Source: an uncultured Pseudomonadota bacterium (GTDB lineage: Bacteria > Pseudomonadota > Alphaproteobacteria > Rs-D84). Taken from it: a DNA stretch of 64,000 nucleotides. Where the stretch lies: contig CAMOGA010000006.1 in NCBI GenBank assembly GCA_946613885.1, positions 4,309 to 68,308 on the forward strand. The letters run 5' to 3'. Position numbers and translations under genes: made by a program. The notes under the pieces are model-generated. The model was not told the DNA's origin and did no database searches. It worked only from the letters and a program-made list of their open reading frames with translations. Positions 1-64,000 of this stretch are shown one piece after another (position 1 is the first letter of the stretch; every line of letters starts with the position of its first letter).

Positions 1-1278
1 GCAGAACCATCGTTTTTCTATAAAACAAATAAATTTAAATTCTATGATATAACACGCAAAGATGGCGATATTGATTATGATTTGCGTCCATATCCATCTG
101 AATCAACAGATATAGCAACGATGTCTTTCACATCTGGTTCAACCGGCACGCCCAAGGTTGTGCCATTAACACATTTTAATTTAACAGAATGTGCAAATTC
201 ATTGGAAGATATGGCGGATTATTTTCATTCTGGGGATGTGATGTATGGATTTTTACCACTGTATCATATTTTTGGTTTTGCGATTGGTATTTTGGCAACA
301 GTTCATTATGGGGCATCTTTGGTATTACAACCGACAATCAATCCGAAATATATTTTGGACGATTTCAAAAAATTCCAACCACATGTTATACCGGCTGTGC
401 CGCGTGTGTGGGAATTGTTCCGCAATAAAATTATCGCAACAATGAAAGAACAAAATAAATGGCGCGTTGCATCGTTTATTTTAAGGAATCAAAAAACACT
501 GAAAGATATGGGATTGGATTTTGTTGTTCGCAAAGTCCAAGAACCATTATTGGCGGTATTTGGTGGACGTGCAAAATTGTTAATTGCCGGTGGTGCAGCA
601 ACCAAGCCAGAGGTTGAAAATTTCTATGAATCTTTGGGTTTGGCATTTATTCAGGGATATGGTTTAACAGAAACAGTTGGACCAATCTGCATTTCCAAAC
701 CAACCAGTAAACGTTTGGCATATTCTGTTGGTGCGCCGACATCTAATAACGAATGTGAAATTCGTGATAAAGATGAAAATGGCGTTGGTGTTTTATGGTT
801 GCGCGGACACCAGGTATTTAACGGATATATGAACAATGACGAAGTTAACGCGACAGTATTTGATGACAGGGGATTTTTCAATACTGGCGACATGATGTAT
901 ATGGATAAAAACGGTGAATTGCACTTTGCTGGCCGTAAAAAACAGGTCATTGTTTTAGACAGTGGTAAAAACGTTTATCCTGATGAATTAGAGGCATTAT
1001 TCATGGAAATCGAAGGTGTGAAAAACGTCGCTGTTTTTGAACACAAGGTTGGTGATAAAACGGTTGCATACGGCGTGTTTTCTGTTGACCCAGGTATGAC
1101 CATGGATGAATTGGCACGTGGTATTGCAGAACAAAATAAAAAGGTCGCATCTTATAAATGGGTGACACATTTTGCAATGACCACAGAAGATTTACCAATG
1201 ACCAGCACACAAAAAATAAAACATCACGTTGTGCGAAAGAACTTGATAGATGGTAAATATCCAAATCGTCATGAATAA
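1..1278 (+). CDS. Long-chain acyl-CoA synthetase / AMP-binding enzyme (5' partial)
   Basis: Frame is open from base 1; AMP-binding motifs SFTSGSTGTPK, QGYGLTET, FNTGD, GRKK..I. Confidence 0.9.
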   Translation, partial: AEPSFFYKTNKFKFYDITRKDGDIDYDLRPYPSESTDIATMSFTSGSTGTPKVVPLTHFNLTECANSLEDMADYFHSGDVMYGFLPLYHIFGFAIGILATVHYGASLVLQPTINPKYILDDFKKFQPHVIPAVPRVWELFRNKIIATMKEQNKWRVASFILRNQKTLKDMGLDFVVRKVQEPLLAVFGGRAKLLIAGGAATKPEVENFYESLGLAFIQGYGLTETVGPICISKPTSKRLAYSVGAPTSNNECEIRDKDENGVGVLWLRGHQVFNGYMNNDEVNATVFDDRGFFNTGDMMYMDKNGELHFAGRKKQVIVLDSGKNVYPDELEALFMEIEGVKNVAVFEHKVGDKTVAYGVFSVDPGMTMDELARGIAEQNKKVASYKWVTHFAMTTEDLPMTSTQKIKHHVVRKNLIDGKYPNRHE

Positions 1279-1282
1279 TAAT

Positions 1283-1305
1283 AAAACCGGCAATCGCCGG
1301 TTTTT
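1283..1305. terminator. Bidirectional intrinsic terminator
   Basis: AAAACCGGC-AATC-GCCGGTTTTT between convergent genes; identical core at 3956-3982. Confidence 0.85.
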
Positions 1306-2596
1306 ATTTTCCTAAACATAATTGTGAAAATGTTATATCTGCGATTTCATTGGTTGTAATTACACCCAATATTTTTCCAACACAATCAGATGCACGGCGA
1401 ACATGTTCTGCAAATATATCGTAATTGCCATCATATTTGTTTATAGCATTTTCTAATTCATTAATTGTATCATTTAATAATTCATATGTCCGTTCGTTAA
1501 TTGCAATCTTGGATTCTGATGCACCCATCAATTCATGCATTTTGTTTTTTATCGCATCCAATAATTTATCAAACCCCGTATCAGTTTTTACAGATGTATA
1601 AATTACATTTTTATTTGTTTTATTTTTCAATAAATCAGATTTGTTTATAATTGTAATTCCATCTGATTTTATTTTTTTTGGTAATTCGTTATAAACGTAT
1701 AAAATCAAATCAGCATTTTTGATTTCATCATGTGTGCGTTCAATTCCTATTTTTTCAATGGTATCATTTGAATCCCGGATTCCTGCTGTATCGGACAGGT
1801 TGACCAGATACCCATCTATATCAATCTGCATCGATACAACATCGCGTGTTGTTCCTGCAATATCAGAAACTATCGCACGATTTGAACCGACCAGTTTATT
1901 AAATATAGACGATTTTCCAACATTTGTTTCGCCAACCAGAACAATATTAAATCCGTTTTGAATTGCACGCGATGCACGTATGTTTAATATTGATGATTGG
2001 ATTTCGCTTAATAATTTTTTTGTTTTATCAATGATTTTTTTATCAATATTTGCCGGTAATTCATCATCGGCATAATCCAAAATTGCCGCAGCATACGCAG
2101 ATATTTCAATCATCTGATTACGCCAATTATTATATATCTTTGAATCATGACCGGTTAAAGATTTTAATGCACTCTGTCTTTGTTTGTCTGTCTGTGCATT
2201 AAGCAGGGCAATCAACCCATCAACATCGGTTAAATCCATTTTATTGTTATAGAACGCACGCCGTGAAAATTCACCACGTTGTGCAATGCGTGCGCCAAAA
2301 CCACGTAAAAATTCAAACATCTTATCAATCACCGCGGGTGCACCATGCGAATAGATTTCAATCACATCTTCACCTGTGAAAGATTGCGGTGCGGCAAAAA
2401 ACACAACAACGCATTGGTCAATCAAATCGCCATTATCATCACACAGATTTGTAAAATATGTATGACGTGCATCAAATTTATCTTTTTTAATAATACGTTT
2501 AAATAATTTTGACAAATCATCGCCACTGACCCGTATAACTGCAACACCTGATTTTCCAGGGGCAGATGACAATGCAAATATTGTATCGTTATTCAT
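1304..2596 (-). CDS. mnmE: tRNA modification GTPase MnmE/TrmE
   Basis: DTIFALSSAPGKSGVAVIRVSG, GEDVIEIYSHG, GETNVGKSS, AGTTRD, DTAG, C-terminal CLGK; ATG 2596 chosen over GTG 2611. Confidence 0.96.
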   Translation of the reverse strand: MNNDTIFALSSAPGKSGVAVIRVSGDDLSKLFKRIIKKDKFDARHTYFTNLCDDNGDLIDQCVVVFFAAPQSFTGEDVIEIYSHGAPAVIDKMFEFLRGFGARIAQRGEFSRRAFYNNKMDLTDVDGLIALLNAQTDKQRQSALKSLTGHDSKIYNNWRNQMIEISAYAAAILDYADDELPANIDKKIIDKTKKLLSEIQSSILNIRASRAIQNGFNIVLVGETNVGKSSIFNKLVGSNRAIVSDIAGTTRDVVSMQIDIDGYLVNLSDTAGIRDSNDTIEKIGIERTHDEIKNADLILYVYNELPKKIKSDGITIINKSDLLKNKTNKNVIYTSVKTDTGFDKLLDAIKNKMHELMGASESKIAINERTYELLNDTINELENAINKYDGNYDIFAEHVRRASDCVGKILGVITTNEIADITFSQLCLGK

Positions 2597-2600
2597 TTTG

Positions 2601-3170
2601 TTATTTACCACTAATTTCTTTCAATGCCAACGGAACCAATCTAGACACATCTGCATCTGGATTTTGTGATACTAACTTTTGCGCCATATCAATTATATCC
2701 ATACGGCGATATCCCAAAGATTCCAATGCCGCCAACAAATCGGGCAGAGCCCCACCGGCATCAGATGAAAAATCAAAACTGCCGCCACCCATTTTGTTCT
2801 TTAATTCGACAATGATTTTTTCAGCAACCTTTTTGCCAACACCCGGTGCAGTTGCGATTGTTTTTGCATCCCCAGTTGCAATTGCAGACATCAAAGTTTC
2901 TGTTTTTATTGTTGCCATGATTGCCATTGCAACCTTTGGACCAACGCCAGATACAGTCGTCAATTGGTTAAACAAATTTTGTGCCGCAATGGTTGAAAAG
3001 CCGAACAAACGTATAGAATCTTCGCGGACAATTGTTTCAATCCACAGCGAAACATTTGATTTCAATGACAGAATTTCTGAGGTGTAAACTTTGTATCCAA
3101 CACCGCCAACCATTAAAATTACAAAATCGTTTCCGATATAATCAATTACACCTTGCAATTTTCCAATCAT
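2601..3170 (-). CDS. ruvA: Holliday junction branch migration protein RuvA
   Basis: MIGKLQG, GGVGY, VRED...LFGF, helix-hairpin-helix VSGVGPK and PGVGKK, C-terminal ALESLGY. Confidence 0.96.
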   Translation of the reverse strand: MIGKLQGVIDYIGNDFVILMVGGVGYKVYTSEILSLKSNVSLWIETIVREDSIRLFGFSTIAAQNLFNQLTTVSGVGPKVAMAIMATIKTETLMSAIATGDAKTIATAPGVGKKVAEKIIVELKNKMGGGSFDFSSDAGGALPDLLAALESLGYRRMDIIDMAQKLVSQNPDADVSRLVPLALKEISGK

Positions 3171-3220
3171 TTGTTATCCTTTTATTGCAATTTTAATACA
3201 ATTAAATCAAAAGGTCAAAT

Positions 3221-3937
3221 ATGAGTGGACACAGTAAATGGCACAACATCCAACACAAAAAAGGATTGGTTGATGCAGCACGCAGCGGTTTGTTTACAAA
3301 ACTGGCGCGTGAAATAACAATGGCGGCAAAATTGGGTGATAAAAATCCAGATAATAATCCGCGTTTGCGTTTGGCAATTTTACAGGCGCGTAAAAATTCA
3401 ATGCCTAATGACAATATTAAACGTGCGATTGAAAAGGCATCTGGCGCGAATACTGATAATTTTGTCGCAGTAAGATACGAAGGTTATGGCCCAAATGCTG
3501 TTCCTGTTATTGTTGAGGCATTAACAGACAATCCACGCAGAACAGTGCCAGAAATTCGTAATATTTTTGCGAAAAACGGTGGAAATATGGGCGAAGAGGG
3601 CTCGGTTGTGTTTATGTTTTCACACGTTGGTCAAATTATGTATCCTGCGTCCATCGGCAAAAGTGAAGATGAAATGATGGAATTGGTGATGGAGGTTGAT
3701 GCAGACAATCTGGAATCATCCGAAGAAGGTTTTATCATCACAACGAAACCAGACAATTTTATGAGTATTCAAAAGGCACTGGCAGATAAATTGGGCGAAC
3801 CTGAAAATGCAGAATTAACATGGGTTCCAAATATGCCTGTTGATTTGGATGACGAAGCATATGCCAAAATTGAAAAATTGGTTGATGCGTTGGATGCCAA
3901 TGATGACGTGCAAAAGGTGTTTACTGCTGCGGCATAA
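3221..3937 (+). CDS. yebC: YebC/PmpR family protein
   Basis: MSGHSKWHNIQHKKG, NPRLRLAI, YEGYGP, TDNPRRT. Confidence 0.96.
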   Translation: MSGHSKWHNIQHKKGLVDAARSGLFTKLAREITMAAKLGDKNPDNNPRLRLAILQARKNSMPNDNIKRAIEKASGANTDNFVAVRYEGYGPNAVPVIVEALTDNPRRTVPEIRNIFAKNGGNMGEEGSVVFMFSHVGQIMYPASIGKSEDEMMELVMEVDADNLESSEEGFIITTKPDNFMSIQKALADKLGEPENAELTWVPNMPVDLDDEAYAKIEKLVDALDANDDVQKVFTAAA

Positions 3938-3955
3938 AATTATAAAACCATATTT

Positions 3956-3982
3956 AAAAAACCGGCAATCGCCGGTTTTTTT
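3956..3982. terminator. Bidirectional intrinsic terminator
   Basis: A6-CCGGC-AATC-GCCGG-T7 between convergent yebC and secB. Confidence 0.85.
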
Positions 3983-4002
3983 ATTTTTATTATCTTTTTT
4001 TA

Positions 4003-4455
4003 TTATTGATTTGCAGGTTTTTGTGCCTGAGATTGTTGTTTTTGTCTTTGTTCGTATAAATCTGCAAAATCAACAACTGGCATTACAAATGGTGGAAAAC
4101 CAGATTCAGCGGTTAAACGTGTCACCATTGCACGAACAGATGGGAACAACAATGTTGGAACATCAATCAATAATGTTCTTTTTTTGGTTTCTTCGTCTTT
4201 TTCTTCGTATTGAACCATGCCAGAATATGTAGATTCAATTAAAAATACAGTTTTATTGTCTTTTTCGATTTTTGAATGAACTTTGCAAATCAAATCAACC
4301 ATAAATAAATTGTTTTCTGCACCTTTGATATTAATATCAATGTTCATTTCTAATTTTGCCGGGTCATTTTCTTGTTTAAAGAATAATTCTGGGACATTTG
4401 GGCTTTCGAACGAGATGTCTTTCATGAATTGGGATATAATATTAAACTTAGGCAT
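4003..4455 (-). CDS. secB: Protein-export chaperone SecB
   Basis: QFMKDISFESPN, PTLLFPSVR, GFPPFVMPVVDF. Confidence 0.92.
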   Translation of the reverse strand: MPKFNIISQFMKDISFESPNVPELFFKQENDPAKLEMNIDINIKGAENNLFMVDLICKVHSKIEKDNKTVFLIESTYSGMVQYEEKDEETKKRTLLIDVPTLLFPSVRAMVTRLTAESGFPPFVMPVVDFADLYEQRQKQQSQAQKPANQ

Positions 4456-4537
4456 GTCATTTGCTCCTTTTTTTATGCTTCGTTTTATGATAATATAGCA
4501 TTATGAAATAGATTTTACAAGTGGGGGGATGATAAAA

Positions 4538-5629
4538 ATGTCAAAAATGTTTGATTTGTTGAAATTAGTCGGTTTTATGGGGGTTGTTGCAATTGCAGGG
4601 TGTGATTTGTCTGCGCCAACACATGTTGGGGATAATTCAAAAATACCGTCTAATTTACGTGCGGTATCATATTCTGAATTGCCGGGCTGGCATGATGATG
4701 ATGTGCGTTATGCATTGCAGGCATTTAGAAATACATGCAAAGCAAAGATACAATACAAGGGTTCTGTGATTCCTGATTCTGAATTATTACGTGAGAAATG
4801 CAATATGTTGCCGTCTGCATCTGCGGATGTAAAAACGGTGCGCGCATGGTTTGAATCGCATTTCCAACCCTACCAAGTGTTTAATGAAAACGGTGGAAAA
4901 ACCGGAACATATACTGGTTATTATTCCCCTGTGATTGACGGATGCCGTACGAAAACATCAAAATGTAATGAACCGATTATGGGGGTGCCGGTTAATGGTG
5001 CAAATTACAAGGGTGTTGCCAAACGTGATATTGTTAACAAGAAAATAGGGCGCATTTTATATTGGGCAAATATCGTAGATGTCCAAAATTTACAAATCCA
5101 GGGCAGTGGTATGTTAAAACTGGAAGATGGTACATTGGTTAAACTGAATTTTGGTGCGGTTAATGATATGCCGTTTAAATCAATTGGTGGTCAATTACAA
5201 CAACGCGGAATTAAACCTGCGGGTGGATATAGTGCTGATGCAGTATGGACGTATTTAAAACAAAATCCAACATTGGCCAAAGATGTTATTTATAACAATC
5301 CACGATATGTTTATTTTTATGAATCAGATCAAAAAAGTGTAATTGGAAAATTGGGAACGCCTTTATCAAAAATTCGTAGTATTGCAATGGACGATACACT
5401 GTATACATTGGGTTTGCCTGTATACATCAATACAACATTATCAGATGGGCGTGCATTTAATCGTTTGATGATTGCCCAAGATACAGGTGGCGCAATACGT
5501 GGTTGGATACGTGCAGATATATTCTTTGGCTCTGGGGACGAGGCATATCGTGTTGCCCACGGTCAACATGCCCAGGGACAAATGTTTATTTTGATGCCAA
5601 AGGAATATACTTATGTCAAACCAAGATAA
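4538..5629 (+). CDS. mltA: Membrane-bound lytic murein transglycosylase MltA (lipoprotein)
   Basis: Lipobox AIAGC; YTGYYSP, LQIQGSG, NPRYVYF, QDTGGAIRG..RADIFFG; alternative start 4529. Confidence 0.92.
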   Translation: MSKMFDLLKLVGFMGVVAIAGCDLSAPTHVGDNSKIPSNLRAVSYSELPGWHDDDVRYALQAFRNTCKAKIQYKGSVIPDSELLREKCNMLPSASADVKTVRAWFESHFQPYQVFNENGGKTGTYTGYYSPVIDGCRTKTSKCNEPIMGVPVNGANYKGVAKRDIVNKKIGRILYWANIVDVQNLQIQGSGMLKLEDGTLVKLNFGAVNDMPFKSIGGQLQQRGIKPAGGYSADAVWTYLKQNPTLAKDVIYNNPRYVYFYESDQKSVIGKLGTPLSKIRSIAMDDTLYTLGLPVYINTTLSDGRAFNRLMIAQDTGGAIRGWIRADIFFGSGDEAYRVAHGQHAQGQMFILMPKEYTYVKPR

Positions 5630-5948
5630 AAAAATAAATCTGGATATTCGTAAAAACAGACCGCAAACATTGGCGGCGGCGTTTGGCGGATTGATGGAAA
5701 TTTTTGGCGTACGTTCGTCTGATGCAGATTTGGCAAAAAATTGGAAAAATATTGTATCCAGTGATATTTATAATATTGCAAATGTTGTCGCGGTAAAAAA
5801 AACTAAAAATGGAAAATTTAATATAGTTTTAAGACCAATATCACCGGCATTTGCGCTGGAATTATCATACAAGATTAATGATTGCAAATCGCAAATCAAT
5901 AAATATTACGGACATGATGCGGTTGCAAAAATAACAATACGGAAATAA
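5613..5948 (+). CDS. DUF721/DciA family protein
   Basis: L..NW.NIV, ALELSY.....K.QIN.YYG..AVAKI pattern; 17-bp overlap with mltA. Confidence 0.7.
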   Translation: MSNQDKKINLDIRKNRPQTLAAAFGGLMEIFGVRSSDADLAKNWKNIVSSDIYNIANVVAVKKTKNGKFNIVLRPISPAFALELSYKINDCKSQINKYYGHDAVAKITIRK

Positions 5949-5950
5949 TT

Positions 5951-6427
5951 ATGAAACGAATTTTGGGCATTGACCCAGGACTTTTACATACAGGATGGTC
6001 AATTATAGATATCGCGGGTTCAACCCGTAAATATATTGCCAGTGGTGTTATTTTACCGCCAACAAATATACCGTTTGCAGAACGTTTGGCATATATATTT
6101 AATGGCATATCTGATATTTGCGAAAAATGTCAACCAGATGAATGTGCAATTGAAATAATTTTTGTTAATAAAAACAGCAAAACAACATTATTGTTGGGAC
6201 ATGCGCGTGCTGCGGCGATTACATCTGTGGCGGTCAGAAATATACCTGTATTTGAATACGAGGCAAACAAGATAAAAAAGGCATTAACCGGCGTGGGACA
6301 CGCAGATAAAGACCAAATATACAAAATGTTGTCTATATTATTGCCAACGGCGCACCCAAAAACAAATGATGAAAGTGACGCAATTGCGATTGCACTGACA
6401 CATGCAAATACGTCTAGGTTTGAATAA
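5951..6427 (+). CDS. ruvC: Crossover junction endodeoxyribonuclease RuvC
   Basis: ILGIDPG, AIE..FVNKN, GHAR, KKALTGVGHADK.QI, DESDAIAIA. Confidence 0.96.
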   Translation: MKRILGIDPGLLHTGWSIIDIAGSTRKYIASGVILPPTNIPFAERLAYIFNGISDICEKCQPDECAIEIIFVNKNSKTTLLLGHARAAAITSVAVRNIPVFEYEANKIKKALTGVGHADKDQIYKMLSILLPTAHPKTNDESDAIAIALTHANTSRFE

Positions 6428-6479
6428 AAATATGTTTTAAAAATATTTTTATGTGATATATTTATACTACGAGAATAAA

Positions 6480-7691
6480 ATGGGCAGGGAAAAATACATT
6501 TCTATTAAAAAACATGTGACCGGATATTCGTTTGCGAATCTGGGATTGTTTACTGGTTTTGCCAGCAGTGTTATCAACGCAGTATATTCGCTGATTTTAT
6601 TTGAAATATTTAAAACATTTTTTAACGAAGAATTGGCATCCAGTATGGTTGGTTGGTACGCCGCAATTACTGCAATTTTTTGTATGTTCGTAGGATTTTT
6701 TTCTAACCAGATATTACATTGGTTCACAAAATCCAGATTATTATATATCGTTTTGACGACTTTGGGGTTGTGTTATTGTATGATGAGTTTTTCTATAAAG
6801 CCCGGAACATTTATAACTTTGGATTTCATAGCACTGTTTGCTTATACTTTATTAAGTTTATTATTGCCATTATTTATATCTGAATTTTCACGTGGTATTG
6901 GTATGGAAAAATTAAATGCGCGATATTTACTGTGGGTGAATATCGGGGCATTAATCGCGCCAATGTTTGCGATGTGGGTTGTGTCGTTTTTTTCTGGTAA
7001 TTACAGAATGCCATTATTGGCGGCAGGTATGGTTTATTTCTCTGGATTGTTGTTTTTTAAACATTTTGGTATTGTTCAGGCAGATAAAGTTATTAAATCT
7101 GTTAATATGCGTAAAACGTTTCGTGCGTTGCGTATAACCGCAGTTGCATTTTTCAAAAAACCGGGGATGTTGCGTGCGTATGTTGTTAATTTTGGATATT
7201 ATGCCCTGCGTGCGATGCGTTTGTTGTATGTTCCGATTGTTGTTATTGAAAAGGGTTTTTCAAATGAAACATTGGGTATGATATTATCTTTGGGGATAAT
7301 ACCGTTTATAGTTGTTGAATCTTTTATCGGAAAATTGATAAAGAAATATGGTGTTAAAATTTGGTTAACAATTGGTTTTGTATCGTTCGCAGTATTTTCA
7401 ATATTGGCAACGTTTATATCAGGATATCCGCTGTTGGCAATATTTGTCTTGTGGCAAATTTCCAGTGCATTTATGGAGGCATCACATGATTTGTTATTCT
7501 TTAACGATATGCCCAAAGAACAACAATCGCGATTTTATGGTGTTTTCAGAACCAGTGTAAATTTGCCCAGTGTTATTGCACCAATATTGGGGGGTGTATG
7601 TATTGCGGTATTTAATTCAACGTCCGCAGTATGGTTGATAACCGCAACAATGGGGATTTTATCAACTGTTGTTTTATGGTCACGAAAATAA
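6480..7691 (+). CDS. MFS transporter
   Basis: ~400 aa with about 12 hydrophobic segments in two halves. Confidence 0.75.
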   Translation: MGREKYISIKKHVTGYSFANLGLFTGFASSVINAVYSLILFEIFKTFFNEELASSMVGWYAAITAIFCMFVGFFSNQILHWFTKSRLLYIVLTTLGLCYCMMSFSIKPGTFITLDFIALFAYTLLSLLLPLFISEFSRGIGMEKLNARYLLWVNIGALIAPMFAMWVVSFFSGNYRMPLLAAGMVYFSGLLFFKHFGIVQADKVIKSVNMRKTFRALRITAVAFFKKPGMLRAYVVNFGYYALRAMRLLYVPIVVIEKGFSNETLGMILSLGIIPFIVVESFIGKLIKKYGVKIWLTIGFVSFAVFSILATFISGYPLLAIFVLWQISSAFMEASHDLLFFNDMPKEQQSRFYGVFRTSVNLPSVIAPILGGVCIAVFNSTSAVWLITATMGILSTVVLWSRK

Positions 7692-7757
7692 AATAATACC
7701 CCTTGCGTTATGTATTTTTTCTTTGTATGATTTGAATACAAAAGAAAGGGGTTTTAT

Positions 7758-8834
7758 ATGGCAAAAAAAGAAGCAGTTAAAGAAACTACATCTGCGAAAA
7801 ATCCTGCATTGGAATCTGCATTGGCGCAAATCCAAAAGCAATTTGGCAAAGAAGCCATTATGAAAATGGGGGATGGTTCGCAACAGAATATTGAAGCAAT
7901 ATCATCAGGTTCGCTTGGTCTGGATATTGCATTGGGAATTGGTGGTTATCCACGTGGTCGTATTGTTGAAATTTATGGGCCTGAATCTTCGGGTAAAACA
8001 ACATTGGCGTTGCATGCGGTGGCTGAGGCACAAAAGAAAGGCGGCACATGTGCATATATTGATGCAGAAAACGCATTAGACCCTTCGTATGCAAAAAAAT
8101 TAGGTTGTAATGTTTCTGAATTGATTATTTCACAACCGGATTCTGGTGAACAGGCATTGGAAATTGCAGACACATTAATTAAATCTGGTGCGGTTGATGT
8201 TGTTGTGGTTGATTCTGTGGCGGCTCTGGTACCCAAGGCAGAATTAGAAGGCAACATTGGCGATACTTTTATGGGAACAACGGCACGTTTGATGTCGCAA
8301 TCTTTGAAAAAATTGGCTGGCTCTGTTTCGCGCAGCAACACATTGTTAATCTTTATTAATCAAATTCGTATGAAGATTGGTGTTATGTTTGGAAATCCAG
8401 AAACAACATCTGGCGGTAATGCGTTGAAATTTTATGCATCTGTCCGTCTGGATATTCGCAGAACTGGCGCAATAAAAGACAAAGAAAACATAATCGGAAA
8501 TGAAACGCGTGTTAAAATTGTGAAAAACAAGGTTGCACCACCGTTCCGTACTGTCGATTTCAAAATCATGTATGGCGAAGGTATTTCACGTATCAGTGAA
8601 ATACTGGATATGGGTGTAAAATATAACTTTATCGAAAAGGCAGGTTCGTTTTATTCGTATAACAGCGAACGCATCGGCCAAGGCGAAGCCAACGCGCGTC
8701 AATGGTTAAAGGATCATCCAGATGCACAATCTGAATTGTTGGAAAAAATTATGGCGCGTGCAAATGGAATAGCTGAAGAAATGACAACTGGTCCAATTGA
8801 CGATGAAGATACAGAAACTATATCAGAAGAATAA
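7758..8834 (+). CDS. recA: Recombinase RecA
   Basis: [52 protein letters not shown]. Confidence 0.99.
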
Positions 8835-8841
8835 AAAATCG

Positions 8842-8860
8842 GGGCGGCATAATGTCGCCC
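8842..8860 (+). terminator. GC hairpin after recA without U-tract (weak terminator or mRNA-end structure)
   Basis: GGGCGGCA-TAA-TGTCGCCC, followed by AGTAATTT rather than a T run. Confidence 0.4.
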
Positions 8861-8892
8861 AGTAATTTATTAATAAACCAAGGGGGATACAA

Positions 8893-9798
8893 ATGGGATT
8901 GATGCGAACATTGGCTTTGACGGACATTATAATTCGTGGACATATTTTAGTGCCACTGTGGTGGTCGCGTGAACACAGACGTGCGGCCAGATGCAAGGTT
9001 TTAACATCTGCGATACCGCGTTATTTTAAACGCTATCTGCCTGCGGCGGCTGCAATTCCAGAACGCAAGGTTGTCAAAGATGATAAAAATGAAAAGATTT
9101 TTACATTGTGGTTACAGGGCGAAGATAATGCGCCACCTTTGGTCAAGGCGTGTTTCAGAAGTATTCGTAAACATTGTAAACAAGAATTAATTGTTCTGGA
9201 TGAAAATACAATTTGGGATTATATAACATTACCACAAGAGATTGTTGAAAAACGTCGTGCTGGTAAAATTAAACACGCGCATTTTGCAGATATTTGTCGT
9301 GTTGAATTGTTATATGAACATGGTGGTTTTTGGTTGGATTCAACTGGCTTTGCAACATCACCAATACCAGATTGGATTATTAATGAAGATTTCTTTGTTT
9401 ATATGGCTGGACAAAATGTTGGCTCGCCATATTCATATATGCAAAATTGTTTTATCCGTGCGCGCAAGGGTGCATATTTACTGGATGCGTGGCGTGCGAT
9501 GATTTTGGATTATTGGATGCACGAAAATCATAACTTTGATTATTTTATGCATCAATTGTTATTCAAGACCTTGGTTGAAAATGACGAGCGTGCAAAAAAA
9601 TATTTTGCACAAATGCCACACGTTAACCAAGATCCAACCCATGCATTATGGTGGGCATATGGTGACAAACCATTTGATAAAAAGGTTTTTGATAACGTCA
9701 CCAAAGATGCGTTCTTTCAAAAAACAACATACAACAGTCCATGGGCTAAACATATAGTCCCTGGGACTTTTGCAGATGAAATGATAAATAAAATGTAG
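8893..9798 (+). CDS. Capsular polysaccharide synthesis protein (Caps_synth, DxD glycosyltransferase-like)
   Basis: IFTLWLQG...AP.LVKAC..SI, HFADICRVELLYEHGGFWLDST, YFMHQL. Confidence 0.85.
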   Translation: MGLMRTLALTDIIIRGHILVPLWWSREHRRAARCKVLTSAIPRYFKRYLPAAAAIPERKVVKDDKNEKIFTLWLQGEDNAPPLVKACFRSIRKHCKQELIVLDENTIWDYITLPQEIVEKRRAGKIKHAHFADICRVELLYEHGGFWLDSTGFATSPIPDWIINEDFFVYMAGQNVGSPYSYMQNCFIRARKGAYLLDAWRAMILDYWMHENHNFDYFMHQLLFKTLVENDERAKKYFAQMPHVNQDPTHALWWAYGDKPFDKKVFDNVTKDAFFQKTTYNSPWAKHIVPGTFADEMINKM

Positions 9799-9807
9799 GG
9801 TGATTCT

Positions 9808-10575
9808 GTGGCAAAAATATCGGTAATTATTCCTGTGTATAATGGCGCAAAATTTTTGTCGCGTTGTTTGAACACATTACAAAATCAGACATTTTCTGAT
9901 TGGGACGCTGTATTTATAGATGATGGTTCTGTTGATGAATCTGGAAAAATTTTGGATGGATTTGCAAAAATCGATAAACGCATAAGTGTTGTTCATAAAA
10001 AAAATGGCGGTGTATCTGCGGCACGTAATGATGGTATAAAACATGCCACAGGTGAATATATTCACTTTATGGATGTTGATGATGAAATAGACAATGATTA
10101 TTATGAACGTTTATTAACATATTCAGATGATGCAGATATTATTTGTTCTGGATTCGTATCAAACAGTAAATATTCATCAAATTTGATTTATAATCATCAA
10201 CATATTGCAAAAACTTTGTTTGGAAAATTATTTTGGACACAGGCATTAATTAAATCTTTTGTTTGGCGTTATTTATTCAAAACAGATTTTATCAAACAAA
10301 ATAATTTGCGATTTGATACATCCCTGATTTCCCAAGAAGATGCAGTGTTCGTTTTGCAATCTTTTGTGTTTGCCAATCATATAATTATCGTTCCAAATGC
10401 TAATTATCATTATTTGTTTAATAATAATTCTGCATTAAACAACAGGGATGCAAAACATCGTGCAAAATTAAAGCAACAATATAAATTTGGTAAACAGTTC
10501 AGAAAACAATATGCCAAAGAAAACAACGTAATGTTTTTATGGCGGTTCAGAAAATTTATAAAATTATTCTTTTAA
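9808..10575 (+). CDS. Glycosyltransferase family 2
   Basis: KISVIIPVYN, IDDGSVD, NGGVSAARN, FMDVDD, ED. Confidence 0.92.
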   Translation: MAKISVIIPVYNGAKFLSRCLNTLQNQTFSDWDAVFIDDGSVDESGKILDGFAKIDKRISVVHKKNGGVSAARNDGIKHATGEYIHFMDVDDEIDNDYYERLLTYSDDADIICSGFVSNSKYSSNLIYNHQHIAKTLFGKLFWTQALIKSFVWRYLFKTDFIKQNNLRFDTSLISQEDAVFVLQSFVFANHIIIVPNANYHYLFNNNSALNNRDAKHRAKLKQQYKFGKQFRKQYAKENNVMFLWRFRKFIKLFF

Positions 10576-10590
10576 CAATGGGGACAACAT

Positions 10591-11607
10591 ATGAAACCAA
10601 AAATATCAATTATTATTCCAATGTATAATGTTGAACGGTATTTACCCCGGTGTCTGGACAGTGTTTTAAATCAAACCTTTCAACAATGGCAGGCAATATG
10701 TGTTGATGATGGCAGTCCTGATAAATCCGGTGAAATTGCGGAAAGTTATGCAGCACGTGATAAACGTTTTGTTGTTGTTCACAAAGAAAATGGCGGTTTA
10801 TCTGATGCGCGTAATGTTGGTATGAAATATGCCGATGGACAATACATAATGTATCTGGACAGTGATGATTTTATTCATCCGCAAACAATGGAAATTGCGT
10901 ATCGTGTGATAACTGAAAATAAATCTGATATTGCATCCTTTCAATATGACAGGGCATATCGTCCCAGATTAATGTTGCGTCATTTTTTGCATATGGATAC
11001 AGATAATGTCGTGCCATACGGTATCAATAAAACATATGATATTGATAAATTAAAAACCAAGACGGTCGATGATGTTTTTGAATTGGCAACAGAACGCACA
11101 CACAATAAAAATAATCCTAACCGTAAATGGTTAATTAAACATTGTCAGGTTTGGAAGAATATTTATAAAAAATCTTTGATACAGGATACGCCGTTTATCA
11201 AGGGTATTTTATTTGAAGATTTTCCATGGTGGTCTGCCATCATGTTAAAACGTCCACGCGTGACGGTTGTGCCGTTGCCATTGTATTATTATATCCCGAA
11301 TTTTGGTGGAATAGTGTTATCAGCAAAACAATTACGTATTTTGAAAAGTTTATGCACAGGCATAAAAACATCGTATCAATTATATGTTGAAAATGCAGAT
11401 GCGGAACAAATGAAAAAATGGCAGGAACAATTTTTATGGTTCTTTGTTGCCAAGGCATTCAGTAAAATTAAAAAACTAGATAATGCCCAAGATATAAATG
11501 CAGCAAAACAATGTTTTGTTGAATTGGATAAAACCGGCGTGTTTAATGATCTTCCAAATGAATGGTATAAGTTAGTTTGTGATATTCAAAAGTTTATAAA
11601 TCAATAA
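10591..11607 (+). CDS. Glycosyltransferase family 2
   Basis: KISIIIPMYNVE, VDDGSPD, NGGLSDARN, YLDSDD, FEDF. Confidence 0.92.
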   Translation: MKPKISIIIPMYNVERYLPRCLDSVLNQTFQQWQAICVDDGSPDKSGEIAESYAARDKRFVVVHKENGGLSDARNVGMKYADGQYIMYLDSDDFIHPQTMEIAYRVITENKSDIASFQYDRAYRPRLMLRHFLHMDTDNVVPYGINKTYDIDKLKTKTVDDVFELATERTHNKNNPNRKWLIKHCQVWKNIYKKSLIQDTPFIKGILFEDFPWWSAIMLKRPRVTVVPLPLYYYIPNFGGIVLSAKQLRILKSLCTGIKTSYQLYVENADAEQMKKWQEQFLWFFVAKAFSKIKKLDNAQDINAAKQCFVELDKTGVFNDLPNEWYKLVCDIQKFINQ

Positions 11608-11617
11608 GGAAGAAGAA

Positions 11618-12631
11618 ATGAAAAAAGATGAAATAACAGTCGTTTTTAGTAGTGATGATAATTATGCAAAATATCTAGGCGTTAGTATATGTTCGCTGAT
11701 TAAAAGTTCAACTAAGAAAAATAATTATAATATAATTATATTGGATGGGGGCATTTCAGATTTTAATAAAGACGCTTTATCAAAAATGGCCACAGATAAT
11801 GTTAATATAAATTTTTATGATATGTCTCCTGTGGTAGAAGAATATAAGAAGCGGTTGTTTGTTTCTGGACATATTAGTATGGCTGCGTACTATAGATTGT
11901 TTATAGCTGATGTTTTGAAAAATTATGAAAAGATTATTTACACGGATTGTGATGTGACATTTGTTTGTGATATAGCTAATTTATGGAATGAGAAAATTAG
12001 AAAAGATGATTTGATTGCTGCCGTACCAGATATCGGGTTAATTTATTCTATGGATAATGGTAAACAGAATAATGAATATTTTTTAAAGTGTATAGGTGTT
12101 GAAAAAATAGAGGAATATTTTAATTCTGGTGTTTTAATCATGAACTTAGAAAATATGAGAAAATGTGATTTTGTAAACAAATGTATTGAAAAATTAAAAG
12201 AATTGAAAACCCCTGTGTTTCATGACCAAGATATTTTGAATGCTGTTTGTGTTGGAAGGGTTACATTTTTACCATTTAAATATAATTATTGGGGAAATTT
12301 TAAATATGAAAACCCAAAATATAAAGAACTATTTCCAAAGCAGTATTTAGAGTTTTTTGAAATAGCATCAAAAGACCCTGCAATAATTCATTATAAACCA
12401 TGGATTGTGCCTAAGTTAGAGAAAGCCTACATCTTTTGGGAATGTGCACGTGAGACACCTTTTTACGAAGAAATATTATATACAAATATATTTGATATTA
12501 AGTATATTATGAGATTTTCACATTTAAAAAGGAAGATTTGGTTGTATAATCTGCTGTATACTGTGACACACAACATTAAATTTAAGAATAAACAAAGTAG
12601 AGCAATAGCAGAATTGTGGAGACGAAAATAA
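11618..12631 (+). CDS. Glycosyltransferase family 8
   Basis: SSDDNY, HIS.AAYYRL, YTDCD, YFNSGV, DQDILN, IIHY..KPW; visibly more AT-rich than its neighbours. Confidence 0.92.
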   Translation: MKKDEITVVFSSDDNYAKYLGVSICSLIKSSTKKNNYNIIILDGGISDFNKDALSKMATDNVNINFYDMSPVVEEYKKRLFVSGHISMAAYYRLFIADVLKNYEKIIYTDCDVTFVCDIANLWNEKIRKDDLIAAVPDIGLIYSMDNGKQNNEYFLKCIGVEKIEEYFNSGVLIMNLENMRKCDFVNKCIEKLKELKTPVFHDQDILNAVCVGRVTFLPFKYNYWGNFKYENPKYKELFPKQYLEFFEIASKDPAIIHYKPWIVPKLEKAYIFWECARETPFYEEILYTNIFDIKYIMRFSHLKRKIWLYNLLYTVTHNIKFKNKQSRAIAELWRRK

Positions 12632-12638
12632 TCTTTTT

Positions 12639-13568
12639 TTAATCGTGGAATATTTCGCGAATTGTCCAAACTGGTATCTTATAAAATATTAATAATATTT
12701 TACGAAATATGCCTGGTTTATGACCACGATGAATTTTAAAATACACGTTGCGTTTTATACGGGCGATTTTACCATACCATGGATCGCGATAAACACATCT
12801 GTTTAACCAACCTTTTTGCATAATTATGCCGTTATATCCCATGGCAATTAAATCTGTGATACGAATACCGCGATGTCTGTCCAGAACATAATCTTCCTGA
12901 TAATCGTAACGACGTAATTTTGGAATTGCCGGAATAATATCATGAATTTGTGTTTTTAACAAATATTCGCCATACCAATTAAATTCATAAGGGTACATAT
13001 TTATTAAATCTGGAAATGTTAGATTCTTTTTATGTAAAAAATTTTTTTCCATATCTAATAATACATCCGATGAAAAAGTTTGTGACATATGAACAAAATC
13101 ATATGTGCGACCATGACGATTAAAGTAATTCTTGATAAACAAGTGATTTGTTGTTGGGGATAAAATTTCCGTCATGCATAAATACGGTGTGTGTTCATCA
13201 TACATAAAATCACTAATATAAAAATTTGATATGAAATAACAATCTGAATCATAAATAGTATAATGATTACATAACCCCAATTTATAAAATCCCAGTTTAA
13301 TAATTTGTTGGCTTTTCCAATTTTGAATGGCGTTTGTATCAATATTGTTTGCGTGTAGCACTTCTTCGTCAGATACAATGATAAAATCATATAATTCTTT
13401 GTTGTTGCGTAATGTCTTTTCGAATAATTCTTGGTCTGATTCTGGGCAGCATACAACAAACGGAATTTTATCAGCATTGAATTTATCAATACTGTCTTTT
13501 AGAATTTTAATTCTTTTTATATCCCCGCGATACGATTTGCAAAACAAAACCAGATTATATTTAGGCAT
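12639..13568 (-). CDS. DUF6492-like putative glycosyltransferase
   Basis: LVLFCKSYRGD, W.SQQIIKL, YDSD (DxD), EFNWYGE; located in the glycan cluster. Confidence 0.65.
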   Translation of the reverse strand: MPKYNLVLFCKSYRGDIKRIKILKDSIDKFNADKIPFVVCCPESDQELFEKTLRNNKELYDFIIVSDEEVLHANNIDTNAIQNWKSQQIIKLGFYKLGLCNHYTIYDSDCYFISNFYISDFMYDEHTPYLCMTEILSPTTNHLFIKNYFNRHGRTYDFVHMSQTFSSDVLLDMEKNFLHKKNLTFPDLINMYPYEFNWYGEYLLKTQIHDIIPAIPKLRRYDYQEDYVLDRHRGIRITDLIAMGYNGIIMQKGWLNRCVYRDPWYGKIARIKRNVYFKIHRGHKPGIFRKILLIFYKIPVWTIREIFHD

Positions 13569-14598
13569 TTAGAATATCCTTTAAATTATTTAAAGATTCA
13601 TTATATATTGATGTTGCTGTATTATCCAGTTGTGTTATATGTTGGCTGTATTCTGATGGTTTCATTAATATTGCAGATTTCATACCATTGACTAAATTTT
13701 CATAAATAACAGCATTTTTTGAATTAAATCTATAAAATTTAGCAAATTTTTTGTGGATTACAGGAATTTTTCTAAAACCATAAATTAATTGTGCAGATCC
13801 TGTCACTTGGGTTGTGATATAACGATTGTGTTTAATATTTTTATCGTCTAATAAAGGTAAAAAGAAATGTGATTTTTCAACAAAGTTATACATGTCTTTA
13901 TAATCCAGATGTCCCAGCAACCGTATGTGTTTTCTTACATTTGGTTGTAAATGTTTCAAAGAGCCACTGCCAATAATCCAGACCATAAAATCAAGCCCCA
14001 TGGCATCTAATTCTGTGATTGCAGACAACAACATTGTATGATTTTTCCTTTTCGGATTAATTCCGCCAACAGATACAAAAATTGTTTTATCTGATTTTTG
14101 CGGAATACAATATTTTCCAAATAAATGCGGATTAATAAATACTGTATTTTTAAATTTTCCCAACATAATATTGTGTTTAGTATTCGTTTTGCGATAAAAA
14201 CGATAGATATAAGGTATTTGATGATGAATATAATATACTGATTTATGTGCGGCCAAATCTGGATATAGTGTTTTTACAGATTGCACACCATGGTCATAAT
14301 TTACAGATGACATAACAAATATATGGTCGTATCTGTTCAGGTATTCTGCCACCAATAATTTTGAAAACTTTTTCGGATTACAAGAATATATGTTTTTTAC
14401 ATCATATCTGCAAAATGGATTTTCTTTTTTTATAGTATTTGAAATCAGAATATATACATTATATCCCAATTCTTGAAAATATTTTACATATCCACCGATA
14501 ACTTCGCCGTGGCACCCATTTGTTTCAATCAATAACACATTGTGTTTTTTGGGGCAGTTTTTTGCAAAAGGGTGTTGTAAAAAAGAAAACATAATCAA
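13561..14598 (-). CDS. Hypothetical GT-B-like glycan biosynthesis protein
   Basis: 345-aa ORF coupled to its neighbours; C-terminal VGG.....KN, IIGSG, LLGHLDY pattern. Confidence 0.55.
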   Translation of the reverse strand: MIMFSFLQHPFAKNCPKKHNVLLIETNGCHGEVIGGYVKYFQELGYNVYILISNTIKKENPFCRYDVKNIYSCNPKKFSKLLVAEYLNRYDHIFVMSSVNYDHGVQSVKTLYPDLAAHKSVYYIHHQIPYIYRFYRKTNTKHNIMLGKFKNTVFINPHLFGKYCIPQKSDKTIFVSVGGINPKRKNHTMLLSAITELDAMGLDFMVWIIGSGSLKHLQPNVRKHIRLLGHLDYKDMYNFVEKSHFFLPLLDDKNIKHNRYITTQVTGSAQLIYGFRKIPVIHKKFAKFYRFNSKNAVIYENLVNGMKSAILMKPSEYSQHITQLDNTATSIYNESLNNLKDILNA

Positions 14599-14601
14599 TC
14601 C

Positions 14602-15600
14602 TTATTTTTCAAATTCACATTTGTTTGGAAAACGGTGTTGCAAATATTTTATATTATTATCTATTGTTTCTTGGGTTGTTTGTTTTGAATCGTTTATACA
14701 AAATATTGGTGCGTGTTTTATGGAATCATGTGATTTATACGCATCGAAACAAAATGCAGGCGATATACAAACACGGTGCCAATGTACCAGGTTATATAAA
14801 AAATTAGAAATTTTATGTTTCCCAGATTTATAACAACGTGCTTTTTTGAAAACCGATTTCCCTGTGCAATATGCATACATATTAAACAGCCATCTTTGCA
14901 TTTCATCTTTGGTTCTGAATTTATTTCGTATCTGATGTTCGATGTCTGATTTTATCATTGGATGATTTTTACATTCAATAATTGAAGATTTTAAATATGG
15001 ATCAATTCCATGCGATGGGCGTGTCTTTAACATATTTTTACCAAAAATTTTTTGTATTTTTAATGCGGATAATATTAAAGAAGTTGTATAATTATCAGCG
15101 CTACTTATCCATCTTCTTATGTTGTGATGTGTGTGTTTTTGATTGTTATATAAAACAATCGAACGTCCGCGTTTATCAAAAAAGAATTCTGGACGAACGG
15201 GTTTGTTAAAAAACATATCATCGTTTATCAATATAAATTTTTCAGATAAATTTTTTATATTGCATATACACATCTCGATTGAATTTGAATTAAATGTCGG
15301 CAATGCATCATGTGGTATAATTTCTTCGTGTGGAACGATAGTTATTTTTTTGTTTTTAGTATTTAACCACTTCGGAATCTGATTAAAACCCGTTATAATA
15401 TAAATATGATTTGCCCATGGCATATTTTCCGCAACCGAACGTAATGAATATTTCAATTCGCCATTATCACGATACAATGCATCATAATTATTATCAGAAA
15501 AAGAAAATATTTTTTTATGCCACAGATTGCGTGATTCGTTCCATTTTTTATCACTGCCATTAACCCATAAATAAACAATATCTATTTTATCATTTTGCAT
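14602..15600 (-). CDS. Stealth family phosphotransferase
   Basis: CR1 IDIVYLWVNGSD, CR2 ELKYSLRSV...LPTFNSNSIE...INDDMFF, CR4 FCIND. Confidence 0.9.
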   Translation of the reverse strand: MQNDKIDIVYLWVNGSDKKWNESRNLWHKKIFSFSDNNYDALYRDNGELKYSLRSVAENMPWANHIYIITGFNQIPKWLNTKNKKITIVPHEEIIPHDALPTFNSNSIEMCICNIKNLSEKFILINDDMFFNKPVRPEFFFDKRGRSIVLYNNQKHTHHNIRRWISSADNYTTSLILSALKIQKIFGKNMLKTRPSHGIDPYLKSSIIECKNHPMIKSDIEHQIRNKFRTKDEMQRWLFNMYAYCTGKSVFKKARCYKSGKHKISNFLYNLVHWHRVCISPAFCFDAYKSHDSIKHAPIFCINDSKQTTQETIDNNIKYLQHRFPNKCEFEK

Positions 15601-15601
15601 T

Positions 15602-16441
15602 TTATATTCCTGATTTTTTGAAACGTGATGGTATTTTTACAACAATTTTTAAACCAAACATACCCGGTTTTCGTGGGGCATATATTGGGCGAAAATAGGT
15701 TTGTAATACACGCGCAATTCGCATCCATTTTTCAGATTTAGGTTTTGATTTTGTTATCGTGTTTATTGTTCCGTTTCCGCGTCTTTTCAAATGATTCACC
15801 CAATCAGAACCACGATTTTTTGCCTTGTCAATTAACATATCCATATCAATTGCACCAAAATGCAACAGATATAAATTTTTATCAATATGAAAATTATGAC
15901 GTTTTATACTGTGAAATCCAGAACCCCATCTTACCGGTTTATTTATTACAACAGGTTTTGTATATCGTGTGGATAACAATGCATATTCGCGTTGTTCCAA
16001 AAATGGGGCGGATTTATCCAATATTGCCTCGTTATACAAATGTTGTCCAACATCTAATCCCAGACCAGATACAGTTGTATGGATTTTTTTATTTGATAAA
16101 TATTGTGGCAACGTCTGTTTTGTTTTTGGGTCAACAATTAAAAATTCATCACTGTCACACCCGATGATAATATCATATTTTTTTAATAATTTATGTGCCT
16201 GTTCAGAAATTTTTCCAATTCTGTATTTGTCGCCTGCTGCACGAGACATTGGAATATGAGGTATTTTTATAACATGTGCATTACCGGCATTTTCGGGTGT
16301 TTTTTGATCTGTGCCGTCTAATAAAATATACAAATTTTCTGTGCCAAAATTTTTACCATAATACGCAATCCATCGCGACAAGAAAAATTCATCATCGCGC
16401 GCCATTGTTATCACAGCAATTTTTTTTAATTGTTTTTTCAT
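15602..16441 (-). CDS. GT2-like glycosyltransferase (Glyco_tranf_2_4-like)
   Basis: TMARDDEFFLSRWIAYY, LDGTD, DSDEFL, GFH. Confidence 0.75.
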   Translation of the reverse strand: MKKQLKKIAVITMARDDEFFLSRWIAYYGKNFGTENLYILLDGTDQKTPENAGNAHVIKIPHIPMSRAAGDKYRIGKISEQAHKLLKKYDIIIGCDSDEFLIVDPKTKQTLPQYLSNKKIHTTVSGLGLDVGQHLYNEAILDKSAPFLEQREYALLSTRYTKPVVINKPVRWGSGFHSIKRHNFHIDKNLYLLHFGAIDMDMLIDKAKNRGSDWVNHLKRRGNGTINTITKSKPKSEKWMRIARVLQTYFRPIYAPRKPGMFGLKIVVKIPSRFKKSGI

Positions 16442-17289
16442 ATTTTTCCATTTTTTAATTTTGTTATTCCATATTGAATATTACGCCATAATATTTTTAA
16501 TGGGTTAGATGTTAAAAAATCTTGCATATATTTTTCACCGTATAATCGATTAGCACTGGCCATAACATATTGATTGGCGATATTGTCAGAATGTTTTAAT
16601 ATATATAATATCTGTTTTCCCAATGCGCCGTTGTGGCGTGTAAAAGATGCCTTTTTTACAAAAGGGCAACCCATTTTGAATAAACGTTTGGGGTGGTTAT
16701 ATGTTGTGCGGCCGTGTATTGGATAGATGCCAATCCATGAACAATTATTTTGTTGAATTATATTTGTTAGCCCGTGTTCGTATTTTACTGTTATGGCAGA
16801 TTTAGCTTTTTCTTTTTGAACGGACGATATAAATTCGTAAAACCATTTTGACATGAATATTTTTTTATTTAATTGAACAAACCAAGATTCCATAAATTTA
16901 TGCGTTTTGTGTCGTGATTCAATTATACCAACCGCATCTGTTGATACGTGTTCCATTTGGTTAATTAATTTATGCGGATTGAACATCGGACCAAATACAG
17001 AATCATTTATCAGATAAATAAAATCATAGTTTTTTAATAAATCATTATCATGTGCATACTGGAAAGCACGCTTGTAAGAACCGAAATCATATTCGCCATG
17101 TCTTTTTGATTGTGTCGCGACAGTGTATGGTTTTAATTTTTTTATCTCTGTATTTTTACAATCATTATCCATACATAAAATCACATCGCCATATTGGGCC
17201 AGGGCAGATACATAATAAATCAGCGCATCATCAACAATGCCATCTGGGTCATACGCTGCAAATAAAAATAATCTTTTTTTTGCGGACAT
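16438..17289 (-). CDS. Rhamnan synthesis F (RgpF)-like protein
   Basis: RLFLFAAYD..G.VD, YDFGSYK, LINDSVFGP, ESWF, YE.GLT. Confidence 0.8.
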   Translation of the reverse strand: MSAKKRLFLFAAYDPDGIVDDALIYYVSALAQYGDVILCMDNDCKNTEIKKLKPYTVATQSKRHGEYDFGSYKRAFQYAHDNDLLKNYDFIYLINDSVFGPMFNPHKLINQMEHVSTDAVGIIESRHKTHKFMESWFVQLNKKIFMSKWFYEFISSVQKEKAKSAITVKYEHGLTNIIQQNNCSWIGIYPIHGRTTYNHPKRLFKMGCPFVKKASFTRHNGALGKQILYILKHSDNIANQYVMASANRLYGEKYMQDFLTSNPLKILWRNIQYGITKLKNGKI

Positions 17290-17349
17290 GAAATATCTCT
17301 GTTGATAATATACACGTTTTATAATATTTTTGCAACAAAGTATATTTAT

Positions 17350-17380
17350 AAAAACACCGCCCATCTGGGCGGTATGTTTT
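17350..17380 (-). terminator. Intrinsic terminator after typA
   Basis: ACCGCCC-4nt-GGGCGGT followed by a T run on the minus strand. Confidence 0.75.
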
Positions 17381-19223
17381 AATCTGTTTCTGCAAAACGA
17401 TATGCCTTTTTACGTTTGCCACTGTCCAGTTCTTTTTTACGCAGACGGATTGTAGCAGGTGTCACCTCTACCAATTCGTCATCTTGGATATAAGACAAAG
17501 CTTCTTCCAAAGACATTTTGCGTGGCGGTGCTAAAAATAACTTTTCATCAGCCGTCACAGAACGAACGTTTGTTAATTGTTTACCACGTACAGGGTTAAC
17601 CTCTATATCGTTTTCTTTACTGTGTTCGCCGACAATCATCCCAGAATAAACCTCGGTCTGAGGGCCGACAAATAACACACCACGTGGTTCCAAATTATGC
17701 AAGGCATATGTTGTTGTTTGTCCTGCCTCCATCGAAACCAGAACGCCCGGACGATATTGAGTAATAGGACCACGGTACAAATCATACTTATCAAATACAC
17801 GGTTCATAATACCTGTGCCACGCGTGTCGGTTCTAAATTCAGACAAATACCCAATCAATCCACGTGATGGCGCAGAAAACACAATACGCGTTTTCCCAAT
17901 TCCAGACGGTTTCATTTCTGTAATCGTTGCCTTGCGCTTGGTCATTTTTTCAATAACAACACCGCTGAATTCATCATCAACGTCAATAACAACTTCTTCG
18001 ATTGGTTCCAGTTTTTCGCCGTTTTCATTTGTTTGCATAACAACGCGCGGACGTGATACAGACAATTCAAAACCTTCGCGGCGCATTGTTTCAATTAAAA
18101 TACCCAATTGTAATTCGCCACGACCAGAAACTTCGAATGCTTCGTTGTTTGCGCTTTGTGTCACACGCAGGGCGATATTGGTTTCCGCTTCGCGGAATAA
18201 TCTGTCACCAATCATACGGGATGTTAATTTTTTACCACTTTTACCAGCCAACGGAGATGTGTTTACAAAAAACGTCATCGTCAGGGTAGGTGGATCAATT
18301 GGCATCGCCGGTATTGGTTCGTTGACAGATGGATCACATAATGTATCTGCCACAGTCGCTTTGGTAAATCCTGCAACAACAACAATATCGCCAGCTGATG
18401 CAGAATCACGTGAAACTTTGTTGACACCTTGGTGTTCAATAATTTTTGTAATTTTGGCATTTTCAATAAATTCGCCAGCCATATTTATTGCCTTAACAGA
18501 TTGTCCAACACGCACAGTTCCAGATTCAATTTTTCCTGTTAAAATACGACCGACATATGGATCAGCCTCTAATGTAGTTGCCAGCATTTTGAACGGTGCA
18601 TCCAATTGGCAACGTGTCCCATTGCAATCAGGTGCCGGTACATGATCTACAATCAATTGGAACAAAGGTGTTAAATCTTTGTTTGGATTATTAATGTCAT
18701 TTAAATCACGAATTGCCCAACCGTCACGTCCACATGCATAAAGATATGGGAAATCCAATTGGGAATCTGTTGCCCCCAGTTTATCAAACAAATCAAAAGT
18801 TTCGGTTAAAACTTCATCTGGGCGTGCATCAGCACGGTCAATTTTGTTGATACAAACAATCGGGCGCAGGTTTAATTTTAATGCCTTGCTTAATACGAAT
18901 TTAGTTTGTGGTAACGGGCCTTCGGCACTGTCCACCAATAAAACAACACCATCCACCATGGATAAAATACGTTCTACTTCGCCACCAAAATCGGCGTGTC
19001 CAGGGGTATCCACGATGTTAATTTTGTATTCACCCCATTGAATAGACGTAGGTTTTGCAGATATGGTAATTCCGCGTTCACGTTCAATATCCCCACTGTC
19101 CATAACACGGTCTTCGACATGTTCGTTTTCACGAAATGTTCCAGATTGTTTTAACATATTGTCAACCAAGGTTGTTTTGCCATGGTCAACGTGTGCAATA
19201 ATCGCAATATTACGTATTTTCAT
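17379..19223 (-). CDS. typA: Translational GTPase TypA/BipA
   Basis: IAHVDHGKTT, ERERGITI, DTPGHADF, NKID, GRGELQLGIL; start trimmed to MKIRNIA. Confidence 0.97.
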   Translation of the reverse strand: MKIRNIAIIAHVDHGKTTLVDNMLKQSGTFRENEHVEDRVMDSGDIERERGITISAKPTSIQWGEYKINIVDTPGHADFGGEVERILSMVDGVVLLVDSAEGPLPQTKFVLSKALKLNLRPIVCINKIDRADARPDEVLTETFDLFDKLGATDSQLDFPYLYACGRDGWAIRDLNDINNPNKDLTPLFQLIVDHVPAPDCNGTRCQLDAPFKMLATTLEADPYVGRILTGKIESGTVRVGQSVKAINMAGEFIENAKITKIIEHQGVNKVSRDSASAGDIVVVAGFTKATVADTLCDPSVNEPIPAMPIDPPTLTMTFFVNTSPLAGKSGKKLTSRMIGDRLFREAETNIALRVTQSANNEAFEVSGRGELQLGILIETMRREGFELSVSRPRVVMQTNENGEKLEPIEEVVIDVDDEFSGVVIEKMTKRKATITEMKPSGIGKTRIVFSAPSRGLIGYLSEFRTDTRGTGIMNRVFDKYDLYRGPITQYRPGVLVSMEAGQTTTYALHNLEPRGVLFVGPQTEVYSGMIVGEHSKENDIEVNPVRGKQLTNVRSVTADEKLFLAPPRKMSLEEALSYIQDDELVEVTPATIRLRKKELDSGKRKKAYRFAETD

Positions 19224-19331
19224 ATTATATCTTCTTGGTTTTTGTGCAAATTGATATATTATACCATATTTTTGCGATTTCAACAAATTATATATAAAAA
19301 ATATACTGTGATGTATTTTTGTCTATTTATA

Positions 19332-19359
19332 TTGACATTTATAAAAATTTGTCTATAAT
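19332..19359 (+). promoter_or_regulatory. Sigma70-type promoter
   Basis: TTGACA-16bp-TATAAT upstream of the 19387 ORF. Confidence 0.75.
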
Positions 19360-19386
19360 ATTAGTTATAAACAAAAAAGGTGGATT

Positions 19387-19740
19387 ATGAAAAACAGATA
19401 CAATTACATAATTGATAAAATATTTTTTAGTGATTTATATCTGGGGGATTTTTGTGCTGATTATTTGGATGCACAACAGGTCGTTCAACGTAATATCGCT
19501 TTTATCCAAACCAATCCAGATGCAGATTTGAAACCTGTGATGATTGGTTCTGCGGATAATAAAGATTATAAAAAATTATATGCATTTTTAGATGTCTATC
19601 ACAAGGTTATAAATTATTACAGATATTATGCGAAATATAATATGCAAGATAAAGAGCTTGAGGCAGCATTGAAAAATTGGCAACGCATATCGCAACCAAA
19701 ACAAAATATTTTTACACGAATTGCAAATAAAGTAAGATAA
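19387..19740 (+). CDS. Hypothetical protein (117 aa)
   Basis: Consensus promoter, AAGGTGGA RBS, downstream terminator. Confidence 0.8.
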   Translation: MKNRYNYIIDKIFFSDLYLGDFCADYLDAQQVVQRNIAFIQTNPDADLKPVMIGSADNKDYKKLYAFLDVYHKVINYYRYYAKYNMQDKELEAALKNWQRISQPKQNIFTRIANKVR

Positions 19741-19741
19741 G

Positions 19742-19768
19742 AAAAACCGCCCAAACGGGCGGTTTTTT
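19742..19768. terminator. Bidirectional intrinsic terminator
   Basis: A5-CCGCCC-AAAC-GGGCGG-T6 between convergent genes. Confidence 0.88.
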
Positions 19769-21047
19769 AATGTTTGCCACCAATTTTTGTTCTGCCACCC
19801 ATCAGTGGTTGCAATTTTTTCGGGATATTGACAGAACCATCTGCGTTTTGATGATTTTCTATAATTGGCACCAATGCACGCGGTACGGCAATACCTGTAT
19901 TATTTAATGTTGCGACAAATCTAACTTCGCCACTGGCATTATCGCGATAGCGTGTATTTGTGCGGCGTGCCTGGAATTGACCGATTGAAGAACAAGAGCC
20001 CAATTCACGATATGCGTTTTCTGATGGGAACCATGCTTCTACATCGTTCATCTTAACCTTGTTAAATCCCATGTCGCCGGTTGAATTAGCAATCACGCGA
20101 TATGGCAATTCAAAATCATCCATAATTTCACATAAATTATTTAACAATAATTCATGCATAGAATCGCTGTCTTCTGGTTTACAGAATATATATTGTTCGA
20201 CTTTGTTAAATTGATGAAATCTTACCAGACCACGTGTGTCACGTCCGGCGGCACCGGCTTCTTTGCGAAAGCAGGGTGAAAATCCGGCATATTTTATTGG
20301 TAAATCGTTTTCGTTCAATATTTCGCCAGAATGTAAAGAATTCAAAATTATTTCTGCTGTTCCTGCCAAACATCTGTCTGTATCGGTCAGCATAAACACA
20401 TCATCGTTCATTACATTTAAATCAGACCCCATGAAATGACCTGCATTAAATATGGTTTGTGGTTTTGTAATTGACGGACATTCGATATAAGTAAATCCTT
20501 TGGCAATTAATTTTTGAATAACATAAGTTTGCACGGCTAATTCTAATTCTGCCAATTCACCACACAGACAATATGTTCGTGTTCCACAAATGTTCGCGAT
20601 TTTTTCAGGCATCCACCATCCGTTCATATCTAACAATTCCCATTGGGGGCGGGGTGTAAAATCAAAATTGCGTGGTGTTCCAACACGTTTAATTTCAACA
20701 TTTGCAGAATCATCTTTACCAATTGGTGCGCTGGCATCTGGAATTTGTGGAACACGATGTAATAAATCGATTAAGATATTTTCTTTATCTGCCAATTCTG
20801 CCATATCGTTGGCGATTTCTTCACTTATTGCCTTTGATTTAGCAACCAGTGCGGCCTTGTCAGTGGCGGTTGGTATTTCGCGGGATATTTTATTTTTTTC
20901 TGCGGTTTTAGTTTGTGTAATTGTTTTTAATTCACGCACACGCACATCCAATTTTAAAATATCGTCAACCACATCAGGAAAATTTTTCACACGACATGCG
21001 TTTTTTACAACATCTGCATTTTCACGAATAAATTTTAAATCCAACAT
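19767..21047 (-). CDS. serS: Serine--tRNA ligase
   Basis: MLDLKFIREN, GTAE, PCFRKEAG.AGRDTRG..R.HQF.KVE, ELGSCS, TLNNT. Confidence 0.97.
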   Translation of the reverse strand: MLDLKFIRENADVVKNACRVKNFPDVVDDILKLDVRVRELKTITQTKTAEKNKISREIPTATDKAALVAKSKAISEEIANDMAELADKENILIDLLHRVPQIPDASAPIGKDDSANVEIKRVGTPRNFDFTPRPQWELLDMNGWWMPEKIANICGTRTYCLCGELAELELAVQTYVIQKLIAKGFTYIECPSITKPQTIFNAGHFMGSDLNVMNDDVFMLTDTDRCLAGTAEIILNSLHSGEILNENDLPIKYAGFSPCFRKEAGAAGRDTRGLVRFHQFNKVEQYIFCKPEDSDSMHELLLNNLCEIMDDFELPYRVIANSTGDMGFNKVKMNDVEAWFPSENAYRELGSCSSIGQFQARRTNTRYRDNASGEVRFVATLNNTGIAVPRALVPIIENHQNADGSVNIPKKLQPLMGGRTKIGGKH

Positions 21048-21048
21048 T

Positions 21049-21945
21049 TTATTTGTCCTTTGCGTTTAAATAGGCGATTGCATCCATTGCTGCGCTGCAC
21101 CCAGTTCCGACAGCTGTTGCAATTTGCATTTTAATATTACTGCGAACATCACCAGCAACAAACATCCCATCTGGTAAAGATTCAGGAATTATACGTCCCA
21201 AATCATCACGTTTAATGGTTTCTGATAAATAATCAGTATTTGCCTCATGTCCGATGGCAACGAATATACCATCACATTCAATTTCATCGCCAGATGTTGT
21301 TGTTGCAATTAATTTTTCACTGTTGTTTTTTTGTGCGATAGATTTTAATTCTGTGTTAAATAAACATTTGATATTTTCACGTTCATTAACACGTTTGCGC
21401 AATATGTCTTCAGCACGGAAAAATTCATTTTTACGATAAACGATGGTGACATTTTTTGCAACATCTGCCAGATATAGCGCATCGTTTAATGCGGCATTTC
21501 CACCACCAATAACCAACACATCGCGTCCTGAATAGAAAAATCCATCACATGTCGCACAATAAGAAACACCACGACCAAACAATTCACGTGCGCCATCAAT
21601 TTCTAATCTGCGTGCACGCGCACCAGTTGCCAAAACAACGGTTTTAGAATCGTATGTTTTTCCATTGTCGCATTTGATTGTATATGTGTCATTATTAAAT
21701 TCGATATTTGTTGCAGATGTATAAACAACTTCTGCACCAAAACCAGTTGCCTGTTTTAAAACACTTTGAATCCAATTCATCCCAGAACCGATATATCCCG
21801 GAAAGTTTTCTAAATTAGCAATTTCACCAGTTTGCCCCCCCAGTGTATCACCGGCAATTATCAAAGTTTTTTTATTTGCACGACCTGTATAAATCGCGGC
21901 GGTTAATCCCGCAGGCCCCGAACCTAAAATTATAACATCATACAT
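21049..21945 (-). CDS. trxB: Thioredoxin-disulfide reductase
   Basis: GSGPAG, CATCDG, GGGNAA, GD..; start trimmed to MYDVII with AAGGAA RBS. Confidence 0.93.
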   Translation of the reverse strand: MYDVIILGSGPAGLTAAIYTGRANKKTLIIAGDTLGGQTGEIANLENFPGYIGSGMNWIQSVLKQATGFGAEVVYTSATNIEFNNDTYTIKCDNGKTYDSKTVVLATGARARRLEIDGARELFGRGVSYCATCDGFFYSGRDVLVIGGGNAALNDALYLADVAKNVTIVYRKNEFFRAEDILRKRVNERENIKCLFNTELKSIAQKNNSEKLIATTTSGDEIECDGIFVAIGHEANTDYLSETIKRDDLGRIIPESLPDGMFVAGDVRSNIKMQIATAVGTGCSAAMDAIAYLNAKDK

Positions 21946-22040
21946 GTTTATTTTCCTTTTCTTTGTGTGGTAATGATAACACAAAAACTATATTGTGCAA
22001 ATGGAAAATATGGTTAGTTTTTTTAGGGGTATCTTGTATT

Positions 22041-22157
22041 GTCATTGCGAGAGCGCATCAGCGCTCGTGGCAATACAGGTTTGTTATGTGTCGGCAGAGC
22101 CGACAACTTTATTTACCTAGATTCCCACGCTGCGCTCGGAATGACCGGGTTCTGGAA
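22041..22157 (+). repeat. 117-bp palindromic direct repeat, left copy (family A)
   Basis: GTCATTGCGAG...CTCGGAATGAC termini with internal hairpins; 8 mismatches to 22531-22647. Confidence 0.95.
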
Positions 22158-22217
22158 TAATTTGCAAAAATAAAATATTGATTGAATAATAAACATCATA
22201 ATATTAATATCAAATAC

Positions 22218-22511
22218 ATGAAAAAATATTATGTATATATAATGGCATCTAATAAAAACGGAACATTGTACACAGGTATTACTAACGATATCAACAGACG
22301 TTCTTTTGAACATAAAATTCATTTGAACAAAAGCAGTTTTTCTGCGCGATATAATGTTAATAAACTGGTATATATGGAAGTTTTTGAAAATCCAGAATAT
22401 GCGATAATGCGCGAAAAACAAATAAAATCTTGGTCGCGTAATAAAAAGAAAGATTTAATCGAATCTATGAATCCGGATTGGGTTGATTTGTTTAATTATT
22501 TGAATTGTTAA
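22218..22511 (+). CDS. Small GIY-YIG nuclease (97 aa)
   Basis: YYVYIMAS...LYTGITNDINRR..EH, KLVYME, A..REKQIKSWSR.KK..LI...NPDW. Confidence 0.95.
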   Translation: MKKYYVYIMASNKNGTLYTGITNDINRRSFEHKIHLNKSSFSARYNVNKLVYMEVFENPEYAIMREKQIKSWSRNKKKDLIESMNPDWVDLFNYLNC

Positions 22512-22530
22512 ATACATTAAAAAGGGATGT

Positions 22531-22647
22531 GTCATTGCGAGAGCGCGGTAGCGCTCGTGGCAATCCAGGTTTGTTATGTGTCGGCAAAGCCGACAACTTT
22601 ATTTACCTAGATTCCCACGCTACGCTCGGAATGACTGGGGTCTGGAA
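22531..22647 (+). repeat. 117-bp palindromic direct repeat, right copy (family A)
   Basis: Direct copy of 22041-22157, offset 490 bp. Confidence 0.95.
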
Positions 22648-22665
22648 CACAGAGAAGGGGGGGAT

Positions 22666-22701
22666 AAAAAAACAGGTTGCGGGAAATGCAACCTGTTTTT
22701 T
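22666..22701. terminator. Bidirectional intrinsic terminator
   Basis: A-run-CAGGTTGC-7nt-GCAACCTG-T-run. Confidence 0.85.
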
Positions 22702-22720
22702 ATCTTATTAATCAATTTGT

Positions 22721-25700
22721 TTAATTGATTTCCAATGCTATTGGATCACCGTATGTACCGACTTCTTCTGTTCCGACATAGCATGTGATATGGTCGCCAA
22801 CTTCTTCCATCCATGCCTTGACGGCTTCATTAGCAGCATTTTCATACTTGATACGTTGTGCTGCCTTAATCGCAGCGAACGTGATTCCGCCACCCACAGC
22901 TGCCGAAACCGCACCAACCGCCACATTCAATCCTGCCTTGCTGTGACCGGCTTCATCTTCAACATTTTTACATGCAGTTTCCAGTTTATTCATATCTGTC
23001 AAGAATGTTTTATATGCATCGCTGTCCTGGAACCTTTTTCCACCAGTTTGTTGTCCATAGGTTTGATCAGCAACAGCTTCAACAGCATCCCTATGATATT
23101 TTGTGACTATTCTCAATTGTGTAGGTATTTCTATAGGTTTGCAGCTGTTACCACACTCTTTTTTTGCATCATTCAATTTTGCCAATATAGCAGTTGCATT
23201 GTCAGCAGATACAGTTTTTTCAAGCGTTCTAAGTTCGTCAAGGATTCTTTGACAGTTTGGGCCACATTGCGTGGAATCGGCGCTACGAATATTCCCCTCT
23301 GTTGTTCTGACTTTGTTAATATCTTCAGAATCCCAATCGTAAATATCAATAGCTGCTTCGGCTTCACGCCCCTTGATTGTGATAACTTCGTTGATTGCAT
23401 CTTCATATGTTCCCATTGACAGGTTTGTTCCGCTGATATCTGCACCGGCACTGCGGGCATATGTGCGCGCCTTAACCGCATGATTTAATGCTGTTTGGAA
23501 TTGTGTTGCCGCATTGACATTATTGCGCTCATTGGCAATGCCATAATATGCTTTGCGTGCTTTATCAATTTCGGTCAAGCAACTTTCTGCGGCTTTGTTA
23601 TGTTTTTCTGCGGTTTTTTTGCTGGTACCACTTAAAATACCACCCAATGAACCGTTGTTCTTTTGAACCGCATCCGCCAGGGCATATCCACCAATGCCAG
23701 ATGCCAATGCCGCGGCAGCGCTGGTTCCCCATAATGCCCAATGGGATTTCTCGCTGCCTTCACCGGCTTCTTTACGTGCCTGTTCAGCAACTTTTTCTGT
23801 TATCTTGTCTAATGTTTTTTGATCAATCCATGAACCGCATGTGAACGTATCGCCAACCGCAAAGTATGCTGTGGCTGCAGACCCTAGGTTATCCTGAATC
23901 GCCTTGTCATCAGATTGGATTGTCACACGCACACGACAGAATGAACCATACAAATCATTTGATGCGGTGAATTGGTTTTCTTTTAATCCCTGCATAGCAT
24001 AATTCTTTGGTATTTTATTCCCATGCAGTTTTACCCACATAAATGTTGAACCATTTTGATTGCTTGCCCCCATAATACCACCAGTATTGTTGGATAAACA
24101 TACATTTTGTTCCTTGGTCAATTTTGCGTTATACATTGCCTGTGCTTCTTTTTCAACATCGCGCAATAATGTTTGGAACAATGTTTTCGCACCATTTTCC
24201 AATGCATATTCAGTGTAATTTTGTCTCACTTCTTTACTGTACACACAACCATCTTCGTCCATGATTCCGACACAGTCGCCGTTGGTTGGGGCTTCTTCAC
24301 GACCGATACAAATATCATCAGCATTATCCGGTGTTGTGCATGCGATAAGCACACCATCGGAGTTTGTTATCTCTGTAGCTGTGGTTGTGTTGGCGTCGTT
24401 CCATGCATCACGAACAGTTCTATTGGGCTTGACCCCCCAACTGGAAGTATCTTGTTCTTCGCGCCATGCAGCGGTTGCAACCTTTAAATGTTCTTCGCAT
24501 ACGGATGAAGATTTAACATTGTTCATACATAAACCGATAACAATATTGTAATCCAATACACCGCCCATTTTGTTCATGCTGCTATCCAATTTTGTTCCTG
24601 TATTATATGTTCCAGAAACGATATCTGTACGATTACGATAACAATTTACATAATCTTTACCACACATAGATTTCACGCAAGACAATGCAACCGTTTGACA
24701 TTGTTTTTTCATATTTTCAATTGCTGCATCATTATAAGATGTTGCCAACAATGCGTTTAATTTACCAACCGCACCAATTGGGTCTTTTTGTGCAGCTCTG
24801 CCCATTGCATCATATTGTGGGAACAATCTGTTAAATGTTGTATTTGTTTCATCAAAATATGTGTATGAATACCCATCTGTATCAGATGCTGTTGCTGCAT
24901 ATATACAATTCGCATCAGCGTTCACAATCGCCGCACATCCAGATTGTATATCTTCGTACGGCTCTTTATTGATGTTAACAGAATCAATTGTTGGTCTTGC
25001 ACTAAGTTGTCCTGATTTGATACCGCGCGCCAAACTATAACACACAGAACCCAAACCGCCACCACAAGAACGCATTGCGCATGATTTAATTGTTTCATAA
25101 CATGCATCTTTGGCCTTGGTATCGAATTTCTTTACCAATTCTTGAACGCGCGTGTTAACGGAATCTTTGCGTGCAGCATAAGCCAACGCAAATACATCTT
25201 CTTGTAAATCAATATCAACCAAATCCTTTTTGGATGGTGTTTTTTCACGATATGTTATATGACAATACTGATTTCCGCCGATTGTTTCCAAACACTGCGA
25301 TTTTAATAATTTTTGAACTGTTGTTTTCGTTGTCACTTCGGTTGAATATGTTGGATCGTCTGGATTGTTTTGAACGGTACGGTTACTGACAGTTGTTCCA
25401 GATTCAATAATATCAACCTGGTCAATTGCGGCCAATGATATGCCTTCGACACAACGCAATGGATTTTTTGTGCATGCGTTGATTAAACAATTGTCGGTCA
25501 CTTTCTGACACGTTTTCACAGCGTTCATTGCCGCCAATTGTTGTCCGTTTTCAAACATTGTAAACAATCTGGATTTTTTATCAGATAGTTCCAAAGAATC
25601 AGCATTTGCAACCGAACCGAATAATGCGATTTTGCCAGCACTTTGACAACGTGCCAGTGTGGATGCACACAAAATGGCCTGTTTCTTAAATTCTTTTTCT

Positions 25701-26278
25701 GTCGTACACAATTCAAAATCAGCACCGCATATATCTTCACGGTTTAGACAACGTGTATAATTGCGCACACATTGTTCAGTGCTGAATTGATTTGAAATCC
25801 CTGCGCCAACAATCAATTGATCCAACACAGAACCAGATTTTGGATATGTGTAACGTGTAACCTCGCCATTACTGTTTTGTGATGACACATCGGACAGTGC
25901 ATTAATCGCAGATGTTCCAAACAGTGCATTAACACCGCTGGGTTGGCATTGATATAAAACACTTAAACATTTGGGCATTTGCGCATGGAATAAAACATTT
26001 GTTGTGCATTCTTCAAAATCAGCACCGCACGCATCAGACGACTTGATACAATCAGTATATTTTTCAATACATTCTGAATTATCCAGATATGACGCAGTTG
26101 AAGAACCGGTTGTAGTAGTGGTTGTTCCAGCAACATTACCGGCAACAATATGTCCCGCAATTGACGGTAAACGTGATGCGGCCTGATTACGAACACTTGC
26201 CCGTGAAGTTGCCGCAAATGCGCCAGTTGACATAACAACAGCCATTAATAAACCAAATGTTTTGATGATGTGTTTCAT
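22721..26278 (-). CDS. Large Cys-rich secreted/membrane-anchored hypothetical protein (~1185 aa)
   Basis: Signal peptide MKHIIKTFGLLMAVVMSTGAFA after a GGAG RBS; repeated Cys motifs; two Gly/Ala-rich hydrophobic segments near the C-terminus. Confidence 0.85.
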   Translation of the reverse strand: MKHIIKTFGLLMAVVMSTGAFAATSRASVRNQAASRLPSIAGHIVAGNVAGTTTTTTGSSTASYLDNSECIEKYTDCIKSSDACGADFEECTTNVLFHAQMPKCLSVLYQCQPSGVNALFGTSAINALSDVSSQNSNGEVTRYTYPKSGSVLDQLIVGAGISNQFSTEQCVRNYTRCLNREDICGADFELCTTEKEFKKQAILCASTLARCQSAGKIALFGSVANADSLELSDKKSRLFTMFENGQQLAAMNAVKTCQKVTDNCLINACTKNPLRCVEGISLAAIDQVDIIESGTTVSNRTVQNNPDDPTYSTEVTTKTTVQKLLKSQCLETIGGNQYCHITYREKTPSKKDLVDIDLQEDVFALAYAARKDSVNTRVQELVKKFDTKAKDACYETIKSCAMRSCGGGLGSVCYSLARGIKSGQLSARPTIDSVNINKEPYEDIQSGCAAIVNADANCIYAATASDTDGYSYTYFDETNTTFNRLFPQYDAMGRAAQKDPIGAVGKLNALLATSYNDAAIENMKKQCQTVALSCVKSMCGKDYVNCYRNRTDIVSGTYNTGTKLDSSMNKMGGVLDYNIVIGLCMNNVKSSSVCEEHLKVATAAWREEQDTSSWGVKPNRTVRDAWNDANTTTATEITNSDGVLIACTTPDNADDICIGREEAPTNGDCVGIMDEDGCVYSKEVRQNYTEYALENGAKTLFQTLLRDVEKEAQAMYNAKLTKEQNVCLSNNTGGIMGASNQNGSTFMWVKLHGNKIPKNYAMQGLKENQFTASNDLYGSFCRVRVTIQSDDKAIQDNLGSAATAYFAVGDTFTCGSWIDQKTLDKITEKVAEQARKEAGEGSEKSHWALWGTSAAAALASGIGGYALADAVQKNNGSLGGILSGTSKKTAEKHNKAAESCLTEIDKARKAYYGIANERNNVNAATQFQTALNHAVKARTYARSAGADISGTNLSMGTYEDAINEVITIKGREAEAAIDIYDWDSEDINKVRTTEGNIRSADSTQCGPNCQRILDELRTLEKTVSADNATAILAKLNDAKKECGNSCKPIEIPTQLRIVTKYHRDAVEAVADQTYGQQTGGKRFQDSDAYKTFLTDMNKLETACKNVEDEAGHSKAGLNVAVGAVSAAVGGGITFAAIKAAQRIKYENAANEAVKAWMEEVGDHITCYVGTEEVGTYGDPIALEIN

Positions 26279-26359
26279 CTCCTTACTCCATTTTTGCTTT
26301 CCCTTTATTTTAACACATATGTAAAAATAAAAAAAGCAAAAAATGAAATATAAAGACAA

Positions 26360-27043
26360 TTATTTTGAATTAATTTTTTTTAATACAGATTTTACTATAT
26401 CTGCGCACAACATACCGATAAATGCGCCCAATATCACATCGCCGGCCCAATGTGCACCAACATAAACACGTGATATACCAATTATAATTGCCAATGTCCA
26501 CGTTGCCCATTTTATACGTGGTGTTAACATACCCAACATTACCAGTGCTGCAAAACTGACCGCTGTATGACCAGATGGCATTGAATTAAATACTGTTTCA
26601 AATGTTCCAGGAACGAAAAATGTTGCATTTAATGCCTCGTAAATAACAGGACGCGAACGACCAATCAAAAACTTTAATATTCCGGTTGTCATTATTGCCA
26701 ACATAACAGAACACAAAACATAAAATGCATTACTGTTTTTGATTTTAATAAACGCAAATCTAAAATCGTTTTCATTTGTAATGGCTTTGTAAATAAAAAA
26801 TACCAACACAGATAAAATTGATATAATCAGCCATATTTTCGCACTGAAAATTTTGCCCATTAAAACGGCAATACCGCACATCCAGCCACCACCAAATGTC
26901 CACGGATTGCATTTTGGATTATGAATCAAAGAATACAATATTTTATCGCCACCAAAAACACACGCCAAAACCAAAGCAATTGTAATTATTGCGCCAATTA
27001 AAATCCATTTTAATTTCAAAGTATTATCTTTGCGTATAAACAT
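26360..27043 (-). CDS. PAP2 family membrane phosphatase
   Basis: K...GRSRP, PSGHT, SRVYVGAHWAGDV motifs plus TM segments. Confidence 0.92.
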   Translation of the reverse strand: MFIRKDNTLKLKWILIGAIITIALVLACVFGGDKILYSLIHNPKCNPWTFGGGWMCGIAVLMGKIFSAKIWLIISILSVLVFFIYKAITNENDFRFAFIKIKNSNAFYVLCSVMLAIMTTGILKFLIGRSRPVIYEALNATFFVPGTFETVFNSMPSGHTAVSFAALVMLGMLTPRIKWATWTLAIIIGISRVYVGAHWAGDVILGAFIGMLCADIVKSVLKKINSK

Positions 27044-27044
27044 A

Positions 27045-28556
27045 TTATATCCCCATCAGTTTGTTATAAATTGTTTTTTCGGTTAATATCTTTGTTCCCA
27101 ATCCTAATGCCATTGCATCTTCGTCGTTGCCATCTGTGATGTTTGGACATGCACGGCGCAGGGCATTAACATCAACATCTGTTTTTGCATTATAATCGTG
27201 CGATTCAAATTCATCATTGATTACATTTAATAAAAATACATCCCTTTGCCCATCGTTTCGAATATTGGACAAACATACCAAAGGAAACACACCACGTCCA
27301 TCCAATTTATTACCTTGACCTGTTTTCACAGATTTATTAAACAATTCCAATACACCACCATTTTTTAAATCCAGCATCGTGGCAATTCTGGCACGACCAG
27401 ATGTTGGTGTGCCAATTAACACACCACGTTTGTTTTCATAAAATGTGGCTGCTAATGCCTCTGCAGTACCATTGGTGGTATCAGATATAAAAACAACCAC
27501 AGGTAAATTTGTTATTGCATCGCCACCTGGAACAATTTCGGTTTCATCTACCGCTGTCTCAGAAATGCGCATAACAGGTTTTTGACCAACAAATAATCCT
27601 GCTAATTTTGCCATGGCGCGTTCATCATCGCCACCACTGGTTCTTAAATCTAATATAATACCATCAACATCTGAATGTTTATTTAATGCCTCGTTCACAA
27701 TATCTACTGCGCCATCTGATATTTTATGAATAATAATTTCTAATATGCCGTTGGTGTTTTCATTTTTGCCACGATATATAATATCTGCATCTGCCAACAC
27801 AACGGTTGCACGACGCAACGTCACATTACGATTTCCAAATGGGGTTAATAATTTCAATTTTGCCGTTCCAGAATTATATCCAGATAAAATTCCTGTAATA
27901 TCTTTGTCAGATATATTTGCCACACGTTGACCATTTATTTCTGATATAATATCGCCCTGATGCATGTCTGCAATATCAGATGGTGAATCTTTGAATATTC
28001 CGGTCACACGTAAATTACCACGTTCATCACGACCGGCCTCGAATCCTAAACTGGTTAAAATTCGCGTATCGTTATCATTTATAGAATCACGTGAATAAAC
28101 ATAATTTCCATTTTGATCAATTCCAGATAGTAATGCATTTACGACAATATTATATAATTGTGCACCATTTAATGCACGTAAATGCGCATCGCGTTCACGC
28201 ATCTTTAATAACAAAGCAGTCGTAATTTCGCCATAACTGTGCCAATCTTTTGCGTCTGGATATGGGAAATTAGCAATTAATTCATCGCCCCATACCAATA
28301 CTGCGCGATTACCAGTCGCCGCAATATGTGCATCTGGGTTTAATTTTTCTAAACTTTCAATCGCAACATCAATGTTTTTACCCGCCCAATTAACAGAATC
28401 TAATTTTTCGTAAATATCTGCAAAAACATCAGATGTTGCATGTACATCTAAACCCGTTTGAATTTGTGGGGAATCACGAAATAAATCAGTTGCAGAACAA
28501 AATAATGGCAACATCCCCAGACCAAATGTAAACAAAATCTGTACAGGTTTTATCAT
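27045..28556 (-). CDS. S41/CtpA-like PDZ protein with substituted catalytic residues
   Basis: Signal peptide, PDZ (VTGIFKDSPS....GDIISEING), ILDLR, GV.IG.PTSG, GV.P; dyad positions read G and R. Confidence 0.75.
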   Translation of the reverse strand: MIKPVQILFTFGLGMLPLFCSATDLFRDSPQIQTGLDVHATSDVFADIYEKLDSVNWAGKNIDVAIESLEKLNPDAHIAATGNRAVLVWGDELIANFPYPDAKDWHSYGEITTALLLKMRERDAHLRALNGAQLYNIVVNALLSGIDQNGNYVYSRDSINDNDTRILTSLGFEAGRDERGNLRVTGIFKDSPSDIADMHQGDIISEINGQRVANISDKDITGILSGYNSGTAKLKLLTPFGNRNVTLRRATVVLADADIIYRGKNENTNGILEIIIHKISDGAVDIVNEALNKHSDVDGIILDLRTSGGDDERAMAKLAGLFVGQKPVMRISETAVDETEIVPGGDAITNLPVVVFISDTTNGTAEALAATFYENKRGVLIGTPTSGRARIATMLDLKNGGVLELFNKSVKTGQGNKLDGRGVFPLVCLSNIRNDGQRDVFLLNVINDEFESHDYNAKTDVDVNALRRACPNITDGNDEDAMALGLGTKILTEKTIYNKLMGI

Positions 28557-28585
28557 TTTATCTCTCCTTTGACCTGGGGTGTTTT

Positions 28586-29449
28586 TTAATAATCTGTTTC
28601 ACGCAAATTGAAATGGTACAATATCACGTTTGAAATGTAGATACTGGTTAATGTGCCGCTGACAACAGAGAATGTCATTGCAATTGCAAATTCGCGTAAC
28701 ATTTGACCGCCAAACAGATAAATACCAACCATTGCCAAAATTGTAGAAACACTGGTCATGATTGTTCGATATAACATTTCGTTAATGGACAAATCAATAA
28801 CATCACTGGCTGGCATTTTATGATATTTTTTTATGTTTTCATCAATTCTGTCGTAGTTTACAACTTTATCATTAACAGAATATCCCAATCCCATTAATAT
28901 AACAGCAATTGCCGTTTGGTTGAATTCCAATCCCATAATAGAAAAAAATCCAAACATTAAAATCATATCAAATATCAAAGACACAAATGAACCAACTGCA
29001 TATCCACCGCGATAGCGAACCCAAATATATACAGACATCATAACAAACGATACTAACAATGCCCATATACCACCACGGATTAATTCACCACCAATTTTTG
29101 GACCAACAACCTGAACCTGAGAATAGGTGACATTATCGCCCAGAATATTTTTTATTTCTGTTACGCGTGCATTTTGTTGTTCATCGGTTGAACCCTTGGG
29201 CAATCCAACACGTAATAAAATGGCGTTTCCATCAACAGATTGTAATTCTGGTTTAAATTCAGATAAATCATGACGCATTTTATCAATGGTATATTCTGGA
29301 TTGGCGGGTTGCACCTCCATCGAGATACCGCCAGAAAAGTCAATACCATAATTAAAACCTTTGAAACAGATTGATAATATGGACAACACAATACAGATTG
29401 CAGAAATCCAATATGATAATTTACGATATTTCATAAAATGCAGTTTCAT
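28586..29449 (-). CDS. secF: Protein translocase subunit SecF
   Basis: GIDFSGG, VGPKIG, GYSVND.VV.YDRI.EN, RTIMTS. Confidence 0.95.
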   Translation of the reverse strand: MKLHFMKYRKLSYWISAICIVLSILSICFKGFNYGIDFSGGISMEVQPANPEYTIDKMRHDLSEFKPELQSVDGNAILLRVGLPKGSTDEQQNARVTEIKNILGDNVTYSQVQVVGPKIGGELIRGGIWALLVSFVMMSVYIWVRYRGGYAVGSFVSLIFDMILMFGFFSIMGLEFNQTAIAVILMGLGYSVNDKVVNYDRIDENIKKYHKMPASDVIDLSINEMLYRTIMTSVSTILAMVGIYLFGGQMLREFAIAMTFSVVSGTLTSIYISNVILYHFNLRETDY

Positions 29450-29477
29450 AACATAACTCCTTGATGCACTTTGTTTT

Positions 29478-31037
29478 TTATTTCATTTTTATATAACCAA
29501 TTTTTTTGCTTTTGCCATGCATGTAATAATCGACAAAAACACGTGTTAACAACAAACATGTAAATAAAGTTGTTGCCACACCAATTGATAATGTGACCGC
29601 AAATCCACGAATTGGACCCGCACCGAATTGGAACAAAATCAACGCACAAATCAAATTAGTTAATTCGCCATCCATAACGGTCTTGGTAGAACGGGTAAAT
29701 CCATAATCAATTGCACGTAATGTTGGTATTCCGGCACGGACTTCATCACGAATTCTTTCAAACGGTAATATGTTTGCGTCCACCGCCATACCCAATGTTA
29801 ACACAATACCTGCAATACCAGGCAATGTTAATGTCGCACCCAACAGTGCAGATACACCGATTATCATGAATAAATTCACAACCAAAACGATATCTGCAAA
29901 CACACCGAATATACCATATAATAATGCCATAAATATTAATATGAATAACACACCAACCACAGCACCAATTTTACCGGTTGCAATTGTATCTGCACCCAAT
30001 CCGGCGCCGACAGTGCGTTCTTCGATGACCTCCAACGGGGCAGGTAATGCGCCACTGCGTAATAACACAGCCAAATCTTTTGCGCCCTGTAATGTAAATC
30101 CGCCGGATATTTGACCACGTCCACCGGGTATTGGTTCACGAATTGTTGGGGCAGACAAAACCTGGTCATCCAAAACAATCGCAAAACGTTCATTAACATG
30201 TTCAGTGGTTAATTTTGCAAAACGACGTGTCCCAGATGCATCAAATTCAGTTGTCACAACAGGCATATTGTTTTGATCAAAATCTGCCTGGGAATTTTTC
30301 AAACTGTCACCTGATACTTCAACACGGGAATAGACCGCAACTTTTTGACCTGGTGCATCCATATAATCCAAAAACACCGTACCAGATGGTGCGTGTCCAG
30401 ATTGTAATTGTTCACTTGTGATGTTTTCATTGACCAAATGGAAAGACATTTTTGCTGTTTTTCCAATCAATTCTTTTATACGTTCTGGATTATCAACACC
30501 TGGTAATTGAACCAAGATATATTTTCCGCCCTGTGATTGAATAGATGGTTCTTTTGTCCCCAGCGCATCAATACGACGACGAACAATTTCGATACTGCGT
30601 GACATTGCATCACTAATCATTTCTTCGCGCGCCTTGGATGTATAAGAGACAGTTAGATTTTGACCAGACGATGAAATATCTGCGCTGGTTCCCAAAACAC
30701 TTCTTAAACGACCTTTGGCTTTGGATACTTCGTCACTGTCACGAACAACCAGCGTAACAGAATTTCCAGTATTACGTAATTCAGAAAAACGTATGACACC
30801 TTTGCTTCTGTCTATCATGGCACTACGCACCTCGTCATATAATTGGGCGTATTTTTCCTTTAACATGACATCAGTATCGACCTCTAATAATAATTGTGCG
30901 CCACCTTTTAAATCCAACCCCAATGGAATTGGTTTTATCCAAGATGGAAAATAATTTGCCATTTTTGGCGATATTGTAGGCACCGCCAACAACACACCGA
31001 ACAATGATATAAAAATAATTGCTAATTTTCTAAACAT
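29478..31037 (-). CDS. secD: Protein translocase subunit SecD
   Basis: LGLDLKGG, RRRIDALG..EP, FAIVLD, LRSGALP, LTLPGIAG, GMAVDAN. Confidence 0.97.
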   Translation of the reverse strand: MFRKLAIIFISLFGVLLAVPTISPKMANYFPSWIKPIPLGLDLKGGAQLLLEVDTDVMLKEKYAQLYDEVRSAMIDRSKGVIRFSELRNTGNSVTLVVRDSDEVSKAKGRLRSVLGTSADISSSGQNLTVSYTSKAREEMISDAMSRSIEIVRRRIDALGTKEPSIQSQGGKYILVQLPGVDNPERIKELIGKTAKMSFHLVNENITSEQLQSGHAPSGTVFLDYMDAPGQKVAVYSRVEVSGDSLKNSQADFDQNNMPVVTTEFDASGTRRFAKLTTEHVNERFAIVLDDQVLSAPTIREPIPGGRGQISGGFTLQGAKDLAVLLRSGALPAPLEVIEERTVGAGLGADTIATGKIGAVVGVLFILIFMALLYGIFGVFADIVLVVNLFMIIGVSALLGATLTLPGIAGIVLTLGMAVDANILPFERIRDEVRAGIPTLRAIDYGFTRSTKTVMDGELTNLICALILFQFGAGPIRGFAVTLSIGVATTLFTCLLLTRVFVDYYMHGKSKKIGYIKMK

Positions 31038-31056
31038 AACTTTACCCCTGTGAAAA

Positions 31057-31371
31057 TTATTCTATATTTGCGATGGCGTTTTTGTTAACTTCGATAACAA
31101 CGCCTTTGGCAATTTCCATTTCAATTGTTTTTTCATTTACTTTCTTGACAGTTCCATAAATTCCAGCCGCCAAAACACGATTGCCAACCTTTACAGAATC
31201 CAGCATCTTTTGATATTCTGCCAAACGTTTTTTATTTGGGCGTATCATAAACAGATATAAAATTGCGATAATAATAACACAATATAAAATCATACCCCAC
31301 ATACCAGTTTGTTGTGACATTTGAGGAACGTTTTGACTCACTTGGTTTACAACTTCTGTTGTTTCATTCAT
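31057..31371 (-). CDS. yajC: Preprotein translocase subunit YajC
   Basis: TM helix then MIRPNKKR, KVG.RVLAAGIYGTV; upstream of secD. Confidence 0.93.
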   Translation of the reverse strand: MNETTEVVNQVSQNVPQMSQQTGMWGMILYCVIIIAILYLFMIRPNKKRLAEYQKMLDSVKVGNRVLAAGIYGTVKKVNEKTIEMEIAKGVVIEVNKNAIANIE

Positions 31372-31437
31372 GAATAATCTCCTTTATTTATAAGACAACA
31401 CTAGTAAAAAAACAAAAATAAGTAAAGAAAAAACTAT

Positions 31438-33189
31438 CTAGCCCCGTTCAAACAATGTATCCAATTCAGATATGGGGATAATTTTATATACTGGCCGCCC
31501 ATGATTGCATTCACCGCCATGTTCAGTTTTTTCAATATCTCGCAAAATTGCGTTCATTTCCGCCATATTTAATTTGCGCCCAGCACGGACAGAATGATGA
31601 CAGGCAAAATTTGCCAGTTTCAGATGTAATTTTTCCTGTAATCGCGAAGAATGTCCATTGGCGCGCACTTCATCTGCGATTTCATGAAAACAATTTTCCC
31701 AATTCAAATCCCAATCAGACGGTTTTTCAAATATTGCAACAGATGTGTCACCAAATGCATCAATATGTAATCCGCATTGTTTTAATTCATCAGATACAGT
31801 TAACACAGATACCACTTCTTCTGGACGCATGTTTATAACGATTGGTGTTAATAAAGGTTGTGTTTTAATTTCGTGTTTGCGCAATTTTTCATATGTAATT
31901 CGTTCGTGTGCAGCGTGTTGATCAACAATAACAAAACCGTTTACATTTTCGGCCAAGATATATTTATCATTTAATTGTCCAATGACGCGTCCCAGTGGTA
32001 AATCAAATTCAGATTCATTTGTTTGTGGCACGTATTCATGTTGATTGTCTTCTGTCTTGTTAAATATGTTTATATTTGCGGTTGGTTCTGTGACAAAATG
32101 TTTCATATCAACATCGAAACGGGCAGGGCGCGAATTAAAAAAAGTTTGTGTTGATGGAATTTGAAAATCATGACTAAAATTGCTGTTTGTGTTTTGTGTA
32201 TTGATTTGTGTATTTTGATTTAATGTTTTTGACAACACATCACGCAGAGATTTTATTATAAAAGAACGCACATGTGTTGGTTCTAGAAAATGAACTTCTG
32301 TTTTTGAAGGTGATACATTTACATCTACATTACGTGCAGGCAATTCCAAATACAATGCACACAAAGGAAATTCGCGGGCATGCATAACATCCATGTATGC
32401 AGCACGCAGTGCGGTCACTAAAACCTTGTCTTTGACAGGGCGACCATTTACAAATAAATATTGGTCAATTGATGATGCGCGTCTTAAAGTTGGATTTGAT
32501 ATAAAACCGTATATTTTCATATCTGATGACGTAGATTTTGCATCCACATGCAACATTTGGTTACGAACATCGGGACCCATAATTGCGATAACACGTTCCA
32601 ATAAATCTTGGTCTTTGGGAAAACGCCATTTGTTATTAAGAACAAAACCGACATCTGTTCGTGCCATTGCCAAACGTTTTATTGTATCCAATACAGATAA
32701 CATTTCTGCCCGGTCAGTGTGTAAAAATTTTAATCGCGCAGGTGTTTTGCCAAATAAATTTGAAACCCGAATACGTGTTCCGCTTTCCCAATCAGACGGT
32801 TTTATTTCCATATTATCAACATTTAATTGTAAACCATGTTCCATGCCATCATGATATGTATCAATAACCATATTTGATACAGAAGCAATAGACGGTAATG
32901 CCTCGCCACGAAAGCCCATAAAATTAATATTTAATAAATCGTCATCTGGTAATTTAGATGTTGCATGTCTCAATACGCAATTTGCCAAATCTTCACGTGT
33001 CATACCACGTCCGTTATCAATAATAGAAATCATTGTTCGTCCACCATCGACAACATCAACAATAATTTGATTTGCGCCTGCATCCAGTGCATTTTCCACT
33101 AATTCTTTCACAACACTGGCGGGTTTTTCGACCACTTCGCCGGCGGCAATTTGGTTAACCAGAAAATCAGGCAACACGCGTATTGACAT
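31438..33189 (-). CDS. mutL: DNA mismatch repair endonuclease MutL
   Basis: NQIAAGEVVE, KELVENALDA, GFRGEAL, DQHAAHER, C.HSVRAG, CNHGRP. Confidence 0.97.
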   Translation of the reverse strand: MSIRVLPDFLVNQIAAGEVVEKPASVVKELVENALDAGANQIIVDVVDGGRTMISIIDNGRGMTREDLANCVLRHATSKLPDDDLLNINFMGFRGEALPSIASVSNMVIDTYHDGMEHGLQLNVDNMEIKPSDWESGTRIRVSNLFGKTPARLKFLHTDRAEMLSVLDTIKRLAMARTDVGFVLNNKWRFPKDQDLLERVIAIMGPDVRNQMLHVDAKSTSSDMKIYGFISNPTLRRASSIDQYLFVNGRPVKDKVLVTALRAAYMDVMHAREFPLCALYLELPARNVDVNVSPSKTEVHFLEPTHVRSFIIKSLRDVLSKTLNQNTQINTQNTNSNFSHDFQIPSTQTFFNSRPARFDVDMKHFVTEPTANINIFNKTEDNQHEYVPQTNESEFDLPLGRVIGQLNDKYILAENVNGFVIVDQHAAHERITYEKLRKHEIKTQPLLTPIVINMRPEEVVSVLTVSDELKQCGLHIDAFGDTSVAIFEKPSDWDLNWENCFHEIADEVRANGHSSRLQEKLHLKLANFACHHSVRAGRKLNMAEMNAILRDIEKTEHGGECNHGRPVYKIIPISELDTLFERG

Positions 33190-33190
33190 A

Positions 33191-33661
33191 TTAATCCCGG
33201 AATTTTACATCAACGATTTCAAATTCTTTTTCACCACTGGGTAAACGTACGGTGCAAGTATCGCCAACACAATGTCCAATTAACGCACGTCCAACCGGCG
33301 AAGTGCAAGATATAACCAATCGCCCATCAGATTCAATATCTGACAAAATTCGACATTCCATTTTATTTCCGTCTTCGTCTTCTGTGATAACTTTTGCACC
33401 GAAAACGACACGATTGCCAGATAAATTATCAATATCAATGATTTGGGCATTTTCGATAGTATTTTCAATAAATTGTATGCGTTTATCGATTTGACGTTGT
33501 TTTTCTTTGGCGGCACTATAATCTGCGTTTTCAGACAAATCGCCCAAAGAGCGTGCCCATTGAACAGTTTTTAATATTTCAGGTCTTTGATTTTCTTTTA
33601 AATCTTTTAATTCATTGACCAGATTATCAAATCCCTGACGTGAAATTGGTTTTTTTTCCAT
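33191..33661 (-). CDS. greA: Transcription elongation factor GreA
   Basis: ARSLGDLSENADY.AAK, FGAKV, IS..SPVGRALIG. Confidence 0.95.
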   Translation of the reverse strand: MEKKPISRQGFDNLVNELKDLKENQRPEILKTVQWARSLGDLSENADYSAAKEKQRQIDKRIQFIENTIENAQIIDIDNLSGNRVVFGAKVITEDEDGNKMECRILSDIESDGRLVISCTSPVGRALIGHCVGDTCTVRLPSGEKEFEIVDVKFRD

Positions 33662-33746
33662 GAATACACCTTTTGATTTTACAATAACAATAAAACATAA
33701 AATTTAATTTTGCAATTATGAATTGAAATATATATAATATAAGATT

Positions 33747-34814
33747 ATGTTCAGATTAAAACCAAAAGTTGTAAGTTTATTTTTATTACGCCGATTTTTT
33801 ATCAGTTTTTTTCTGGTAATGTTAACGGTATGTGGGGTAATATTTGCGGTCACATTTGTTGAACGTATATCATCTAATCCGGATGCCTGGGCCACAGTTG
33901 TTGATACATGGATACGTTTATTGGAATATATACCGATGTTTTTACCATTGGCGGTATTTATGGGGACATTGGTTGCGTTTTATAATCTGACGAAATCTTC
34001 AGAATTGATAATTATTTCCGGAACAGGCATGTCGCCATTTCAAATTGCACGTCCATTTTTGCTTGGTGCGTTTTTAATAGGTGTTTTTGCAACATGTATT
34101 GTGAATCCTTATTCTGTTGATTTATCAACAAGTCATTTAAATGGGTATCAATTAAAATTGGTTGATAATGCGATATGGTTGCGTGAAACGTCAGATGATG
34201 GTTTTATGACTGCACGTGCCAGGGGATTAAACATTAATCGCGATAAAAATATTGTGTTCAGTGAAGTAATGATATTGACCCAGGGTAATGATTTTAAATT
34301 GCATGAACGCATAACATCACACCGTGCTGTTTTGGATGATAATGGTATACATATTGACAGGGCGCAAATCACAGATGCAAACGGTCAGACAAAGACACAA
34401 TCGACACACGTAAAAACAAAATTAACCCCATCAACAGTTTTGGACAGATATTTACAACCAGATCAAATATCTTTTTGGAAATTGCCAGGATTTATAAAAA
34501 ATATGAATGCGGTCGGTGTTCCAACGCACGGTCATTTGATGCAGTTTTGGACTTTGTTATTTTTACCATTGAATATGATGGCTATGGTAATGTTGGGGAT
34601 TGCGTTTTCCCAAACGAAACAGCGTCGTAATTATTCATTTGGGGTAAAATTCAGTTTGGGAATATTAACATGTTTTGCGTTGTATTTTGTTGTGAATCTG
34701 TTTAATGCGCTGGGGAATACAGGGATGTTGCCACCGTTGGTTGCGATTATCGCGCCCCAGATAATAATTATTGCAGGTGCATGTATGTTTATAACCAGTT
34801 TTGCCACGATATAG
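33747..34814 (+). CDS. LptF/LptG family LPS export permease
   Basis: 3 TM + periplasmic beta-jellyroll + 3 TM layout; L.K.SELII..G.G.S, WLRE; LptG-like. Confidence 0.85.
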   Translation: MFRLKPKVVSLFLLRRFFISFFLVMLTVCGVIFAVTFVERISSNPDAWATVVDTWIRLLEYIPMFLPLAVFMGTLVAFYNLTKSSELIIISGTGMSPFQIARPFLLGAFLIGVFATCIVNPYSVDLSTSHLNGYQLKLVDNAIWLRETSDDGFMTARARGLNINRDKNIVFSEVMILTQGNDFKLHERITSHRAVLDDNGIHIDRAQITDANGQTKTQSTHVKTKLTPSTVLDRYLQPDQISFWKLPGFIKNMNAVGVPTHGHLMQFWTLLFLPLNMMAMVMLGIAFSQTKQRRNYSFGVKFSLGILTCFALYFVVNLFNALGNTGMLPPLVAIIAPQIIIIAGACMFITSFATI

Positions 34815-34823
34815 GATTATATT

Positions 34824-34952
34824 ATGCCACTACGAAAAAAAACGAGTAATAAAAAATATATAATTTGGGCGATAATAATCGTGTTGTTGATATTAATGGT
34901 AATATCGTTTTCGCCACATCCTGAATTTAACGAAGTGATTTTATATCCATGA
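34824..34952 (+). CDS. Small single-TM protein (42 aa), missing from the ORF track
   Basis: MPLRKKTSNKKYIIWAIIIVLLILMVISFSPHPEFNEVILYP*; TGA overlaps the xerD ATG (ATGA). Confidence 0.7.
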   Translation: MPLRKKTSNKKYIIWAIIIVLLILMVISFSPHPEFNEVILYP

Positions 34953-35812
34953 AATATATAGATGTATTTTTAGAGGCATTATCTGCGGAAAAAGGGCGCG
35001 GTAAAAATACATTATCTGCATATGCATCTGATTTGCATCATGCAGAAAGTGTAATTGGCGATTTATTGCATGCAACAGATAAAGATATACAAAATTATTT
35101 ATCGCATCTGCCGGATAAACCGTCATCCATTGCGCGCAAGGCCAGTTCTTTACGAACATTTTATAAATTTTTAATGTTGGAAAAAATCATAACAAAAAAT
35201 CCGACAACAAATTTGGAATTACCCAAACGTGGTCGTGCGTTGCCGAAATATTTATCCCCAGAAGAAATTGAATTATTAATATCATCATCTGGTGATATAA
35301 AAACATCTGTTCGGTTGCGTTGCATGTTGGAATTATTGTATGCATCTGGATTGCGAGTATCTGAATTGTGTGAATTACCGCTATCTGCGAATTTGGGGGA
35401 CAGGTTGTTAATACACGGCAAAGGTGCCAAAGAAAGATTGGTTCCTATGCACCAAACAGCGCAAGAGGCATTACAAAAATGGTTGTCTGTGCGTGGGGAT
35501 AATGATTCAAAATATGTATTTCCAACAAATTCATCATCGGGTCATATAACACGCGATGGTTTTTTCAAGATATTAAAAAAATGTGCTGTATTGGCGGGAA
35601 TTGATCCAAATCGTGTTTCACCGCACGTGTTGCGACATTCGTTTGCATCGCATTTATTGGCTGGCGGTGCGAATTTGCGTGTTATACAAACAATGTTGGG
35701 ACACGAAGACATATCGACCACGCAAATATATACACACGTGTTGCCTGATAAATTGCGCGATACAGTGGAAAATGCGCATCCATTGGCACATAATGAAATA
35801 AAGGATATATAA
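34949..35812 (+). CDS. xerD: Tyrosine recombinase XerD
   Basis: GLRVSEL, GKG.KER.VP, SPHVLRHSFASHLL.GGA.LR.IQ.MLGH.DISTTQIYTHV. Confidence 0.9.
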   Translation: MKYIDVFLEALSAEKGRGKNTLSAYASDLHHAESVIGDLLHATDKDIQNYLSHLPDKPSSIARKASSLRTFYKFLMLEKIITKNPTTNLELPKRGRALPKYLSPEEIELLISSSGDIKTSVRLRCMLELLYASGLRVSELCELPLSANLGDRLLIHGKGAKERLVPMHQTAQEALQKWLSVRGDNDSKYVFPTNSSSGHITRDGFFKILKKCAVLAGIDPNRVSPHVLRHSFASHLLAGGANLRVIQTMLGHEDISTTQIYTHVLPDKLRDTVENAHPLAHNEIKDI

Positions 35813-35814
35813 AT

Positions 35815-36315
35815 ATGATAACGAAATGTGATCATCCTGGGTGTACCAAGGCAGGCATTTGTCGTGCCCCAAAAACGCGTGATTTACGTGAATATTGGAT
35901 GTTTTGTCGCGAGCATGCTGCGGAATACAACAAAAATTGGAATTATTATGCCAATATGACACCGGATGAAATCGATGCAGAATGGGAACGTGAAACATTT
36001 GGCATTGCCGACAAAGACAAAGAAAACGTTAATAAGAACGAGGCAGAATATATCCAATTCCTAAACGATTTTTTAACAGGTCGCAACAGTTTTGATAAAA
36101 TGCCGGCCAAGAAAACAGTGCCATCACAAATTATATCTGCGTTGCGAGTATTTGATTTACCTGTGACTGCATCGTGGCGGGAAATAGGTGTTAAATATCG
36201 TGCGTTGGCAAAAAAATATCATCCAGATACATCGGTAAACGCGGATAAATCTGCAACAGAATTTACACGTATAAATTCTGCATACGAAACATTAAAAAAA
36301 TATTTCAAGAAATAA
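35815..36315 (+). CDS. J-domain protein (alphaproteobacterial type, C-terminal J domain)
   Basis: CDHPGC...RAPK, FC.EHA.EYN..WNY, KKYHPD. Confidence 0.88.
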   Translation: MITKCDHPGCTKAGICRAPKTRDLREYWMFCREHAAEYNKNWNYYANMTPDEIDAEWERETFGIADKDKENVNKNEAEYIQFLNDFLTGRNSFDKMPAKKTVPSQIISALRVFDLPVTASWREIGVKYRALAKKYHPDTSVNADKSATEFTRINSAYETLKKYFKK

Positions 36316-36346
36316 TTCACAACCTACACACACACAGGGAAGGGGA

Positions 36347-36406
36347 CCACGCTGCGCTCGCAATGACCCCCTCCGGCTGCGCCGCACTCCCCCGATGGGG
36401 GAGAAT
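36347..36406 (+). repeat. Fragment of family A (36347-36367) fused to a family B unit (36366-36406)
   Basis: CCACGCTGCGCTCGCAATGAC matches 22125-22145 at 20/21, then CCCCCTCCGGCTGCGCCGCACTCCCCCGATGGGGGAGAAT. Confidence 0.85.
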
Positions 36407-36533
36407 TTGAAAAAATTTTAATTTTTTTTTACGAAAAAAATCCGGAAAACTGGGCATCTCAGAAAAACGCAAAAAAAATCAAGCGAAAAAATATGAAAAA
36501 AATGCTTTTTCGCTTTTTTGACCGCTTTTTTGG

Positions 36534-36636
36534 CGATTCGATTTGTGGTATAATATGGGCAAGACCTTAATATTAAGGTTAGATCTAACAAGCCCCCCAC
36601 AAGCATGGCTTGTGGGATAAACAAAGGAAGGAAACA
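36534..36636 (+). promoter_or_regulatory. Promoter/operator/RBS of B-repeat gene 1
   Basis: CGATTCG-N8-TATAAT with extended TGn, palindromes ACCTTAATATTAAGGT and GTTAGATCTAAC, hairpin CCCACAAGC-ATG-GCTTGTGGG, AAAGGAAGGAAAC. Confidence 0.7.
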
Positions 36637-37932
36637 ATGAAAAAAATATTTCTAACATCTGGGATTATTGTTTGCATGGCGTGTCCCGCGTTTGCAACAG
36701 GTATTGGATTCCCTGCAGATGCTCAAACAGGTGCTGTACCAAGCGGTATACAATCTGGTGCCTGTACTGAACCAAAATTGGGTGTGTATGAAGGTGATAC
36801 AACTTTGTCCGCTATTTGGCAGGTCAATTATGTCGAGATGAAATTGAATAAGAATATCGGTACAACGGCGCCCACTGGTGGTGCAGAAAATACAACATAC
36901 GAGCCAGCTTTATTCTTGGTTGGTGGCAATGGTGTATATACTAGATCGGGTGATAGTGATACTGATTATGCATTTACCAAAGTAAACACCGGTGACACAG
37001 CATTAACAACTCTGCCAGCGGGTATAGACGTAAACTATACGTTGCACACAGATAAACCAACAGGTGCCACAGGTACAGTTAGTGGTGGAACCAGTACAGC
37101 CAAAAACAGAGCTTTCTTAGGATTTTATGCAGACACTGATACTACTGTAAACGGTGGAACACCATTTATTGGTTCAGATGGTAAATTAACGGCTGCTGGT
37201 AATACGGCCGCGACCGGCTATGATAATACTGCACATCAATGGAAAGCGAAATACGAACATGTTCACCCAACTGTGGTCGATCCGGAATTGTATGGTTATA
37301 CTTTTAAAGGATGGGCAGCCAGTGCTGAAGATGCAACAGCCGGAACTGTAATTGCGAATTTCGCAGACGATAAAATTGGTGAAAATACACATAGATATGC
37401 ATCATGGAAAGCAAATACATATACTGTAGAATATAAGTGTGGCGATGGTGCAACAGGTACCGCACCAGCTGATGCCACGGCAACATATGATGCGTCATTT
37501 ACCTGGGCAGGAAACAATGATACAGCCGAAGGTACAGGTTGTAAAAAAGCCGGTCATCATTTCACAGGTTGGACCTGTAAAGTTGCAACCACAGGTACAG
37601 TTGACGGTACTGAAGCAACAATCATAACAAACGGTGGTGTCTCATGTTCTGCTAATGCGACGGGTGTCGGTGATTGCACAGGAAATGAGGTTACCAAATG
37701 GACAGAAGCAAATCTTCAATCAGGTGCCACAATTACTTGTACAGCACAATTTAGTGCCAGCAGCATCACTATTACATGGGATGATAATGATGGCAACAAC
37801 AACACAAGTGTATCAGGTGGAACACCAACTTGTACTTATGGTGCAGATGTCACATTGCCAACCGCACCAACCAGAACAGGTTATACATTCAAGGGATGGA
37901 AGGTCGCAAACGAAACACAAACCGAACCTTAA
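36637..37932 (+). CDS. Secreted InlB B-repeat (Flg_new)-like surface protein, paralog 1
   Basis: Signal MKKIFLTSGIIVCMACPAFA; repeated GYTFKGW / GHHFTGW ... A.W motifs. Confidence 0.8.
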   Translation: MKKIFLTSGIIVCMACPAFATGIGFPADAQTGAVPSGIQSGACTEPKLGVYEGDTTLSAIWQVNYVEMKLNKNIGTTAPTGGAENTTYEPALFLVGGNGVYTRSGDSDTDYAFTKVNTGDTALTTLPAGIDVNYTLHTDKPTGATGTVSGGTSTAKNRAFLGFYADTDTTVNGGTPFIGSDGKLTAAGNTAATGYDNTAHQWKAKYEHVHPTVVDPELYGYTFKGWAASAEDATAGTVIANFADDKIGENTHRYASWKANTYTVEYKCGDGATGTAPADATATYDASFTWAGNNDTAEGTGCKKAGHHFTGWTCKVATTGTVDGTEATIITNGGVSCSANATGVGDCTGNEVTKWTEANLQSGATITCTAQFSASSITITWDDNDGNNNTSVSGGTPTCTYGADVTLPTAPTRTGYTFKGWKVANETQTEP

Positions 37933-37951
37933 TCGGCTCGTGTCAAACAAC

Positions 37952-37980
37952 AAAAACACCGGTTCGTCCGGTGTTTTTTT
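37952..37980 (+). terminator. Intrinsic terminator
   Basis: AAAAACACCGG-TTCGT-CCGGTGTTTTTTT; same sequence at 39168-39198. Confidence 0.88.
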
Positions 37981-37982
37981 AA

Positions 37983-38116
37983 CCCCCCTCCGGCTGCGCC
38001 GTACTCCCCCGATGGGGGAGAATTATTTATAATGGCTGCGCCGCACTCCCCCAATGGGGGAGAATCCCCACAACACCTGAGAATAAATTCGCCCCCAGTG
38101 GGGGTAATTCTGCCCA
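37983..38116 (+). repeat. Composite palindromic repeat block (family B): two 32-bp cores at 42-bp period plus a truncated inverted unit
   Basis: Cores GGCTGCGCCGYACTCCCCCRATGGGGGAGAAT at 37992-38023 and 38034-38065. Confidence 0.92.
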
Positions 38117-38194
38117 GGGGAAAAGGGGAAAATTCCCACAAATCCGCCAAAAATAAAAAAAGATAAAATTTTCGTATTTTTTTGCTTGCTTTAC

Positions 38195-38279
38195 CGATTC
38201 GTTTTTTTCTAGAATCCAAACATGGGCTTAATATTATGGGAAGGGTATTAAGTTAGATCTAACAAAAAGGAAGGAAACT
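38195..38279 (+). promoter_or_regulatory. Promoter/operator/RBS of B-repeat gene 2
   Basis: CGATTCG-N8-TAGAAT, ATGGGCTTAATATTA, TATTAAGTTAGATCTAACAA, AAAGGAAGGAAAC; mirrors 36534-36636. Confidence 0.7.
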
Positions 38280-39128
38280 ATGAAAAAAATATTTTTAACT
38301 TCGGGACTTGTCCTGTGTATGGCGTGTCCTGCATTCGCTGATTTTGCATCCACTGACACTGGTACAGTGGCAAATTCCTGCGATTATTCTCACTTGGGCG
38401 TATACAGCGGTCCAACACAGTTGGATGCTATTTGGAATGCTAAGAAATTTAATGTATCATATGTTGCAAATAAACCACAGAACGCAAGTAATAACGTTAC
38501 GGGAACTCCAGAACAAGACACAGTAGATTTTGATGATGAATATAGCGTATCAAGTAATGAACCAACATTGACAGGTTGGAATTTTTCGGGATGGTCTGCT
38601 GATCACAATATGAGTACTGGTGCAGCAGAAACAACAGATTATGATGCAGGAGATAGTGTGACAAACTATAAAGTTGTTGGTAATACAGTATTAACTGCAC
38701 AATGGACAGCAAAAACAACAACAGTGTCTTATGTTTGTGGCTCTGCAACAGCAGGCAGCACCGCTATTCCGAATGGAACAGCAACATATGACAGCGAGTT
38801 TGAGTTCGCAGCTGCGCCAACATCAACACAATGTACACCAGCCACTGGTTCAGAATTTACCGGATGGTCTTGCGGTACTGCTGGATCACACGACGCTGGC
38901 GATACAGTCACTTGGGCTGTTGAAGATGCAACCATTACATGTACTGCGCAATGGGGTGCAACAACCATCAGACCTTCTTGGAATATCAATATTCCAGGCA
39001 ATACCACTTGGGCTGCGGATTCAGAAGCTACGACAGAATGTTCGTACGGCAGCAACGTCACATTGCCAAACAATGTACCAGAAAGACCTGGTTACGACTT
39101 TGGTGGATGGAAAGTCTCCAACGACTAA
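38280..39128 (+). CDS. Secreted InlB B-repeat (Flg_new)-like surface protein, paralog 2
   Basis: Signal MKKIFLTSGLVLCMACPAFA; TGWNFSGW, GSEFTGW, PGYDFGGW motifs. Confidence 0.8.
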   Translation: MKKIFLTSGLVLCMACPAFADFASTDTGTVANSCDYSHLGVYSGPTQLDAIWNAKKFNVSYVANKPQNASNNVTGTPEQDTVDFDDEYSVSSNEPTLTGWNFSGWSADHNMSTGAAETTDYDAGDSVTNYKVVGNTVLTAQWTAKTTTVSYVCGSATAGSTAIPNGTATYDSEFEFAAAPTSTQCTPATGSEFTGWSCGTAGSHDAGDTVTWAVEDATITCTAQWGATTIRPSWNINIPGNTTWAADSEATTECSYGSNVTLPNNVPERPGYDFGGWKVSND

Positions 39129-39167
39129 TCTATGGATGTTTAATAACCAATTTGGTTGTACAAAAAC

Positions 39168-39198
39168 AAAAAACACCGGTTCGTCCGGTGTTTTTTTT
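39168..39198 (+). terminator. Intrinsic terminator
   Basis: A-run-CACCGG-TTCGT-CCGGTG-T8. Confidence 0.88.
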
Positions 39199-39200
39199 AA

Positions 39201-39378
39201 CCCCCCTCCGGCTGCGCCGCACTCCCCCAATGGGGGAGAATCATTTATAATGGCTGCGCCGTACTCCCCCGATGGGGGAGAATACCCATAACGCCTGAGA
39301 ATAAATTCGCCCCCACTGGGGGCGGGGGCCACGAAGTGGCGCGGGGGGTATAGCGGTGACGGGGGGTAATTCTGCCCA
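39201..39378 (+). repeat. Composite palindromic repeat block (family B): two cores plus a full inverted variant unit
   Basis: Cores at 39210-39241 and 39252-39283; minus strand then reads CCCCCCGCGCCACTTCGTGGCCCCCGCCCCCAGTGGGGGCGAA. Confidence 0.92.
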
Positions 39379-39463
39379 TGGGGGCTATGATACACGCTCA
39401 TAAATTTGGATTTTTTTCTTTTGATGCTTTTTTTTATGATACTTTTGTGATAAAATACGAAAC

Positions 39464-41701
39464 ATGGATAAAAAATCAAATTTTTTACCAGAAAGTTTAT
39501 CTGTTGTCCTGCGCAAATTTTCTATGCGTGCAGGTGGTTTATTAATTTGTTTGATTTCTGTTTTGTTGATTTTAACACTGTTTTTTTCTAATCCTTATCT
39601 GTCGGGATTTGCCGTGCGTGGTTCGTTTGGCGCACATGGAATTTTTGGTAATGTTGTTGCGTTTTCCCGCTATGTTGTCGGGTTTATACCAACACTGTTT
39701 TTGATATTATGTCTGGGCAGATTTGGGTTAAGTATGTTTATCGGATGGGATGAAGAACGTGCGTTTGAATATAATTTTCTGCGCGGCTTTGTCACATTAT
39801 GTGTTGGTTGCGCGGCATTTGGATTAATCGTTCCACATGGCAGTTTTGGTGGCTTATTCGGTGCAATTGTTGGTCGTGATATCGGTGGTTTATTGGGGGC
39901 AGGGTCTTTGCCTGTGGGAATTTTATTGTTGGCATTATTTATGTTTATGGCTGGGATTTTATTACATATAAAATGGCATCATGTAATGGGGGCAATAAAA
40001 ACAACATGGAAATTAACACGATGGTTGTTATCTGCGTTCCGTTTAATAAAACCTGTGGAACCGGTTGATGAAGAAACATCTGAAGACGAAGAAGAAGAAA
40101 CCGAAGAAGAAACCGAAGAAGATGTTGAACAAGAACCAGACGAAAAACCAAAACGCAAACGTGCGTCACGTAAACGTGTTGTAAATGAAGATTCTGATGA
40201 TGGCGTTGTTCATGAATACGAATTACCTGATCCGGCATTTTTGGAAAAATCTGTATTTGGAAAAAACGTCGTGACCCCAGAATTAAAACGAAACGCCGAA
40301 GCAATGGAAATACATTTTGCACAATACAACGTTCATGGTACTGTGACTGGAATACGCCCAGGACCAATCGTGACATTGTATGAATTTATGCCTGATGATG
40401 GAACGAAAATCGCAGATGTCACGAAAACCGTCAAAGATATGACGCGTGCGATGGCCACAGAAAATATTCGTATTGCACATATACCATCAACACAACTGAT
40501 TGGTGTGGAAATGGTGAATTTAAAACGTCAAACTGTGCGGTATCGTGGATTGATTGATAACAGTTTATTTATAAATTCTAAATATAAAATTCCTTTGGCG
40601 TTGGGTGTGGATATTGGCGGAAATCCAATGTATTACGATTTGGCAAAAATGCCACATATGTTAATTGCAGGACGTACAGGTTCTGGTAAATCTGTATTCG
40701 TTCAAACAATTATTACGTCTATTGTTTATCATTTTACACCTGATAAATGCAAACTGATTATTATTGATCCTAAGGGTGTTGATTTTGGATTCTGGGATGA
40801 TATTCCACATTTAATAACACCAATTGTTAAACTGGATGCCGCCGCCGCAGTTAATGCATTAAAGTGGGCTGTGCGTGAAATGGAAGAAAGATATAAACAA
40901 TTACAATTGGTTAATGCGCGTAATATCGAAAGTTATAATGAAACCATGGCACAAAAACGTGAAAGTGGTGAAAAATTAACACGTCAGGTTGCTGTTGGAA
41001 CAGACCCAGAAACGGGTGCGCTGGAATTTGAAACCCAAGAAGTGGATATGTCTGATATGCCATATATTGTCATTATTATTGACGAGGTTGCAGATTTAAT
41101 GTCCTTGGCACGTAAAGAGGTTGAAGCATGTGTTCAACGTATCGCACAAAAGGCACGTGCGGCGGGTATTCATTTGGTTATGGCAACACAAAGACCCGAT
41201 GCAACAACCATTACCGGTGTTATCAAGGCGAATTTCCCGACACGTGTATCTTTCCAGGCACGCAGTGTAATTGATTCTATGACCACATTGGGTGAAAAGG
41301 GTGCAGAACAATTATTGTCTATGGGTGATATGTTGTTCAGTGAAGCAGGTCGTGTTCCTGTACGAATTCATGCAGCGTTTATTTCTGATGAAGAATTGAC
41401 AACTATTGGTGATTTCTTGCGCGAACAGGGTGAACCTGAATATGCCGAAGGTGTCACATCCGAAGATGGTGGCGAAGAAGGTATTCCTGTTCCGGGTGAA
41501 TCTTCATCCAAAGAGGCAAAATCTAACGATTTATACGAACAGGCCAAAGAAATCGTTTTACGCGATAAAAAACCAACAATCTCATACATACAACGCAGAT
41601 TGGGTATCGGTTATAACAAGGCAGCAACCTTGATTGAACGTATGGAAAACGAAGGTGTTGTCAGTACGCCTGATGCAGGTGGCAAAAGACATATTTTATA
41701 A
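39464..41701 (+). CDS. ftsK: DNA translocase FtsK
   Basis: N-terminal TMs, acidic linker, MPHMLIAGRTGSGKSV, IIIDEVADLM, AQKARAAGIH..MATQRP, gamma domain S.IQRRL.IGYNKAA. Confidence 0.97.
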   Translation: MDKKSNFLPESLSVVLRKFSMRAGGLLICLISVLLILTLFFSNPYLSGFAVRGSFGAHGIFGNVVAFSRYVVGFIPTLFLILCLGRFGLSMFIGWDEERAFEYNFLRGFVTLCVGCAAFGLIVPHGSFGGLFGAIVGRDIGGLLGAGSLPVGILLLALFMFMAGILLHIKWHHVMGAIKTTWKLTRWLLSAFRLIKPVEPVDEETSEDEEEETEEETEEDVEQEPDEKPKRKRASRKRVVNEDSDDGVVHEYELPDPAFLEKSVFGKNVVTPELKRNAEAMEIHFAQYNVHGTVTGIRPGPIVTLYEFMPDDGTKIADVTKTVKDMTRAMATENIRIAHIPSTQLIGVEMVNLKRQTVRYRGLIDNSLFINSKYKIPLALGVDIGGNPMYYDLAKMPHMLIAGRTGSGKSVFVQTIITSIVYHFTPDKCKLIIIDPKGVDFGFWDDIPHLITPIVKLDAAAAVNALKWAVREMEERYKQLQLVNARNIESYNETMAQKRESGEKLTRQVAVGTDPETGALEFETQEVDMSDMPYIVIIIDEVADLMSLARKEVEACVQRIAQKARAAGIHLVMATQRPDATTITGVIKANFPTRVSFQARSVIDSMTTLGEKGAEQLLSMGDMLFSEAGRVPVRIHAAFISDEELTTIGDFLREQGEPEYAEGVTSEDGGEEGIPVPGESSSKEAKSNDLYEQAKEIVLRDKKPTISYIQRRLGIGYNKAATLIERMENEGVVSTPDAGGKRHIL

Positions 41702-41770
41702 AAATGTCTTTTTTATGTTTGGTTTTCTCTGTTTTTTATGATATAATAGTGGCAAATAAAAGGAGTTTTT

Positions 41771-43078
41771 ATGAAAAAATATACGTTAACTTTGGCATTG
41801 GCGGCAGTTTTGCCACTGGTTTCTGCGAATGCTTATGAATATGTCAATAATAATACAGAAAGTTACAGCACTGTTCGCCCGGTCAAAGCAACTGCGCATA
41901 AAACTACAACAACAACACGTAAAACAGGCGGATATAAAAATACTATAACAAATAATTTTTATTATGCACAACCACAAGAAAGTTCTTATACCGTAGAACC
42001 AAAACGTGGTATCAAAAGACCTGCGGGATATACTGTGTATAAACAAGATTATAACGATGATGATTATTATTATGGGGCCCCTGCAAAAAGACAGGTCGCA
42101 AAAAAACAGACGCGTGAATATTATTCTTACGCAGAACGTAAATACTTTTTGGCGCACCCGTTCTTTCAACCGTTAAAGGGTCATTTTGGTTCTGTGACAG
42201 ATATTGCATATGCAAAAAACAGTTTTAAATTTGATATGTTGGATGCGTCTGTATTAGATATTGATACAACTTCCTCGACATATGGTCAAATTGTGGCGGC
42301 TGGCACATTGAATTTAAATGCTAAACAAGAAACAACACAATTCTTGGTCAAAGAAGATGTCAGTTATGGTATAACTGATACATTGGCTTTGATATTAATG
42401 GCACAATACGATAAAACAAAAACAAGTTTCAAAGATTGGTCCAGTGGTGATCCTGCGGATTCTTTGTCTGATTCTGGATTGAATATTTTTGGTATTGGTA
42501 TTCAAAATCGTTTTGTTGATACTGATGAATGGATTGCAATGGTTGATGCATCATTTTTACATCAGAAAAATACTGCCAACATATTTGAAGGTGGTGTAAA
42601 GGCGGGTTATAAAATCGATAACACAACAATCTATGGATTGGCACGTATCAGATATATTGATATCACAGAAGGTGATTCTTATGGCGCATTTGTCAAAGAT
42701 GATACAGGTGATTATTTAATGTTATCTTACAGAAATGATACCAAAGATGTCTTTGAAGCCGAGGCAGGATTGGGCGCATTCGCTGTGTTGGGACACGATT
42801 TTACTTTAAATGGCGAATTGATTTATGGTGTGTATGATTGGCATAATCAATTAAGTGTTCGTGGCGCATTCGGTTGGCAACCAGGCGACCAATTCGCTCT
42901 GAATTTGTATGCAATGACATCTTTGTATGATTCTGCAGATGGCAAAACAAAGAAATATATGAACTATGATGTTAATCCTGAAGTTTCCGGAACAAATTTA
43001 GTTTATACCACAGGAAATTATAAACTGAAAGATTATAACGAATGGCGTATCGGATTACAGGCAATATTATATTTTTAA
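41771..43078 (+). CDS. Hypothetical outer-membrane beta-barrel protein
   Basis: Signal peptide, alternating beta-strand patterns, C-terminal ...AILYF. Confidence 0.65.
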   Translation: MKKYTLTLALAAVLPLVSANAYEYVNNNTESYSTVRPVKATAHKTTTTTRKTGGYKNTITNNFYYAQPQESSYTVEPKRGIKRPAGYTVYKQDYNDDDYYYGAPAKRQVAKKQTREYYSYAERKYFLAHPFFQPLKGHFGSVTDIAYAKNSFKFDMLDASVLDIDTTSSTYGQIVAAGTLNLNAKQETTQFLVKEDVSYGITDTLALILMAQYDKTKTSFKDWSSGDPADSLSDSGLNIFGIGIQNRFVDTDEWIAMVDASFLHQKNTANIFEGGVKAGYKIDNTTIYGLARIRYIDITEGDSYGAFVKDDTGDYLMLSYRNDTKDVFEAEAGLGAFAVLGHDFTLNGELIYGVYDWHNQLSVRGAFGWQPGDQFALNLYAMTSLYDSADGKTKKYMNYDVNPEVSGTNLVYTTGNYKLKDYNEWRIGLQAILYF

Positions 43079-43107
43079 TGTTTGATTAATTCTGGTTGTG
43101 GTATTGC

Positions 43108-43971
43108 ATGATGAAAAAATATTTATTGGTTTTGGGTTTAGTGGCGTACAGTATGTCTGCAAACGGGGCAGGTGTCGTTTTGTCTGATACTGCGCTGGAT
43201 GAAGAAGATAATACATTTGTTGAAGAAAGTGTTTCTTCTTCAAAATCTGAAACCAATTTTACACGTACAACACCACAATCTAATTCGTATGTCGGACAAA
43301 ATGCGTTTCGTGATTTGGTATCAAACGATACATCCGATCCATTGTTTTTAACAGGTGATAATAATTTTTTATCTGATACATATATTTCTTTTTTTAATCG
43401 CAAATTTAGATTCGGGCAATATCTGGATTACGGAATAAACAATGATTTAGTGTTGCACGCAAATATATTATATCAATTAGATACTTCGGGTCGTGATGAA
43501 AATGGTTTTTCTGCAACCGAATTTGGCGGTGTGTATCGTATGAATCACGGTTTCGGGAAAATGCGTATTATTTCTGATGCGTTGTTCGGATTAAAATTAT
43601 GGGGTTCATCACATGTGCGAACACCGGAATATGCAGATTCTTCGTATTATGCAGGATTACGTTTTGGTCGTCAATATTATGGTGTCACATTGGCAGGCAC
43701 AATAAAATCTACATGGGTGTTTGATAATGCACGCGGTTTATCGTATATAGATTTTATACCAGAGGCATATTTTAGATTAAAATATAATTTGCGTACTGGC
43801 ATAGGATTAGATTTTCGTAAATCCACAAATACTCATTTATTGGAAAACCAAGAATGGTTAAATCTGAAATTAGTAAAACAATTTGGTAATACGCAATACG
43901 TTGCACGGTTTGATTATGAATTTGAATCTTCTGAGATTCAGATTGGTGCAAATGTAAAGATATTGTTTTAA
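43108..43971 (+). CDS. Hypothetical outer-membrane beta-barrel protein
   Basis: Signal MMKKYLLVLGLVAYSMSANG, amphipathic strands, C-terminal ...VKILF. Confidence 0.65.
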   Translation: MMKKYLLVLGLVAYSMSANGAGVVLSDTALDEEDNTFVEESVSSSKSETNFTRTTPQSNSYVGQNAFRDLVSNDTSDPLFLTGDNNFLSDTYISFFNRKFRFGQYLDYGINNDLVLHANILYQLDTSGRDENGFSATEFGGVYRMNHGFGKMRIISDALFGLKLWGSSHVRTPEYADSSYYAGLRFGRQYYGVTLAGTIKSTWVFDNARGLSYIDFIPEAYFRLKYNLRTGIGLDFRKSTNTHLLENQEWLNLKLVKQFGNTQYVARFDYEFESSEIQIGANVKILF

Positions 43972-45230
43972 TTTTTATTTTTTCTGAACGAATTCCAATA
44001 ATCAAAACGCTTTTTAATTTCGCGTTCAAAACCGCGTTCAACTGGTTTATACAAACTGACCCGTTCCATGTCTTCTGGGAAACAGTTTTGACCGCTGCAC
44101 CCACTTTCTGTTTCAGGATCATAAATATATCCTGCGCCATAACCCAGATTTTTCATCATTTTTGTTGGGGCATTCAAAATATTTTTTGGTGGCATTAAAG
44201 AACCTGTATCACGCGCCACGCGATACGAAGCCATTTGTGCCTTGTATGCAGAAATACTTTTAGGAGCAGTGGCCAGATATATTACCAATTCGGTTAATGC
44301 AATATCGCCTTCTGGCGACCCCATGCGTTCATATATTTGCCATGCGTTTAATGCGATTTGCATTGCGTTTGGATCTGCCAAACCGACATCTTCCATTGCA
44401 AAACGTGTTAAACGGCGCAAGATATAACGTGCATCCTGACCAGATGTCATCATGCGTGCAACCCAATATAATGCCGCATCTGTATCTGATGCACGCAAAG
44501 ATTTATGTACCGCAGATATTAAATTATAATGTTCGTCACCGGTTTTGTCAGACATTGGCGCACGTTTTTGAATTGCTTTGTCTAATGTTTCAGGTGTTAA
44601 ATCTTTTTTGAATTTTGCAGATGCGATATATTCAATACTATTTAATAAAAATCTTGCATCACCATCTGCCATTTTTGTTAAATGATTTTTTGCGTCTTCT
44701 GTCAAAGGTAATTTTTTACCTAAATATTTTTCAGCGCGCTCAATCAGCATCAATAAATCATCCGTTGACAATGGTTTTAATACACATACATGGCAACGTG
44801 ATAACAATGCATTGTTCAAATTAAAACTGGGGTTTTCAGTTGTTGCACCAATAAAAGTGACGGTGCCATCTTCCAAATAAGGTAATAATGTATCCTGTTG
44901 CGTTTTATTAAAACGATGAATTTCATCAATGAATAACAAAGTGTTGCGATTGATATTGTGATTTGTACGTGCAGTTTCCATAACCTTTTTAATATCTGCA
45001 GTTCCAGAAAACACAGCCGACAACGGCACAAAATCCATGTCTACAGAATTAGCCAACGCACGTGCAATGGTTGTTTTTCCACATCCTGGGGGTCCCCATA
45101 AAATTAAATTAGATAAATTATTATTATTCACCATTTGGCGAATGATACCGTTTTCGCCTAATAAATCGGTTTGCCCAACGATTTCATCAATCGTTTGTGG
45201 GCGCATTAAATCAGCCAAAGGTCTGGTCAT
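43968..45230 (-). CDS. rarA: Replication-associated recombination protein RarA/MgsA
   Basis: PLADLMRP, GPPGCGKTT, FIDEIHRFNK.QQD, GATTENPSF, ISAVHKSLR.SD, EDVGLAD. Confidence 0.97.
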   Translation of the reverse strand: MTRPLADLMRPQTIDEIVGQTDLLGENGIIRQMVNNNNLSNLILWGPPGCGKTTIARALANSVDMDFVPLSAVFSGTADIKKVMETARTNHNINRNTLLFIDEIHRFNKTQQDTLLPYLEDGTVTFIGATTENPSFNLNNALLSRCHVCVLKPLSTDDLLMLIERAEKYLGKKLPLTEDAKNHLTKMADGDARFLLNSIEYIASAKFKKDLTPETLDKAIQKRAPMSDKTGDEHYNLISAVHKSLRASDTDAALYWVARMMTSGQDARYILRRLTRFAMEDVGLADPNAMQIALNAWQIYERMGSPEGDIALTELVIYLATAPKSISAYKAQMASYRVARDTGSLMPPKNILNAPTKMMKNLGYGAGYIYDPETESGCSGQNCFPEDMERVSLYKPVERGFEREIKKRFDYWNSFRKNKN

Positions 45231-45301
45231 TTTTACTTTTATTTTATTTTATGTTTATTTGTGATATAATCATTGTATTAAATAATAAAAGGTATTTCAA
45301 G

Positions 45302-45667
45302 TTGGTAAATAAAAATTCTGAATTTGCATTGGCGGTGGCAAATCTGGCGGCGGCGGCAATGTCTGCTAACCCAAAATTATCAATGTCTGATGCAGTAAAA
45401 CAGGCGCGTGAATCTTTGGCCAGTTCATCAATAACTAAACAGCAAATTGCAGATTCTGTGACGGATGATGCGATATTTTGTTTTGAAGATGGTACGTGGC
45501 ATGTAATGTTAAAACGTTATATACGGCGAAAATTTAACTTAACCCCAAAACAATATTGTGAAAAATGGGGATTGCCAATGAATTACCCGTTTGTGGCAAA
45601 GAAATATTCAATAATTCGTTCAAAGATAGCCAAAAAAAATGGATTTGGTAAAAAACAGGGGAAATAA
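45302..45667 (+). CDS. mucR: MucR/Ros family transcriptional regulator
   Basis: SVTDD.I.C.EDG....LKR......LTP.QY..KWGLP..YP.VA..YS..RS.IAK..G.G; TTG start after AAAGG. Confidence 0.85.
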   Translation: MVNKNSEFALAVANLAAAAMSANPKLSMSDAVKQARESLASSSITKQQIADSVTDDAIFCFEDGTWHVMLKRYIRRKFNLTPKQYCEKWGLPMNYPFVAKKYSIIRSKIAKKNGFGKKQGK

Positions 45668-47680
45668 ATGGTTGTAAAAAAAATTGTTTCTGAAATATCT
45701 AATCGGCGTAAATATGTGCATGGCAAGAAAGGTAAACTGGAAACACCACATAAAAAATTAAAACAATGGCAACCAGATGGTAAAATGGGCAAGTTTTCCC
45801 GTATAGCAGGTTTGGGCGCAATAGATTTGTCGTGGTTTTTATTTTGTCTTGGAAAATATACTGCCAAAGATTTGAATACTATTTTGTTGGATAACAAAAT
45901 AATAGATACTATACAGAAAAAACATAAGAATTTGGAAATACAAGATTCTGATTCTAAATTTAAACAATTTTTTAAAAAAATTGAAAAATCTAATCCGCGC
46001 ATGGCTGCTACATTAAAGTTATGGATGTTGTACAGTTTATTAACAATTATGTCAATTGGCGGAATTAAATTGGCACAGCGTGATAAAGATAATAGCGGTA
46101 AACAGGTCAAAACTGAACAAGTTATTGATAACAACAACCCTAAGGATGTTGTTGAATCGGCGATAATATATGAAGAAGAAGAAAATTCACAAAAAGTAAT
46201 TGATGACACTAAAAAGACAGGTGAATCAAAAATTTCAGATGATGTAAAAACACCAAATGTTGTGACTTATGATATTTCAGATGTAAATTTTGCGGATAAT
46301 TTTTTAGATGATAATTGGGATGATATAGTTGTAAGTTTGCTGGAATTTGAAACGTGGCGTGACAAGGCAAAATTGCATTCTGGCGAATCGCGTTATACCT
46401 ATGGTCCGGGTATAACTTGGGTTTATACCAAAGATAAAAATGGAAAACTTAGACAACATGCATGTGTCGGTGATTATAAGCAACGGGCATCAAATTTTAG
46501 TGTTGAACAAAAATTGCAACAGACCAGATATCATTATGAATACGAGACATTACCCGCTATAAAAAGAAAATTAAAAAAATACGGGTTTACAGAAATTACA
46601 GATCAACAAATGTTGGGATTGTTTATTGCCGGATATCAATTGCCTGCTAAATTAGATGACGGTAATTTTTCTACAAAATTAGATAATGGTAAGTATGAAA
46701 AAGGTAAATATATAGGAATCGTTCATAAATTATCTGATGCAGGATCAAATGTGCAAAAGCAGGTTGATTCTTTTATTGCAGGAAAAGAGGTTCGCGAAAA
46801 ATGGCGTGAAGGTACAAATAAACGTCGTTGGTGGTGTGCGATGATTTATATGGGGTATATAACCACGGACGATTTAATAAATCTGGACAGGGATGCTTTT
46901 TCTTCAATCAATATTAATACAATTTTAAAAAATGGACATTTTGTATATGATGCCACCACCATAGAGTATGTTTTGGCGCATGCTAATAATCCAAATAGAA
47001 ACTCTGTTAAAGATTTTATGAAAGAACGTAACATATCTATAAATAATAATTCTTCAAAGCATCAAAAAAACATTTCAAGCAATGCTGTGGAAAACCCATC
47101 AATGAAAAAAACAATTAAAGGGTTACAGGAATTTAAAAACGGTAATTATAAAATCGCAATTAAATATTATCAAGAAGCCATTGCTTTGGATGCCAATAAT
47201 ATGGAGGCATACAGCAGTTTAGCCTTATCATATAAAAAATTAGGCGACCAAACACATTCTATTGCTGATTATGAAAAAACAGCAGAAACAGTCAAAGCAT
47301 GCAATGCACAAATGAACCGTAATAGAAACTTATTACACGATCCAGATGTCAAGGCATCTACATATTACAATGCCGGTTTGGCGCGTGAAGAAATGGCAAA
47401 ATTGTATGAAAAAGATAACAATATAGAGCAAGCAATTGAAAATTATAACAAGGCCAAACAGAATTTTGAAACAGCATATGCCAACGCAGAAGAATTTAAT
47501 AGTTCAGAACGTATGACAATATATAAACAAGCGCAACAGCGCGTTGAGAAATCTGTCGAAACATTACAGATAAAAAACAATCAAACAAATAAACGTAATG
47601 CATTTGGCCAAGGAAAAACAAAATTATTAAATAAAATGGCTAATCAATATACGCGTAATACAGGTAATACCAAGGATTAA
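45668..47680 (+). CDS. Membrane-anchored hypothetical protein: lysozyme-like domain + TPRs
   Basis: TM LWMLYSLLTIMSIGG; TPR motifs (AIKYYQEAIALD..N.EAY..L, YYNAGLA); central domain shared with the next gene. Confidence 0.65.
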   Translation: MVVKKIVSEISNRRKYVHGKKGKLETPHKKLKQWQPDGKMGKFSRIAGLGAIDLSWFLFCLGKYTAKDLNTILLDNKIIDTIQKKHKNLEIQDSDSKFKQFFKKIEKSNPRMAATLKLWMLYSLLTIMSIGGIKLAQRDKDNSGKQVKTEQVIDNNNPKDVVESAIIYEEEENSQKVIDDTKKTGESKISDDVKTPNVVTYDISDVNFADNFLDDNWDDIVVSLLEFETWRDKAKLHSGESRYTYGPGITWVYTKDKNGKLRQHACVGDYKQRASNFSVEQKLQQTRYHYEYETLPAIKRKLKKYGFTEITDQQMLGLFIAGYQLPAKLDDGNFSTKLDNGKYEKGKYIGIVHKLSDAGSNVQKQVDSFIAGKEVREKWREGTNKRRWWCAMIYMGYITTDDLINLDRDAFSSININTILKNGHFVYDATTIEYVLAHANNPNRNSVKDFMKERNISINNNSSKHQKNISSNAVENPSMKKTIKGLQEFKNGNYKIAIKYYQEAIALDANNMEAYSSLALSYKKLGDQTHSIADYEKTAETVKACNAQMNRNRNLLHDPDVKASTYYNAGLAREEMAKLYEKDNNIEQAIENYNKAKQNFETAYANAEEFNSSERMTIYKQAQQRVEKSVETLQIKNNQTNKRNAFGQGKTKLLNKMANQYTRNTGNTKD

Positions 47681-47683
47681 ATT

Positions 47684-48748
47684 ATGAATATAAAAAATTC
47701 TAAATCTCAAAAACTTGGACCAAATATGCCGGAAAAATTAAAATTGTGGACGGCGTACGTTTTATTTGCCTGTATGTCGATTGGCGGAATTAAAATTGTA
47801 CAAAATTTAAATAATTCTAAATCTACCAGCACAGAATTAATCAAAGAACCAATACAAAATAATGAACCGCACATAGAATCTATGGCAGAACCACAAGGCA
47901 TAGGCGAGGGGATAACAGGTTTGTATGATGTTGCAGATTCAAATTTTAAAATAAATTTTATCAATGATAATTGGAATGCGATAGTCGCAGGATTGTTAGA
48001 ATTTGAAACGTATTTTGAAAAACCGCATTTGAACAGGGGTGAATCGCGATATACTTATGGCCCCGGTTTAACGTGGGTGTATATAGATGGAAAGCAATAT
48101 CCGTGTACCGGTAAATATAAAGTGATGGCGGATAATTTTTCATCAGAACAAATCTGGGATCAGGTAAAACAGCACTGTTTACGAAATGGCGAAGCATTGG
48201 ACAGAATCCAGACCGCATTGATAAAAAACGATTTTTCAGAAATATCACAAAAACAATTATTGGGATTGTTCTTTGCGGCATATCAAAGCCCCGGAGCAAT
48301 AGGGGGAATTATAAAACGTTTAAAAGAAGCGGGTGACGATGAACAAAAAATAGTGGACTCGTTTATAGCAGGACGTGAAATTAATCGTAAATGGCGTACT
48401 GGTACAAATAAACGTCGTTGGTGGTGTGCAATGATTTATATCGGAAAAATAACTGTTGATGATATATTATTTATGGACAGGGATGCCTTTACATCAATAA
48501 AAATCGATAAAATACATAAATCTGGACATTTTATAACTGATAATTCAACTGTCGATTATGCGCTGGACAGAAACAATTTTAATACAGAAACAGTTCAAGA
48601 ATTTATGAAATCTGAATCACAAAATATTGCATATCAAAAAATAAAGACATCAAATTTTAATCGTGGTATTCAAAAGATAAAAGAATTAAACAAACGTCAC
48701 AAAGAAGATATGTTTGTTTATACTGATAACGAACATACAATGGCCTAG
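47684..48748 (+). CDS. Paralog of the preceding gene without TPRs (lysozyme-like domain)
   Basis: Shared LLEFET, GESRYTYGPG.TWVY, GTNKRRWWCAMIY, DRDAF. Confidence 0.65.
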   Translation: MNIKNSKSQKLGPNMPEKLKLWTAYVLFACMSIGGIKIVQNLNNSKSTSTELIKEPIQNNEPHIESMAEPQGIGEGITGLYDVADSNFKINFINDNWNAIVAGLLEFETYFEKPHLNRGESRYTYGPGLTWVYIDGKQYPCTGKYKVMADNFSSEQIWDQVKQHCLRNGEALDRIQTALIKNDFSEISQKQLLGLFFAAYQSPGAIGGIIKRLKEAGDDEQKIVDSFIAGREINRKWRTGTNKRRWWCAMIYIGKITVDDILFMDRDAFTSIKIDKIHKSGHFITDNSTVDYALDRNNFNTETVQEFMKSESQNIAYQKIKTSNFNRGIQKIKELNKRHKEDMFVYTDNEHTMA

Positions 48749-48757
48749 GGGGATGAT

Positions 48758-50770
48758 ATGAAGGTTTATGTAAATACTGAAAATAAAACGTGGAAAAAAT
48801 ATAAAATTGATTTTGAAAAAATTGCCAATGCGGCTGTATCTGCTGTATACAAAGATTCTGAGGTATCAATTAATTTAATAGATGATAAACAAATTCACAA
48901 ATTAAATAAACAATATCGTGGCATCGATAAACCAACAAATGTTTTATCTTTTGAATTAGGAGATGATATTTTATTGGGTGATATTTTTATATCAATTGAT
49001 ACTGTTATCCGCGAAGCCAAAGAAGCCGGTATATCGGTTGAAGAACATGTTGCGCATATGGTTGTTCATGGTATGTTGCATTTACAAGGTTTTGACCATA
49101 TCAAAGATGCAGAAGCCAAAATAATGGAAAATAAAGAAATTAAAATATTAAAAAAATTGGGATATAAAAATCCTTATGCTGATACAGATGATATTGTGTG
49201 TGATAACAAATCGTGTTGTCCAGGACGGTTCATAACAAAATTAGAACAAATCAAAATTCGTGAAAACAGCATAACATGGTATTTATTGGCATCGGTTTTT
49301 GGAATTGTTGCGTCTTTTGGTTTTGCGCCGTTTTATTTGTGGTGGGCATCTATCATTGGTATCGGTGCAATGTATTGGATGATGGGGCAACAAAACAATA
49401 AAATCAGTTTTATAAAATCTTGGTTGTTGGCTTTTCCTTTTGGTGCGTTTTATGGAATTGCAATGTTTTGGTGGGTTTTAAATTCTATTTATGTAATTCC
49501 AGAATTAACGCAACAATTTGCAATCTGGACAATTCCAGGATTAATAGGTATTGGTTTGATTTGTGGAATAATATTATCTTTGCCGTTTGCGGTAATTCGT
49601 TGTATCCGGCAAAAACCGGCCAACAGGGCGATTTTATTCGCAGCGGTTTGGACATTGGTTTTGTGGGGGCGAGAATGGTTTTTAACTGGTTTTCCATGGA
49701 ATCCGATATCTAATATTACCATGAATATGCCAATGATTGTAAATTCAATGTCTCTGTGGGGGGCATTGGGGCTAAGTTTTATAATTATTGGATTAACTGC
49801 GTCATTTGTTGATATGTGTCGCGATAAGAAACCGGCAATATACGTATTCATTATGTATGTATTATTGTTCATTATTGGTTGTGGATACGGTTATTTCAAT
49901 ATGTATTTATCAGACAGACAAGATATTGACAATACACCAATTATCAGAATTATACAACCCGCAAAATCCGCTGTATACAAAATGCCAACTTCAAAACAAG
50001 AGGCACATGAAATCGCAAATCAAAAAATACGTGATTTGTTCATTTGGGCAACAAAAGACAATGAAATAATTCCTGATATAATCGTGTTCCCAGAAACATC
50101 ATATCCATATACAATTGTTGATGATGATTTTCCATTGGCGCGTATTTTGAATAATAATATTATCATGGGTGTAAATCATTATAATAATGGCAATATGTAT
50201 AATTCCATGGTGTTTGCAGATAAAAGTGGCAAGATAAAACATCTGTATAGTAAATCACACCTGGTGCCGTTTGGGGAATATCGTCCGTTTGGAGATATAA
50301 TACCAACACCTGGACAATTAAGTGCTGGAACAGGGGCAGAGGTTTTTTCTATCAATACGCAATACGGTGATTTTATCGTTGCGCCTGCAATTTGTTATGA
50401 AATCGTGTTTTCTGATTCTTTGATTCCATATAAATCAAATGCGAACGCAATCATAAATATTACAAACGATACATGGTTTGGAACAACGCCTGGGGTTTAC
50501 CAACATTTGGATATGGTACGCAGATACGCAATTGAATCAGGCCTGCCAATTATTCGTGCAAATTATTCAGGAATCAGTGGTTTTATCATGCCTGATGGAA
50601 ATGTGGAATCATATCTGCCGGTTGGTCAAAATGGGGCTTTGGACGGATATGTGTGGGGCGCACACACGACCCCATACAGGGCATTAGGACGTGATTTATG
50701 GATGGCGATTATTTTGATGTTTTCAATAATTGCTTTAATATCCATACGCGTATTTCCGAAGAAAGATTAG
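48758..50770 (+). CDS. ybeY-lnt: Fusion: rRNA maturation RNase YbeY + apolipoprotein N-acyltransferase Lnt
   Basis: YbeY KPTNVLSF, LGDI.IS, HGMLHLQGFDH; Lnt FPE, K.HLVPFGEY, ICYE, NDTWFG; one uninterrupted 670-aa frame. Confidence 0.9.
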   Translation: MKVYVNTENKTWKKYKIDFEKIANAAVSAVYKDSEVSINLIDDKQIHKLNKQYRGIDKPTNVLSFELGDDILLGDIFISIDTVIREAKEAGISVEEHVAHMVVHGMLHLQGFDHIKDAEAKIMENKEIKILKKLGYKNPYADTDDIVCDNKSCCPGRFITKLEQIKIRENSITWYLLASVFGIVASFGFAPFYLWWASIIGIGAMYWMMGQQNNKISFIKSWLLAFPFGAFYGIAMFWWVLNSIYVIPELTQQFAIWTIPGLIGIGLICGIILSLPFAVIRCIRQKPANRAILFAAVWTLVLWGREWFLTGFPWNPISNITMNMPMIVNSMSLWGALGLSFIIIGLTASFVDMCRDKKPAIYVFIMYVLLFIIGCGYGYFNMYLSDRQDIDNTPIIRIIQPAKSAVYKMPTSKQEAHEIANQKIRDLFIWATKDNEIIPDIIVFPETSYPYTIVDDDFPLARILNNNIIMGVNHYNNGNMYNSMVFADKSGKIKHLYSKSHLVPFGEYRPFGDIIPTPGQLSAGTGAEVFSINTQYGDFIVAPAICYEIVFSDSLIPYKSNANAIINITNDTWFGTTPGVYQHLDMVRRYAIESGLPIIRANYSGISGFIMPDGNVESYLPVGQNGALDGYVWGAHTTPYRALGRDLWMAIILMFSIIALISIRVFPKKD

Positions 50771-50921
50771 TATTTGGTAATCTGTGTTCGTCAATATTTT
50801 TTATAATAGATGCAACGGATGTATTGCGTTCATGTGCGATTTTTTGTAATACTTCAAAAAATTCTGATTCTAATGAAATACTGGTTTGGTGTCCTGATAA
50901 AGATACAGAAATCTTATGCAT
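50709..50921 (-). CDS. Ribbon-helix-helix protein (RHH_4-like)
   Basis: K.SVSLSGH.TSISLE.EF...L..IA......VA.II..ID....NLSS.IRV.IL. Confidence 0.85.
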   Translation of the reverse strand: MHKISVSLSGHQTSISLESEFFEVLQKIAHERNTSVASIIKNIDEHRLPNTNLSSEIRVWILKQLLKTSK

Positions 50922-50922
50922 A

Positions 50923-51357
50923 TTAAATTTTCCCTATAATCAAACAATCTATCATTGCACGGTATGGATCATCGTATTTTCGTAATATTGATAAAGTAAT
51001 ATTATCCAACATATAACAATTTCCAAACGCATCAAATGCAAACCAAAATAAATCGTTATATCCAAAAATTGTTTTATTAGATAAATTTTTATAATTACAA
51101 ACGTCTTGGTTAAATTTAATAATCGAAGGCATCGGATATTTTATTTTGCGATCTATTTCGTTTGGACCAAACACATATCCAGACCCCATCGTTATACCAG
51201 AACATTTTGTATATAAATCCTGTAAAAACTTGGGCAATATTGCGATATGCATTTGTTGTAATTTGGTGTTTATAATATTAACATCAACCAAATGTTCCGG
51301 TGGAAAAATGTTTGCACCGCGTGATTTCATCAAAGATAAAAATTCATCACTTGTCAT
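50923..51357 (-). CDS. SMI1/KNR4 (SUKH)-like protein
   Basis: LP.FL.DLY..C.G...G...FG pattern, C-terminal FG......Y.LD. Confidence 0.5.
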   Translation of the reverse strand: MTSDEFLSLMKSRGANIFPPEHLVDVNIINTKLQQMHIAILPKFLQDLYTKCSGITMGSGYVFGPNEIDRKIKYPMPSIIKFNQDVCNYKNLSNKTIFGYNDLFWFAFDAFGNCYMLDNITLSILRKYDDPYRAMIDCLIIGKI

Positions 51358-51359
51358 TT

Positions 51360-51869
51360 TTATTCATTTCCCCGTCCTGATAAAAAATTATTAAATGCAG
51401 ATTGGCTTAATCTGTCCGAAGTGGCATTACCACCATCGCCGCCACCGCCAGTATGTGTTGTTAAATAAATCTTTTTTTCAGGATTTGGTAAAAATACAGT
51501 TCTTGCATCGCTTTGTTCGATAATAAAACGGTCTAAATTAAAAGAATGTGGAAATGTCCAACATAAAAACATATTTTCAATTTTTAATTCGCCACCCCAT
51601 AACAACGGTATTTTAAAACGAATAGATATGTTATCTGGCAAAGAACGTCCCATTACTAAATCGATAAATTCATGTTGTGGCAAATTCATAAATACGATTT
51701 CATCCATAGAATCTGTTAAAGAAGCCAAAAATTCACGACGTAAAGAGGCATACTTTTTAAACCAATCGGTATCCAGCGAGCATTTTACAGGACTATATTC
51801 CATAACAGGCATATCTTCCAATCCTAATTTTGCCAATCGTTCCAAAGCACTATGTTCATTTAATTGCAT
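51360..51869 (-). CDS. Hypothetical protein, degenerate HNH-like
   Basis: SIRFKIPLLWGG...IENMFLC...PH resembles HHIIPL..GG...N...C...H with the His residues replaced. Confidence 0.5.
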   Translation of the reverse strand: MQLNEHSALERLAKLGLEDMPVMEYSPVKCSLDTDWFKKYASLRREFLASLTDSMDEIVFMNLPQHEFIDLVMGRSLPDNISIRFKIPLLWGGELKIENMFLCWTFPHSFNLDRFIIEQSDARTVFLPNPEKKIYLTTHTGGGGDGGNATSDRLSQSAFNNFLSGRGNE

Positions 51870-51888
51870 GTTTTATTTACACTCTTTA

Positions 51889-52797
51889 CTATATATTCTT
51901 AACATATTGTATAATCGTGTCAATATATTCTGAATATGCATCAAAATTATCGGCGTCAACATCAGACATCTCGTCAATTTGATGTTCAGAAACAAATTGC
52001 CTTAATTCGTCAATTGATTTGAATATTAACACAGAATCATTTGGTTGGTATTGATTCATCGTATCCAGAATAAACGGCGTAATATTAATCCGAATATCTT
52101 CCAACGTTTCGGTAAATACGGATTGCAATTTGTCAACCGCGCGTTGCATGTTATCCATTTTTGCATCAATTGCACCGATATATAAAATTTCATTTGGGGC
52201 AATGGCAAATAAATTTGGGCTAAACCCAGAAATTGTAGGATTTTGTTTGATAGTGTATCCTGCATCGGAAAACATTTGCGTAATTTCAGATGCATAAGGA
52301 TTTTGTTGTGAATACGATTGTTGCTTTTGGGGGGCTTCATGTTTTACTTGTTGTTGCTGAGCAACGATTTGTGCGATGTTTTTTGGTAAATTTAAACGTG
52401 GTGGACGCGATAATGGTATTTCCGGCATTGGTGCGGGGGTATCGGCATTTTTTTCTGGTTCTGTTGCGGTATTAACCTGTGTTTGTTGTGGAACAGGAAT
52501 ATTTTGTTGTTCTGGTTGGATTTTTGTTATGTTTGTTGCAGGGGATTTTTTTGTCCCAGATTCTGTTTTGTATATTACAAATAATCCAATTAAAAATATC
52601 AGTAATGCAACAATCACAGAAACATAAAATCCGGTAGCAATTGGTGTATGTGATGCCTGTAATTGTGCCAATTCTTCCCAATGTTTTTCATAAAATAAAT
52701 TAAATCCATAATTTATATTTAACCAGAAAGACAAACCCAACAAAGTGGATGTGCCCAACAATATAGATAATAAAATACTTTCAAATTTATTTTGCAT
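51889..52797 (-). CDS. Hypothetical membrane protein (2 TM, P/Q-rich linker, globular C-domain)
   Basis: Long ORF with 2 N-terminal hydrophobic segments and a low-complexity linker. Confidence 0.7.
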   Translation of the reverse strand: MQNKFESILLSILLGTSTLLGLSFWLNINYGFNLFYEKHWEELAQLQASHTPIATGFYVSVIVALLIFLIGLFVIYKTESGTKKSPATNITKIQPEQQNIPVPQQTQVNTATEPEKNADTPAPMPEIPLSRPPRLNLPKNIAQIVAQQQQVKHEAPQKQQSYSQQNPYASEITQMFSDAGYTIKQNPTISGFSPNLFAIAPNEILYIGAIDAKMDNMQRAVDKLQSVFTETLEDIRINITPFILDTMNQYQPNDSVLIFKSIDELRQFVSEHQIDEMSDVDADNFDAYSEYIDTIIQYVKNI

Positions 52798-52840
52798 TTC
52801 AATTATATTTTATCACATTTTATGATAAACTGGAAATATA

Positions 52841-53512
52841 ATGATTGAATTAAATGAAATTTTTTCTGATTCGGATACACGTGTCGCTTTTTGGTGTGCA
52901 GACGTTAGTGACACTAATGATTTGGCAATAATGGCTGAAAATATTATTTCTGAAAACATACATTTAATATCAATATTGCCGGAATGTGTGGAACAAATAT
53001 GGCCATATTTGGAAAAATCCGGGGTAAAAATTTTAACCAGATATACATTTAATCCGATTCCTAAGAATATAGATTCTGAAATATATAATTTGGCGGCAAA
53101 TATATCAAACGTGTGTCGGCATGGTGCAGATGGTGTTCAAATTTTTGTCAAAATGCGTGATTTTGACTATCTTGCCGATTCAATTGCACCTGTTCGTGAT
53201 GATTTGTTTTTTAAACATGATTTATCAATAGGAATAGATATATCTGACATAGATATGCATAATTTGGAACATTTTTTTGAAAAATTGCGTTATATACGTG
53301 CTGATTCTTTGGTGTTGACATTAAATGAAGATATGGGAAATCGTTCAGATTTTGTAGGGCGGATATATGCTTTATTACAAAGTTGGAATTTGAACGGACA
53401 ATTACATTTTGTATCAAATAACGATTATAACCGTATTGACCAAATTATTCGTTTAACAGAAAAAATAAGACCAGAAATGACGGAAAATTTAAGGTTTTTT
53501 CTGAATTATTAA
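52841..53512 (+). CDS. DeoC-like TIM-barrel protein lacking the Schiff-base Lys
   Basis: SILPECV....L..SGVKI.T...F, GADGVQI, RAD.LVLT. Confidence 0.5.
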   Translation: MIELNEIFSDSDTRVAFWCADVSDTNDLAIMAENIISENIHLISILPECVEQIWPYLEKSGVKILTRYTFNPIPKNIDSEIYNLAANISNVCRHGADGVQIFVKMRDFDYLADSIAPVRDDLFFKHDLSIGIDISDIDMHNLEHFFEKLRYIRADSLVLTLNEDMGNRSDFVGRIYALLQSWNLNGQLHFVSNNDYNRIDQIIRLTEKIRPEMTENLRFFLNY

Positions 53513-54174
53513 TTCGATAATATCATATATTTTGGGGTGCTGGTTTGTGCCTTGTTTTTAATCTGATATCTGGTTTTTATAATATCTAGGTTTGTAGATT
53601 TTATTATTAATCTGGTTTGTTTTAATTCGTTAACAATCCAATCATAATATTCCCAATGATCAGTACCAATAATAATTTTCCCGCCTGTTTTTAAATGTTT
53701 TGATAACAGATTCAAAAAATCATGGTTCAGTAATCTGCGTTTTTCATGTTTTGCCTTAGGCCATGGGTCTGGATGTAAAACCCAAATTTCATCAAATTTT
53801 ATATTTTCAAAATCTTGCAATAACAACCGAACATCATCTGGATGAACGCGAATGTTTTTATATTCATCAATCAATGTGTTATCCGATTCGTTTGTTATCG
53901 CAGACAACAGGGCGGCAACACCGTTTGCGAACGGTTCTGCGCCGATAACGATTGATTCAGAATTATTAATTGCCAAATCGCGTAAATGTTCGCCATTACC
54001 AAAACCGATTTCTAAAATCACAGATTTTGTAGAAAAATCAGCCATTTTAGGCATTATTTGTGGTAATAAATTTTCCATCAGCCATTGTTTGCGGATGGAT
54101 AACTTTTTGCCATGTCGCCGACCAAATGTGCGAATATTATTTTGATTAAAATCTTTTAATTCTTGTTTTTCCAT
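53509..54174 (-). CDS. trmB: tRNA (guanine-N7)-methyltransferase TrmB
   Basis: LEIGFGNGEHL, GAEP, HPDPWPK.KH.KRRL, TD...Y. Confidence 0.95.
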   Translation of the reverse strand: MEKQELKDFNQNNIRTFGRRHGKKLSIRKQWLMENLLPQIMPKMADFSTKSVILEIGFGNGEHLRDLAINNSESIVIGAEPFANGVAALLSAITNESDNTLIDEYKNIRVHPDDVRLLLQDFENIKFDEIWVLHPDPWPKAKHEKRRLLNHDFLNLLSKHLKTGGKIIIGTDHWEYYDWIVNELKQTRLIIKSTNLDIIKTRYQIKNKAQTSTPKYMILSN

Positions 54175-54221
54175 ATATTTAGTATAAAATCAGTTTTAGA
54201 TAAAAACAAGGATGAAATAAA

Positions 54222-55796
54222 ATGCGAAACGGATTAAGTAAAGATTTAATAGCACGCGTTCTGGGTGGCGCACCAAAATACACTTTGGATGAATTAGAAG
54301 AAAAATACCCAGAAAGAAATTTACCAGAGGGTGTAATGGTCACTCGTTTTGCGCCAAGTCCTACCGGTTATATGCATTTGGGTAATTTGTATAGCAGTTT
54401 GATAGATTATAAATTAGCACAACAATCACACGGCTTGTTTTTATTACGTATAGAAGATACGGATACAAAACGTGAAATAAAAGAAGCCGTTGATGTCGTA
54501 AAAAATGCGATGGCTAGTTTTGGTTTTAAACATAATAATGATGAAAAATACGGCCCATATTATCAATCACAACGTAAAGATATTTATCACAGTGTTGCTG
54601 CATATTTATTAGAAAAAGGTTTGGCATATCCGTGCTTTTTAACCCAGGAAGAAATGGATAAAATCCGTGAACAACAAAGTTTGGCTGGTATTGCAACAGG
54701 TATTTATGGGGAATATGCACGTGATAGAAATATTGGCGAAGATGAAATAAAAAAACATTTGGATAATGGTGAAACACCGTCAATTCGTCTGTATTCAATG
54801 GGTAATCCAGAAAATAGAATTTATTTTAAAGATTTTGTGCGTGGTTCAATATCTGTACCAGAAAATAATGAAGATATTGTTTTAATAAAATCTACAGACA
54901 GATTGCCAACATATCATTTTGCCCATTTGTGTGACGATCATTTTATGCGTATAACACATGTCGTTCGTGGTGAAGAATATTTTGGAACTGTTGCGCTGCA
55001 TGTTCAAATGTTTCGTATGATGGGTTGGGAATTGCCAAAATATATTCATACATCTACGCTGGATAAAATAGACGAAGAGACCGGCAAACAAAGAAAAATG
55101 TCTAAACGTAAAGATCCTGAAAGTAATGTTGCATTTTTCTTGCAAGAAGGTTGGCCGACCGATGCAGTAATTGAATATATTGGTAATATTTTGGCACCTG
55201 GGTACGAAGAAGCAAAATTAAAAGGTCAGGTTAAATCTTTTTGGGATTACGAATTAAAGCCAAAGAAAATACCGACATCTGGAACATTATTCGATATGAA
55301 AAAATTGGAATGGTGGGCCAAAGAATATATTGCCACAATGTCTGTTCCTGATTTGGTAAAATCTGTTGTTAAATGGGCAAATGAATATGGAAACGAAAAT
55401 AATAAAAAGCAAATTGCAGATGTGCAATATTTGACATCTGTACTGTCTATTGAACGCGATAATCCAAAACGTGTTCGCAAGGATTTTATTACATGGCAAC
55501 AAACGTTAAGTGAGGTTGCTTATTTCTGGGATTTCTTGTTTGTACCGAATAAAGAGTATGAATATAATATTGACGCGTTGCGCGAATTTATCTCAGGTTT
55601 TGATATAAATGATGACAAGGATACCTGGTGGCAAAAAATCGTCTATACAGCGGAAAAACTGGGGTTAAAGCCGGGTGAGGTTGCGATGAATTTGCGTGTT
55701 GCAATGACTGGACGCACAAATACACCTGATTTATATTCTATCATGCAGGTCTTGGGCGATACACGTGTCAGGGAACGTATTAATATGGTTATGTAA
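54222..55796 (+). CDS. gltX: Glutamate--tRNA ligase
   Basis: TRFAPSPTGYMHLGN, LRIEDTD, PTYHFA...DD, HV.RG.E, KMSKR. Confidence 0.95.
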   Translation: MRNGLSKDLIARVLGGAPKYTLDELEEKYPERNLPEGVMVTRFAPSPTGYMHLGNLYSSLIDYKLAQQSHGLFLLRIEDTDTKREIKEAVDVVKNAMASFGFKHNNDEKYGPYYQSQRKDIYHSVAAYLLEKGLAYPCFLTQEEMDKIREQQSLAGIATGIYGEYARDRNIGEDEIKKHLDNGETPSIRLYSMGNPENRIYFKDFVRGSISVPENNEDIVLIKSTDRLPTYHFAHLCDDHFMRITHVVRGEEYFGTVALHVQMFRMMGWELPKYIHTSTLDKIDEETGKQRKMSKRKDPESNVAFFLQEGWPTDAVIEYIGNILAPGYEEAKLKGQVKSFWDYELKPKKIPTSGTLFDMKKLEWWAKEYIATMSVPDLVKSVVKWANEYGNENNKKQIADVQYLTSVLSIERDNPKRVRKDFITWQQTLSEVAYFWDFLFVPNKEYEYNIDALREFISGFDINDDKDTWWQKIVYTAEKLGLKPGEVAMNLRVAMTGRTNTPDLYSIMQVLGDTRVRERINMVM

Positions 55797-55808
55797 AGTG
55801 AGGGGGCA

Positions 55809-56585
55809 ATGGTCAAAAATAAAAAAATTGTTAAACAAAAATTACGTGCTGTTAAACAAGATAAACATGCATCGCGTTTGTTAAAAGTATTACAAGCGAC
55901 TGGATTGTTTCGTTGGGAACGTCCATCAACACGCGCAGAAGAAACAGTGAATATTTTAACCCATGGTATTGGTATCGGTTTGGCAATGGCTGGATTGTGT
56001 TTGTTGGTTGCGTTCGCTGCGATTTACCAAAACGTGTGGGCAATTGTTGCGTGTTCAATATTTGGGTTTACTATGTTTACACTTTATTTTGGCTCAACAA
56101 TGTGTCATGCAACAATAGGGGATAAATGCGAATGTTTTTTCGAGGTTTGGGATTCAATCGCAATTTATGCCTTAATCGCAGGAACATATACACCGTTTTT
56201 ATTGGTTAATTTGAATCGGTGTGGACATACGGCGTTGGGTTGGACAATGTTCGGAATATTATGGGCAATCGTTATATTTGGTGCCGTTATGAAACTGACG
56301 AGTCCGCATAAACAACCAAAATGGTTGGTTGCGTTGTATTTGATTATGGGTTGGGCATTGTTGTGGGTTTTACCGGCGATGATTGAAACAATATCTGCAC
56401 GTGGAATGTGGTTCATATTGGCGGGCGGATTATCCTATTCTATTGGTGTAATATTTTATTTGTGGCGCCGTCTTAAATTTGCACATGCGTTATGGCATTT
56501 GTTTGTAATCGGGGGCAGTGTTTGTTTCTTTTTTGCAGTGTTATTCGGTTCGATTATTGATTTTGCACAACATTGTATAAAATAG
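55809..56585 (+). CDS. Hemolysin III / PAQR family membrane protein
   Basis: EE..NILTHGIG, ST.CH, D..AIY.LIAGTYTP, Y..MGW, H.LWHLFV. Confidence 0.92.
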   Translation: MVKNKKIVKQKLRAVKQDKHASRLLKVLQATGLFRWERPSTRAEETVNILTHGIGIGLAMAGLCLLVAFAAIYQNVWAIVACSIFGFTMFTLYFGSTMCHATIGDKCECFFEVWDSIAIYALIAGTYTPFLLVNLNRCGHTALGWTMFGILWAIVIFGAVMKLTSPHKQPKWLVALYLIMGWALLWVLPAMIETISARGMWFILAGGLSYSIGVIFYLWRRLKFAHALWHLFVIGGSVCFFFAVLFGSIIDFAQHCIK

Positions 56586-56610
56586 AAAAACCGCCGTACA
56601 GGCGGTTTTT
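56586..56610. terminator. Bidirectional intrinsic terminator
   Basis: A5-CCGCC-GTACA-GGCGG-T5. Confidence 0.85.
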
Positions 56611-56618
56611 ATAATTGT

Positions 56619-57944
56619 TTAATCAAATGGATTTTCGTCTTTTTTATATTCAATTATAATTGGTAAATGTTCCAAATGTAACGCATTTGCAATTCCACGA
56701 CGCAGATAGCGTGTATAAGATTCAGGAATATCTGATGCACCACCAACATTGATAGTAATCTTGACGGGATGGTGTCCTGTTTGTCGCGCAAATTTAATCT
56801 TCATTGGGCGTTTCAGACGTGACATCGGTGGTTGACGATCGTTCACTAATTTTTCAATGATACGGTTAATCAAACTGGTTGGGGTGTCTGTATTGGAAAT
56901 ATCCCATTGTTCATAAATTCTTTTGAATAAATTTTGAACCCCGGTGCCATGTTCTGCAGATATTGCCAATATCATCGGTTTAATGATTTGGTGGAAAGAA
57001 TTAGTAAATTGGTGTTTTAATTTTAATAATTTTTCATCACGTTCTGCTTCGTCAACTAAATCCCATTTATTTAAAGCAACACATAATATTTTGCCGGCAT
57101 CATAAACACGTGCTGCGATTGATAATGCCTGATTTTCAATATTTTTTGTTGCATCAACAATTAAAATAACAATGTCAGATTTTTCAATCGCTGCCAACGA
57201 TTTTAACGCAGACAAAGTTTCAACATCATCGGTCACACCGGATTTGCGACGCAATCCTGCGGTGTCCATTAAAATAATATCGCGGCCATAAAAATGTGTC
57301 GGAATTTTTACAGTATCACGTGTAATACCGGGGGCATCCATAACAATTTGTCGTTTTTCACCCAATACACGATTTACGAACGTGGATTTCCCAACATTAG
57401 GTTGTCCCAAAACAGCGATTTTTATTTTGTTATCAATTTCGTTGTCTGCGGCGGTTTCTGCTGTATACAGGTTATCTATAAATTCATAAATAGTATCAAA
57501 ACCGCGTTTGTGTTCTGCGGATATTAACACAGGTTCACCAAATCCCAGTTTATAAAAATCGTGTGTTTCAGCCAATCTTTTTGTTGATTCAGATTTATTA
57601 ATCAACAACAGGGCAGGTGCTTTGCTTTTTTTATGAACCAGTTTCGCCCATTCGATATCCATAGGATTTAATCCAACCCGCCCATCAACGACAAATAAAA
57701 TCGCGTCAGCACCAGTAATAGCATCAATTGCCATGTCTGTGGAATTGTGTGCGATACCAGATTTAGCATTTTCCAACCCCGCTGTATCAAATACAACCCA
57801 CGGTCTGTTAGGCATGTTTCCAGAAATTGTATCACGTGTGACACCGGGACGATCGTGAACCAATGCATCCCGTGAATTTGTTAATCCGTTAAACAGTGTT
57901 GATTTACCAGTGTTTGGACGACCAACAATAACCAATTTTTTCAT
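56619..57944 (-). CDS. der: Ribosome biogenesis GTPase Der/EngA
   Basis: Two G domains: GRPNTGKS, PGVTRD, DTAG / GQPNVGKS, PGITRD, DTAG, NKWD; start trimmed to MKKLVIV. Confidence 0.96.
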   Translation of the reverse strand: MKKLVIVGRPNTGKSTLFNGLTNSRDALVHDRPGVTRDTISGNMPNRPWVVFDTAGLENAKSGIAHNSTDMAIDAITGADAILFVVDGRVGLNPMDIEWAKLVHKKSKAPALLLINKSESTKRLAETHDFYKLGFGEPVLISAEHKRGFDTIYEFIDNLYTAETAADNEIDNKIKIAVLGQPNVGKSTFVNRVLGEKRQIVMDAPGITRDTVKIPTHFYGRDIILMDTAGLRRKSGVTDDVETLSALKSLAAIEKSDIVILIVDATKNIENQALSIAARVYDAGKILCVALNKWDLVDEAERDEKLLKLKHQFTNSFHQIIKPMILAISAEHGTGVQNLFKRIYEQWDISNTDTPTSLINRIIEKLVNDRQPPMSRLKRPMKIKFARQTGHHPVKITINVGGASDIPESYTRYLRRGIANALHLEHLPIIIEYKKDENPFD

Positions 57945-58014
57945 ATTTTTTTTCCATTGATTTTTTATAATTATAAAGCAAAAATATAAATAAGCAAATT
58001 TTAAGGGGATAAAA

Positions 58015-58638
58015 ATGAAACTAAAAAAACCTGTACGTTTTGTCAAAACGAAAAAAAGAAATTGGTTATCTAAATTATCAGATATATTTTTTCGCCCTAA
58101 ATACTTTTTTTCAAAAATAGTTGCCGATGGAAAAATGGAAGATGCGATATTAAAGGCATTTTTATGGGGGTTAATCGGTGGAATAGTCGTTTTGATTTTA
58201 CATTTGATTCGTGGCGATGCGTTTACAATGTTTGCTTTATTCAAGGCATTGGTTATGTTCCCTGTGTTTGCGATTGTTGTGTTGTTTGTGTGTGCTGGGT
58301 TGATGATGCTGGTTTCTGAAATTACTGGCGGTGAACGTGATTGGGAAATCGCGGTCAAAGGCATCGCATCTATATTTTTTGTATATCCTTTGGCATTGAT
58401 TTTGAATACATTGGCATTTGATTGCAAAACAATCTGGATGATAAGCGTTTTGACAGATTTGTATATGTTATTTTTATTGTATAATATTGCGGTTTATTGT
58501 CTGCACGGGAAAAAAGTTAGTGTTTTATTTGTTTTAATGGTGTGCGCAGTAATGTTGGCATGTTTGTATATGTCTGATTATCGTACTGTATGGTTTTTGG
58601 CAAAAAATATTCCTGCGACTTTAACCTGTTTGGCCTAG
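58015..58638 (+). CDS. Yip1-like membrane protein
   Basis: IFFRP..FF, about 5 TM segments, GG...W motif. Confidence 0.6.
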   Translation: MKLKKPVRFVKTKKRNWLSKLSDIFFRPKYFFSKIVADGKMEDAILKAFLWGLIGGIVVLILHLIRGDAFTMFALFKALVMFPVFAIVVLFVCAGLMMLVSEITGGERDWEIAVKGIASIFFVYPLALILNTLAFDCKTIWMISVLTDLYMLFLLYNIAVYCLHGKKVSVLFVLMVCAVMLACLYMSDYRTVWFLAKNIPATLTCLA

Positions 58639-58643
58639 GATAA

Positions 58644-59684
58644 TTAAAATCCACTGCGTATACCAACTGCAAAAAACGGGGTGGTATCTGTTAATCCGCC
58701 AGACATAAATATTGATGTATATTGTGCATATTTATATCTGAATGATGCCAATACGGTATGAATATAATCACCATCCATTTTTTGGTTTGTGATTTTATCA
58801 TGATGTTCCCAAACATTTGTATCTGAAAACAGATATGACAGGGAAACGCTGCTGTTTAGTAAATCATAACTGATACCTGTGCCGGCAACAATCCCATCTG
58901 CGGTTTTTGCAATTGGATTTTCATCATAAATCATCCGGACATTGCCAGACCAAATAAAACTGTTGTATTGTAAATTTATTGCCGCAGCAATTTGTCCGCG
59001 CCAATCAGCCGTCACATACGGAGAAAACGAATTTTCAGAATATTTTTCAGGTTTATCCATATATGAAACCGCAAAAGAATATGCAGATTTTAATTTGCCC
59101 AATGGGCGTTTAAATTTTACAGCGCCATCAATTGCATAATTATAATCATCGCCAAATCCAGATATTGATAACCCGTATTGACCATAATCTGTGGCGCGTG
59201 TTGCCAAATTTAAACGTGGCATATCACGTCCTGTGGTTGCAGCGGTATCAGATATTAATACGTGTTTCAAATCCAATTTTTTATGCAATATAAATTTATC
59301 GTTCACGCGTAAATATCCAACATCAGGCAATCCCAGCCCCATTTTACGAGCAATTGAATGGGTCAGGCCAAATTCTGCACGTCCATAATTTTTATCTTCA
59401 AATAAAATGAAAGCATCATGAATATAATCTTTGTCGTCAACACTGTTTGCATCAATAGAATAAATTGCGCCAAATCTTTGTTGACGGTTTATGTTATAGA
59501 AAACCTGTGCTTTGACATCCCAATCGTTGATAAATATTGGTTTGTCGTCTTTGGGTTCTAAAAAACCAATCATACCATCTGCATTTAAACGAAAATCCCA
59601 ATGACCGGTTTGGTAATCAATCGCGTATGCACCAGTGGAAAACGTACACAGTAAAATTGATAAAAATATTTTATTGTTCTTCAT
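58644..59684 (-). CDS. Porin-like outer membrane protein
   Basis: Signal peptide, YG..E.G motif, amphipathic strands, C-terminal Phe. Confidence 0.7.
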   Translation of the reverse strand: MKNNKIFLSILLCTFSTGAYAIDYQTGHWDFRLNADGMIGFLEPKDDKPIFINDWDVKAQVFYNINRQQRFGAIYSIDANSVDDKDYIHDAFILFEDKNYGRAEFGLTHSIARKMGLGLPDVGYLRVNDKFILHKKLDLKHVLISDTAATTGRDMPRLNLATRATDYGQYGLSISGFGDDYNYAIDGAVKFKRPLGKLKSAYSFAVSYMDKPEKYSENSFSPYVTADWRGQIAAAINLQYNSFIWSGNVRMIYDENPIAKTADGIVAGTGISYDLLNSSVSLSYLFSDTNVWEHHDKITNQKMDGDYIHTVLASFRYKYAQYTSIFMSGGLTDTTPFFAVGIRSGF

Positions 59685-59688
59685 TTTT

Positions 59689-60621
59689 TTATTCTTCTGA
59701 GATTAATTTTGGTGATGTGTCTGATTCCGCCAATATTGCAGATTTCAATTTGTTAAAAGCACGTTCTTCGATTTGGCGGACACGTTCGCGGGAAATATTA
59801 TATTTTTTTGATAATGTTTCCAACGTAGCCACCGGATCAGACAAACGACGTGCGCGCAATATTTCACGGTCACGTTCGGGCAGGGCAGCCAAATGTTTTT
59901 TTAACAATTCGTATCCACGGCGTTTGAATTCCAATTGTTCCATACCGGATTCAATATCAATACGTGTATCCGCCATATTGGATAAAATGTCTTTGGCATC
60001 AGAATCTGTGTTTAATGGTGCGTTTAATGAAACATCCCTGGCAGACATCCTGGTTGCCATACGTGCGACATCGTTTTCTGGAACGGATAAATATTCAGCG
60101 ATTTGTTTAGTTTGTTCATCACTAAGGTTATTATCCATTATTCCCAATGCACGTTTTGCGCGTGTTAAATTAAAAAATACACGTTTTTGATTTGCAGAAG
60201 ATCCTAATTTTACAATTGACCAATTATTAAGGATAGTTTCATATATTTCCGCCTTGATCCAAAACATAGCATATGTTGAAAAACGAAAACCGCGTTCAGG
60301 ATCGAATTTTTGTAGGGCCTGCATTAATCCCATATTACCACTGGCAATTAAATCAGATACCGGCAGACCATAATTTTTAAAATCATATGCGACCGATACA
60401 ACCAATCGTAAATGTGAAGCCACTAATTTTTCAGCCGCCATATTGTCGTGTTCGTTAACCCATTTTGTGGCATATTCATATTCTTGTTCTGCGGATAAAA
60501 TAGGAAACTTTTGAATTTCATTGATATAACGGGATAAACTGACATCATCGCCAGCGCCATAACTTGGAACCATTGATGACGTTTTTGTTGCCGGCAAAGT
60601 TGTCTTGATTTTTTTATTCAT
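59689..60621 (-). CDS. rpoH: RNA polymerase sigma-32 factor RpoH
   Basis: SHLRLVV, DLI..GN.GLM.A..KFDPERGFRFSTYA.FWI, RpoH-box-like WSIVK..SS.NQKRVFFNL, SRERVRQIE. Confidence 0.92.
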   Translation of the reverse strand: MNKKIKTTLPATKTSSMVPSYGAGDDVSLSRYINEIQKFPILSAEQEYEYATKWVNEHDNMAAEKLVASHLRLVVSVAYDFKNYGLPVSDLIASGNMGLMQALQKFDPERGFRFSTYAMFWIKAEIYETILNNWSIVKLGSSANQKRVFFNLTRAKRALGIMDNNLSDEQTKQIAEYLSVPENDVARMATRMSARDVSLNAPLNTDSDAKDILSNMADTRIDIESGMEQLEFKRRGYELLKKHLAALPERDREILRARRLSDPVATLETLSKKYNISRERVRQIEERAFNKLKSAILAESDTSPKLISEE

Positions 60622-60676
60622 ACATCTTATAGTATAGCAATAAAATAGAATTTATCAAGCCACAGGAGATTTTTAT

Positions 60677-61330
60677 ATGGCAAATATGTTAGAAAGAAAT
60701 AAAAATATAAAACGACCAGCCAAGAAAACATATGCAGAACATGCCCAAGATGCACTGTATCGTGAGGTATGGGAAGATGTAAATAACGAAAAAACTCAGC
60801 AATTTTTGAAAAAATATTGGAAATATATAATTGGGGCTGTGTTGGCAATAATGGTTATTGTTGGTGCAATTCAAATTGGTATTCGTATGCATTATTCTTC
60901 AAAAATTGCCACAGCAATGGCATATGAAACAGCATTGGCAAACACAGATGCAGCGGCTTTGGCAAATTTAGCAGGAAACACATCTGGTGCGATGTCTGAT
61001 TTGTCTTTGTTTCAATCTTATTTAATAGATAAAGATGTTAAAAAATTACAAGATTTAGCACAAAACGGTCATACACGTGATTTTAAAGATTTGGCAAAAT
61101 TGCATGTTGCAACAATTAATGGCGATAAAATGGAAACAACTGAGTTTGTAGATTATTTATCTTCTATGGATACAAAAAAATCACCATTTTATTACACATC
61201 TCGTTTGATGGTTGCACAAAAATATTTGGCAAATGGTGATGTTGAAAACGCAAATAAAATATTGGATGTAATCATAAATGATGCGGATGCGCCGGCATCT
61301 ATTTCTGGGGTTGCACAAACATTAAGATAA
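60677..61330 (+). CDS. YfgM-like ancillary translocon / TPR membrane protein
   Basis: REV.ED...EK...F.KKY, one TM, helical C-domain; upstream of a BamB-like gene. Confidence 0.7.
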   Translation: MANMLERNKNIKRPAKKTYAEHAQDALYREVWEDVNNEKTQQFLKKYWKYIIGAVLAIMVIVGAIQIGIRMHYSSKIATAMAYETALANTDAAALANLAGNTSGAMSDLSLFQSYLIDKDVKKLQDLAQNGHTRDFKDLAKLHVATINGDKMETTEFVDYLSSMDTKKSPFYYTSRLMVAQKYLANGDVENANKILDVIINDADAPASISGVAQTLR

Positions 61331-61333
61331 AAC

Positions 61334-62065
61334 ATGAAAAAAATCTGGGGATTTTTGTTGTGTGTTTTAAGTATGTCGGCATGTTCTGAACATGACCCGA
61401 TATTGCCAGGTATTCGAACAGATATTTTCGACAGTAATGATGTTAATGTTGTTAATATGGATGTTCCAGAATTATCAGGTGATGTAAAAAATATTCACGG
61501 AAACCAAGAATGTGAATATCGTCAGGACACAACAAATACGATATTTTTAGGCGATAAAAAAATATATACAGGTTTTTCAACTGATAATTTTGTAAAAAGC
61601 AATCAATCACCAATTTGTGTTGAAAATTTTATCTATACCGGTTTATCAACAGGCGAGGTTATAAAGATAAACACGCGTAATAAGCGTGTTGTTTGGGTCG
61701 CAGACGTTTATCGTGAAAATAATTTGACGGGCGGTGCGGCGGTTGTTGATATTGTTGCACATGTCGGTGTGGATGGAAAATATGTCTATGCCGGTGGATT
61801 GGGCGATGCGTTTTGTAAATTAAATGCAAATAATGGGAATAAAGTTTGGTGTGTTAATATATCTGTACCGAACGATTTTATAATTGTTGATAATTTTGCT
61901 TTTGTTGTTGGGACGGATAATAATTTATATGCGATTAATACAGATAATGGAAATGTTTATTGGAAAAGTGCGATAAAAAAACAATCGGTCCCACGTTATG
62001 ATGGTAAATATATAATTATCGGAAAACAAAAAATAGATTATAAAAATGGCAAATTGGTAAAATAA
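61334..62065 (+). CDS. Short PQQ-repeat lipoprotein, BamB-like
   Basis: Lipobox SMSAC, ILPG.R, repeated A.N...G...W blades; only 243 aa. Confidence 0.7.
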   Translation: MKKIWGFLLCVLSMSACSEHDPILPGIRTDIFDSNDVNVVNMDVPELSGDVKNIHGNQECEYRQDTTNTIFLGDKKIYTGFSTDNFVKSNQSPICVENFIYTGLSTGEVIKINTRNKRVVWVADVYRENNLTGGAAVVDIVAHVGVDGKYVYAGGLGDAFCKLNANNGNKVWCVNISVPNDFIIVDNFAFVVGTDNNLYAINTDNGNVYWKSAIKKQSVPRYDGKYIIIGKQKIDYKNGKLVK

Positions 62066-62090
62066 AAAATCCGCTATACAGCGGATTTTT
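62065..62090. terminator. Bidirectional intrinsic terminator
   Basis: AAAAATCCGCT-ATAC-AGCGGATTTTT. Confidence 0.85.
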
Positions 62091-62104
62091 CATATTTATT
62101 CGGT

Positions 62105-62710
62105 TTACCATGTTGGTGCATGTGTGCCTTCTTTGACAATTGGTTGTTCGTCTTCCCAGATGGATAATCCAGTTGTCAAATCTGTTAATGTTAATTGTAA
62201 ATAATATTCTACACGTGTATCAACAGACGAGAATATTCCAGAATCTAATTTTAAATTTCTTTGCAACATTTTTCCAGACAATGACATATTTGGTGCAATC
62301 AGCATGCCTTTGTTTGCGATTGTTGTCTGTGCGTATTCAATATTATCGCGTAATTTACGGACAGCATCAGCATTTGTATCTTCACCAGTATAATTTGTCG
62401 CAATTTGTGCCTTGCCAGATTTTAACAATGTTGTACGTATTTTTTTGGTTAAAATATCTGTATCAAAACGTTGTTGTGTATCGTTTACGATATTTCCTAT
62501 TGCGATAACAGGTTTGTCGATTTTTGAAAATGCACCGCTGGCCAACATAGATTTAGTCATGTTTTCAGCGGTATTTGTCCAATCGCGATATTCTAATTCC
62601 ATAACCTGTTGCATTGCGGCAACCTGGGCGGCATCTTGCAGGTCAACAACACTAGTCCCACCGCATGCGGCCAGTGCCAAACATGAAACAATTGGTATAA
62701 TTTTTTTCAT
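62105..62710 (-). CDS. lpoB: Penicillin-binding protein activator LpoB-like lipoprotein
   Basis: Lipobox LAAC, I.NDT....DT..LT..IR..L...G, L.G, Y.L.L.L.DL.TG..IW. Confidence 0.8.
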   Translation of the reverse strand: MKKIIPIVSCLALAACGGTSVVDLQDAAQVAAMQQVMELEYRDWTNTAENMTKSMLASGAFSKIDKPVIAIGNIVNDTQQRFDTDILTKKIRTTLLKSGKAQIATNYTGEDTNADAVRKLRDNIEYAQTTIANKGMLIAPNMSLSGKMLQRNLKLDSGIFSSVDTRVEYYLQLTLTDLTTGLSIWEDEQPIVKEGTHAPTW

Positions 62711-62722
62711 TTATGTTCTCCT

Positions 62723-63904
62723 TTATTTTAAGTTTATTGTTTTGTTATCTGTTATTTTACCATTTATTATTCGCGTGTATATTAAATTATTTTTTGTATC
62801 TGTATTTTTATTATCACGTAATACATATATATATTTTGGTAATGTTGCCCATGTGCGAACATCTGTGTTAGACGAGGCAACTGTATAAATTGATGACAGT
62901 ATCCCCAACAACGGGGCAGAATTATTATGTGAATTATATAATGTTGCCTGGGCGGCCGCTTTGGATGCAGCAGATGTAAACGCACGGATAGATTCATTAA
63001 TTTGATATTCACGATATTCGGTTATAAACATTGCATCCACATTTGCCAATAATTGGGCTTTATCTGGTTGTGTAAAATTGTTATTAAAATATGGCTCGGA
63101 CATTGAAAAATATATCATACCGATATTTGGTAAAAATAAACTGGCGTTTTTTTCACGCAGGCGTGGTGCAAAACCTGATTCAATAAATTGCCACGATGTG
63201 TTCGTTGGTTTTATATGTTTTTGTGCTAATTCTAAATCTGATTTGATAAAAGTGTTTTCTGGCATCATACCATTGGCGCGTTTCAAATAAGTAATCGCAT
63301 TATCAAAATCCCCGTCGTTTAAAAAATATATACCAGATAAATACATTAATGCAGGATTCATAATATCAGAAAAAGCAAACCAATCGTTTGTGTTTTTATC
63401 AATTAATTCACTGTATTGCGCATTTTCAGAAATTTTATTTTTATTCTTTTCAATTAATTTTTGATATTCAATCGACATGTTTTGTTGGCGATTGTAAGAT
63501 TGATTTATAACCACACGCGCATTTGACCAATCTTGTAATGCCAATAAATCCCAAATCTGATAATATGACACAAACAACGAATCCATCATATATGGTTTAT
63601 ATGAATTAACACCGTTGCCCAATAATAATCCGGCGCTTTCGCGTAATATTGATGAAGACGTTTCATTTAAATTGCGTTTATTAAATTCTTCAAATGTTAA
63701 ATCACTTTGTTTATATTCATCCGCATGAAATAGGGCGGTGCCGTGTATTAATAAATCAAGATTATTTTGTTCATCCAATTGTTTTTGTGGTATTTCATAA
63801 TTAGTATTTGCAAAATCTTTTTGAACACCATCCAGATAAGATTGCGTTGTTGCTGCACACGCAGATAAAAATACCATTATACAAATGTAAATTATTTTAC
63901 GCAT
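62723..63904 (-). CDS. COG3014-like TPR lipoprotein
   Basis: Lipobox LSAC, YKPYMMD....YY, ARV..N, NP...YLSGI, D.RTW..LP; adjacent to lpoB. Confidence 0.7.
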   Translation of the reverse strand: MRKIIYICIMVFLSACAATTQSYLDGVQKDFANTNYEIPQKQLDEQNNLDLLIHGTALFHADEYKQSDLTFEEFNKRNLNETSSSILRESAGLLLGNGVNSYKPYMMDSLFVSYYQIWDLLALQDWSNARVVINQSYNRQQNMSIEYQKLIEKNKNKISENAQYSELIDKNTNDWFAFSDIMNPALMYLSGIYFLNDGDFDNAITYLKRANGMMPENTFIKSDLELAQKHIKPTNTSWQFIESGFAPRLREKNASLFLPNIGMIYFSMSEPYFNNNFTQPDKAQLLANVDAMFITEYREYQINESIRAFTSAASKAAAQATLYNSHNNSAPLLGILSSIYTVASSNTDVRTWATLPKYIYVLRDNKNTDTKNNLIYTRIINGKITDNKTINLK

Positions 63905-63921
63905 ATTGTTATTATAAATTA

Positions 63922-64000
63922 TTAATGCAACGGTTCCAATATTTTTAACTCGTTGGTGTTAGGATTTAAAACACATGGATTGCCACCGTACCCCATAATC
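63922..64000 (-). CDS. 3' end of a gene running off the window
   Basis: Open frame IMGYGGNPCVLNPNTNELKILEPLH* ending just upstream of the COG3014-like gene. Confidence 0.5.
   Translation of the reverse strand, partial: IMGYGGNPCVLNPNTNELKILEPLH

Follow-up and report, generated by a model that had tools for sequence, protein, structure and literature searches.

Site-specific nucleases of single-stranded DNA of the Ssn type, together with the NTS/SRM hairpin repeats that flank their genes, were described by Chenal et al. (Nat Commun 2025; PMC11893778). The enzyme of Neisseria meningitidis, SsnA, is 94 aa long with GIY-YIG as its only domain (CDD cd10448), and it binds the hairpin repeat NTS (CGTCATTCCCGCGMAVGCGGGAATCYRG) in ssDNA and cuts just upstream of it; it is inactive on duplex DNA, RNA and the complementary strand, and it does not bind RNA (PMC11893778). 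Ssn homologues, recognized there by a tblastn E value below 1e-10, number in the thousands, and an SRM, searched for with the string HGTCWYN(0-2)YYVSBRHN(0-5)WNVSBRGN(0-2)RNCYNB, lies nearby in 71% of them and on both sides in 42% (PMC11893778). The same authors likened the arrangement NTS-ssnA-NTS to an insertion sequence, named Rickettsia and Wolbachia as SRM-rich, and found that Neisseria NTS clusters adjoin surface-protein genes and that SsnA lowers transformation by NTS-flanked DNA (PMC11893778).

The locus considered here lies in a 64-kb stretch of DNA (the window) that is part of a 194-kb ENA metagenome scaffold. Public runs that contain the window sequence are bovine, sheep and other gut metagenomes, and its nearest named relatives are uncultured Alphaproteobacteria MAGs. 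A preliminary description of the window had noticed an intact 97-aa GIY-YIG gene bracketed by two direct repeats, and this was correct: a repeat search of the window gives two 118-nt copies that are 93% identical and spaced 490 bp apart, with 8 mismatches between copy 1 and copy 2 when they are compared directly. The features referred to below are as follows:

22040 to 22157, + strand: upstream 118-nt repeat, an inverted doublet of SRM-like hairpins whose 3' tail runs to TCTGGAA
about 22040 to 22079, + strand: 5' SRM of the upstream repeat, TGTCATTGCGAG-GAGCGC/ATCA/GCGCTC-GTGGCAATACAGG
22089 to 22105: central hairpin of the upstream repeat, with a terminator-like score
about 22116 to 22146, read on the - strand: 3' SRM of the upstream repeat, GGTCATTCCGAGCGCAGCGTGGGAATCTAG
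22162 to 22190, + strand: putative promoter-like site for ssn that includes a TTGATT box at 22178 to 22183 (consensus scan only)
22218 to 22511, + strand: ssn, encoding a 97-aa single-domain GIY-YIG nuclease assigned to the Ssn family (Pfam PF01541 at residues 3-77, E 7.7e-16)
22530 to 22647, + strand: downstream 118-nt repeat, with the same anatomy as the upstream copy
22530 to 22569, + strand: 5' SRM half-site of the downstream repeat
22606 to 22636, - strand: 3' SRM half-site of the downstream repeat, AGTCATTCCGAGCGTAGCGTGGGAATCTAG
22667 to 22701, no strand assigned: perfect 14/15-bp hairpin flanked on each side by A and T runs, marking the right-hand limit of the polymorphic block
36347 to 36368, + strand: 22-nt relic of the 3' end of the repeat (CACGCTGCGCTCGCAATGACC, 95%), truncated, abutting another repeat family and away from the nuclease gene

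With a probability of about 0.85, in our estimate, the window contains an ordinary Ssn/SRM locus with the anatomy and population states described here. The protein has the single-domain size of an Ssn, homology to SsnA below the published E value, the catalytic residues, and oriented hairpins on both sides of its gene. PF01541 is its only Pfam match; residues Y18, R27, H32, E66 and N85 are invariant among 20 homologues, and the tyrosine of the first motif is part of YYVYIM (residues 4-9), opposite AVYIL in the alignment with the Neisseria protein. Homologues of comparable length number more than 5,300, with sizes of 89-132 aa. In tblastn the window protein matched the N. gonorrhoeae chromosome with 47% identity and an E value of 3e-18 (7.3 Gb searched), and pairwise BLASTP against the gonococcal ssnA orthologue gave 48% identity and E 7e-28; the chromosome used is the 2.17-Mb one filed as a plasmid in PLSDB, and the protein compared is the gonococcal orthologue and not the N. 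meningitidis protein itself. The gonococcal match (L105) is a 94-aa ORF that lies among 9 exact NTS motifs in 3.3 kb, and these motifs stand in inverted pairs ~105 nt long. A search seeded with a betaproteobacterial homologue and aimed at the named Neisseria SsnA listed Burkholderiales only. NCBIfam contains no model specific to the family.

The likeness to the Neisseria system thus extends from the enzyme (a single GIY-YIG domain of 94-97 aa, 48% identical to the gonococcal orthologue) to its surroundings: the gene is flanked on both sides by hairpins that have GTCAT as the 5' box and GGAATCYAG as the 3' box, the motifs are set in inverted pairs of ~105-118 nt, and a variable surface-protein gene adjoins. 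The two differ in that the window SRM, with its GAG/CGTG internal loop and additional inner hairpin, escapes the published string, in that the 64 kb hold two doublets and one relic as against hundreds per Neisseria genome, and in that the species of the window is shown to have natural alleles both with the gene and without it; its enzyme activity is predicted from sequence. The preliminary description had paired a small GIY-YIG nuclease with its own ssDNA hairpin repeat, and this proved apt, since it describes the biochemically demonstrated Ssn/SRM system to which the locus very probably belongs. That pairing was published in 2025 (PMC11893778), so the system itself is not new here and the earlier view of it as under-described has to be given up.

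Several other described elements share part of this organization. In REP/REPIN-RAYT and IS200/IS605 systems a small nuclease gene lies between repeats of its own, palindromic hairpins of ssDNA, and most doublets lack the gene, but the window enzyme is a hydrolytic GIY-YIG nuclease and not an HUH/Y1 transposase, and the repeat sequences are unrelated. We know of no covalent-intermediate chemistry for such a GIY-YIG nuclease. A REP/RAYT element (REPtron) was rejected as an identification, the sole gene between the repeats being the GIY-YIG gene, with no Y1 transposase family among the genes ~10 kb to either side of ssn. Neisseria dRS3/NIME units likewise have a variable 50-150-nt unit between inverted 20-30-nt hairpin motifs, a layout that is seen in L105; they belong to another organism and have another variant of the motif, and unlike them the window units are not in long arrays. 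Rickettsia palindromic elements (RPEs), to which the preliminary description likened the repeat ends and which may be comparable, are 100-150 nt long, have GTCATTGCGAG-like ends and CGTGGCAATCC-like inner arms, and often lie inside protein-coding genes. GIY-YIG homing endonucleases of the I-TevI type share the catalytic domain and a selfish-DNA context, but the window protein has no DNA-binding domain, intron or intein, and its characterized relatives cut ssDNA and not duplex DNA. This identification too was set aside (97 aa, a TIGR01453 score of 20.5 bits against a cut-off of 56, and a chromosomal intergenic context).

Each 118-nt repeat is made of two SRMs, inverted, around a terminator-like central hairpin. 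Its 5' half reads GTCATTGCGAG-hairpin-CGTGGCAATMCAGG, which is the SRM motif with an extra inner hairpin, and its central hairpin, TGTCGGC-N3-GCCGACA, is followed by a T-rich run and scores as terminator-like, with the look of a + strand intrinsic terminator. Four oriented half-sites therefore flank ssn, each consisting of a GTCAT box, a stem and an AATCYRG box, and their local stems are ATTGC/GCAAT and ATTCC/GGAAT. The 16-nt 5' end of the repeat occurs exactly twice, against 0.13 occurrences expected by chance. The stems named in the preliminary description are present, and both copies fold better than shuffled sequences on either strand (z -3.0 to -5.8). Nowhere in the window does the published SRM string match exactly; the nearest approaches to it contain one substitution (22618-22647, - strand) and two substitutions (22128-22157, - strand), and the window SRM is a variant with the GAG/CGTG internal loop. 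A large class of Ssn-associated hairpins, GCGAG...CGTGGCAAT, goes undetected by the published string.

Four of the 8 mismatches between the copies are in two hairpin loops (three of them adjacent), two are in the 3' tail, one is in an inner arm and one in the 3' half. It had been proposed that this pattern reflects selection on structure. The placement was reported correctly, and four of 8 mismatches within 7 loop positions is a significant excess (P = 3e-4) that weakens to P = 0.04 if the adjacent ATC>GGT run is counted as one event; the complete conservation of the 26 stem positions is not significant by itself (P = 0.13). A blastn search of PLSDB plasmids with the repeat gave no match, and none of the titles returned by a full-text literature search with the end motifs concerned bacterial repeats.

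Do the arms of a doublet pair locally, giving one hairpin per SRM, or over a long range, giving the multi-stem cruciform that was proposed originally? In the window repeat the 5' half carries ATTGC...GCAAT and the 3' half ATTCC...GGAAT, and because the halves differ in this way the local hairpins are perfect whereas the long-range stems acquire G.G and C.C mismatches. Downstream of ssn in L002 and L003 the doublets carry ATTCC/GGAAT and ATTGT/ACAAT; in L002 the element upstream of ssn carries ATGCT/AGCAT in its 5' half. When 39 doublets were aligned, both local pairs were intact in every case (39/39 and 39/39), as against 34/39 for the two long-range pairs, and the inner segments of one half often bore no relation to those of the other. 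More broadly, among 85 loci the complement of the 5-mer after GTC is found within 75 nt at 296 of 657 flanking sites, compared with 49 of 810 in the reversed-sequence control. RNAalifold chose the long-range fold for the 39 doublets with no covariation term; the arms of most doublets are both invariant and symmetric and hence do not discriminate between the local and the long-range fold, so this result is uninformative. The cases that do discriminate all favour, at the level of sequence, one hairpin per SRM and not the cruciform.

To see how general the association of gene and repeat is, one genome per species was surveyed, which gave 80 loci with homologues 49-84% identical in many phyla (among them Bacteroidota, Cyanobacteria, Chloroflexota, CPR, Firmicutes and Proteobacteria). 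Hairpins of the GTCAT type are present at almost all 80, on the + strand upstream and on the - strand downstream of the gene. Only 10 of the 80 have an exact match to the SRM string beside them, but such matches are 11-fold denser within 400 nt of the gene than farther away (0.27 versus 0.025 per kb). These observations bear on whether generic palindromic elements might simply have come to lie beside an unrelated GIY-YIG gene, or might have only a terminator or RNA role. Most doublets are indeed not beside ssn, and the central hairpin with its T-rich run does resemble a + strand intrinsic terminator, but a gene-repeat association that recurs across phyla, with SRMs enriched 11-fold and GTCAT hairpins at nearly every locus, and that has been published for thousands of genomes (PMC11893778), makes coincidence highly improbable. 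An RNA role, which the preliminary description had also entertained, finds no support: Rfam gave no match at gathering thresholds, and at a permissive E value only unrelated families below threshold (E 0.05 or worse); metatranscriptome runs of the same sample or study contain almost none of the sampled words of the sequence (share 0.00); and SsnA does not bind RNA (PMC11893778).

Doublets without the gene are common. A scan of JGI metagenomes by the inner arms found 120 doublets, typically ~105 nt long, of which 88 distinct ones have both outer arms (CGTCATTGCGAG ... CTCGCAATGACG). An Ssn-like ORF lies within 400 nt of 6 of these 88 (4 of the 72 with full flanks), so that solo copies, which had been predicted from the window and are found also in contigs L107-L110 (below), are the rule. 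Within the window and ~10 kb around each related ssn locus, SRM motifs are found only beside ssn, with the relic at 36347-36368 as the one exception. Two full doublets and one relic in 64 kb make a genome-wide marking role, as proposed for Neisseria, seem unlikely here.

Among named genomes the closest is L025 (84% identity), where a single element is split by the gene, in the order 5' SRM and hairpin, gene, hairpin and 3' SRM ending AATGACAATACTCTGGAATAAT; the window repeat therefore looks like the gene-less version of that element. The doublet-ssn-doublet layout of the window recurs in L015 (113-nt repeats with a spacing of 510), L179 and L163. It could be imagined from this that SRM-ssn-SRM is an autonomous mobile element, a minimal transposon-like unit with Ssn as its sole enzyme, but we regard this as rather unlikely. 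The arrangement in L025 and its resemblance to the window repeat speak for it, as do the flanking SRMs, which are inverted like terminal inverted repeats in most phyla, the ~95% of metagenome doublets that do not adjoin an ssn gene, and the presence of close homologues in at least three unrelated genomic contexts. The gene-less doublets of 105-120 nt would, with the same low probability, be its non-autonomous derivatives, comparable to MITEs or to RPE and NIME units. An analogy with insertion sequences was, moreover, raised by the authors of the Ssn work themselves (PMC11893778). Against mobility, ssn loci are syntenic across species-level divergence (L008 with L025, and the window with L002 and L003), and synonymous sites between ssn lineages are saturated (dS 1-2), so there is no sign of recent spread; the window, in addition, has a single copy of ssn and no second copy in its 64 kb.

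The same comparisons indicate how the gene is kept. Its dN/dS of 0.04-0.16 relative to relatives denotes strong purifying selection, and ssn is, to judge from this substitution pattern, a maintained gene. L002, L008, L015 and L179 share the TTGATT box of its putative promoter, in the form CTTGATTAT, ahead of their ssn genes.

The site is polymorphic within the species, in agreement with the earlier expectation that the locus would not be fixed among relatives. Seven independent assemblies of the same species, with ~98% identical flanks, have one repeat and no ssn: Logan contigs of X6, X7 and X10, and contigs L107, L108, L109 and L110 (L109 is the X8 contig), the last four of which were fetched through a near-identical TrxB, L108 being from the BioSample series of the window, in which S003 has the solo allele and S006 the cassette. 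An exact look-up of the TrxB protein found only the window's own contig. L107-L110 have the order large gene, terminator, one 118-nt element, trxB, and on the trxB side their flanks match the window at 98% identity across 6.1 kb. In the contigs of X6, X7, X8 and X10 position 22157 runs straight into the sequence beyond the second repeat (CACAGAGAA...), and the difference between the two forms is exactly one repeat plus the gene, 490 bp, which is the recombination product that the preliminary description had foreseen. The cassette form is seen independently in run X1, where a contig joins the upstream repeat to ssn; none of the X1 contigs spans ssn into the downstream repeat. A further variant in X7 and X10 diverges at 22011. 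A sister species (L111-L115, TrxB 85% identical) has the same gene order with no element and ~55 nt of unrelated sequence at the site. The hairpin at 22667-22701, which is likely, as predicted from its sequence, to be a bidirectional terminator common to ssn and the convergent 1,212-aa gene, is kept in both the solo-repeat and the element-free alleles.

This natural polymorphism at one site (no element, one repeat, or repeat-ssn-repeat) is what is new here. The three states indicate that ssn and one repeat are gained or lost as an exact 490-bp block by way of the direct repeats, as would be expected from recombination between direct repeats or from its reverse, the integration of a repeat-plus-gene circle. 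The solo allele is a mosaic, with the loop as in copy 1 and positions 36, 58, 93 and 107 as in copy 2; it is a weak guide to the point of crossover and was rejected as such, positions 36 and 58 being polymorphic also in copy 1 of other strains. As to direction, an old presence followed by loss is favoured by L002 and L003, in which ssn also adjoins a homologue of the large gene, and gain by the element-free sister species.

These alleles also return us to mobility, which the preliminary description had attributed to the nuclease. In the mobile reading the 490-bp block would move as a circle or single-stranded intermediate produced by SRM-directed cuts, an idea that again seems to us improbable, and presence/absence polymorphism at the site is what it would lead one to expect. 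RecA-type homologous recombination between the 118-nt repeats, however, explains the 490-bp gain or loss equally well as Ssn action. No circle junction was seen in any of the contig sets, though assembled contigs cannot show rare circles. Nor, as noted at the outset of this work, is there a transposase: none was found at the locus, and no Y1 transposase Pfam family is represented in the genes ~10 kb to either side of ssn. To our knowledge hydrolytic GIY-YIG nucleases have no strand-transfer or joining activity, and this counts against a mobile element. Of the traits of an insertion sequence the inverted SRMs are present, but there is no target-site duplication at either repeat (also as first described), and the ~55 nt of unrelated sequence that fills the site in the sister species means that the ends of the element are not definable from it, so that a precise empty site with defined ends is lacking.

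If the locus is an Ssn/SRM locus, as we think, it may work as follows. The site, which lies between the trxB promoter and the large gene's terminator, carries repeat-ssn-repeat, a solo repeat or no element. When the DNA becomes single-stranded, in replication or repair or as incoming transforming or conjugative DNA, each SRM would fold into its own local hairpin of the form GTC-ATTSC...GSAAT-CYAG (one hairpin per SRM is also the form recognized by the published enzyme). By analogy with the characterized Neisseria and Wolbachia enzymes, Ssn would then bind the SRM hairpin and cut the same strand a few nt 5' of the motif, and would not act on duplex DNA or RNA. The SRMs within a doublet are oppositely oriented, so that cutting is predicted immediately beyond each end of the doublet, on opposite strands.

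The gene that converges on ssn encodes a 1,212-aa, secreted, Cys-rich protein and is a hot spot of diversity, 82-91% identical between strains where the flanking genes are 97-98% identical. In three lineages (the window, L002 and L003) that differ in their other neighbours, ssn and its SRMs adjoin the 3' end of this large gene or its homologue, and the arrangement recalls the clustering of Neisseria NTS near variable surface-protein genes (PMC11893778). It is possible, although we do not consider it the probable explanation, that Ssn has been domesticated for the control of recombination or transformation and cuts incoming or exposed ssDNA at SRMs near a variable surface-protein gene; it is likewise possible, and no more probable, that the repeats are kept there as boundary marks and not as mobile DNA. 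The shared position in three lineages, the excess divergence of the large gene over its flanks and the strong purifying selection on ssn are all in keeping with such a role, and in Neisseria the NTS adjoin surface-protein genes and SsnA lowers transformation by NTS-flanked DNA (PMC11893778). On the other hand, the SRMs flank the large gene on one side only, and many strains of the same species have no ssn, which is therefore dispensable. The probability that remains goes to a selfish but largely immobile pair of nuclease and repeat.

The preliminary description was thus correct in its observation and largely correct in its intuition. Should the mobile reading be true after all, the locus would represent a class of element not yet demonstrated in bacteria, with a bare Ssn-type GIY-YIG nuclease, and the three alleles would be successive steps of insertion and then of integration or excision of a 490-bp circle. 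As an Ssn/SRM locus, what it adds to the family is a natural allelic series (no element, solo doublet, doublet-ssn-doublet) in one species of the ruminant gut. These alleles are substrates for questions raised in the Ssn paper, namely the mobility of NTS-ssnA-NTS and the spread of the repeat by the nuclease, and, with ssn adjoining a hypervariable surface-protein gene in three lineages, they also bear on whether the nuclease shapes recombination at variable surface genes.

The cassette in the window, in which ssn (the gene for a 97-aa GIY-YIG protein) lies between two repeats that are each a doublet of inverted SRM (Ssn-related motif) hairpins around a central hairpin, is adjoined by a large gene:

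22721-26359, - strand, secreted Cys-rich gene, 1,212 aa, adjoining the cassette

When the window is compared with L107-L110, the same-species contigs that carry one repeat and no ssn, this gene is 82-91% identical, versus 97-98% for the genes on either side, and it is a diversity hot spot at the strain level. In one of these solo-allele contigs, L108, it is not called as a single ORF (about 930-4716); the fact that it is called only as fragments of 142 and 180 aa suggests either disruption or assembly gaps in a hypervariable gene. The ssn gene is also found at the 3' end of this gene's homologues in two other loci, L002 and L003.

Nuclease genes at other loci include the following:

L002, 10294-10533 and 10542-10621, second GIY-YIG/T5orf172-type ORF (79 aa) and tandem repeats
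L038 (alphaproteobacterial MAG), 4995-5288, Ssn homologue with an in-frame stop (RRIW*HREG)

The 79-aa ORF is on the opposite side of the large gene, adjoins two tandem 40-nt repeats (GTCCGTCTACGC...CGTCGCGACATCC), and may form with them a different nuclease-repeat pair. The L038 homologue, whose flanks still carry hairpins, is likely a pseudogene. The ssnA orthologue in L105 (NZ_CP119140.1) is not annotated; this 2.17-Mb Neisseria gonorrhoeae chromosome is listed among the plasmids of PLSDB, with annotation for just 12 features.

Two kinds of repeat feature were noted in the window itself:

22089-22105 and 22579-22595, + strand, central hairpins of the two doublets, scoring as intrinsic terminators
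36347-36368, truncated repeat 3' end (CACGCTGCGCTCGCAATGACC), fused to another repeat family

Each central hairpin is followed by ACTTTATTT, and the downstream one could act as a terminator for ssn. The other family at the 36347-36368 relic is G/C-rich and palindromic, and the junction lies upstream of a surface-protein cassette.

Public gut metagenome runs X7 and X10 contain an additional allele that departs from the window directly after 22011 (TGTATTACAGACAACCCCCTTCGTCCGCTG...) and rejoins it near 22683, with a depth of about 60 in X7; this allele may be without the SRM doublet or may contain a different repeat family. In X4, X9 and X11, loose ends lie at 22146, 22635 and 22640, and X11 also has a 22635>22119 joint. 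On other contigs of these gut metagenomes, the 3' SRM half (...CGCTCGGAATGAC...) forms tandem arrays in unrelated contexts, and related motifs are therefore present elsewhere, in the window's organism or in others.

Follow-up and report, generated by a model that had tools for sequence, protein, structure and literature searches.

Recombination-driven variation of surface proteins is a familiar bacterial strategy, documented here in a group for which it had no earlier description. The opa genes of Neisseria and babA/babB/babC of Helicobacter pylori are several dispersed or tandem genes that have their own promoters, share conserved ends and carry hypervariable parts. Both sets are diversified by gene conversion between paralogs and by the import of alleles from other strains, and opa genes additionally undergo phase variation through a CTCTT repeat tract in the leader-coding region. 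In Anaplasma, one msp2/p44 expression site is fed by many promoterless pseudogenes.

The locus considered here lies in a window of 64,000 nucleotides (contig CAMOGA010000006.1, positions 4,309 to 68,308 of the forward strand, assembly GCA_946613885.1) from a Candidatus Enterousia species (order Rs-D84), an uncultured bacterium with a tiny genome of 0.95 Mb, assembled to 91% completeness. Bacteria of this group inhabit the gut of farm animals, have genomes below 1 Mb and are almost devoid of biosynthesis (PMC12306168). We consider it probable that its two tandem genes, P1 and P2, are frame-conserved, core-swapped paralogs within a lineage-specific Candidatus Enterousia subfamily of secreted InlB-B-repeat (Flg_new) proteins; they are probably adhesin-like.

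The likeness to the opa/bab type lies in a multigene family with conserved 5' and 3' ends, a hypervariable core, conversion between paralogs and allele import between strains; in the P1/P2 family, both conserved ends around a hypervariable core and exchange tracts were found. Opa and Bab are beta-barrel outer-membrane proteins, whereas tandem beta-grasp repeats are predicted here, the host is an uncultured commensal in which the function of P1 and P2 is a prediction, and the counterpart of the CTCTT tract is an (AC)n tract of a sister subfamily, not of P1 or P2. With msp2/p44, the locus shares conserved flanks, a hypervariable core exchanged by recombination and a reduced-genome alphaproteobacterial host, but all its copies are complete genes, with a pool of alleles apparently held across strains. 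The pairing of an expression site with silent cassettes, as in pilE/pilS, msp2 and vlsE, does not describe this locus, where both tandem genes are transcribed.

Organization and transcription of the two units

According to the preliminary description, each unit consists of a promoter, a palindrome, a ribosome-binding site (RBS), a signal peptide, a conserved cap, a variable middle, a conserved end, a terminator and a repeat block, and all these elements are present in both (Table 1). The RBS is identical, as is a 14-mer, GTTAGATCTAACAA, found at 36578 and 38252 and nowhere else in the host genome. The signal peptides, described as near-identical, share 16 of 20 residues (81% DNA identity over 73 nt). 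The terminators have the same hairpin but are 97% identical over hairpin and T-run, not fully identical as first reported, and the GC-rich blocks are 93% identical across 122-131 nt. The coding middles are indeed little alike: their DNA aligns at the level of shuffled sequence and the proteins share 36-37% identity. The contention that the non-coding flanks are more alike than the cores holds overall, with the reservation that similarity in the 5' non-coding flank reaches only 67-79%; an extra 9-bp hairpin is present in unit 1 and not in unit 2, and the two units differ in the short 3'UTR that leads from stop codon to terminator. The middles, rightly called variable, are divergent but not unrelated: they consist of diverged B-repeats and, in P1 alone, an insert of some 150 aa.

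Table 1. Features of the P1/P2 locus and of the adjoining junction (coordinates of the window)
Feature	Position	Strand	Basis or remark
Intergenic junction 3' of the J-domain gene, right breakpoint of the 14.3-kb inversion	36316..36410	+	sequence, synteny
(AC)5 run in this junction	36326-36336	+	
Ssn-associated repeat fragment in this junction	about 36343-36367	+	
Single family-B hairpin unit in this junction	36367-36407	+	
Putative P1 promoter, TTGACC then extended -10 (TGGTATAAT)	36518..36554	+	inferred: read from sequence, motif recurrence
P1 leader, palindromes ACCTTAATATTAAGGT and GTTAGATCTAAC	36563..36616	+	GTTAGATCTAAC at 36578-36589
P1 leader hairpin CCCACAAGC-ATG-GCTTGTGGG	36596-36616	+	fold z -3.6 for leader
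P1 RBS AAAGGAAGGAAAC	36623..36635	+	sequence; conserved across species
P1 gene, 431-aa predicted secreted InlB-B-repeat protein	36637..37932	+	ORF, HMM
P1 signal peptide	36637-36696	+	
P1 N-terminal cap	36697-36819	+	variable middle downstream
P1 terminal half-repeat	about 37751-37929	+	
38-nt patch, last P1 codons and 3'UTR	37914..37951	+	P2-type in contig L077
Terminator 1, hairpin AAAAACACCGGTTCGTCCGGTGTTTTT and T-run	37952..37982	+	
Family-B block 1	37983..38125	+	two 41-nt hairpin units, tail containing CGCCCCCAGTGGGGG
Hairpin units of block 1	37984-38024, 38026-38066	+	
Putative P2 promoter, CGATTCGTTTTTTTCTAGAAT type	38180..38215	+	inferred: read from sequence, motif recurrence
P2 leader	38252..38278	+	palindrome GTTAGATCTAAC at 38252, then RBS 38266-38278
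P2 gene, 282-aa predicted secreted InlB-B-repeat protein	38280..39128	+	ORF, HMM
P2 signal peptide	38280-38339	+	then cap and two full B-repeats
P2 terminal half-repeat	38961-39125	+	
Terminator 2, hairpin as in terminator 1	39168..39200	+	
Family-B block 2	39201..39380	+	units 39202-39242 and 39244-39284, longer GC-rich tail

Metatranscriptome contigs were found on both P1 and P2 and none for their housekeeping neighbors. The 5' ends of the RNA contigs fall at the palindrome (36578 for P1 and 38252 for P2), and the contigs run continuously from leader into core. The putative promoters were not detected by a consensus scan, and are proposed because their motifs are conserved across species, TTTGTG(G/A)TATAAT recurring upstream of family genes elsewhere in the genus. 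The palindrome may be an operator, or may form a 5'-terminal stem-loop in the mRNA. An Rfam search of 36200-39600 returned no family at threshold. Each gene would form its own transcription unit, running from promoter and GTTAGATCTAAC leader through a strong RBS, a Sec signal peptide and the mature protein to an intrinsic terminator.

The same RBS and signal peptide, often with the same terminator hairpin, occur in about 10 other Enterousia MAGs. A comparison of 257 species in the genus found TATTAAG(G)TTAGATCTAACAA, a leader pattern, in the host genome only, and the shorter GGTTAGATCTAAC in three further species, always inside a family leader. The expression frame, running from promoter to signal peptide on the 5' side and from terminal half-repeat to terminator on the 3' side, is conserved among paralogs, strains and species.

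Protein family and predicted fold

A Pfam scan for Flg_new (PF09479), suggested at the outset, gave 39.3 bits for P1 and 31.1 for P2 (cut-off 27), and TIGR02543 gave 34.3 and 24.1 (cut-off 20.95). NCBI labels the relatives "InlB B-repeat-containing protein". The AlphaFold2 model of mature P2 (pLDDT 91.3, pTM 0.74) matched the InlB B-repeat structure 2y5p in Foldseek with a TM-score of 0.68-0.75 and a probability of 0.99-1.0; the P2 repeats are thus modeled with the beta-grasp fold of this repeat. No homolog of P2 closer than 49% was found among 5.8 billion proteins, and a search of the nearest GTDB species for orthologs of P1 yielded local repeat matches only.

Flg_new proteins, including adhesin-like ones of gut methanogens and bacteria, are like this family secreted, multi-copy, host-associated and fast-evolving (PMC9723798). 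As a Sec-type signal peptide (MKKIFLTSG..CMACPAFA, cleaved at its end) is readable in the sequence, P1 and P2 are predicted to be secreted. They may reside on the cell surface with a role in adhesion or partner recognition, the earlier label of antigen or adhesin deriving from the domain family. Compared with known InlB B-repeat proteins, they belong to a Gram-negative alphaproteobacterium with a tiny genome, have no LPXTG, GW or other known anchor, and open with the last third of a repeat to close with its first two thirds. The literature searched holds no description of a conserved expression frame combined with allele swapping for the Flg_new family.

The cap matches the final strands of a B-repeat and the C-terminal half-repeat the first ones, and each contains a cysteine conserved in 71/71 homologs. 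Cap and terminal half-repeat could complete one split beta-grasp domain. Within one chain, such a domain would close a loop able to accommodate repeats in any number; between chains, it would produce head-to-tail polymers, forming a surface fiber or layer. The conserved frame would then be both a structural clasp and a pair of homology arms, making a plug-in display scaffold for swappable cores. If so, the borders in the DNA would be structural borders, and cores could be swapped between strains and paralogs with export and assembly left intact. We regard this idea as rather doubtful. The model of P2 contains two well-formed repeats, with almost no assigned strands in the cap and terminal half, and a minimal 119-aa paralog made of cap and half-repeat only was modeled with a pLDDT of 43.

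Probable exchange of coding cores between strains

Evidence for exchange comes from related strains. Contig L075 is 98.8% identical to the window in ftsK, 97.6% in the ftsK promoter and 97.4% in the P2 promoter and leader, and its signal peptide is 95% identical to that of P2. Identity breaks at the signal-peptide cleavage site (AFA|), beyond which the mature coding sequence shares 51-64% of its DNA and 49% of its protein with P2. In this pair, dS is 1.03 in the core, where silent sites are saturated, against 0.047 in ftsK; the background around the core is about 1% diverged, and the identity breaks fall at the cleavage site and at the terminator. Contig L077 is 100% identical over 1.9 kb outside a patch of 38 nt where P1 ends (37914-37951), which is, to judge from its exact P2-type sequence, a short gene-conversion tract. 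A P2-type 3' end is also carried by the P1 ortholog of both L072 (promoter and leader identical over all 132 nt that the contig covers, coding sequence 86-87%) and L073 (J-domain gene 94%, promoter 97%, coding sequence 72-89%). In the major strain of run X2, the P1 promoter and signal peptide are present with zero depth in the P1 core, and the P2 leader is fused to a P1-type cap.

The sharp borders in L075, the conversion patch in L077 and the mosaic structure of paralogs in the genome support the initial proposal of a modular gene family shuffled by recombination at conserved flanks. Mature coding parts would be kept in the population as old, highly divergent alleles, and homologous recombination with crossovers within the conserved frame would replace whole cores between strains, while short conversion tracts would shift pieces between the two tandem copies, and likewise among other paralogs, to give mosaics. 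The agent may be RecA-type recombination acting on DNA imported from other strains; the host genome contains comEC and dprA.

P1 and P2 might instead be ordinary old tandem paralogs without ongoing exchange, whose flanks look alike only because a REP-like repeat of the dispersed kind follows each and the signal peptide is under constraint. The low identity of the two proteins and of the 5' flank, the occurrence of the B repeat downstream of unrelated secreted-protein genes, and the fit of all strain contigs to two copies would agree with such a history. We nonetheless give it little probability, for it accounts neither for the P2-type patch in the otherwise identical P1 contig, nor for the swapped 3' ends of L072, L073 and L075, nor for a core at 49% protein identity beside an almost unchanged ftsK, nor for mosaic paralogs. 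Neither the expansion nor the contraction also envisaged for the locus was seen: two copies suit every strain-level contig, copy number and order being pieced together from partial contigs, none of which reaches from the J-domain gene all the way to ftsK in a second strain.

The strains are represented by short contigs of metagenome or Logan assemblies, any single one of which could be chimeric at a repeat; the same pattern recurs in independent samples and in RNA. That tandem order, inversion and alleles all result from mis-joins at repeats in mixed-strain metagenomes, through faulty assembly or binning, is extremely unlikely. The locus is rich in repeats, many homologs lie on 1.5-2 kb contigs ending in repeats, and a second assembly (L071), being identical to the host sequence, probably derives from the same data. 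Yet independent samples repeat the succession of J-domain gene and P1 (L073), the join of P1 to the P2 promoter (L072, L073 and L077) and that of the P2-site gene to ftsK (L075), and RNA contigs are unbroken from leader to core. Another match of the metagenome scan (L078) was discarded as an unrelated chance match.

Core-swapped paralogs remain our preferred reading, in which diversifying selection may drive the variation. The dN/dS values of 0.4-0.8 stay below 1 and so do not establish positive selection; a combination of recombination with relaxed constraint fits them as well.

The family and its hairpin repeats across the genome

About 24 family ORFs occupy 5% of the length of the host genome, so that the family extends well beyond two copies. 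Its paralogs are mosaic, and seven of the eight terminator copies adjoin family genes; the family is thus neither limited to two stable copies, nor free of mosaicism, nor without repeat-linked paralogs. All members whose 5' end is on a contig have a signal peptide, those examined also have the RBS, and no promoterless silent or donor copy was seen among the members in the genome.

C5-N-G5 hairpins stand beside family genes in 18 of 25 cases, for a family making up one twentieth of the genome. The family-B unit is a CTCCCCC-NNN-GGGGGAG hairpin, also found 3' of other secreted-protein genes, and its number differs between strains. Repeats had been thought to separate every cassette, but 17 of the 24 family genes have none: the repeat accompanies the cassette and is not an obligatory border. 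These repeats resemble the REP/BIME elements of enterobacteria and pseudomonads (REPIN-RAYT) as short GC-rich imperfect palindromes, single or in tandem pairs, located in intergenic DNA just 3' of genes and varying in copy number between strains. They differ in having only about 22 copies, concentrated after secreted-protein genes, in sitting downstream of a complete intrinsic terminator, and in the lack of a Y1/RAYT transposase. A search for PF01797, positive in six control genomes, gave no match in the host genome (91% complete), and a RAYT was rejected as the agent of the GC-rich repeat. The family-B repeats are REP-like hairpins accompanying the 3' ends of secreted-protein genes, and are dispensable for exchange itself. 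Some other species also contain the unit in multiple copies.

A genome this small devoting about 24 genes to a single secreted repeat family, with very old alleles circulating behind an almost invariant expression frame and both genes transcribed in the gut, points to the family proteins as the chief variable interface of the Enterousia cell. Attachment to, or recognition by, a host or partner cell is the context that gives the finding its value. The locus is also a clean natural example of recombination borders that coincide with functional ones (cleavage site and terminator), and the conserved frame could provide primer sites for surveys of allele diversity in metagenomes.

Genomic context and possible programmed variation

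The reported position, between the xerD/J-domain side and ftsK, is correct for this genome, but it is the product of a 14.3-kb inversion that none of the 20 related species examined shares. Since the J-domain gene is followed by trxB and the PAP2 gene by ftsK in 20/20 relatives, the cassette site is a species-specific inversion breakpoint, and the conserved synteny that would place cassettes between the J-domain gene and ftsK was dismissed. The DNA of P1 and P2 is native, as their GC3 equals that of the neighboring genes; a foreign origin was rejected.

A programmed device, whether site-specific recombination, an invertible promoter, conversion of the pilE/pilS type or DGR mutagenesis, was considered in view of the perfect leader palindromes and of xerD 0.8 kb upstream, and is very improbable. 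The xerD-lptG-J-domain block is a housekeeping block kept in 20/20 relatives, none of which has cassettes there; exchange of the XerD/dif or integron-like kind was rejected because xerD is syntenic in genomes that lack them. In both units, as in three other species, the transcript includes the palindrome, which does not form paired flanking inverted repeats. Unlike invertible promoters of the fim/mpl type, neither leader showed a strand-changing joint in four DNA runs, searched as assembled contigs from which rare variants are dropped. A promoter, an RBS and a start codon belong to every copy examined, save the three genes without an in-frame ATG described below, and no silent copies were seen. 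DGR targets change specifically at adenines, within a short variable stretch paired with a template repeat, whereas the divergence seen here comprises all 12 substitution types and indels across the whole mature coding sequence.

Repeat tracts of the phase-variation type are absent from P1 and P2. In the wider family, (AC)n tracts lie between the ATG and the signal peptide of five sister-subfamily genes, a pattern that can be read as programmed phase variation; two of these genes are in frame and three are out of frame, the latter being (AC)n-bearing genes without an in-frame ATG.

The P1-P2 gene pair

P1 and P2, two tandem genes for secreted proteins with InlB B-repeats (Flg_new), belong to a recombination-varied family of putative surface proteins, a type already known. 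The elements said in the preliminary description to be shared by both units were all found in the sequence, which confirms the observation of tandem cassettes. Besides the identical 14-mer and RBS (see table), the two units share signal peptides with 81% DNA identity over 73 nt, a terminator hairpin with T-run at 97% identity and a GC-rich block at 93% identity over 122-131 nt, and a 41-nt unit with the hairpin CTCCCCC-NNN-GGGGGAG occurs in five copies at this stretch. The proposed Pfam scan placed both genes above the curated Flg_new cut-off of 27 bits (P1, 39.3 bits; P2, 31.1 bits), and both also exceed the curated cut-off of TIGR02543. Mature P1 and P2 share only 36-37% protein identity, and the DNA of their middles aligns no better than shuffled sequence. 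The 5' non-coding flanks are 67-79% alike, and the few nucleotides of 3'UTR that separate each stop codon from its terminator differ. Unit 1 has an additional 9-bp hairpin between palindrome and RBS, and unit 2 a 13-nt insert upstream of the palindrome. The GC content of P1 and P2 (window 36637-39128) is 43.6% versus 36-40% in neighbour genes. Their GC3 (0.27-0.30) is the same as that of the neighbours; the DNA is therefore native, and the raised overall GC results from a Gly/Ala/Thr-rich composition and the repeats, foreign DNA being excluded.

Coordinates of the features discussed (positions without prefix are those of the window; C, contigs of the own genome, G000)
Feature	Position	Description
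P1	36637-37932	same strand as P2; 431 aa
P2	38280-39128	same strand as P1; 282 aa
14-mer GTTAGATCTAACAA	36578 and 38252	identical in both units
RBS AAAGGAAGGAAAC		identical in P1 and P2 units
Invariant cysteines	~38379-38381 and 39039-39041	mature P2 residues 14 and 234; 71/71 homologs
Inversion	~22000-36330	breakpoints ~21950-22040 and 36316-36410; versus 20 same-genus relatives
Family-B units away from family	C1:22090-22400, C2:4860-5060, C10:17120-17260	beside other secreted-protein genes
Small secreted-protein genes upstream of ftsK	L058 (G058) 11085-12834; L065 (G049) 10018-12563	unrelated
Subfamily 1	P1, P2, C11:10515, C3:30909 (minimal 119-aa member)	signal MKKIFLTSG..CMACPAFA
Subfamily 2		two members
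Subfamily 3		~13 members; cap + first half-repeat, then other C-terminal domains
Sister-subfamily (AC)n genes	C1:15937, C11:25106, C1:106300, C5:67814, C8:12256	

Exchange of coding cores between strains

Comparison of strains bears out the proposal of shuffling at the conserved flanks, through a sharp break at the cleavage site AFA| in one contig (L075) and a P2-type patch in another (L077). In L075, a Logan contig from SRR24653754, 1749 of 1770 ftsK positions (98.8%) are identical to the window; identity is 97.6% for the ftsK promoter, 97.4% for the P2 promoter with leader, and 95% for the signal peptide. Past AFA|, and up to the terminator, identity of the coding sequence is 51-64% in DNA and 49% in protein. 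The dS of the core is 1.03 (saturated) versus 0.047 for ftsK in the same pair, which dates the split of the alleles long before that of the strains; the core was therefore acquired by exchange and did not diverge by mutation in place. The L075 allele resembles P1 in its cap (the conserved N-terminal part) and 3' end, and P2 in its middle; among 5.8 billion proteins, P2 has no relative closer than this allele (49%).

Orthologs of P1 on contigs L072 and L073 have 78 and 75% protein identity, under a P1 promoter and leader that are 100% identical over the 132 nt present on the L072 contig and 96.6% identical in L073. In both, the ortholog is followed by a P2 promoter (93-95% identical), and its last codons and 3'UTR are P2-type. 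L077 (AUXO018387976.1) equals the window over 36434-38335 bar 28 differences, all within 37914-37951, where it carries exactly the window's sequence after P2; this patch is a conversion tract of short length, with the conserved GGATGGAA(G/A)GT at one border and the terminator hairpin at the other. The major strain of sequencing run X2, at a depth of ~50, contains the J-domain gene, ftsK and, of P1, the promoter and signal peptide. No contig of this strain matches the P1 core, and in one the P2 leader is fused with a P1-type cap. From minor strains of that run come a P1 allele at 89.5% identity and a P2 allele at 94% whose 3' end is P1-type. The dN/dS of P1 orthologs is raised (0.4-0.8 versus 0.05 for ftsK), which is not proof of positive selection.

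The best-supported mechanism is homologous recombination, in which the conserved frame (promoter through signal peptide, and terminal half-repeat through terminator) would serve as homology arms. It would replace whole cores between strains and, by gene conversion over short tracts, transfer pieces from one tandem copy to the other and among other paralogs. Donor DNA could be supplied through comEC and dprA, both present in the own genome. The interpretation as a modular, recombining family is supported, except for copy-number change at the locus and for the repeat as a required border. Programmed devices (Xer sites, invertible promoter, silent cassettes, DGR) were not supported.

The family in the genome and the genus

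The own genome (946 kb in 27 contigs; the window is C6:4309-68308) has ~24 ORFs with the family cap and/or B-repeat, in three groups; four of them, P1 and P2 included, have the MKKIFLTSG..CMACPAFA signal. Paralogs are mosaic; in C1:122539 and C10:1951, for example, an initial 385 nt (94% identical) and a final 149 nt (90% identical) enclose unrelated middles. Of 101 genomes in the genus, 92 contain Flg_new repeats, with 1 to >50 matches apiece, and Flg_new-type proteins are known as fast-evolving adhesin-like proteins of gut microbes (PMC9723798). The same signal peptide is found in relatives including Candidatus Enterousia merdequi, Candidatus Enterousia sp. and isolate 82_22-119, the latter listed as Enterousia (PMC12306168).

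Judged from sequence, the frame is kept beyond the species. At 20 loci of ~10 other ruminant- and horse-gut Enterousia MAGs, the same RBS, signal peptide and terminal half-repeat, and often the same terminator hairpin, enclose mature proteins of 280-597 aa (full-length examples). Two promoter motifs, TTTGTG(G/A)TATAAT and TTTTTTTCTAGAAT, recur upstream of family genes in these MAGs, and the palindrome GGTTAGATCTAAC lies in the family-gene leader of three other species, ~25 nt downstream of a canonical TTGACC-17-ATAAAAT promoter. In the closest related species, a variable gap between mutL and yajC-secD encodes a secreted protein of 473 aa whose end, ..GKTFKGWRFVKPSGN, is a terminal half-repeat of the family type (L051 of G007, 5108-6529).

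The whole own genome has seven (AC)n tracts with n of at least five. In five sister-subfamily genes, a tract (read as THTHTH) separates the ATG from the signal peptide; the frame is kept in two of them and broken in three, which makes these genes candidates for slipped-strand phase variation. The other two, at C1:1457 and window 36326-36336, are upstream of family genes, the latter just upstream of P1.

GC-rich repeats and genomic position

The terminator hairpin lies immediately 3' of family genes in seven of its eight genomic copies. C5-N-G5 hairpins are at most 450 nt from family genes, which make up 5% of the genome, in 18 of 25 copies; of the remaining seven, three resemble ordinary terminators and four adjoin other secreted-protein genes. 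Block content varies by strain: at the corresponding places, the GC-rich units of L073 and L075 are different or fewer. The repeat thus goes along with the genes without setting the limits of the cassette. The idea of repeats separating every cassette is accordingly retained as an association with the family, but not as a required border. Elsewhere in the genus, a minority of species have multiple copies of the 41-nt unit. No RAYT-type transposase was found in the own genome, and no Rfam family matched at the locus. Family-B units (the GC-rich hairpin repeat) away from the family follow a 204-aa OMP-like protein and a 528-aa secreted protein, or adjoin the start of a 1576-aa secreted protein.

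P1 and P2 do sit between the J-domain gene and ftsK, owing to an inversion. All 20 relatives examined have trxB next after the J-domain gene, and ftsK next after a PAP2-family gene (gap only ~45-90 nt in 18), so that ~14.3 kb must be inverted in the own genome. L073, from an independent sample, likewise joins the J-domain gene to P1, and the arrangement is therefore real in the lineage; a second assembly (L071) is identical. The right breakpoint holds P1 and P2, the left one an Ssn-nuclease cassette and a 1185-aa secreted protein. The left also carries an Ssn-associated hairpin repeat, a fragment of which is fused to a family-B unit at the right. In two other species (G058, G049), small genes for other secreted proteins occupy the intergenic site just upstream of ftsK, which may be a recurrent slot for variable exported proteins.

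Predicted structure

An AlphaFold2 model of mature P2 (pLDDT 91.3, pTM 0.74) consists of tandem beta-grasp domains matching the InlB B-repeat structure 2y5p. The proteins begin with a part aligning to the last third of a B-repeat and finish with the first two thirds. One cysteine in each of these halves is invariant among aligned homologs (71/71) and own-genome N-terminal modules (14/14). A disulfide clasp between cap and terminal half-repeat is possible, as is a split beta-grasp domain whose two halves belong to one chain or come from different chains. The 119-aa protein of C3:30909-31268, with signal peptide, cap and terminal half-repeat only, is in effect one B-repeat in circular permutation; its AlphaFold2 model was of low confidence (pLDDT 43).

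Transcription

A bovine-gut metatranscriptome (X17) contains a 1223-nt RNA contig of a P1 allele (92.7% identical) and a 787-nt RNA contig with the P2 leader and signal peptide followed by a different core. No RNA contig in X17 covers the J-domain gene or ftsK, contig depth being a poor measure of expression. Both contigs start exactly at the first G of the palindrome GTTAGATCTAAC (36578 and 38252), 18-29 nt downstream of the start predicted from conserved -10 boxes. Transcription may start at this common 5' end, or the end may be a product of processing that the stem-loop protects and stabilises.

Follow-up and report, generated by a model that had tools for sequence, protein, structure and literature searches.

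Why would a reduced bacterial genome keep two adjacent genes whose products resemble phage lysozymes fixed to the membrane, far from any phage, and what would such proteins do? We addressed this question in a 64,000 nucleotide stretch of DNA from an uncultured alphaproteobacterium of the order Rs-D84, hereafter the window. In genomes of ~0.9 Mb, each retained gene is informative. An earlier note, made from the letters of this DNA alone, had proposed a tandem of membrane-anchored proteins with a divergent GH24 (phage lysozyme) domain, the first one with additional TPRs.

Two related proteins with a predicted periplasmic domain

Both open reading frames of the proposed tandem are present on the forward strand; Table 1 collects the features found in and around them. 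Their products, called here paralogs A and B, are 43% identical over ~370 residues (BLASTP, E 8e-89), a similarity that, as judged from this alignment, is far beyond chance. They have a common layout, with a membrane helix ending in MSIGGIK (LKLWMLYSLLTIMSIGGIKL in A, LKLWTAYVLFACMSIGGIKI in B), a disordered linker and a domain of ~240 aa. The other shared elements given in the earlier note were recovered as well, namely EI(T/S)..Q.LGLF.A.YQ.P, GTNKRRWWCAMIY and a stretch of 29 nt that is exactly repeated (46811-46839 = 48401-48429), and encodes GTNKRRWWC in frame in both genes. The motif LLEFET...GESRYTYGPG(I/L)TW is also common to A and B, but its spacer counts 9 residues, not 8. A survey for paralogs found 2 copies only of the family within the 64-kb window.

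Table 1. Features of the two paralogs and of the neighbouring genes (positions in the window)
Feature	Position	Strand	Description or basis
mucR/ros-type regulator	45302..45667	+	immediately 5' of paralog A; PF05443 ROS_MUCR, E 1.3e-22
Paralog A (670 aa)	45668..47680	+	N-domain, TM helix, linker, lysozyme-fold domain, TPR, tail
A, basic helical N-domain, aa 1-109	45668..45994	+	predicted cytoplasmic
A, TM helix, aa 110-136	45995..46075	+	ends MSIGGIK; hydropathy peak 1.5; AlphaFold helix 110-141
A, acidic disordered linker, aa 137-198	46076..46261	+	pLDDT <50 over 141-193; composition
A, GH24-derived lysozyme-fold domain, aa 199-457	46262..47038	+	pLDDT >90, domain HMM match, hhalign
A, predicted catalytic Glu E228	46349-46351	+	hhalign mapping, conservation; codon checked
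A, loop Glu E240	46385-46387	+	hhalign mapping, conservation; codon checked
A, Thr T244	46397-46399	+	hhalign mapping, conservation; codon checked
A, hypervariable stretch	46421..47170	+	C-lobe of lysozyme domain and first TPR; core 46522-46714
A, GTNKRRWW	46811-46834	+	inside lysozyme-fold domain
A, TPR superhelix, aa 476-666	47093..47665	+	Pfam TPR, Foldseek TPR matches
Paralog B (354 aa)	47684..48748	+	basic short N-terminus, TM helix, linker, lysozyme-fold domain, conserved tail
B, TM helix, aa 19-40	47738..47803	+	hydropathy peak 1.68
B, GH24-derived lysozyme-fold domain, aa 79-316	47918..48631	+	Foldseek top matches are GH24 muramidases; hhalign 97%
B, Glu E108	48005-48007	+	invariant, 76/76 members
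B, loop Glu E120	48041-48043	+	
B, Thr T124	48053-48055	+	
B, GTNKRRWW	48401-48424	+	inside lysozyme-fold domain
ybeY::lnt fused gene	48758..50770	+	PF02130, PF20154 and PF00795 within one ORF

Paralog B has neither N-domain nor TPR, and a counterpart 97% identical to it is found in tandem in L110, a near-identical relative. TPRs are indeed restricted to the first protein (Pfam TPR_1/2/11, residues ~476-600), where AlphaFold2 (mean pLDDT 82.8 for the whole of A) predicts helices over residues 477-666 with a pLDDT >90. The N-domain of A carries 14 K/R against 3 D/E in its residues 1-45 and contains a weakly hydrophobic helix (aa 43-61, from hydropathy). The same module is found in proteins with other lysozyme types. 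Foldseek with the long model returned mostly TPR matches, and no match information for the N-domain. Neither this conserved, predicted cytoplasmic N-domain nor the C-terminal tail had been seen in the earlier note.

The predicted topology is N-in, with the shared domain in the periplasm. Charges obey the positive-inside rule (in B, 5 K/R and 1 D/E precede the helix, and 2 K/R and 6 D/E follow it), and B has one hydrophobic helix only. Since the hydropathy of the anchors is modest (1.5-1.7) and A contains a second weak helix, this topology is tentative. A and B would then be bitopic inner-membrane proteins with a cytoplasmic N-terminus and one TM helix, and the flexible linker of 40-65 residues would keep the lysozyme-fold domain in the periplasm, with the peptidoglycan within reach.

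The shared domain is related to GH24 lysozymes

The lysozyme fold suggested earlier on the basis of motifs was recovered by structure searches. AlphaFold2 models of A and B have a pLDDT of ~90 over the shared domain, and the top 17 PDB matches of the domain model in Foldseek are GH24 muramidases (17/17, probability 0.98-1.00). The best one is 6et6, A. baumannii AcLys (E 3.8e-3, TM 0.69 normalised to target). In the Foldseek viral library, the best matches were lysozymes and endolysins. The predicted structure of the domain is therefore of the lysozyme type, alpha+beta with a hairpin in the N-lobe and helices in the C-lobe.

Direct sequence comparisons gave no such match. PF00959 was not detected in either protein of the window at E up to 1, and it was absent among the 25 families listed when 76 family members were compared to Pfam at E up to 10. 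No match for the shared domain was found in Pfam, NCBIfam or PHROGs, sequence and profile searches of the PDB yielded TPR or chance matches only, and hhalign against an alignment of RrrD, or of RrrD, T4 and P22, was not significant (probability <1%). The building of a diverse GH24 profile had retrieved only near-identical RrrD relatives.

The connection came from relatives at the same locus, which have the same N-terminal anchor and tail. They score 23.5-35.4 bits with PF00959 (cutoff 22.3), and comparison of their lysozyme domain with annotated phage lysozymes gives E 3e-7. This PF00959 domain in turn aligns with the window-type domain over 220 columns (hhalign 96-97%, E 1e-9 to 1e-10). Descent from phage-type GH24 lysozymes is thus supported, by a homology link that is transitive only.

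The predicted active site lacks the canonical Asp and has a conserved loop Glu

The GH24 triad consists of E11, D20 and T26 in T4 lysozyme. The earlier note had stated that Glu and Thr are kept. This holds, for the Thr with few exceptions, in the family: among the 76 members used for residue counts, E108 (B numbering) is found in 76 and T124 in 74, next to E120 in 72, G126 in 67 and G128 in 76; the spacing from E120 to T124 is constant in 76/76. In the AlphaFold2 model of B, E108 lies directly after helix 97-107 and before the beta-hairpin. Hhalign places E108 and E228 on the Glu of the PF00959-positive relatives, and T124-x-G-x-G on their T-I-G-F-G.

The Asp is absent, as had been claimed. 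Counting had placed it on His/Asn, whereas the hhalign column of the Asp is occupied by a variable residue (S/K/A/G across the family, R118 in B); the position 9 residues past the Glu is His or Gln. The extra residue that had been noticed is located in the hairpin loop, which is one residue longer than in GH24. The same loop contains, two residues beyond the Asp-aligned position, a conserved Glu, E120 of B and E240 of A. This nearly invariant residue had been overlooked before.

These features suggest a catalytic mechanism in which E228 of A and E108 of B, where the first helix ends, would act as general acid, the hairpin Thr (T244/T124) being retained. The domain could then be a muramidase, with the loop Glu E240/E120 as second carboxylate, or a lytic transglycosylase, for which a second carboxylate base is not needed. 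Alternative modules present at the same locus have the full E/D/T triad, so that what is required at this locus looks like catalysis.

A largely non-catalytic role should nevertheless be weighed. In SpmX, such changes at the canonical Asp attenuate activity, and the protein works in localisation although it keeps the Glu (bioRxiv 10.1101/418723). By analogy, A and B would be peptidoglycan-binding anchors or scaffolds with a detoxified lysozyme domain that position a complex via the TPR and the cytoplasmic N-domain, two parts that suggest protein docking. The loss of the Asp parallels the D20L/R changes of SpmX, whose muramidase domain (6h9d) is among the Foldseek matches. We find this improbable: unlike in SpmX, the Thr (74/76) and an extra loop Glu (72/76) are conserved, the alternatives at the same locus have a complete triad, and the SpmX architecture is reversed, with the anchor being N-terminal here and the domain periplasmic.

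The reading that we prefer, and to which we give an even chance, is that A and B are periplasmic, membrane-tethered peptidoglycan glycosidases, presumably catalytic, with an exchanged module (see below), and that they serve wall growth and division. The substrate would be the cell's own wall. Partner proteins would probably dock on the TPRs of A and on the C-terminal tail, which is conserved, and the family gene is probably co-transcribed with ybeY::lnt.

The family gene occupies a fixed chromosomal locus

Upstream of A, the start of mucR is uncertain, as TTG 45302 would give 121 aa and ATG 45251 138 aa. Downstream, ybeY::lnt starts 9 nt 3' of B. From mucR through ybeY-lnt, the intergenic gaps are 0, 3 and 9 nt, and terminator-like sites are not in excess in the region (4, compared to 3.8 expected from shuffled sequence). 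Given this spacing and the absence of a terminator excess, an operon from mucR to ybeY-lnt, as proposed in the earlier note, is plausible. None of the words sampled from the region was found in the RNA runs listed.

A search of 1.84 billion proteins yielded 107 cluster representatives of the family, which is confined to gut Alphaproteobacteria with reduced genomes (Candidatus Enterousia, order Rs-D84). The order mgsA-(mucR)-X-ybeY::lnt, where X is the family gene, is kept in every syntenic locus examined. Some relatives have mucR at this position and others lack it; ybeY::lnt is conserved as the right-hand neighbour in all syntenic relatives. In the loci read, a family gene was in each case followed by ybeY::lnt or by another member of the family. 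In a second clade, the family gene adjoins holB and a gene for a PBP5-type carboxypeptidase. Because gene order was held in every syntenic locus examined, we conclude that the family gene is a resident core gene in Candidatus Enterousia and other Rs-D84 Alphaproteobacteria. Its dN/dS of 0.17-0.25 means that it is under purifying selection.

The claim that the pair has no phage context was confirmed, the neighbours mgsA, mucR and ybeY::lnt being housekeeping genes. No holin, spanin or other phage gene was seen near family genes, a pattern-based scan of IMG/VR found 0 members, and 50,697 phage genomes and 72,556 plasmids contained no relatives. One phage match (MT836259, E 1) corresponded to a 406-aa ORF without lysozyme motifs and was taken as chance. 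A remnant or domesticated lysis gene (a SAR-type endolysin, or an enzyme for programmed lysis or vesicle release) would account for the endolysin fold, including that of the signal-anchor-release endolysin R21 (3hde), and for an anchor that is moderately hydrophobic and has Gly, Ser and Thr. We consider it most improbable, as it fits neither the lack of lysis genes nearby and of viral relatives, nor the housekeeping synteny kept across the whole order; moreover the long cytoplasmic domain, the 40-65-aa linker and the TPRs are foreign to SAR endolysins.

A wall-opening enzyme for an envelope machine was also considered, with a role like that of VirB1 for a type IV secretion core. Such machines usually require a dedicated glycosidase, normally of the SLT/GH23 type and encoded inside their own cluster. 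No secretion-system gene was linked to the family gene in any locus read, and module swapping would be left unexplained by such a role, which makes it very unlikely.

Lysozyme modules are swapped among close relatives

In close relatives, the flanks of the fixed locus are 96-98% identical and the central lysozyme module is unalignable. Relatives at this locus keep the N-terminal anchor and the C-terminal tail around differing lysozyme modules, and on the ybeY-lnt tree the different module types are scattered among one another. Close relatives thus exchange the central lysozyme module, a finding new here and missed in the earlier note, and the catalytic module has been exchanged repeatedly by recombination between strains. 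Module types are homologous across the whole 220-column domain, meaning allele exchange and not capture of unrelated toxins; a fourth type (P0107/P0113), weakly linked to the others (hhalign 40%), was not counted as homologous.

Variation is also found at a shorter distance. Between A and its near-identical relative L110, nucleotide identity drops from 97-100% to 58-86% across the hypervariable stretch, where dS is 0.36, compared to 0.03-0.07 in the flanks. A metagenome contig (run X5) has 167 other letters in place of 46522-46714. Copying of the patch from paralog B in the close relative was rejected, because the patch is no closer to B.

Rapid module replacement and a hypervariable patch are unusual for a housekeeping enzyme, and conflict genes fit them better. 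A and B could then be a weapon or feeding tool against other bacteria, with a lysozyme module that is brought to, or displayed towards, partner or prey cells. The exchange of modules would reflect an arms race with the walls of the target cells or with inhibitors of lysozyme. The swap between nearly identical flanks, the mixing of module types across the ybeY-lnt tree and the patch seen in near-identical strains and metagenomes all go in this direction, and a conserved N-terminal part followed by a variable enzymatic part recalls polymorphic effectors. The hosts fit as well: Enterousia genomes are reduced (0.75-1.0 Mb) and without standard transporters and central metabolism, and partner dependence has been proposed (PMC12306168). 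We nevertheless hold a weapon to be unlikely, while taking it seriously. No small immunity-like gene adjoins the family gene in the loci read, ybeY::lnt being downstream in every locus, and secretion-system genes do not adjoin it either. The predicted N-in anchor would retain the domain in the periplasm of the producer, dN/dS is below 1, and modules that are homologous to one another speak for exchanged alleles, not for unrelated toxins that were captured. A, B, mucR and three further module types had no match among the PADLOC models (E up to 0.01).

A related proposal, also doubtful and slightly more so, is that the mgsA/ybeY::lnt locus is a fixed 'lysozyme cassette' site, in which an anchor frame receives interchangeable diverged modules under conflict-driven selection. 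If true, the pressure would come from breaching or feeding on partner bacteria, or from escaping lysozyme inhibitors, and the locus would be a new polymorphic wall-attacking system without a linked immunity gene or a known secretion apparatus, hosted by an organism believed to live at its neighbours' expense.

Under the reading of a tethered wall enzyme too, a universally kept gene with a swapped enzymatic centre indicates an important function, possibly under conflict. The GH24-derived subfamily, unrecognised by Pfam, NCBIfam and PHROGs, has a changed hairpin, without the Asp and with a new, conserved Glu, and this bears on the interconversion of muramidases and lytic transglycosylases. Besides SpmX, it would be another, independent example in Alphaproteobacteria of a phage-type lysozyme turned into a core membrane protein. 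The family also offers a concrete handle on wall building, or on the dealings with neighbours, of uncultured, partner-dependent gut bacteria.

Comparison with known systems

With GH24 lysozymes (T4, P22 gp19, R21, RrrD, AcLys), the window domain shares the two-lobe fold, the Glu ending helix 1, the beta-hairpin Thr-x-Gly-x-Gly and the G-x-x-x-RR(W) helix. It differs from them by the lack of a direct sequence or profile match, by its size (~240 aa, with an extra conserved C-terminal part) and by the parts fused to it (cytoplasmic domain, TM anchor, linker and TPRs). The window genes are moreover chromosomal core genes, outside any lysis cassette. In SAR endolysins, the SAR helix directly precedes the catalytic domain, within a holin/spanin lysis cassette, whereas 40-65 aa of linker separate the two in the window family, and A has in addition a 109-aa cytoplasmic domain.

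SpmX of Caulobacterales (6H9D) is likewise a membrane protein of Alphaproteobacteria whose domesticated GH24 domain retains the Glu and has another residue instead of the Asp, and its role is housekeeping rather than phage-related. However, SpmX is found in Caulobacterales only and has an N-terminal muramidase domain, a proline-rich middle, two C-terminal TM helices and no TPR; its domain and P22 lysozyme share 40% identity, and its Thr is not conserved. In the window family, from Rs-D84 gut hosts, the TM anchor comes before the domain and, in A, TPRs come after it; the Thr is conserved here, and divergence in sequence is far greater.

Membrane-bound lytic transglycosylases and MltG-type enzymes resemble the proposed proteins as periplasmic glycan cutters tethered to the inner membrane, with a single catalytic Glu. 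They belong to other fold families (GH23/GH102/GH103, YceG), none of which was listed as a structural match of the domain model. Finally, polymorphic toxin and effector loci are similar in that, at a fixed locus, the N-terminal module and the tail are conserved while close relatives differ by exchange of the enzymatic centre. The window family differs from them in having no adjoining immunity gene, no linked secretion system and no PADLOC match, and in that all its centres are homologous lysozyme-fold domains.

Tandem paralogs A and B

A and B, the two adjoining paralogs of the window (Table), are 43% identical over ~370 aligned residues (BLASTP, E 8e-89), and no third family copy was found within the 64 kb. 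Both contain a hydrophobic helix ending in MSIGGIK, a low-complexity linker, and the motifs LLEFET-x9-GESRYTYGPG(I/L)TW, EI(T/S)..Q.LGLF.A.YQ.P and GTNKRRWWCAMIY. The earlier note had thus described the tandem correctly, except that it counted eight residues instead of nine after LLEFET. The 29-nt identity it reported (46811-46839 and 48401-48429) holds at every base, and in both genes the stretch codes for GTNKRRWWC; the TPRs it assigned to the first protein are Pfam-type repeats present in A only. As for the mucR to ybeY-lnt transcription unit it proposed, the genes are tightly spaced and an operon is plausible; terminator-like sites are not enriched in the A/B region. The words sampled were absent from the RNA runs listed. 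A 9-bp inverted repeat with a terminator-like score (46392-46416) lies inside the codons of A's conserved YTYGPGIT motif and is probably a coding-sequence coincidence.

Table. Features of the A/B locus and of a tandem pair in relatives
Feature	Position	Strand	Description
Outer-membrane-like ORFs	window 41771-43971		two adjoining ORFs, 435 and 291 aa
mgsA		-	neighbour of A/B
ROS/MucR gene (mucR)	window 45251-45667		ends one base ahead of A
A	window 45668-47680	+	ORF, 670 aa
A, N-domain	aa 1-109		basic, helical; residues 1-45 with 14 K/R vs 3 D/E
A, TM helix	aa 110-136
A, linker	aa 137-198		acidic, disordered, pLDDT <50
A, C-terminal part			lysozyme domain, then TPR, then tail
B	window 47684-48748	+	ORF, 354 aa, adjoins A
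ybeY::lnt	window 48758-50770		single 670-aa ORF, starts 9 nt past B
Minus-strand trio	window 50923-52797	-	three tightly packed genes, 144, 169 and 302 aa
Same trio in relative L001	13448-15471
Tandem pair of opposite arrangement	L106 3678-6416; L107 406-3078		short window-type gene (368-390 aa), then long canonical PF00959-type gene (515 aa)

In B, 18 residues precede the TM helix, with 5 K/R vs 1 D/E before it and 2 vs 6 after it. From the charge pattern of the two proteins and the positive-inside rule, both lysozyme domains are predicted to face the periplasm. Helix 43-61 of A is weakly hydrophobic; since basic residues flank it at either end and B has no counterpart, we infer that it does not span the membrane. 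A C-terminal tail, K.IAFN.GI.KIKNK...VYPF.NEY.A, is conserved in every module type, in TPR-containing and TPR-free proteins alike (e.g. family proteins P0012 and P0033). It is retained in B (48632-48745) and degenerate in A, where it follows the TPR. The tail may serve as a peptide for docking, with the TPR as a conceivable partner.

Fold and descent of the shared domain

No Pfam, NCBIfam or PHROG family matched the shared domain, and no PDB sequence relative was found, family profiles included. AlphaFold2 modelled residues 80-310 of B with a pLDDT of ~90 (14-sequence alignment), and A with a mean pLDDT of 82.8 (56 sequences), exceeding 90 in the domain (200-455) and the TPR (477-666). The B domain runs from a helix through a three-to-four-strand sheet to a helical lobe, the order found in lysozymes. 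When the B model was submitted to Foldseek, GH24 muramidases filled the first 17 PDB places (probability 0.98-1.00), in line with the divergent lysozyme-like domain proposed earlier. They include AcLys of A. baumannii (6et6, E 3.8e-3, TM 0.69 on target), PHAb10/11, AbLys1, R21, DLP12 RrrD, P22 lysozyme and the SpmX muramidase domain; in the viral structure library, lysozymes and endolysins were matched.

Searching 1.84 billion representatives with a profile yielded a family of 107 proteins, some of which align solely with the N-terminal 160 profile positions. Six of ten such matches scanned exceed Pfam's own cutoff for PF00959 Phage_lysozyme (22.3 bits), at 23.5-35.4 bits. The PF00959 match lies where the window proteins carry their own domain, and these relatives also have the TPR and C-terminal tail of the window family. 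Their central domain is 31-34% identical to annotated Vibrio phage lysozymes (E 3e-7). With hhalign, a 76-member alignment of window-type domains matched eight of these canonical domains at 96-97% probability (E 1e-9 to 1e-10, 220-225 columns). A third module type (EG....Y.D.GG.G..T.G.G) was tied to both at 95-97%, and a fourth only weakly to the others (40%). Direct hhalign comparison of the window-type domain with RrrD, T4 and P22 lysozymes was not significant, so that its GH24 membership is transitive and not direct.

Catalytic residues

By hhalign, the catalytic Glu of the relatives' AAEGV is matched by E108 of B (E228 of A), the Thr of WTIGFG by T124 (T244) and its glycines by G126 and G128; GTNKRRWW corresponds to GMHWRRW of the GLxxRR helix. 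Among diverse members, E108 and G128 are invariant (76/76), T130 is found in 75 and T124 in 74. The canonical Asp position falls on a variable residue, R118 in B, and the position Glu +9 is His or Gln. Given this pairing and conservation, the earlier claim that Glu and Thr are kept, Asp is lost and one residue is added was essentially right. A loop Glu that the earlier note did not mention, E120, is present in 72 of the 76 members, always four residues ahead of the Thr, and could stand in for the Asp. Alternatively, by analogy with GH23/GH104 chemistry, the protein may be a single-carboxylate enzyme, a lytic transglycosylase. A non-catalytic anchor resembling SpmX is less likely, and we consider it rather improbable: the Thr and loop Glu are conserved, and the alternative modules have full triads.

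Exchange of the central module

Every module type occurs at one and the same locus, X, the position of the A/B genes in relatives. L100 encodes a 654-aa X of canonical type that includes the TPR, and L001 a 497-aa X of window type that lacks it. The flanking proteins of the two loci are 96-98% identical, whereas the X proteins match each other only over their N-terminal 169 residues (69%) and C-terminal 29 (86%). Module types are interspersed on the ybeY::lnt tree. In the domain phylogeny, A belongs to one clade and B to its sister clade. Both clades are represented in the window and in the closely related L110; elsewhere, relatives have a gene from one clade or the other. Another lineage has the opposite arrangement (Table).

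L110 is near-identical to the window in its flanks (97-100% nt, dS 0.03-0.07), but identity drops to 58-86% across 46421-47170, and the lysozyme domain of A shows a dS of 0.36 and a dN/dS of 0.23. A dS this high, combined with a dN/dS of less than 1, suggests that the alleles were imported and are under purifying selection rather than decaying. The A variant was not copied from B, a possibility that was rejected. One metagenome contig has 167 unrelated letters in place of 46522-46714, and a second assembly fragments there. A's hypervariable insertion, modelled by AlphaFold as an extra beta-hairpin (residues 332-348), contains a 27-nt tandem duplication (46644-46692, AKLDDGN/TKLDNGK); L110 lacks ten of its residues (GNFSTKLDNG).

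Such exchange is unusual for a resident enzyme of the cell's own wall, which led us to raise the probability of action against other bacteria, or of another conflict. We still regard it as unlikely, with neither an immunity gene nor a linked secretion system, and with a predicted anchor that would retain the domain.

Distribution and genomic context

Every genome matched is that of an uncultured alphaproteobacterium from gut or rumen, and several carry the name Candidatus Enterousia; one, JBKSMS01, comes from study PMC12306168. That study describes the genomes of Enterousia and the order Rs-D84 as 0.75-1.0 Mb in size, with no upper glycolysis, TCA cycle, respiration or standard transporters, and the bacteria as probably partner-dependent.

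A large clade keeps a constant order: two outer-membrane-like genes, mgsA (minus strand), optionally mucR, X, ybeY::lnt and the minus-strand trio. The presence of mucR varies among loci L001-L011 and L100-L109, the rest being unchanged. The ybeY::lnt fusion was seen in every syntenic relative read (56-74% identity in more distant ones). The trio is conserved in all relatives; in this region of the called relatives, a Pfam match was obtained only for a 70-aa RHH_4 gene just ahead of it. The outer-membrane-like ORFs, whose counterparts in relatives have no Pfam match, are 38-68% identical vs 77-92% for mgsA and thus evolve much faster. A second clade occupies a different locus with its own conserved neighbourhood, near holB and a PBP5-type carboxypeptidase. 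There (L012-L015), the family gene is followed by a MiaB-like radical SAM gene and transcribed divergently from an unknown 252-aa gene, the PBP5-type D,D-carboxypeptidase and holB, which form a run on the minus strand.

No phage genes neighbour the family gene in the loci read, and neither a pattern-based scan of IMG/VR nor searches of phage genomes and plasmids turned up relatives, in agreement with the absence of phage context noted earlier. Two further roles are less likely: help to a type IV secretion core, which we judge very unlikely, and lysis, to which we give the least credence.

We conclude that A and B are best explained as a predicted peptidoglycan glycosidase descended from GH24, tethered to the membrane and facing the periplasm. 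It would cut peptidoglycan from the periplasmic side; we see roughly an even chance that it serves as a resident core enzyme and acts on the wall of its own cell. Module exchange at the locus is the more surprising part of the finding. Domesticated GH24 lysozymes are a known kind of protein, of which this is a new, unrecognised variant. The E11 of T4 lysozyme directly follows its helix, and in the B model the catalytic Glu, E108, is likewise placed directly after helix 97-107.

Follow-up and report, generated by a model that had tools for sequence, protein, structure and literature searches.

Locus and domain architecture of the fusion gene

The window, a 64-kb stretch of DNA from a gut alphaproteobacterium with a small genome (GTDB order Rs-D84, the Candidatus Enterousia group), contains a single open reading frame of 670 aa (positions 48758 to 50770, forward strand, as are all of its parts described below; TAG stop at 50768-50770), which reads as a full YbeY followed by a full Lnt. 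A Shine-Dalgarno-like AGGGGGA (48747-48753), read from the sequence, lies 4 nt ahead of its ATG and overlaps the TAG stop (48746-48748) of an upstream 354-aa gene. At the other end, a convergent 70-aa RHH_4 gene (50709-50921, reverse strand), which belongs to the context and not to the fusion, overlaps the final 62 nt of the frame. Three Pfam domains are recovered in the product, namely, YbeY (PF02130; residues 13-134, 130.1 bits against a cut-off of 25, E value of 5.8e-38), LNT_N (PF20154; residues 182-345, 68.3 bits), and CN_hydrolase (PF00795; residues 460-616, 80.1 bits, E value of 2.2e-22). Both NCBIfam equivalog models are also passed: TIGR00043 (YbeY) with 137.7 bits (cut-off of 45) and TIGR00546 (lnt) with 232.8 bits (cut-off of 132.9).

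The YbeY endoribonuclease domain, predicted to be cytoplasmic, occupies residues 1-141 (48758-49180), as delineated by PF02130, TIGR00043, the alignment with Escherichia coli YbeY, and Foldseek. Its motif HMVVHGMLHLQGFDH begins at residue 100 and supplies the metal-binding triad H104-x3-H108-x5-H114 (49067-49099), with HGMLHLQGFDH aligning with HGSLHLLGYDH of E. coli YbeY. The Lnt part comprises a membrane domain with TM1 to TM7 (residues 172-385, 49271-49912), defined by LNT_N, the AF2 helices, and the K/R distribution; a predicted periplasmic nitrilase-like CN-hydrolase domain (residues 386-644, 49913-50689), defined by PF00795, TIGR00546, and Foldseek; and TM8 with a short basic cytoplasmic tail, FPKKD (residues 645-670, 50690-50767). 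In E. coli Lnt, the catalytic Glu-Lys-Cys triad is E267/K335/C387. Its counterpart here, in alignment with Pseudomonas aeruginosa Lnt (5N6M), is E446 (50093-50095) in FPETSYP, K499 (50252-50254) in YSKSHLVPFGEY, and C546 (50393-50395) in ICYEIVF, matching the PET, K..LVPFGEY, and CYE contexts of that enzyme. None of the six catalytic residues varies among the 81 aligned sequences (the window fusion and those from 80 species-level genomes).

Both halves are complete because the E. coli alignments extend almost to the junction from either side: E. coli YbeY is aligned as far as its residue 150 of 155, reaching fusion codon 140, and the alignment of E. coli Lnt begins at its residue 3, which corresponds to fusion codon 158. 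The part specific to the junction is hence only about 16 aa, a tether at residues 142-157 (DTDDIVCDNKSCCPGR; 49181-49228) that carries a Cys cluster, C148-x4-C153-C154-P-G (CDNKSCCPG, residues 148-156; 49199-49225). It is followed by a basic, predicted cytoplasmic juxtamembrane segment (residues 158-171, FITKLEQIKIRENS; 49229-49270), which derives from Lnt by alignment with the E. coli protein and by the AF2 model, where a helix is predicted at residues 156-164. The peptide stretches NPYADTDDIVCDNK and SCCPGR cross the junction.

Conservation and reality of the continuous frame

The same architecture is widespread in relatives. All 80 of the species-representative genomes yielded one tblastn HSP spanning both halves in a single frame (42 to 75% identity), and an ATG aligned with that of the window in 79 of them, the exception being a locus (L012) cut by a contig end. 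Among the protein clusters at 90% identity, all of the best 120 had the YbeY+LNT_N+CN_hydrolase architecture; in total, more than 120 clusters drawn from ENA, JGI, NCBI, and Logan carry the fusion, which can be traced down to 34 to 42% identity. The in-frame fusion with both catalytic sets intact, which the original prediction had described from the window, is thus borne out by the open reading frame, the family matches, and the relatives alike; it is real and old and is held in about 80 related species. Searches of a literature library on YbeY, Lnt, ybeX, gene fusion, and domain architecture found no description of a YbeY-Lnt fusion, which combines two known enzymes in a new domain architecture.

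Variation among strains points in the same direction. Across the fusion, 27 strain variants are synonymous and 7 are nonsynonymous; all 8 of those in codons 147-179 are synonymous, as are all of those in the tether (142-157) and nearly all of those in YbeY codons 41-128. By this pattern of substitution, the fusion is evidently kept by purifying selection. Metatranscriptome RNA runs were also searched for the fusion gene, and no run with the gene was found.

Two technical readings of these data merit consideration. The window comes from metagenome-type data, in which indel errors commonly create false fusions, and an assembly or sequencing artefact could in principle reflect a missed stop codon, a frameshift between neighboring genes, or a MAG chimera. 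We checked the linker for a stop or frameshift in Logan contigs from four runs of four studies, and these independent assemblies cover positions 48700-49700 across the junction with 0 gaps or indels. Further, the identical architecture recurs in the 80 species genomes and the clusters from the four sources, and the 16 aa between the YbeY and Lnt homology blocks are too few to accommodate a lost intergenic region. The artefact reading is effectively refuted, and we assign it a negligible probability. The other reading accepts one frame but posits two proteins, with Lnt or YbeY being freed by internal initiation or by proteolysis of the linker. The AF2 model, in which the linker is disordered, and the in-frame GTG147 and TTG177 of the window could be taken to favor it. 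However, as originally proposed, there is no in-frame ATG with a ribosome-binding site ahead of TM1; the only start-type codons are TTG135, GTG147, and TTG177, all without a Shine-Dalgarno-like motif upstream, and the latter two are replaced by GTA and TTA in near-identical strains. Neither a start nor a Shine-Dalgarno motif is conserved in frame between YbeY and TM1 in the 81 sequences, and three species (L001, L008, and L019) lack start-type codons in this stretch altogether. The maintenance of the frame through linkers of 8 to 34 aa in 80 species likewise argues for selection on its continuity. Hence, we regard two separate products as quite improbable; the protein presumably remains uncleaved in the cell, with posttranslational cleavage in the disordered tether being possible.

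Predicted structure and membrane topology

The AF2 model of the fusion (mean pLDDT of 84.7, pTM of 0.73) is disordered at the tether alone, with pLDDT below 50 at residues 143-152. It places the Lnt helices at residues 172-186, 195-211, 218-244, 248-273, 287-308, 331-355, and 357-385, with TM8 at 645-665. In Foldseek searches, the Lnt part matches E. coli Lnt structures with TMt values of 0.77 to 0.82, and the YbeY part matches 1XM5 with a TMt of 0.75 and 39 to 42% identity. Together, these models give the organization of Lnt, with eight TM helices, a nitrilase-like domain inserted between TM7 and TM8 on the periplasmic side, and the N terminus inside. The charge distribution fits this N-in arrangement under the positive-inside pattern: K and R are restricted to the predicted cytoplasmic loops of Lnt, and the stretch before TM1 (142-171) has five of them. 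A periplasmic catalytic domain of Lnt implies an N-in topology, which in turn would place YbeY at the cytoplasmic face of the membrane. Hence, YbeY is expected to be anchored on the cytoplasmic side of the inner membrane, and the original proposal of such tethering agrees with the modeled topology, the structural matches, and the charge pattern.

The tether itself varies across the fusions from 8 to 34 aa. At least three Cys residues are present in it in 69 of the 81 sequences, CCPG is present in 47 of them and the C-x4-CC-P-G motif in 48, and 8 have at most one Cys. We found no Cys or His covarying with the cluster in the 81 sequences that might act as a fourth metal ligand. Judged from this alignment, the Cys tether is common yet apparently dispensable.

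Probable origin of the fusion and apparent later fissions

In E. coli, ybeY and lnt are operon neighbors (bioRxiv 10.1101/2023.03.20.533420), and the gene order in strain K-12 is miaB-ybeZ-ybeY-ybeX-lnt (b0661 to b0657). At the fusion locus, phoH (ybeZ) and corC (ybeX) do not flank ybeY: none of the 10 genes neighboring the fusion has a Pfam PhoH or CorC match, and E. coli YbeZ and YbeX, used as tblastn queries, matched nothing in the 64 kb of the window or in 91 related loci totaling 1.17 Mb. Neither the window nor the flanks of 79 Enterousia-type loci contain miaB; in the deep-branching lineages L075, L087, L088, and L091, it is the gene immediately upstream of the fusion. Of these, L091 has downstream genes in common with the window, and both this downstream synteny and the overlap with the RHH_4 gene recur at that distant locus. 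By gene order, the upstream miaB is an apparent relic of an E. coli-type miaB-ybeZ-ybeY-ybeX-lnt cluster, which suggests that the fusion probably dates from the loss of phoH and corC. The original prediction had attributed the fusion to loss of corC; the miaB relic and the CorC- and PhoH-free window and 1.17 Mb of flanks are consistent with this for the locus.

In the Lnt tree, the fusions fall in one 98* clade of a quick tree, on which the single-origin scenario depends. The free tree separates a distant fusion (P0139) from the rest, and an AU test did not reject one clade including it (p = 0.65). Most likely, then, the fusion arose once, in an ancestor of the reduced-genome Rs-D84/Candidatus Enterousia clade and its relatives. 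In this scenario, phoH and corC would have been lost from an ancestral miaB-phoH(ybeZ)-ybeY-corC(ybeX)-lnt cluster, and the stop codon of ybeY and the start codon of lnt would have been lost too, producing the single frame; we infer this order of deletion events. Thereafter, the fusion would have been held by purifying selection and secondarily undone in a few lineages. Five stand-alone Lnts, without ybeY nearby, are nested inside the fusion clade, and in these few lineages a stand-alone Lnt seems to have been regained, with the genes split again; the fusion is therefore not indispensable. Upstream of the stand-alone Lnts of L084, L085, L089, and L090 lies a gene of about 170 aa, which we considered as a split-off ybeY and rejected; it has no Pfam match and no tblastn match to E. 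coli YbeY, and it encodes a Cys-rich, secreted-looking protein.

Functional interpretation

Taking these findings together, we consider it quite probable that one gene encodes a bifunctional inner-membrane YbeY-Lnt protein, which originated once by collapse of the cluster and needs no mechanistic coupling between its parts. The N-terminal YbeY would act in the cytoplasm as a metal-dependent endoribonuclease that matures the 3' end of 16S rRNA and takes part in ribosome quality control; a short flexible tether, usually Cys rich, would join it to a complete Lnt, which with its eight TM helices and periplasmic nitrilase-like domain would N-acylate apolipoproteins. Held at the membrane, YbeY could still reach 30S/70S particles. 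The simplest consequence of the fusion would then be obligatory 1:1 coexpression and membrane localization of YbeY, rather than coupling of the two pathways.

Against this interpretation two others have to be weighed. Since degenerate domains are frequent in reduced genomes, the YbeY part might be a decaying relic, a mere N-terminal extension of Lnt with an inactive RNase, whose role has passed to another enzyme. Yet about 38 YbeY positions besides the His triad are invariant across 80 sequences at identities down to 42%, the domain retains 49% identity to its E. coli counterpart and exceeds the TIGR00043 cut-off three-fold, and the strain variants in codons 41-128 are nearly all synonymous. 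Decay is thus very improbable, and both activities probably persist in the fusion. The other possibility, in the manner of a "Rosetta stone," is that cooperation between YbeY and Lnt is the reason for the fusion. Late steps of 30S maturation or ribosome quality control might, for instance, be tied to the biogenesis of envelope lipoproteins, and the Cys tether would regulate YbeY by sensing metal, redox state, or heme (Cys-Pro). The operon proximity of the genes in E. coli, the retention of the fusion at 34 to 42% identity, and a de novo junction under purifying selection with its C-x4-CC-P-G motif conserved in 48 of 81 sequences would accord with it. However, the membrane separates the two active sites; the tether is disordered, variable in length, devoid of a covarying Cys or His, and has lost its Cys residues in 8 of 81 sequences; in five nested lineages, Lnt stands alone and ybeY is not found nearby; and gene fusion is to be expected in genomes of this size. 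We therefore consider this explanation unlikely. The original suggestion that the fusion functions to link ribosome and lipoprotein maturation physically is a conjecture; with a linker predicted to be flexible and variable in length and with genes that were split again in some nested lineages, the data fit a tolerated or mildly useful merger and true coupling equally well.

A bolder form of the cooperative explanation, to which we give a slim chance, is that YbeY normally works beside Lnt on the cytoplasmic side of the inner membrane and that the junction-born C-x4-CC-P-G is a metal-, redox-, or heme-responsive switch. If so, it would explain the ybeY-lnt synteny of Proteobacteria, and a "cysteine switch" acting on the catalytic metal of YbeY could, for example, adjust ribosome maturation or quality control according to envelope state. 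We know of no accepted explanation for the conserved association of ybeY with genes for membrane proteins, which in Proteobacteria are corC and lnt.

Comparison with known systems and significance

The fusion combines the two enzymes in the order and orientation that they have in the E. coli K-12 cluster, its YbeY being 49% identical to the 155-aa E. coli protein over residues 24-150 and its Lnt being 23% identical to the 512-aa E. coli protein over the full length. In contrast to that cluster, where YbeY and Lnt are separate and ybeX and ybeZ are present, the fusion locus lacks the latter two genes, and in place of the ybeY stop and the lnt start there is the 16-aa Cys-rich junction. Stand-alone YbeY proteins (PDB codes 1XM5, 1XAX, and 1OZ9) have the same fold, H-x3-H-x5-H metal site, and full domain length but are small and soluble, whereas the YbeY described here is predicted to be covalently anchored to an eight-TM protein. 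Plant chloroplast YbeY presumably bears an extra HAD-like domain, and YbeY fusions as such would then have a precedent. Similarly, Lnt structures (PDB codes 5N6H, 5N6M, 5VRG, 5XHQ, and 8B0K) share the eight TM helices, the periplasmic nitrilase-like domain, the E-K-C triad, and the CYE and LVPFGEY motifs, but the fusion adds a cytoplasmic N-terminal extension of about 157 residues with a second, predicted enzymatic activity. RNA-processing nucleases at the cytoplasmic face of the membrane are themselves familiar: RNase E is tethered via an amphipathic helix, and RNase Y is tethered via an N-terminal TM helix. These have simple anchors of their own, whereas what anchors YbeY here is an entire enzyme from the lipoprotein pathway, itself essential and unrelated.

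YbeY is a near-universal ribosome-maturation factor that is still poorly understood. A fusion maintained by evolution would mean that it can do its essential job while tethered to the inner membrane, on a tether of as few as 8 residues, which sets bounds on where in the cell models may place quality control and the late steps of 30S maturation. The fusion also offers a ready-made construct for tests of membrane-localized YbeY in laboratory E. coli. It also represents a clean case of the collapse of an operon into a multifunctional gene during genome reduction, the genomes of the Rs-D84/Candidatus Enterousia lineage being smaller than 1 Mb (PMC12306168). Finally, it exposes a gap in annotation: the database name of the fusion proteins is only "apolipoprotein N-acyltransferase," and automated pipelines may therefore score ybeY as missing in Rs-D84 genomes.

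A YbeY-Lnt fusion in a single reading frame

The uninterrupted forward-strand ORF of 670 codons at 48758-50770 represents a new domain architecture joining two known enzymes, the rRNA-maturation endoribonuclease YbeY and the apolipoprotein N-acyltransferase Lnt. Its ATG lies 4 nt 3' of an AGGGGGA motif and 9 nt 3' of the preceding gene's stop. Pfam recovers YbeY (residues 13-134, E 5.8e-38), LNT_N (182-345), and CN_hydrolase (460-616), and the protein passes the curated cutoffs of the NCBIfam equivalogs TIGR00043 (YbeY) and TIGR00546 (Lnt). For YbeY, the metal triad H104/H108/H114 falls within HMVVHGMLHLQGFDH; for Lnt, the triad residues E446, K499, and C546 sit within FPET, YSKSHLVPFGEY, and ICYE, respectively. 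None of the six varies among the 81 aligned sequences. In tblastn, the alignment to E. coli K-12 YbeY (155 residues) extends to residue 150, at codon 140, and that to E. coli K-12 Lnt begins with residue 3, at codon 158; hence, both fused enzymes are complete. This mapping, new here, restricts the novel sequence to 16 residues, 142-157 (DTDDIVCDNKSCCPGR). Thus, the factual statements of the original prediction, namely, a complete YbeY in frame with a complete Lnt and intact catalytic residues, all hold.

A literature search recovered no description of a YbeY-Lnt fusion, and public sources name the fusion proteins (clusters P0019, P0075, P0086, and P0116) only “apolipoprotein N-acyltransferase.” Therefore, gene inventories that rely on names would list Rs-D84 genomes as lacking ybeY.

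The proposed check of the linker was made against independent assemblies: 48700-49700 is covered by Logan contigs of four runs, each from a different ruminant gut metagenome study, and these show neither indels nor joints. They contain 34 strain variants (27 synonymous, 7 nonsynonymous), and all 8 of those in codons 147-179, spanning the tether and the start of the first Lnt membrane helix (TM1), are synonymous, indicating that the junction is translated in the fusion frame and is under purifying selection. To our reading, such a strain-level count across the junction is new. The same architecture was also sought, and found, in relatives. The best 120 protein clusters (70-99% identity, 657-700 aa; ENA, JGI, NCBI, and Logan) all possess YbeY, LNT_N, and CN_hydrolase, and a survey of one genome per GTDB species yielded 80 fusion loci (42-75% identity), in each of which a single tblastn HSP spans both halves. 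An ATG aligns with that of the window's fusion in 79 of these, the other (L012) being cut by a contig end. With contigs from four studies free of indels, 80 species loci, and 120 clusters, an assembly artifact is excluded and the fusion is confirmed.

An alternative is that Lnt is translated independently from an internal start. The original prediction saw no in-frame ATG with a ribosome-binding site ahead of TM1, and this is borne out: the window's own candidates, GTG147 and TTG177, are replaced by GTA and TTA, respectively, in strains that are nearly identical. Across the 81 sequences, no in-frame ATG, GTG, or TTG and no Shine-Dalgarno-like motif is conserved between the YbeY end and TM1, and three loci (L001, L008, and L019) lack any start-type codon there. 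Although tether length ranges between 8 and 34 residues, the frame is preserved in 80 of 80 species. Taking these findings together, independent translation of Lnt is unlikely. A search of RNA runs found none with the fusion gene.

Predicted topology, tether, and function

An AlphaFold2 model built from the 80-sequence alignment (mean pLDDT 84.7, pTM 0.73) is confident for both domains, with pLDDT below 50 only at residues 143-152. In Foldseek comparisons, TM-scores by target are 0.77-0.82 for Lnt structures from E. coli and Pseudomonas aeruginosa and 0.75 for E. coli YbeY (1XM5). Of the eight helices, seven lie before the nitrilase-like domain and the last after it, and Lys/Arg residues are confined to loops that are cytoplasmic under an N-in topology. 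Since the Lnt catalytic domain is necessarily periplasmic, the YbeY domain is predicted to be cytoplasmic and tethered at the membrane surface, as had been proposed.

At least three cysteines are present in 69 of the 81 linkers; 48 show C-x4-CC spacing, and 47 contain CCPG. In eight lineages the linker has no more than one Cys, and the linkers of L068 and L075 comprise only 8 residues. As the fusion persists where the linker has one Cys or none, the cluster, judging from the alignment, is a conserved invention of the junction, yet dispensable for fusion retention. No Cys or His elsewhere in the 81 sequences covaries with it; candidate roles are metal binding, redox, or heme binding through Cys-Pro, or it may have none.

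We propose that the product is a membrane protein that is both stable and bifunctional, with each enzyme retaining its usual chemistry. YbeY would act on pre-16S rRNA and ribosomes while anchored, comparable to the membrane-tethered RNases RNase E and RNase Y, and Lnt would acylate lipoproteins across the membrane, on the opposite face. Fusion would assure 1:1 coexpression and spare regulatory sequence in a shrinking genome. Of the original interpretation, the fusion and its membrane tethering are supported, as is its probable origin; the further idea that it physically links ribosome and lipoprotein maturation is not. A mechanistic coupling is improbable, because the active sites face opposite membrane sides, the tether varies and is flexible, its Cys cluster has been lost repeatedly, and fission has probably happened in some lineages.

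Origin and phylogeny

Records with the fusion are titled “Candidatus Enterousia,” uncultured Alphaproteobacteria, or “Rickettsiales” and derive from the guts of ruminants, horses, humans, and termites. “Candidatus Enterousia” belongs to the GTDB order Rs-D84, and its member genomes are mostly <1 Mb (PMC12306168). E. coli K-12 has the order miaB-ybeZ-ybeY-ybeX-lnt on a single strand, and its ybeZYX-lnt operon has been described (bioRxiv 10.1101/2023.03.20.533420). In the deep-branching fusion lineages P0136 (L087/L088), P0129 (L091), and L075, the end of miaB directly adjoins the fusion start, preceded by gatCAB in the first two. E. coli YbeX (CorC) and YbeZ (PhoH) queries gave no match anywhere in the 64-kb window or the 1.17 Mb flanking 91 loci.

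Downstream, a convergent reverse-strand RHH_4 gene (70 aa, 50709-50921) overlaps the last 62 nt of the fusion (50709-50770). L091 shares this overlap and the ensuing 144-, 169-, 302-, and 223-aa genes, and is therefore orthologous to the window's locus, despite only 40% identity between their fusion proteins. The overlap and these genes (the first three on the reverse strand, the last on the forward) are also conserved in L081-L083. This relic synteny chain (gatCAB-miaB upstream, RHH_4 operon downstream) is new here, and such gene orders are best explained if the ancestral cluster collapsed once, losing phoH and corC at the locus, which makes the earlier suggestion of fusion through corC loss probable. 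A later upstream rearrangement would have displaced miaB in the Enterousia crown group.

The window's upstream side instead contains mgsA, a ros/mucR gene, and tandem forward-strand genes for two paralogous membrane-anchored proteins, of 670 aa with TPR repeats (45668-47680) and 354 aa (47684-48748). The latter ends 9 nt before the fusion, with which both are probably cotranscribed. They have in common a domain (GESRYTYGPG...KRRWWCAMIY) with no Pfam match. In L083 both are absent, and mgsA adjoins the fusion.

In a maximum-likelihood phylogeny restricted to the Lnt domain, 21 of 22 fusions form one clade (SH-aLRT 98), from which P0136, P0129, and then the others branch. P0139 (L086, 258-2231), a GC-richer fusion with 34% identity, is placed apart and lies in a different context (an MlaD gene upstream, dksA downstream). 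It may be an independent second event, although a single clade with the other fusions is not rejected by the AU test (p 0.65). Among the best 150 of 41,055 hits in a 50%-identity cluster library, only eight clusters are full-length fusions, the rest of the full-length matches being ordinary ~500-aa Lnts and all others fragments.

Five stand-alone Lnts (P0134, P0138, P0146, P0143, and P0144), also new here, nest next to L075 and look like secondary fissions. In four loci representing P0134, P0138, and P0143, YbeY's place upstream is occupied by an unrelated gene of ~165-178 aa (L084, 1102-1626; L085, 1040-1537; L089, 3868-4404; L090, 519-1016) with no Pfam match, and no ybeY lies nearby. The L084 product, the only one read, is Cys rich and secreted looking. 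A type II CRISPR-Cas9 locus lies 2 kb downstream in L084 and L085.
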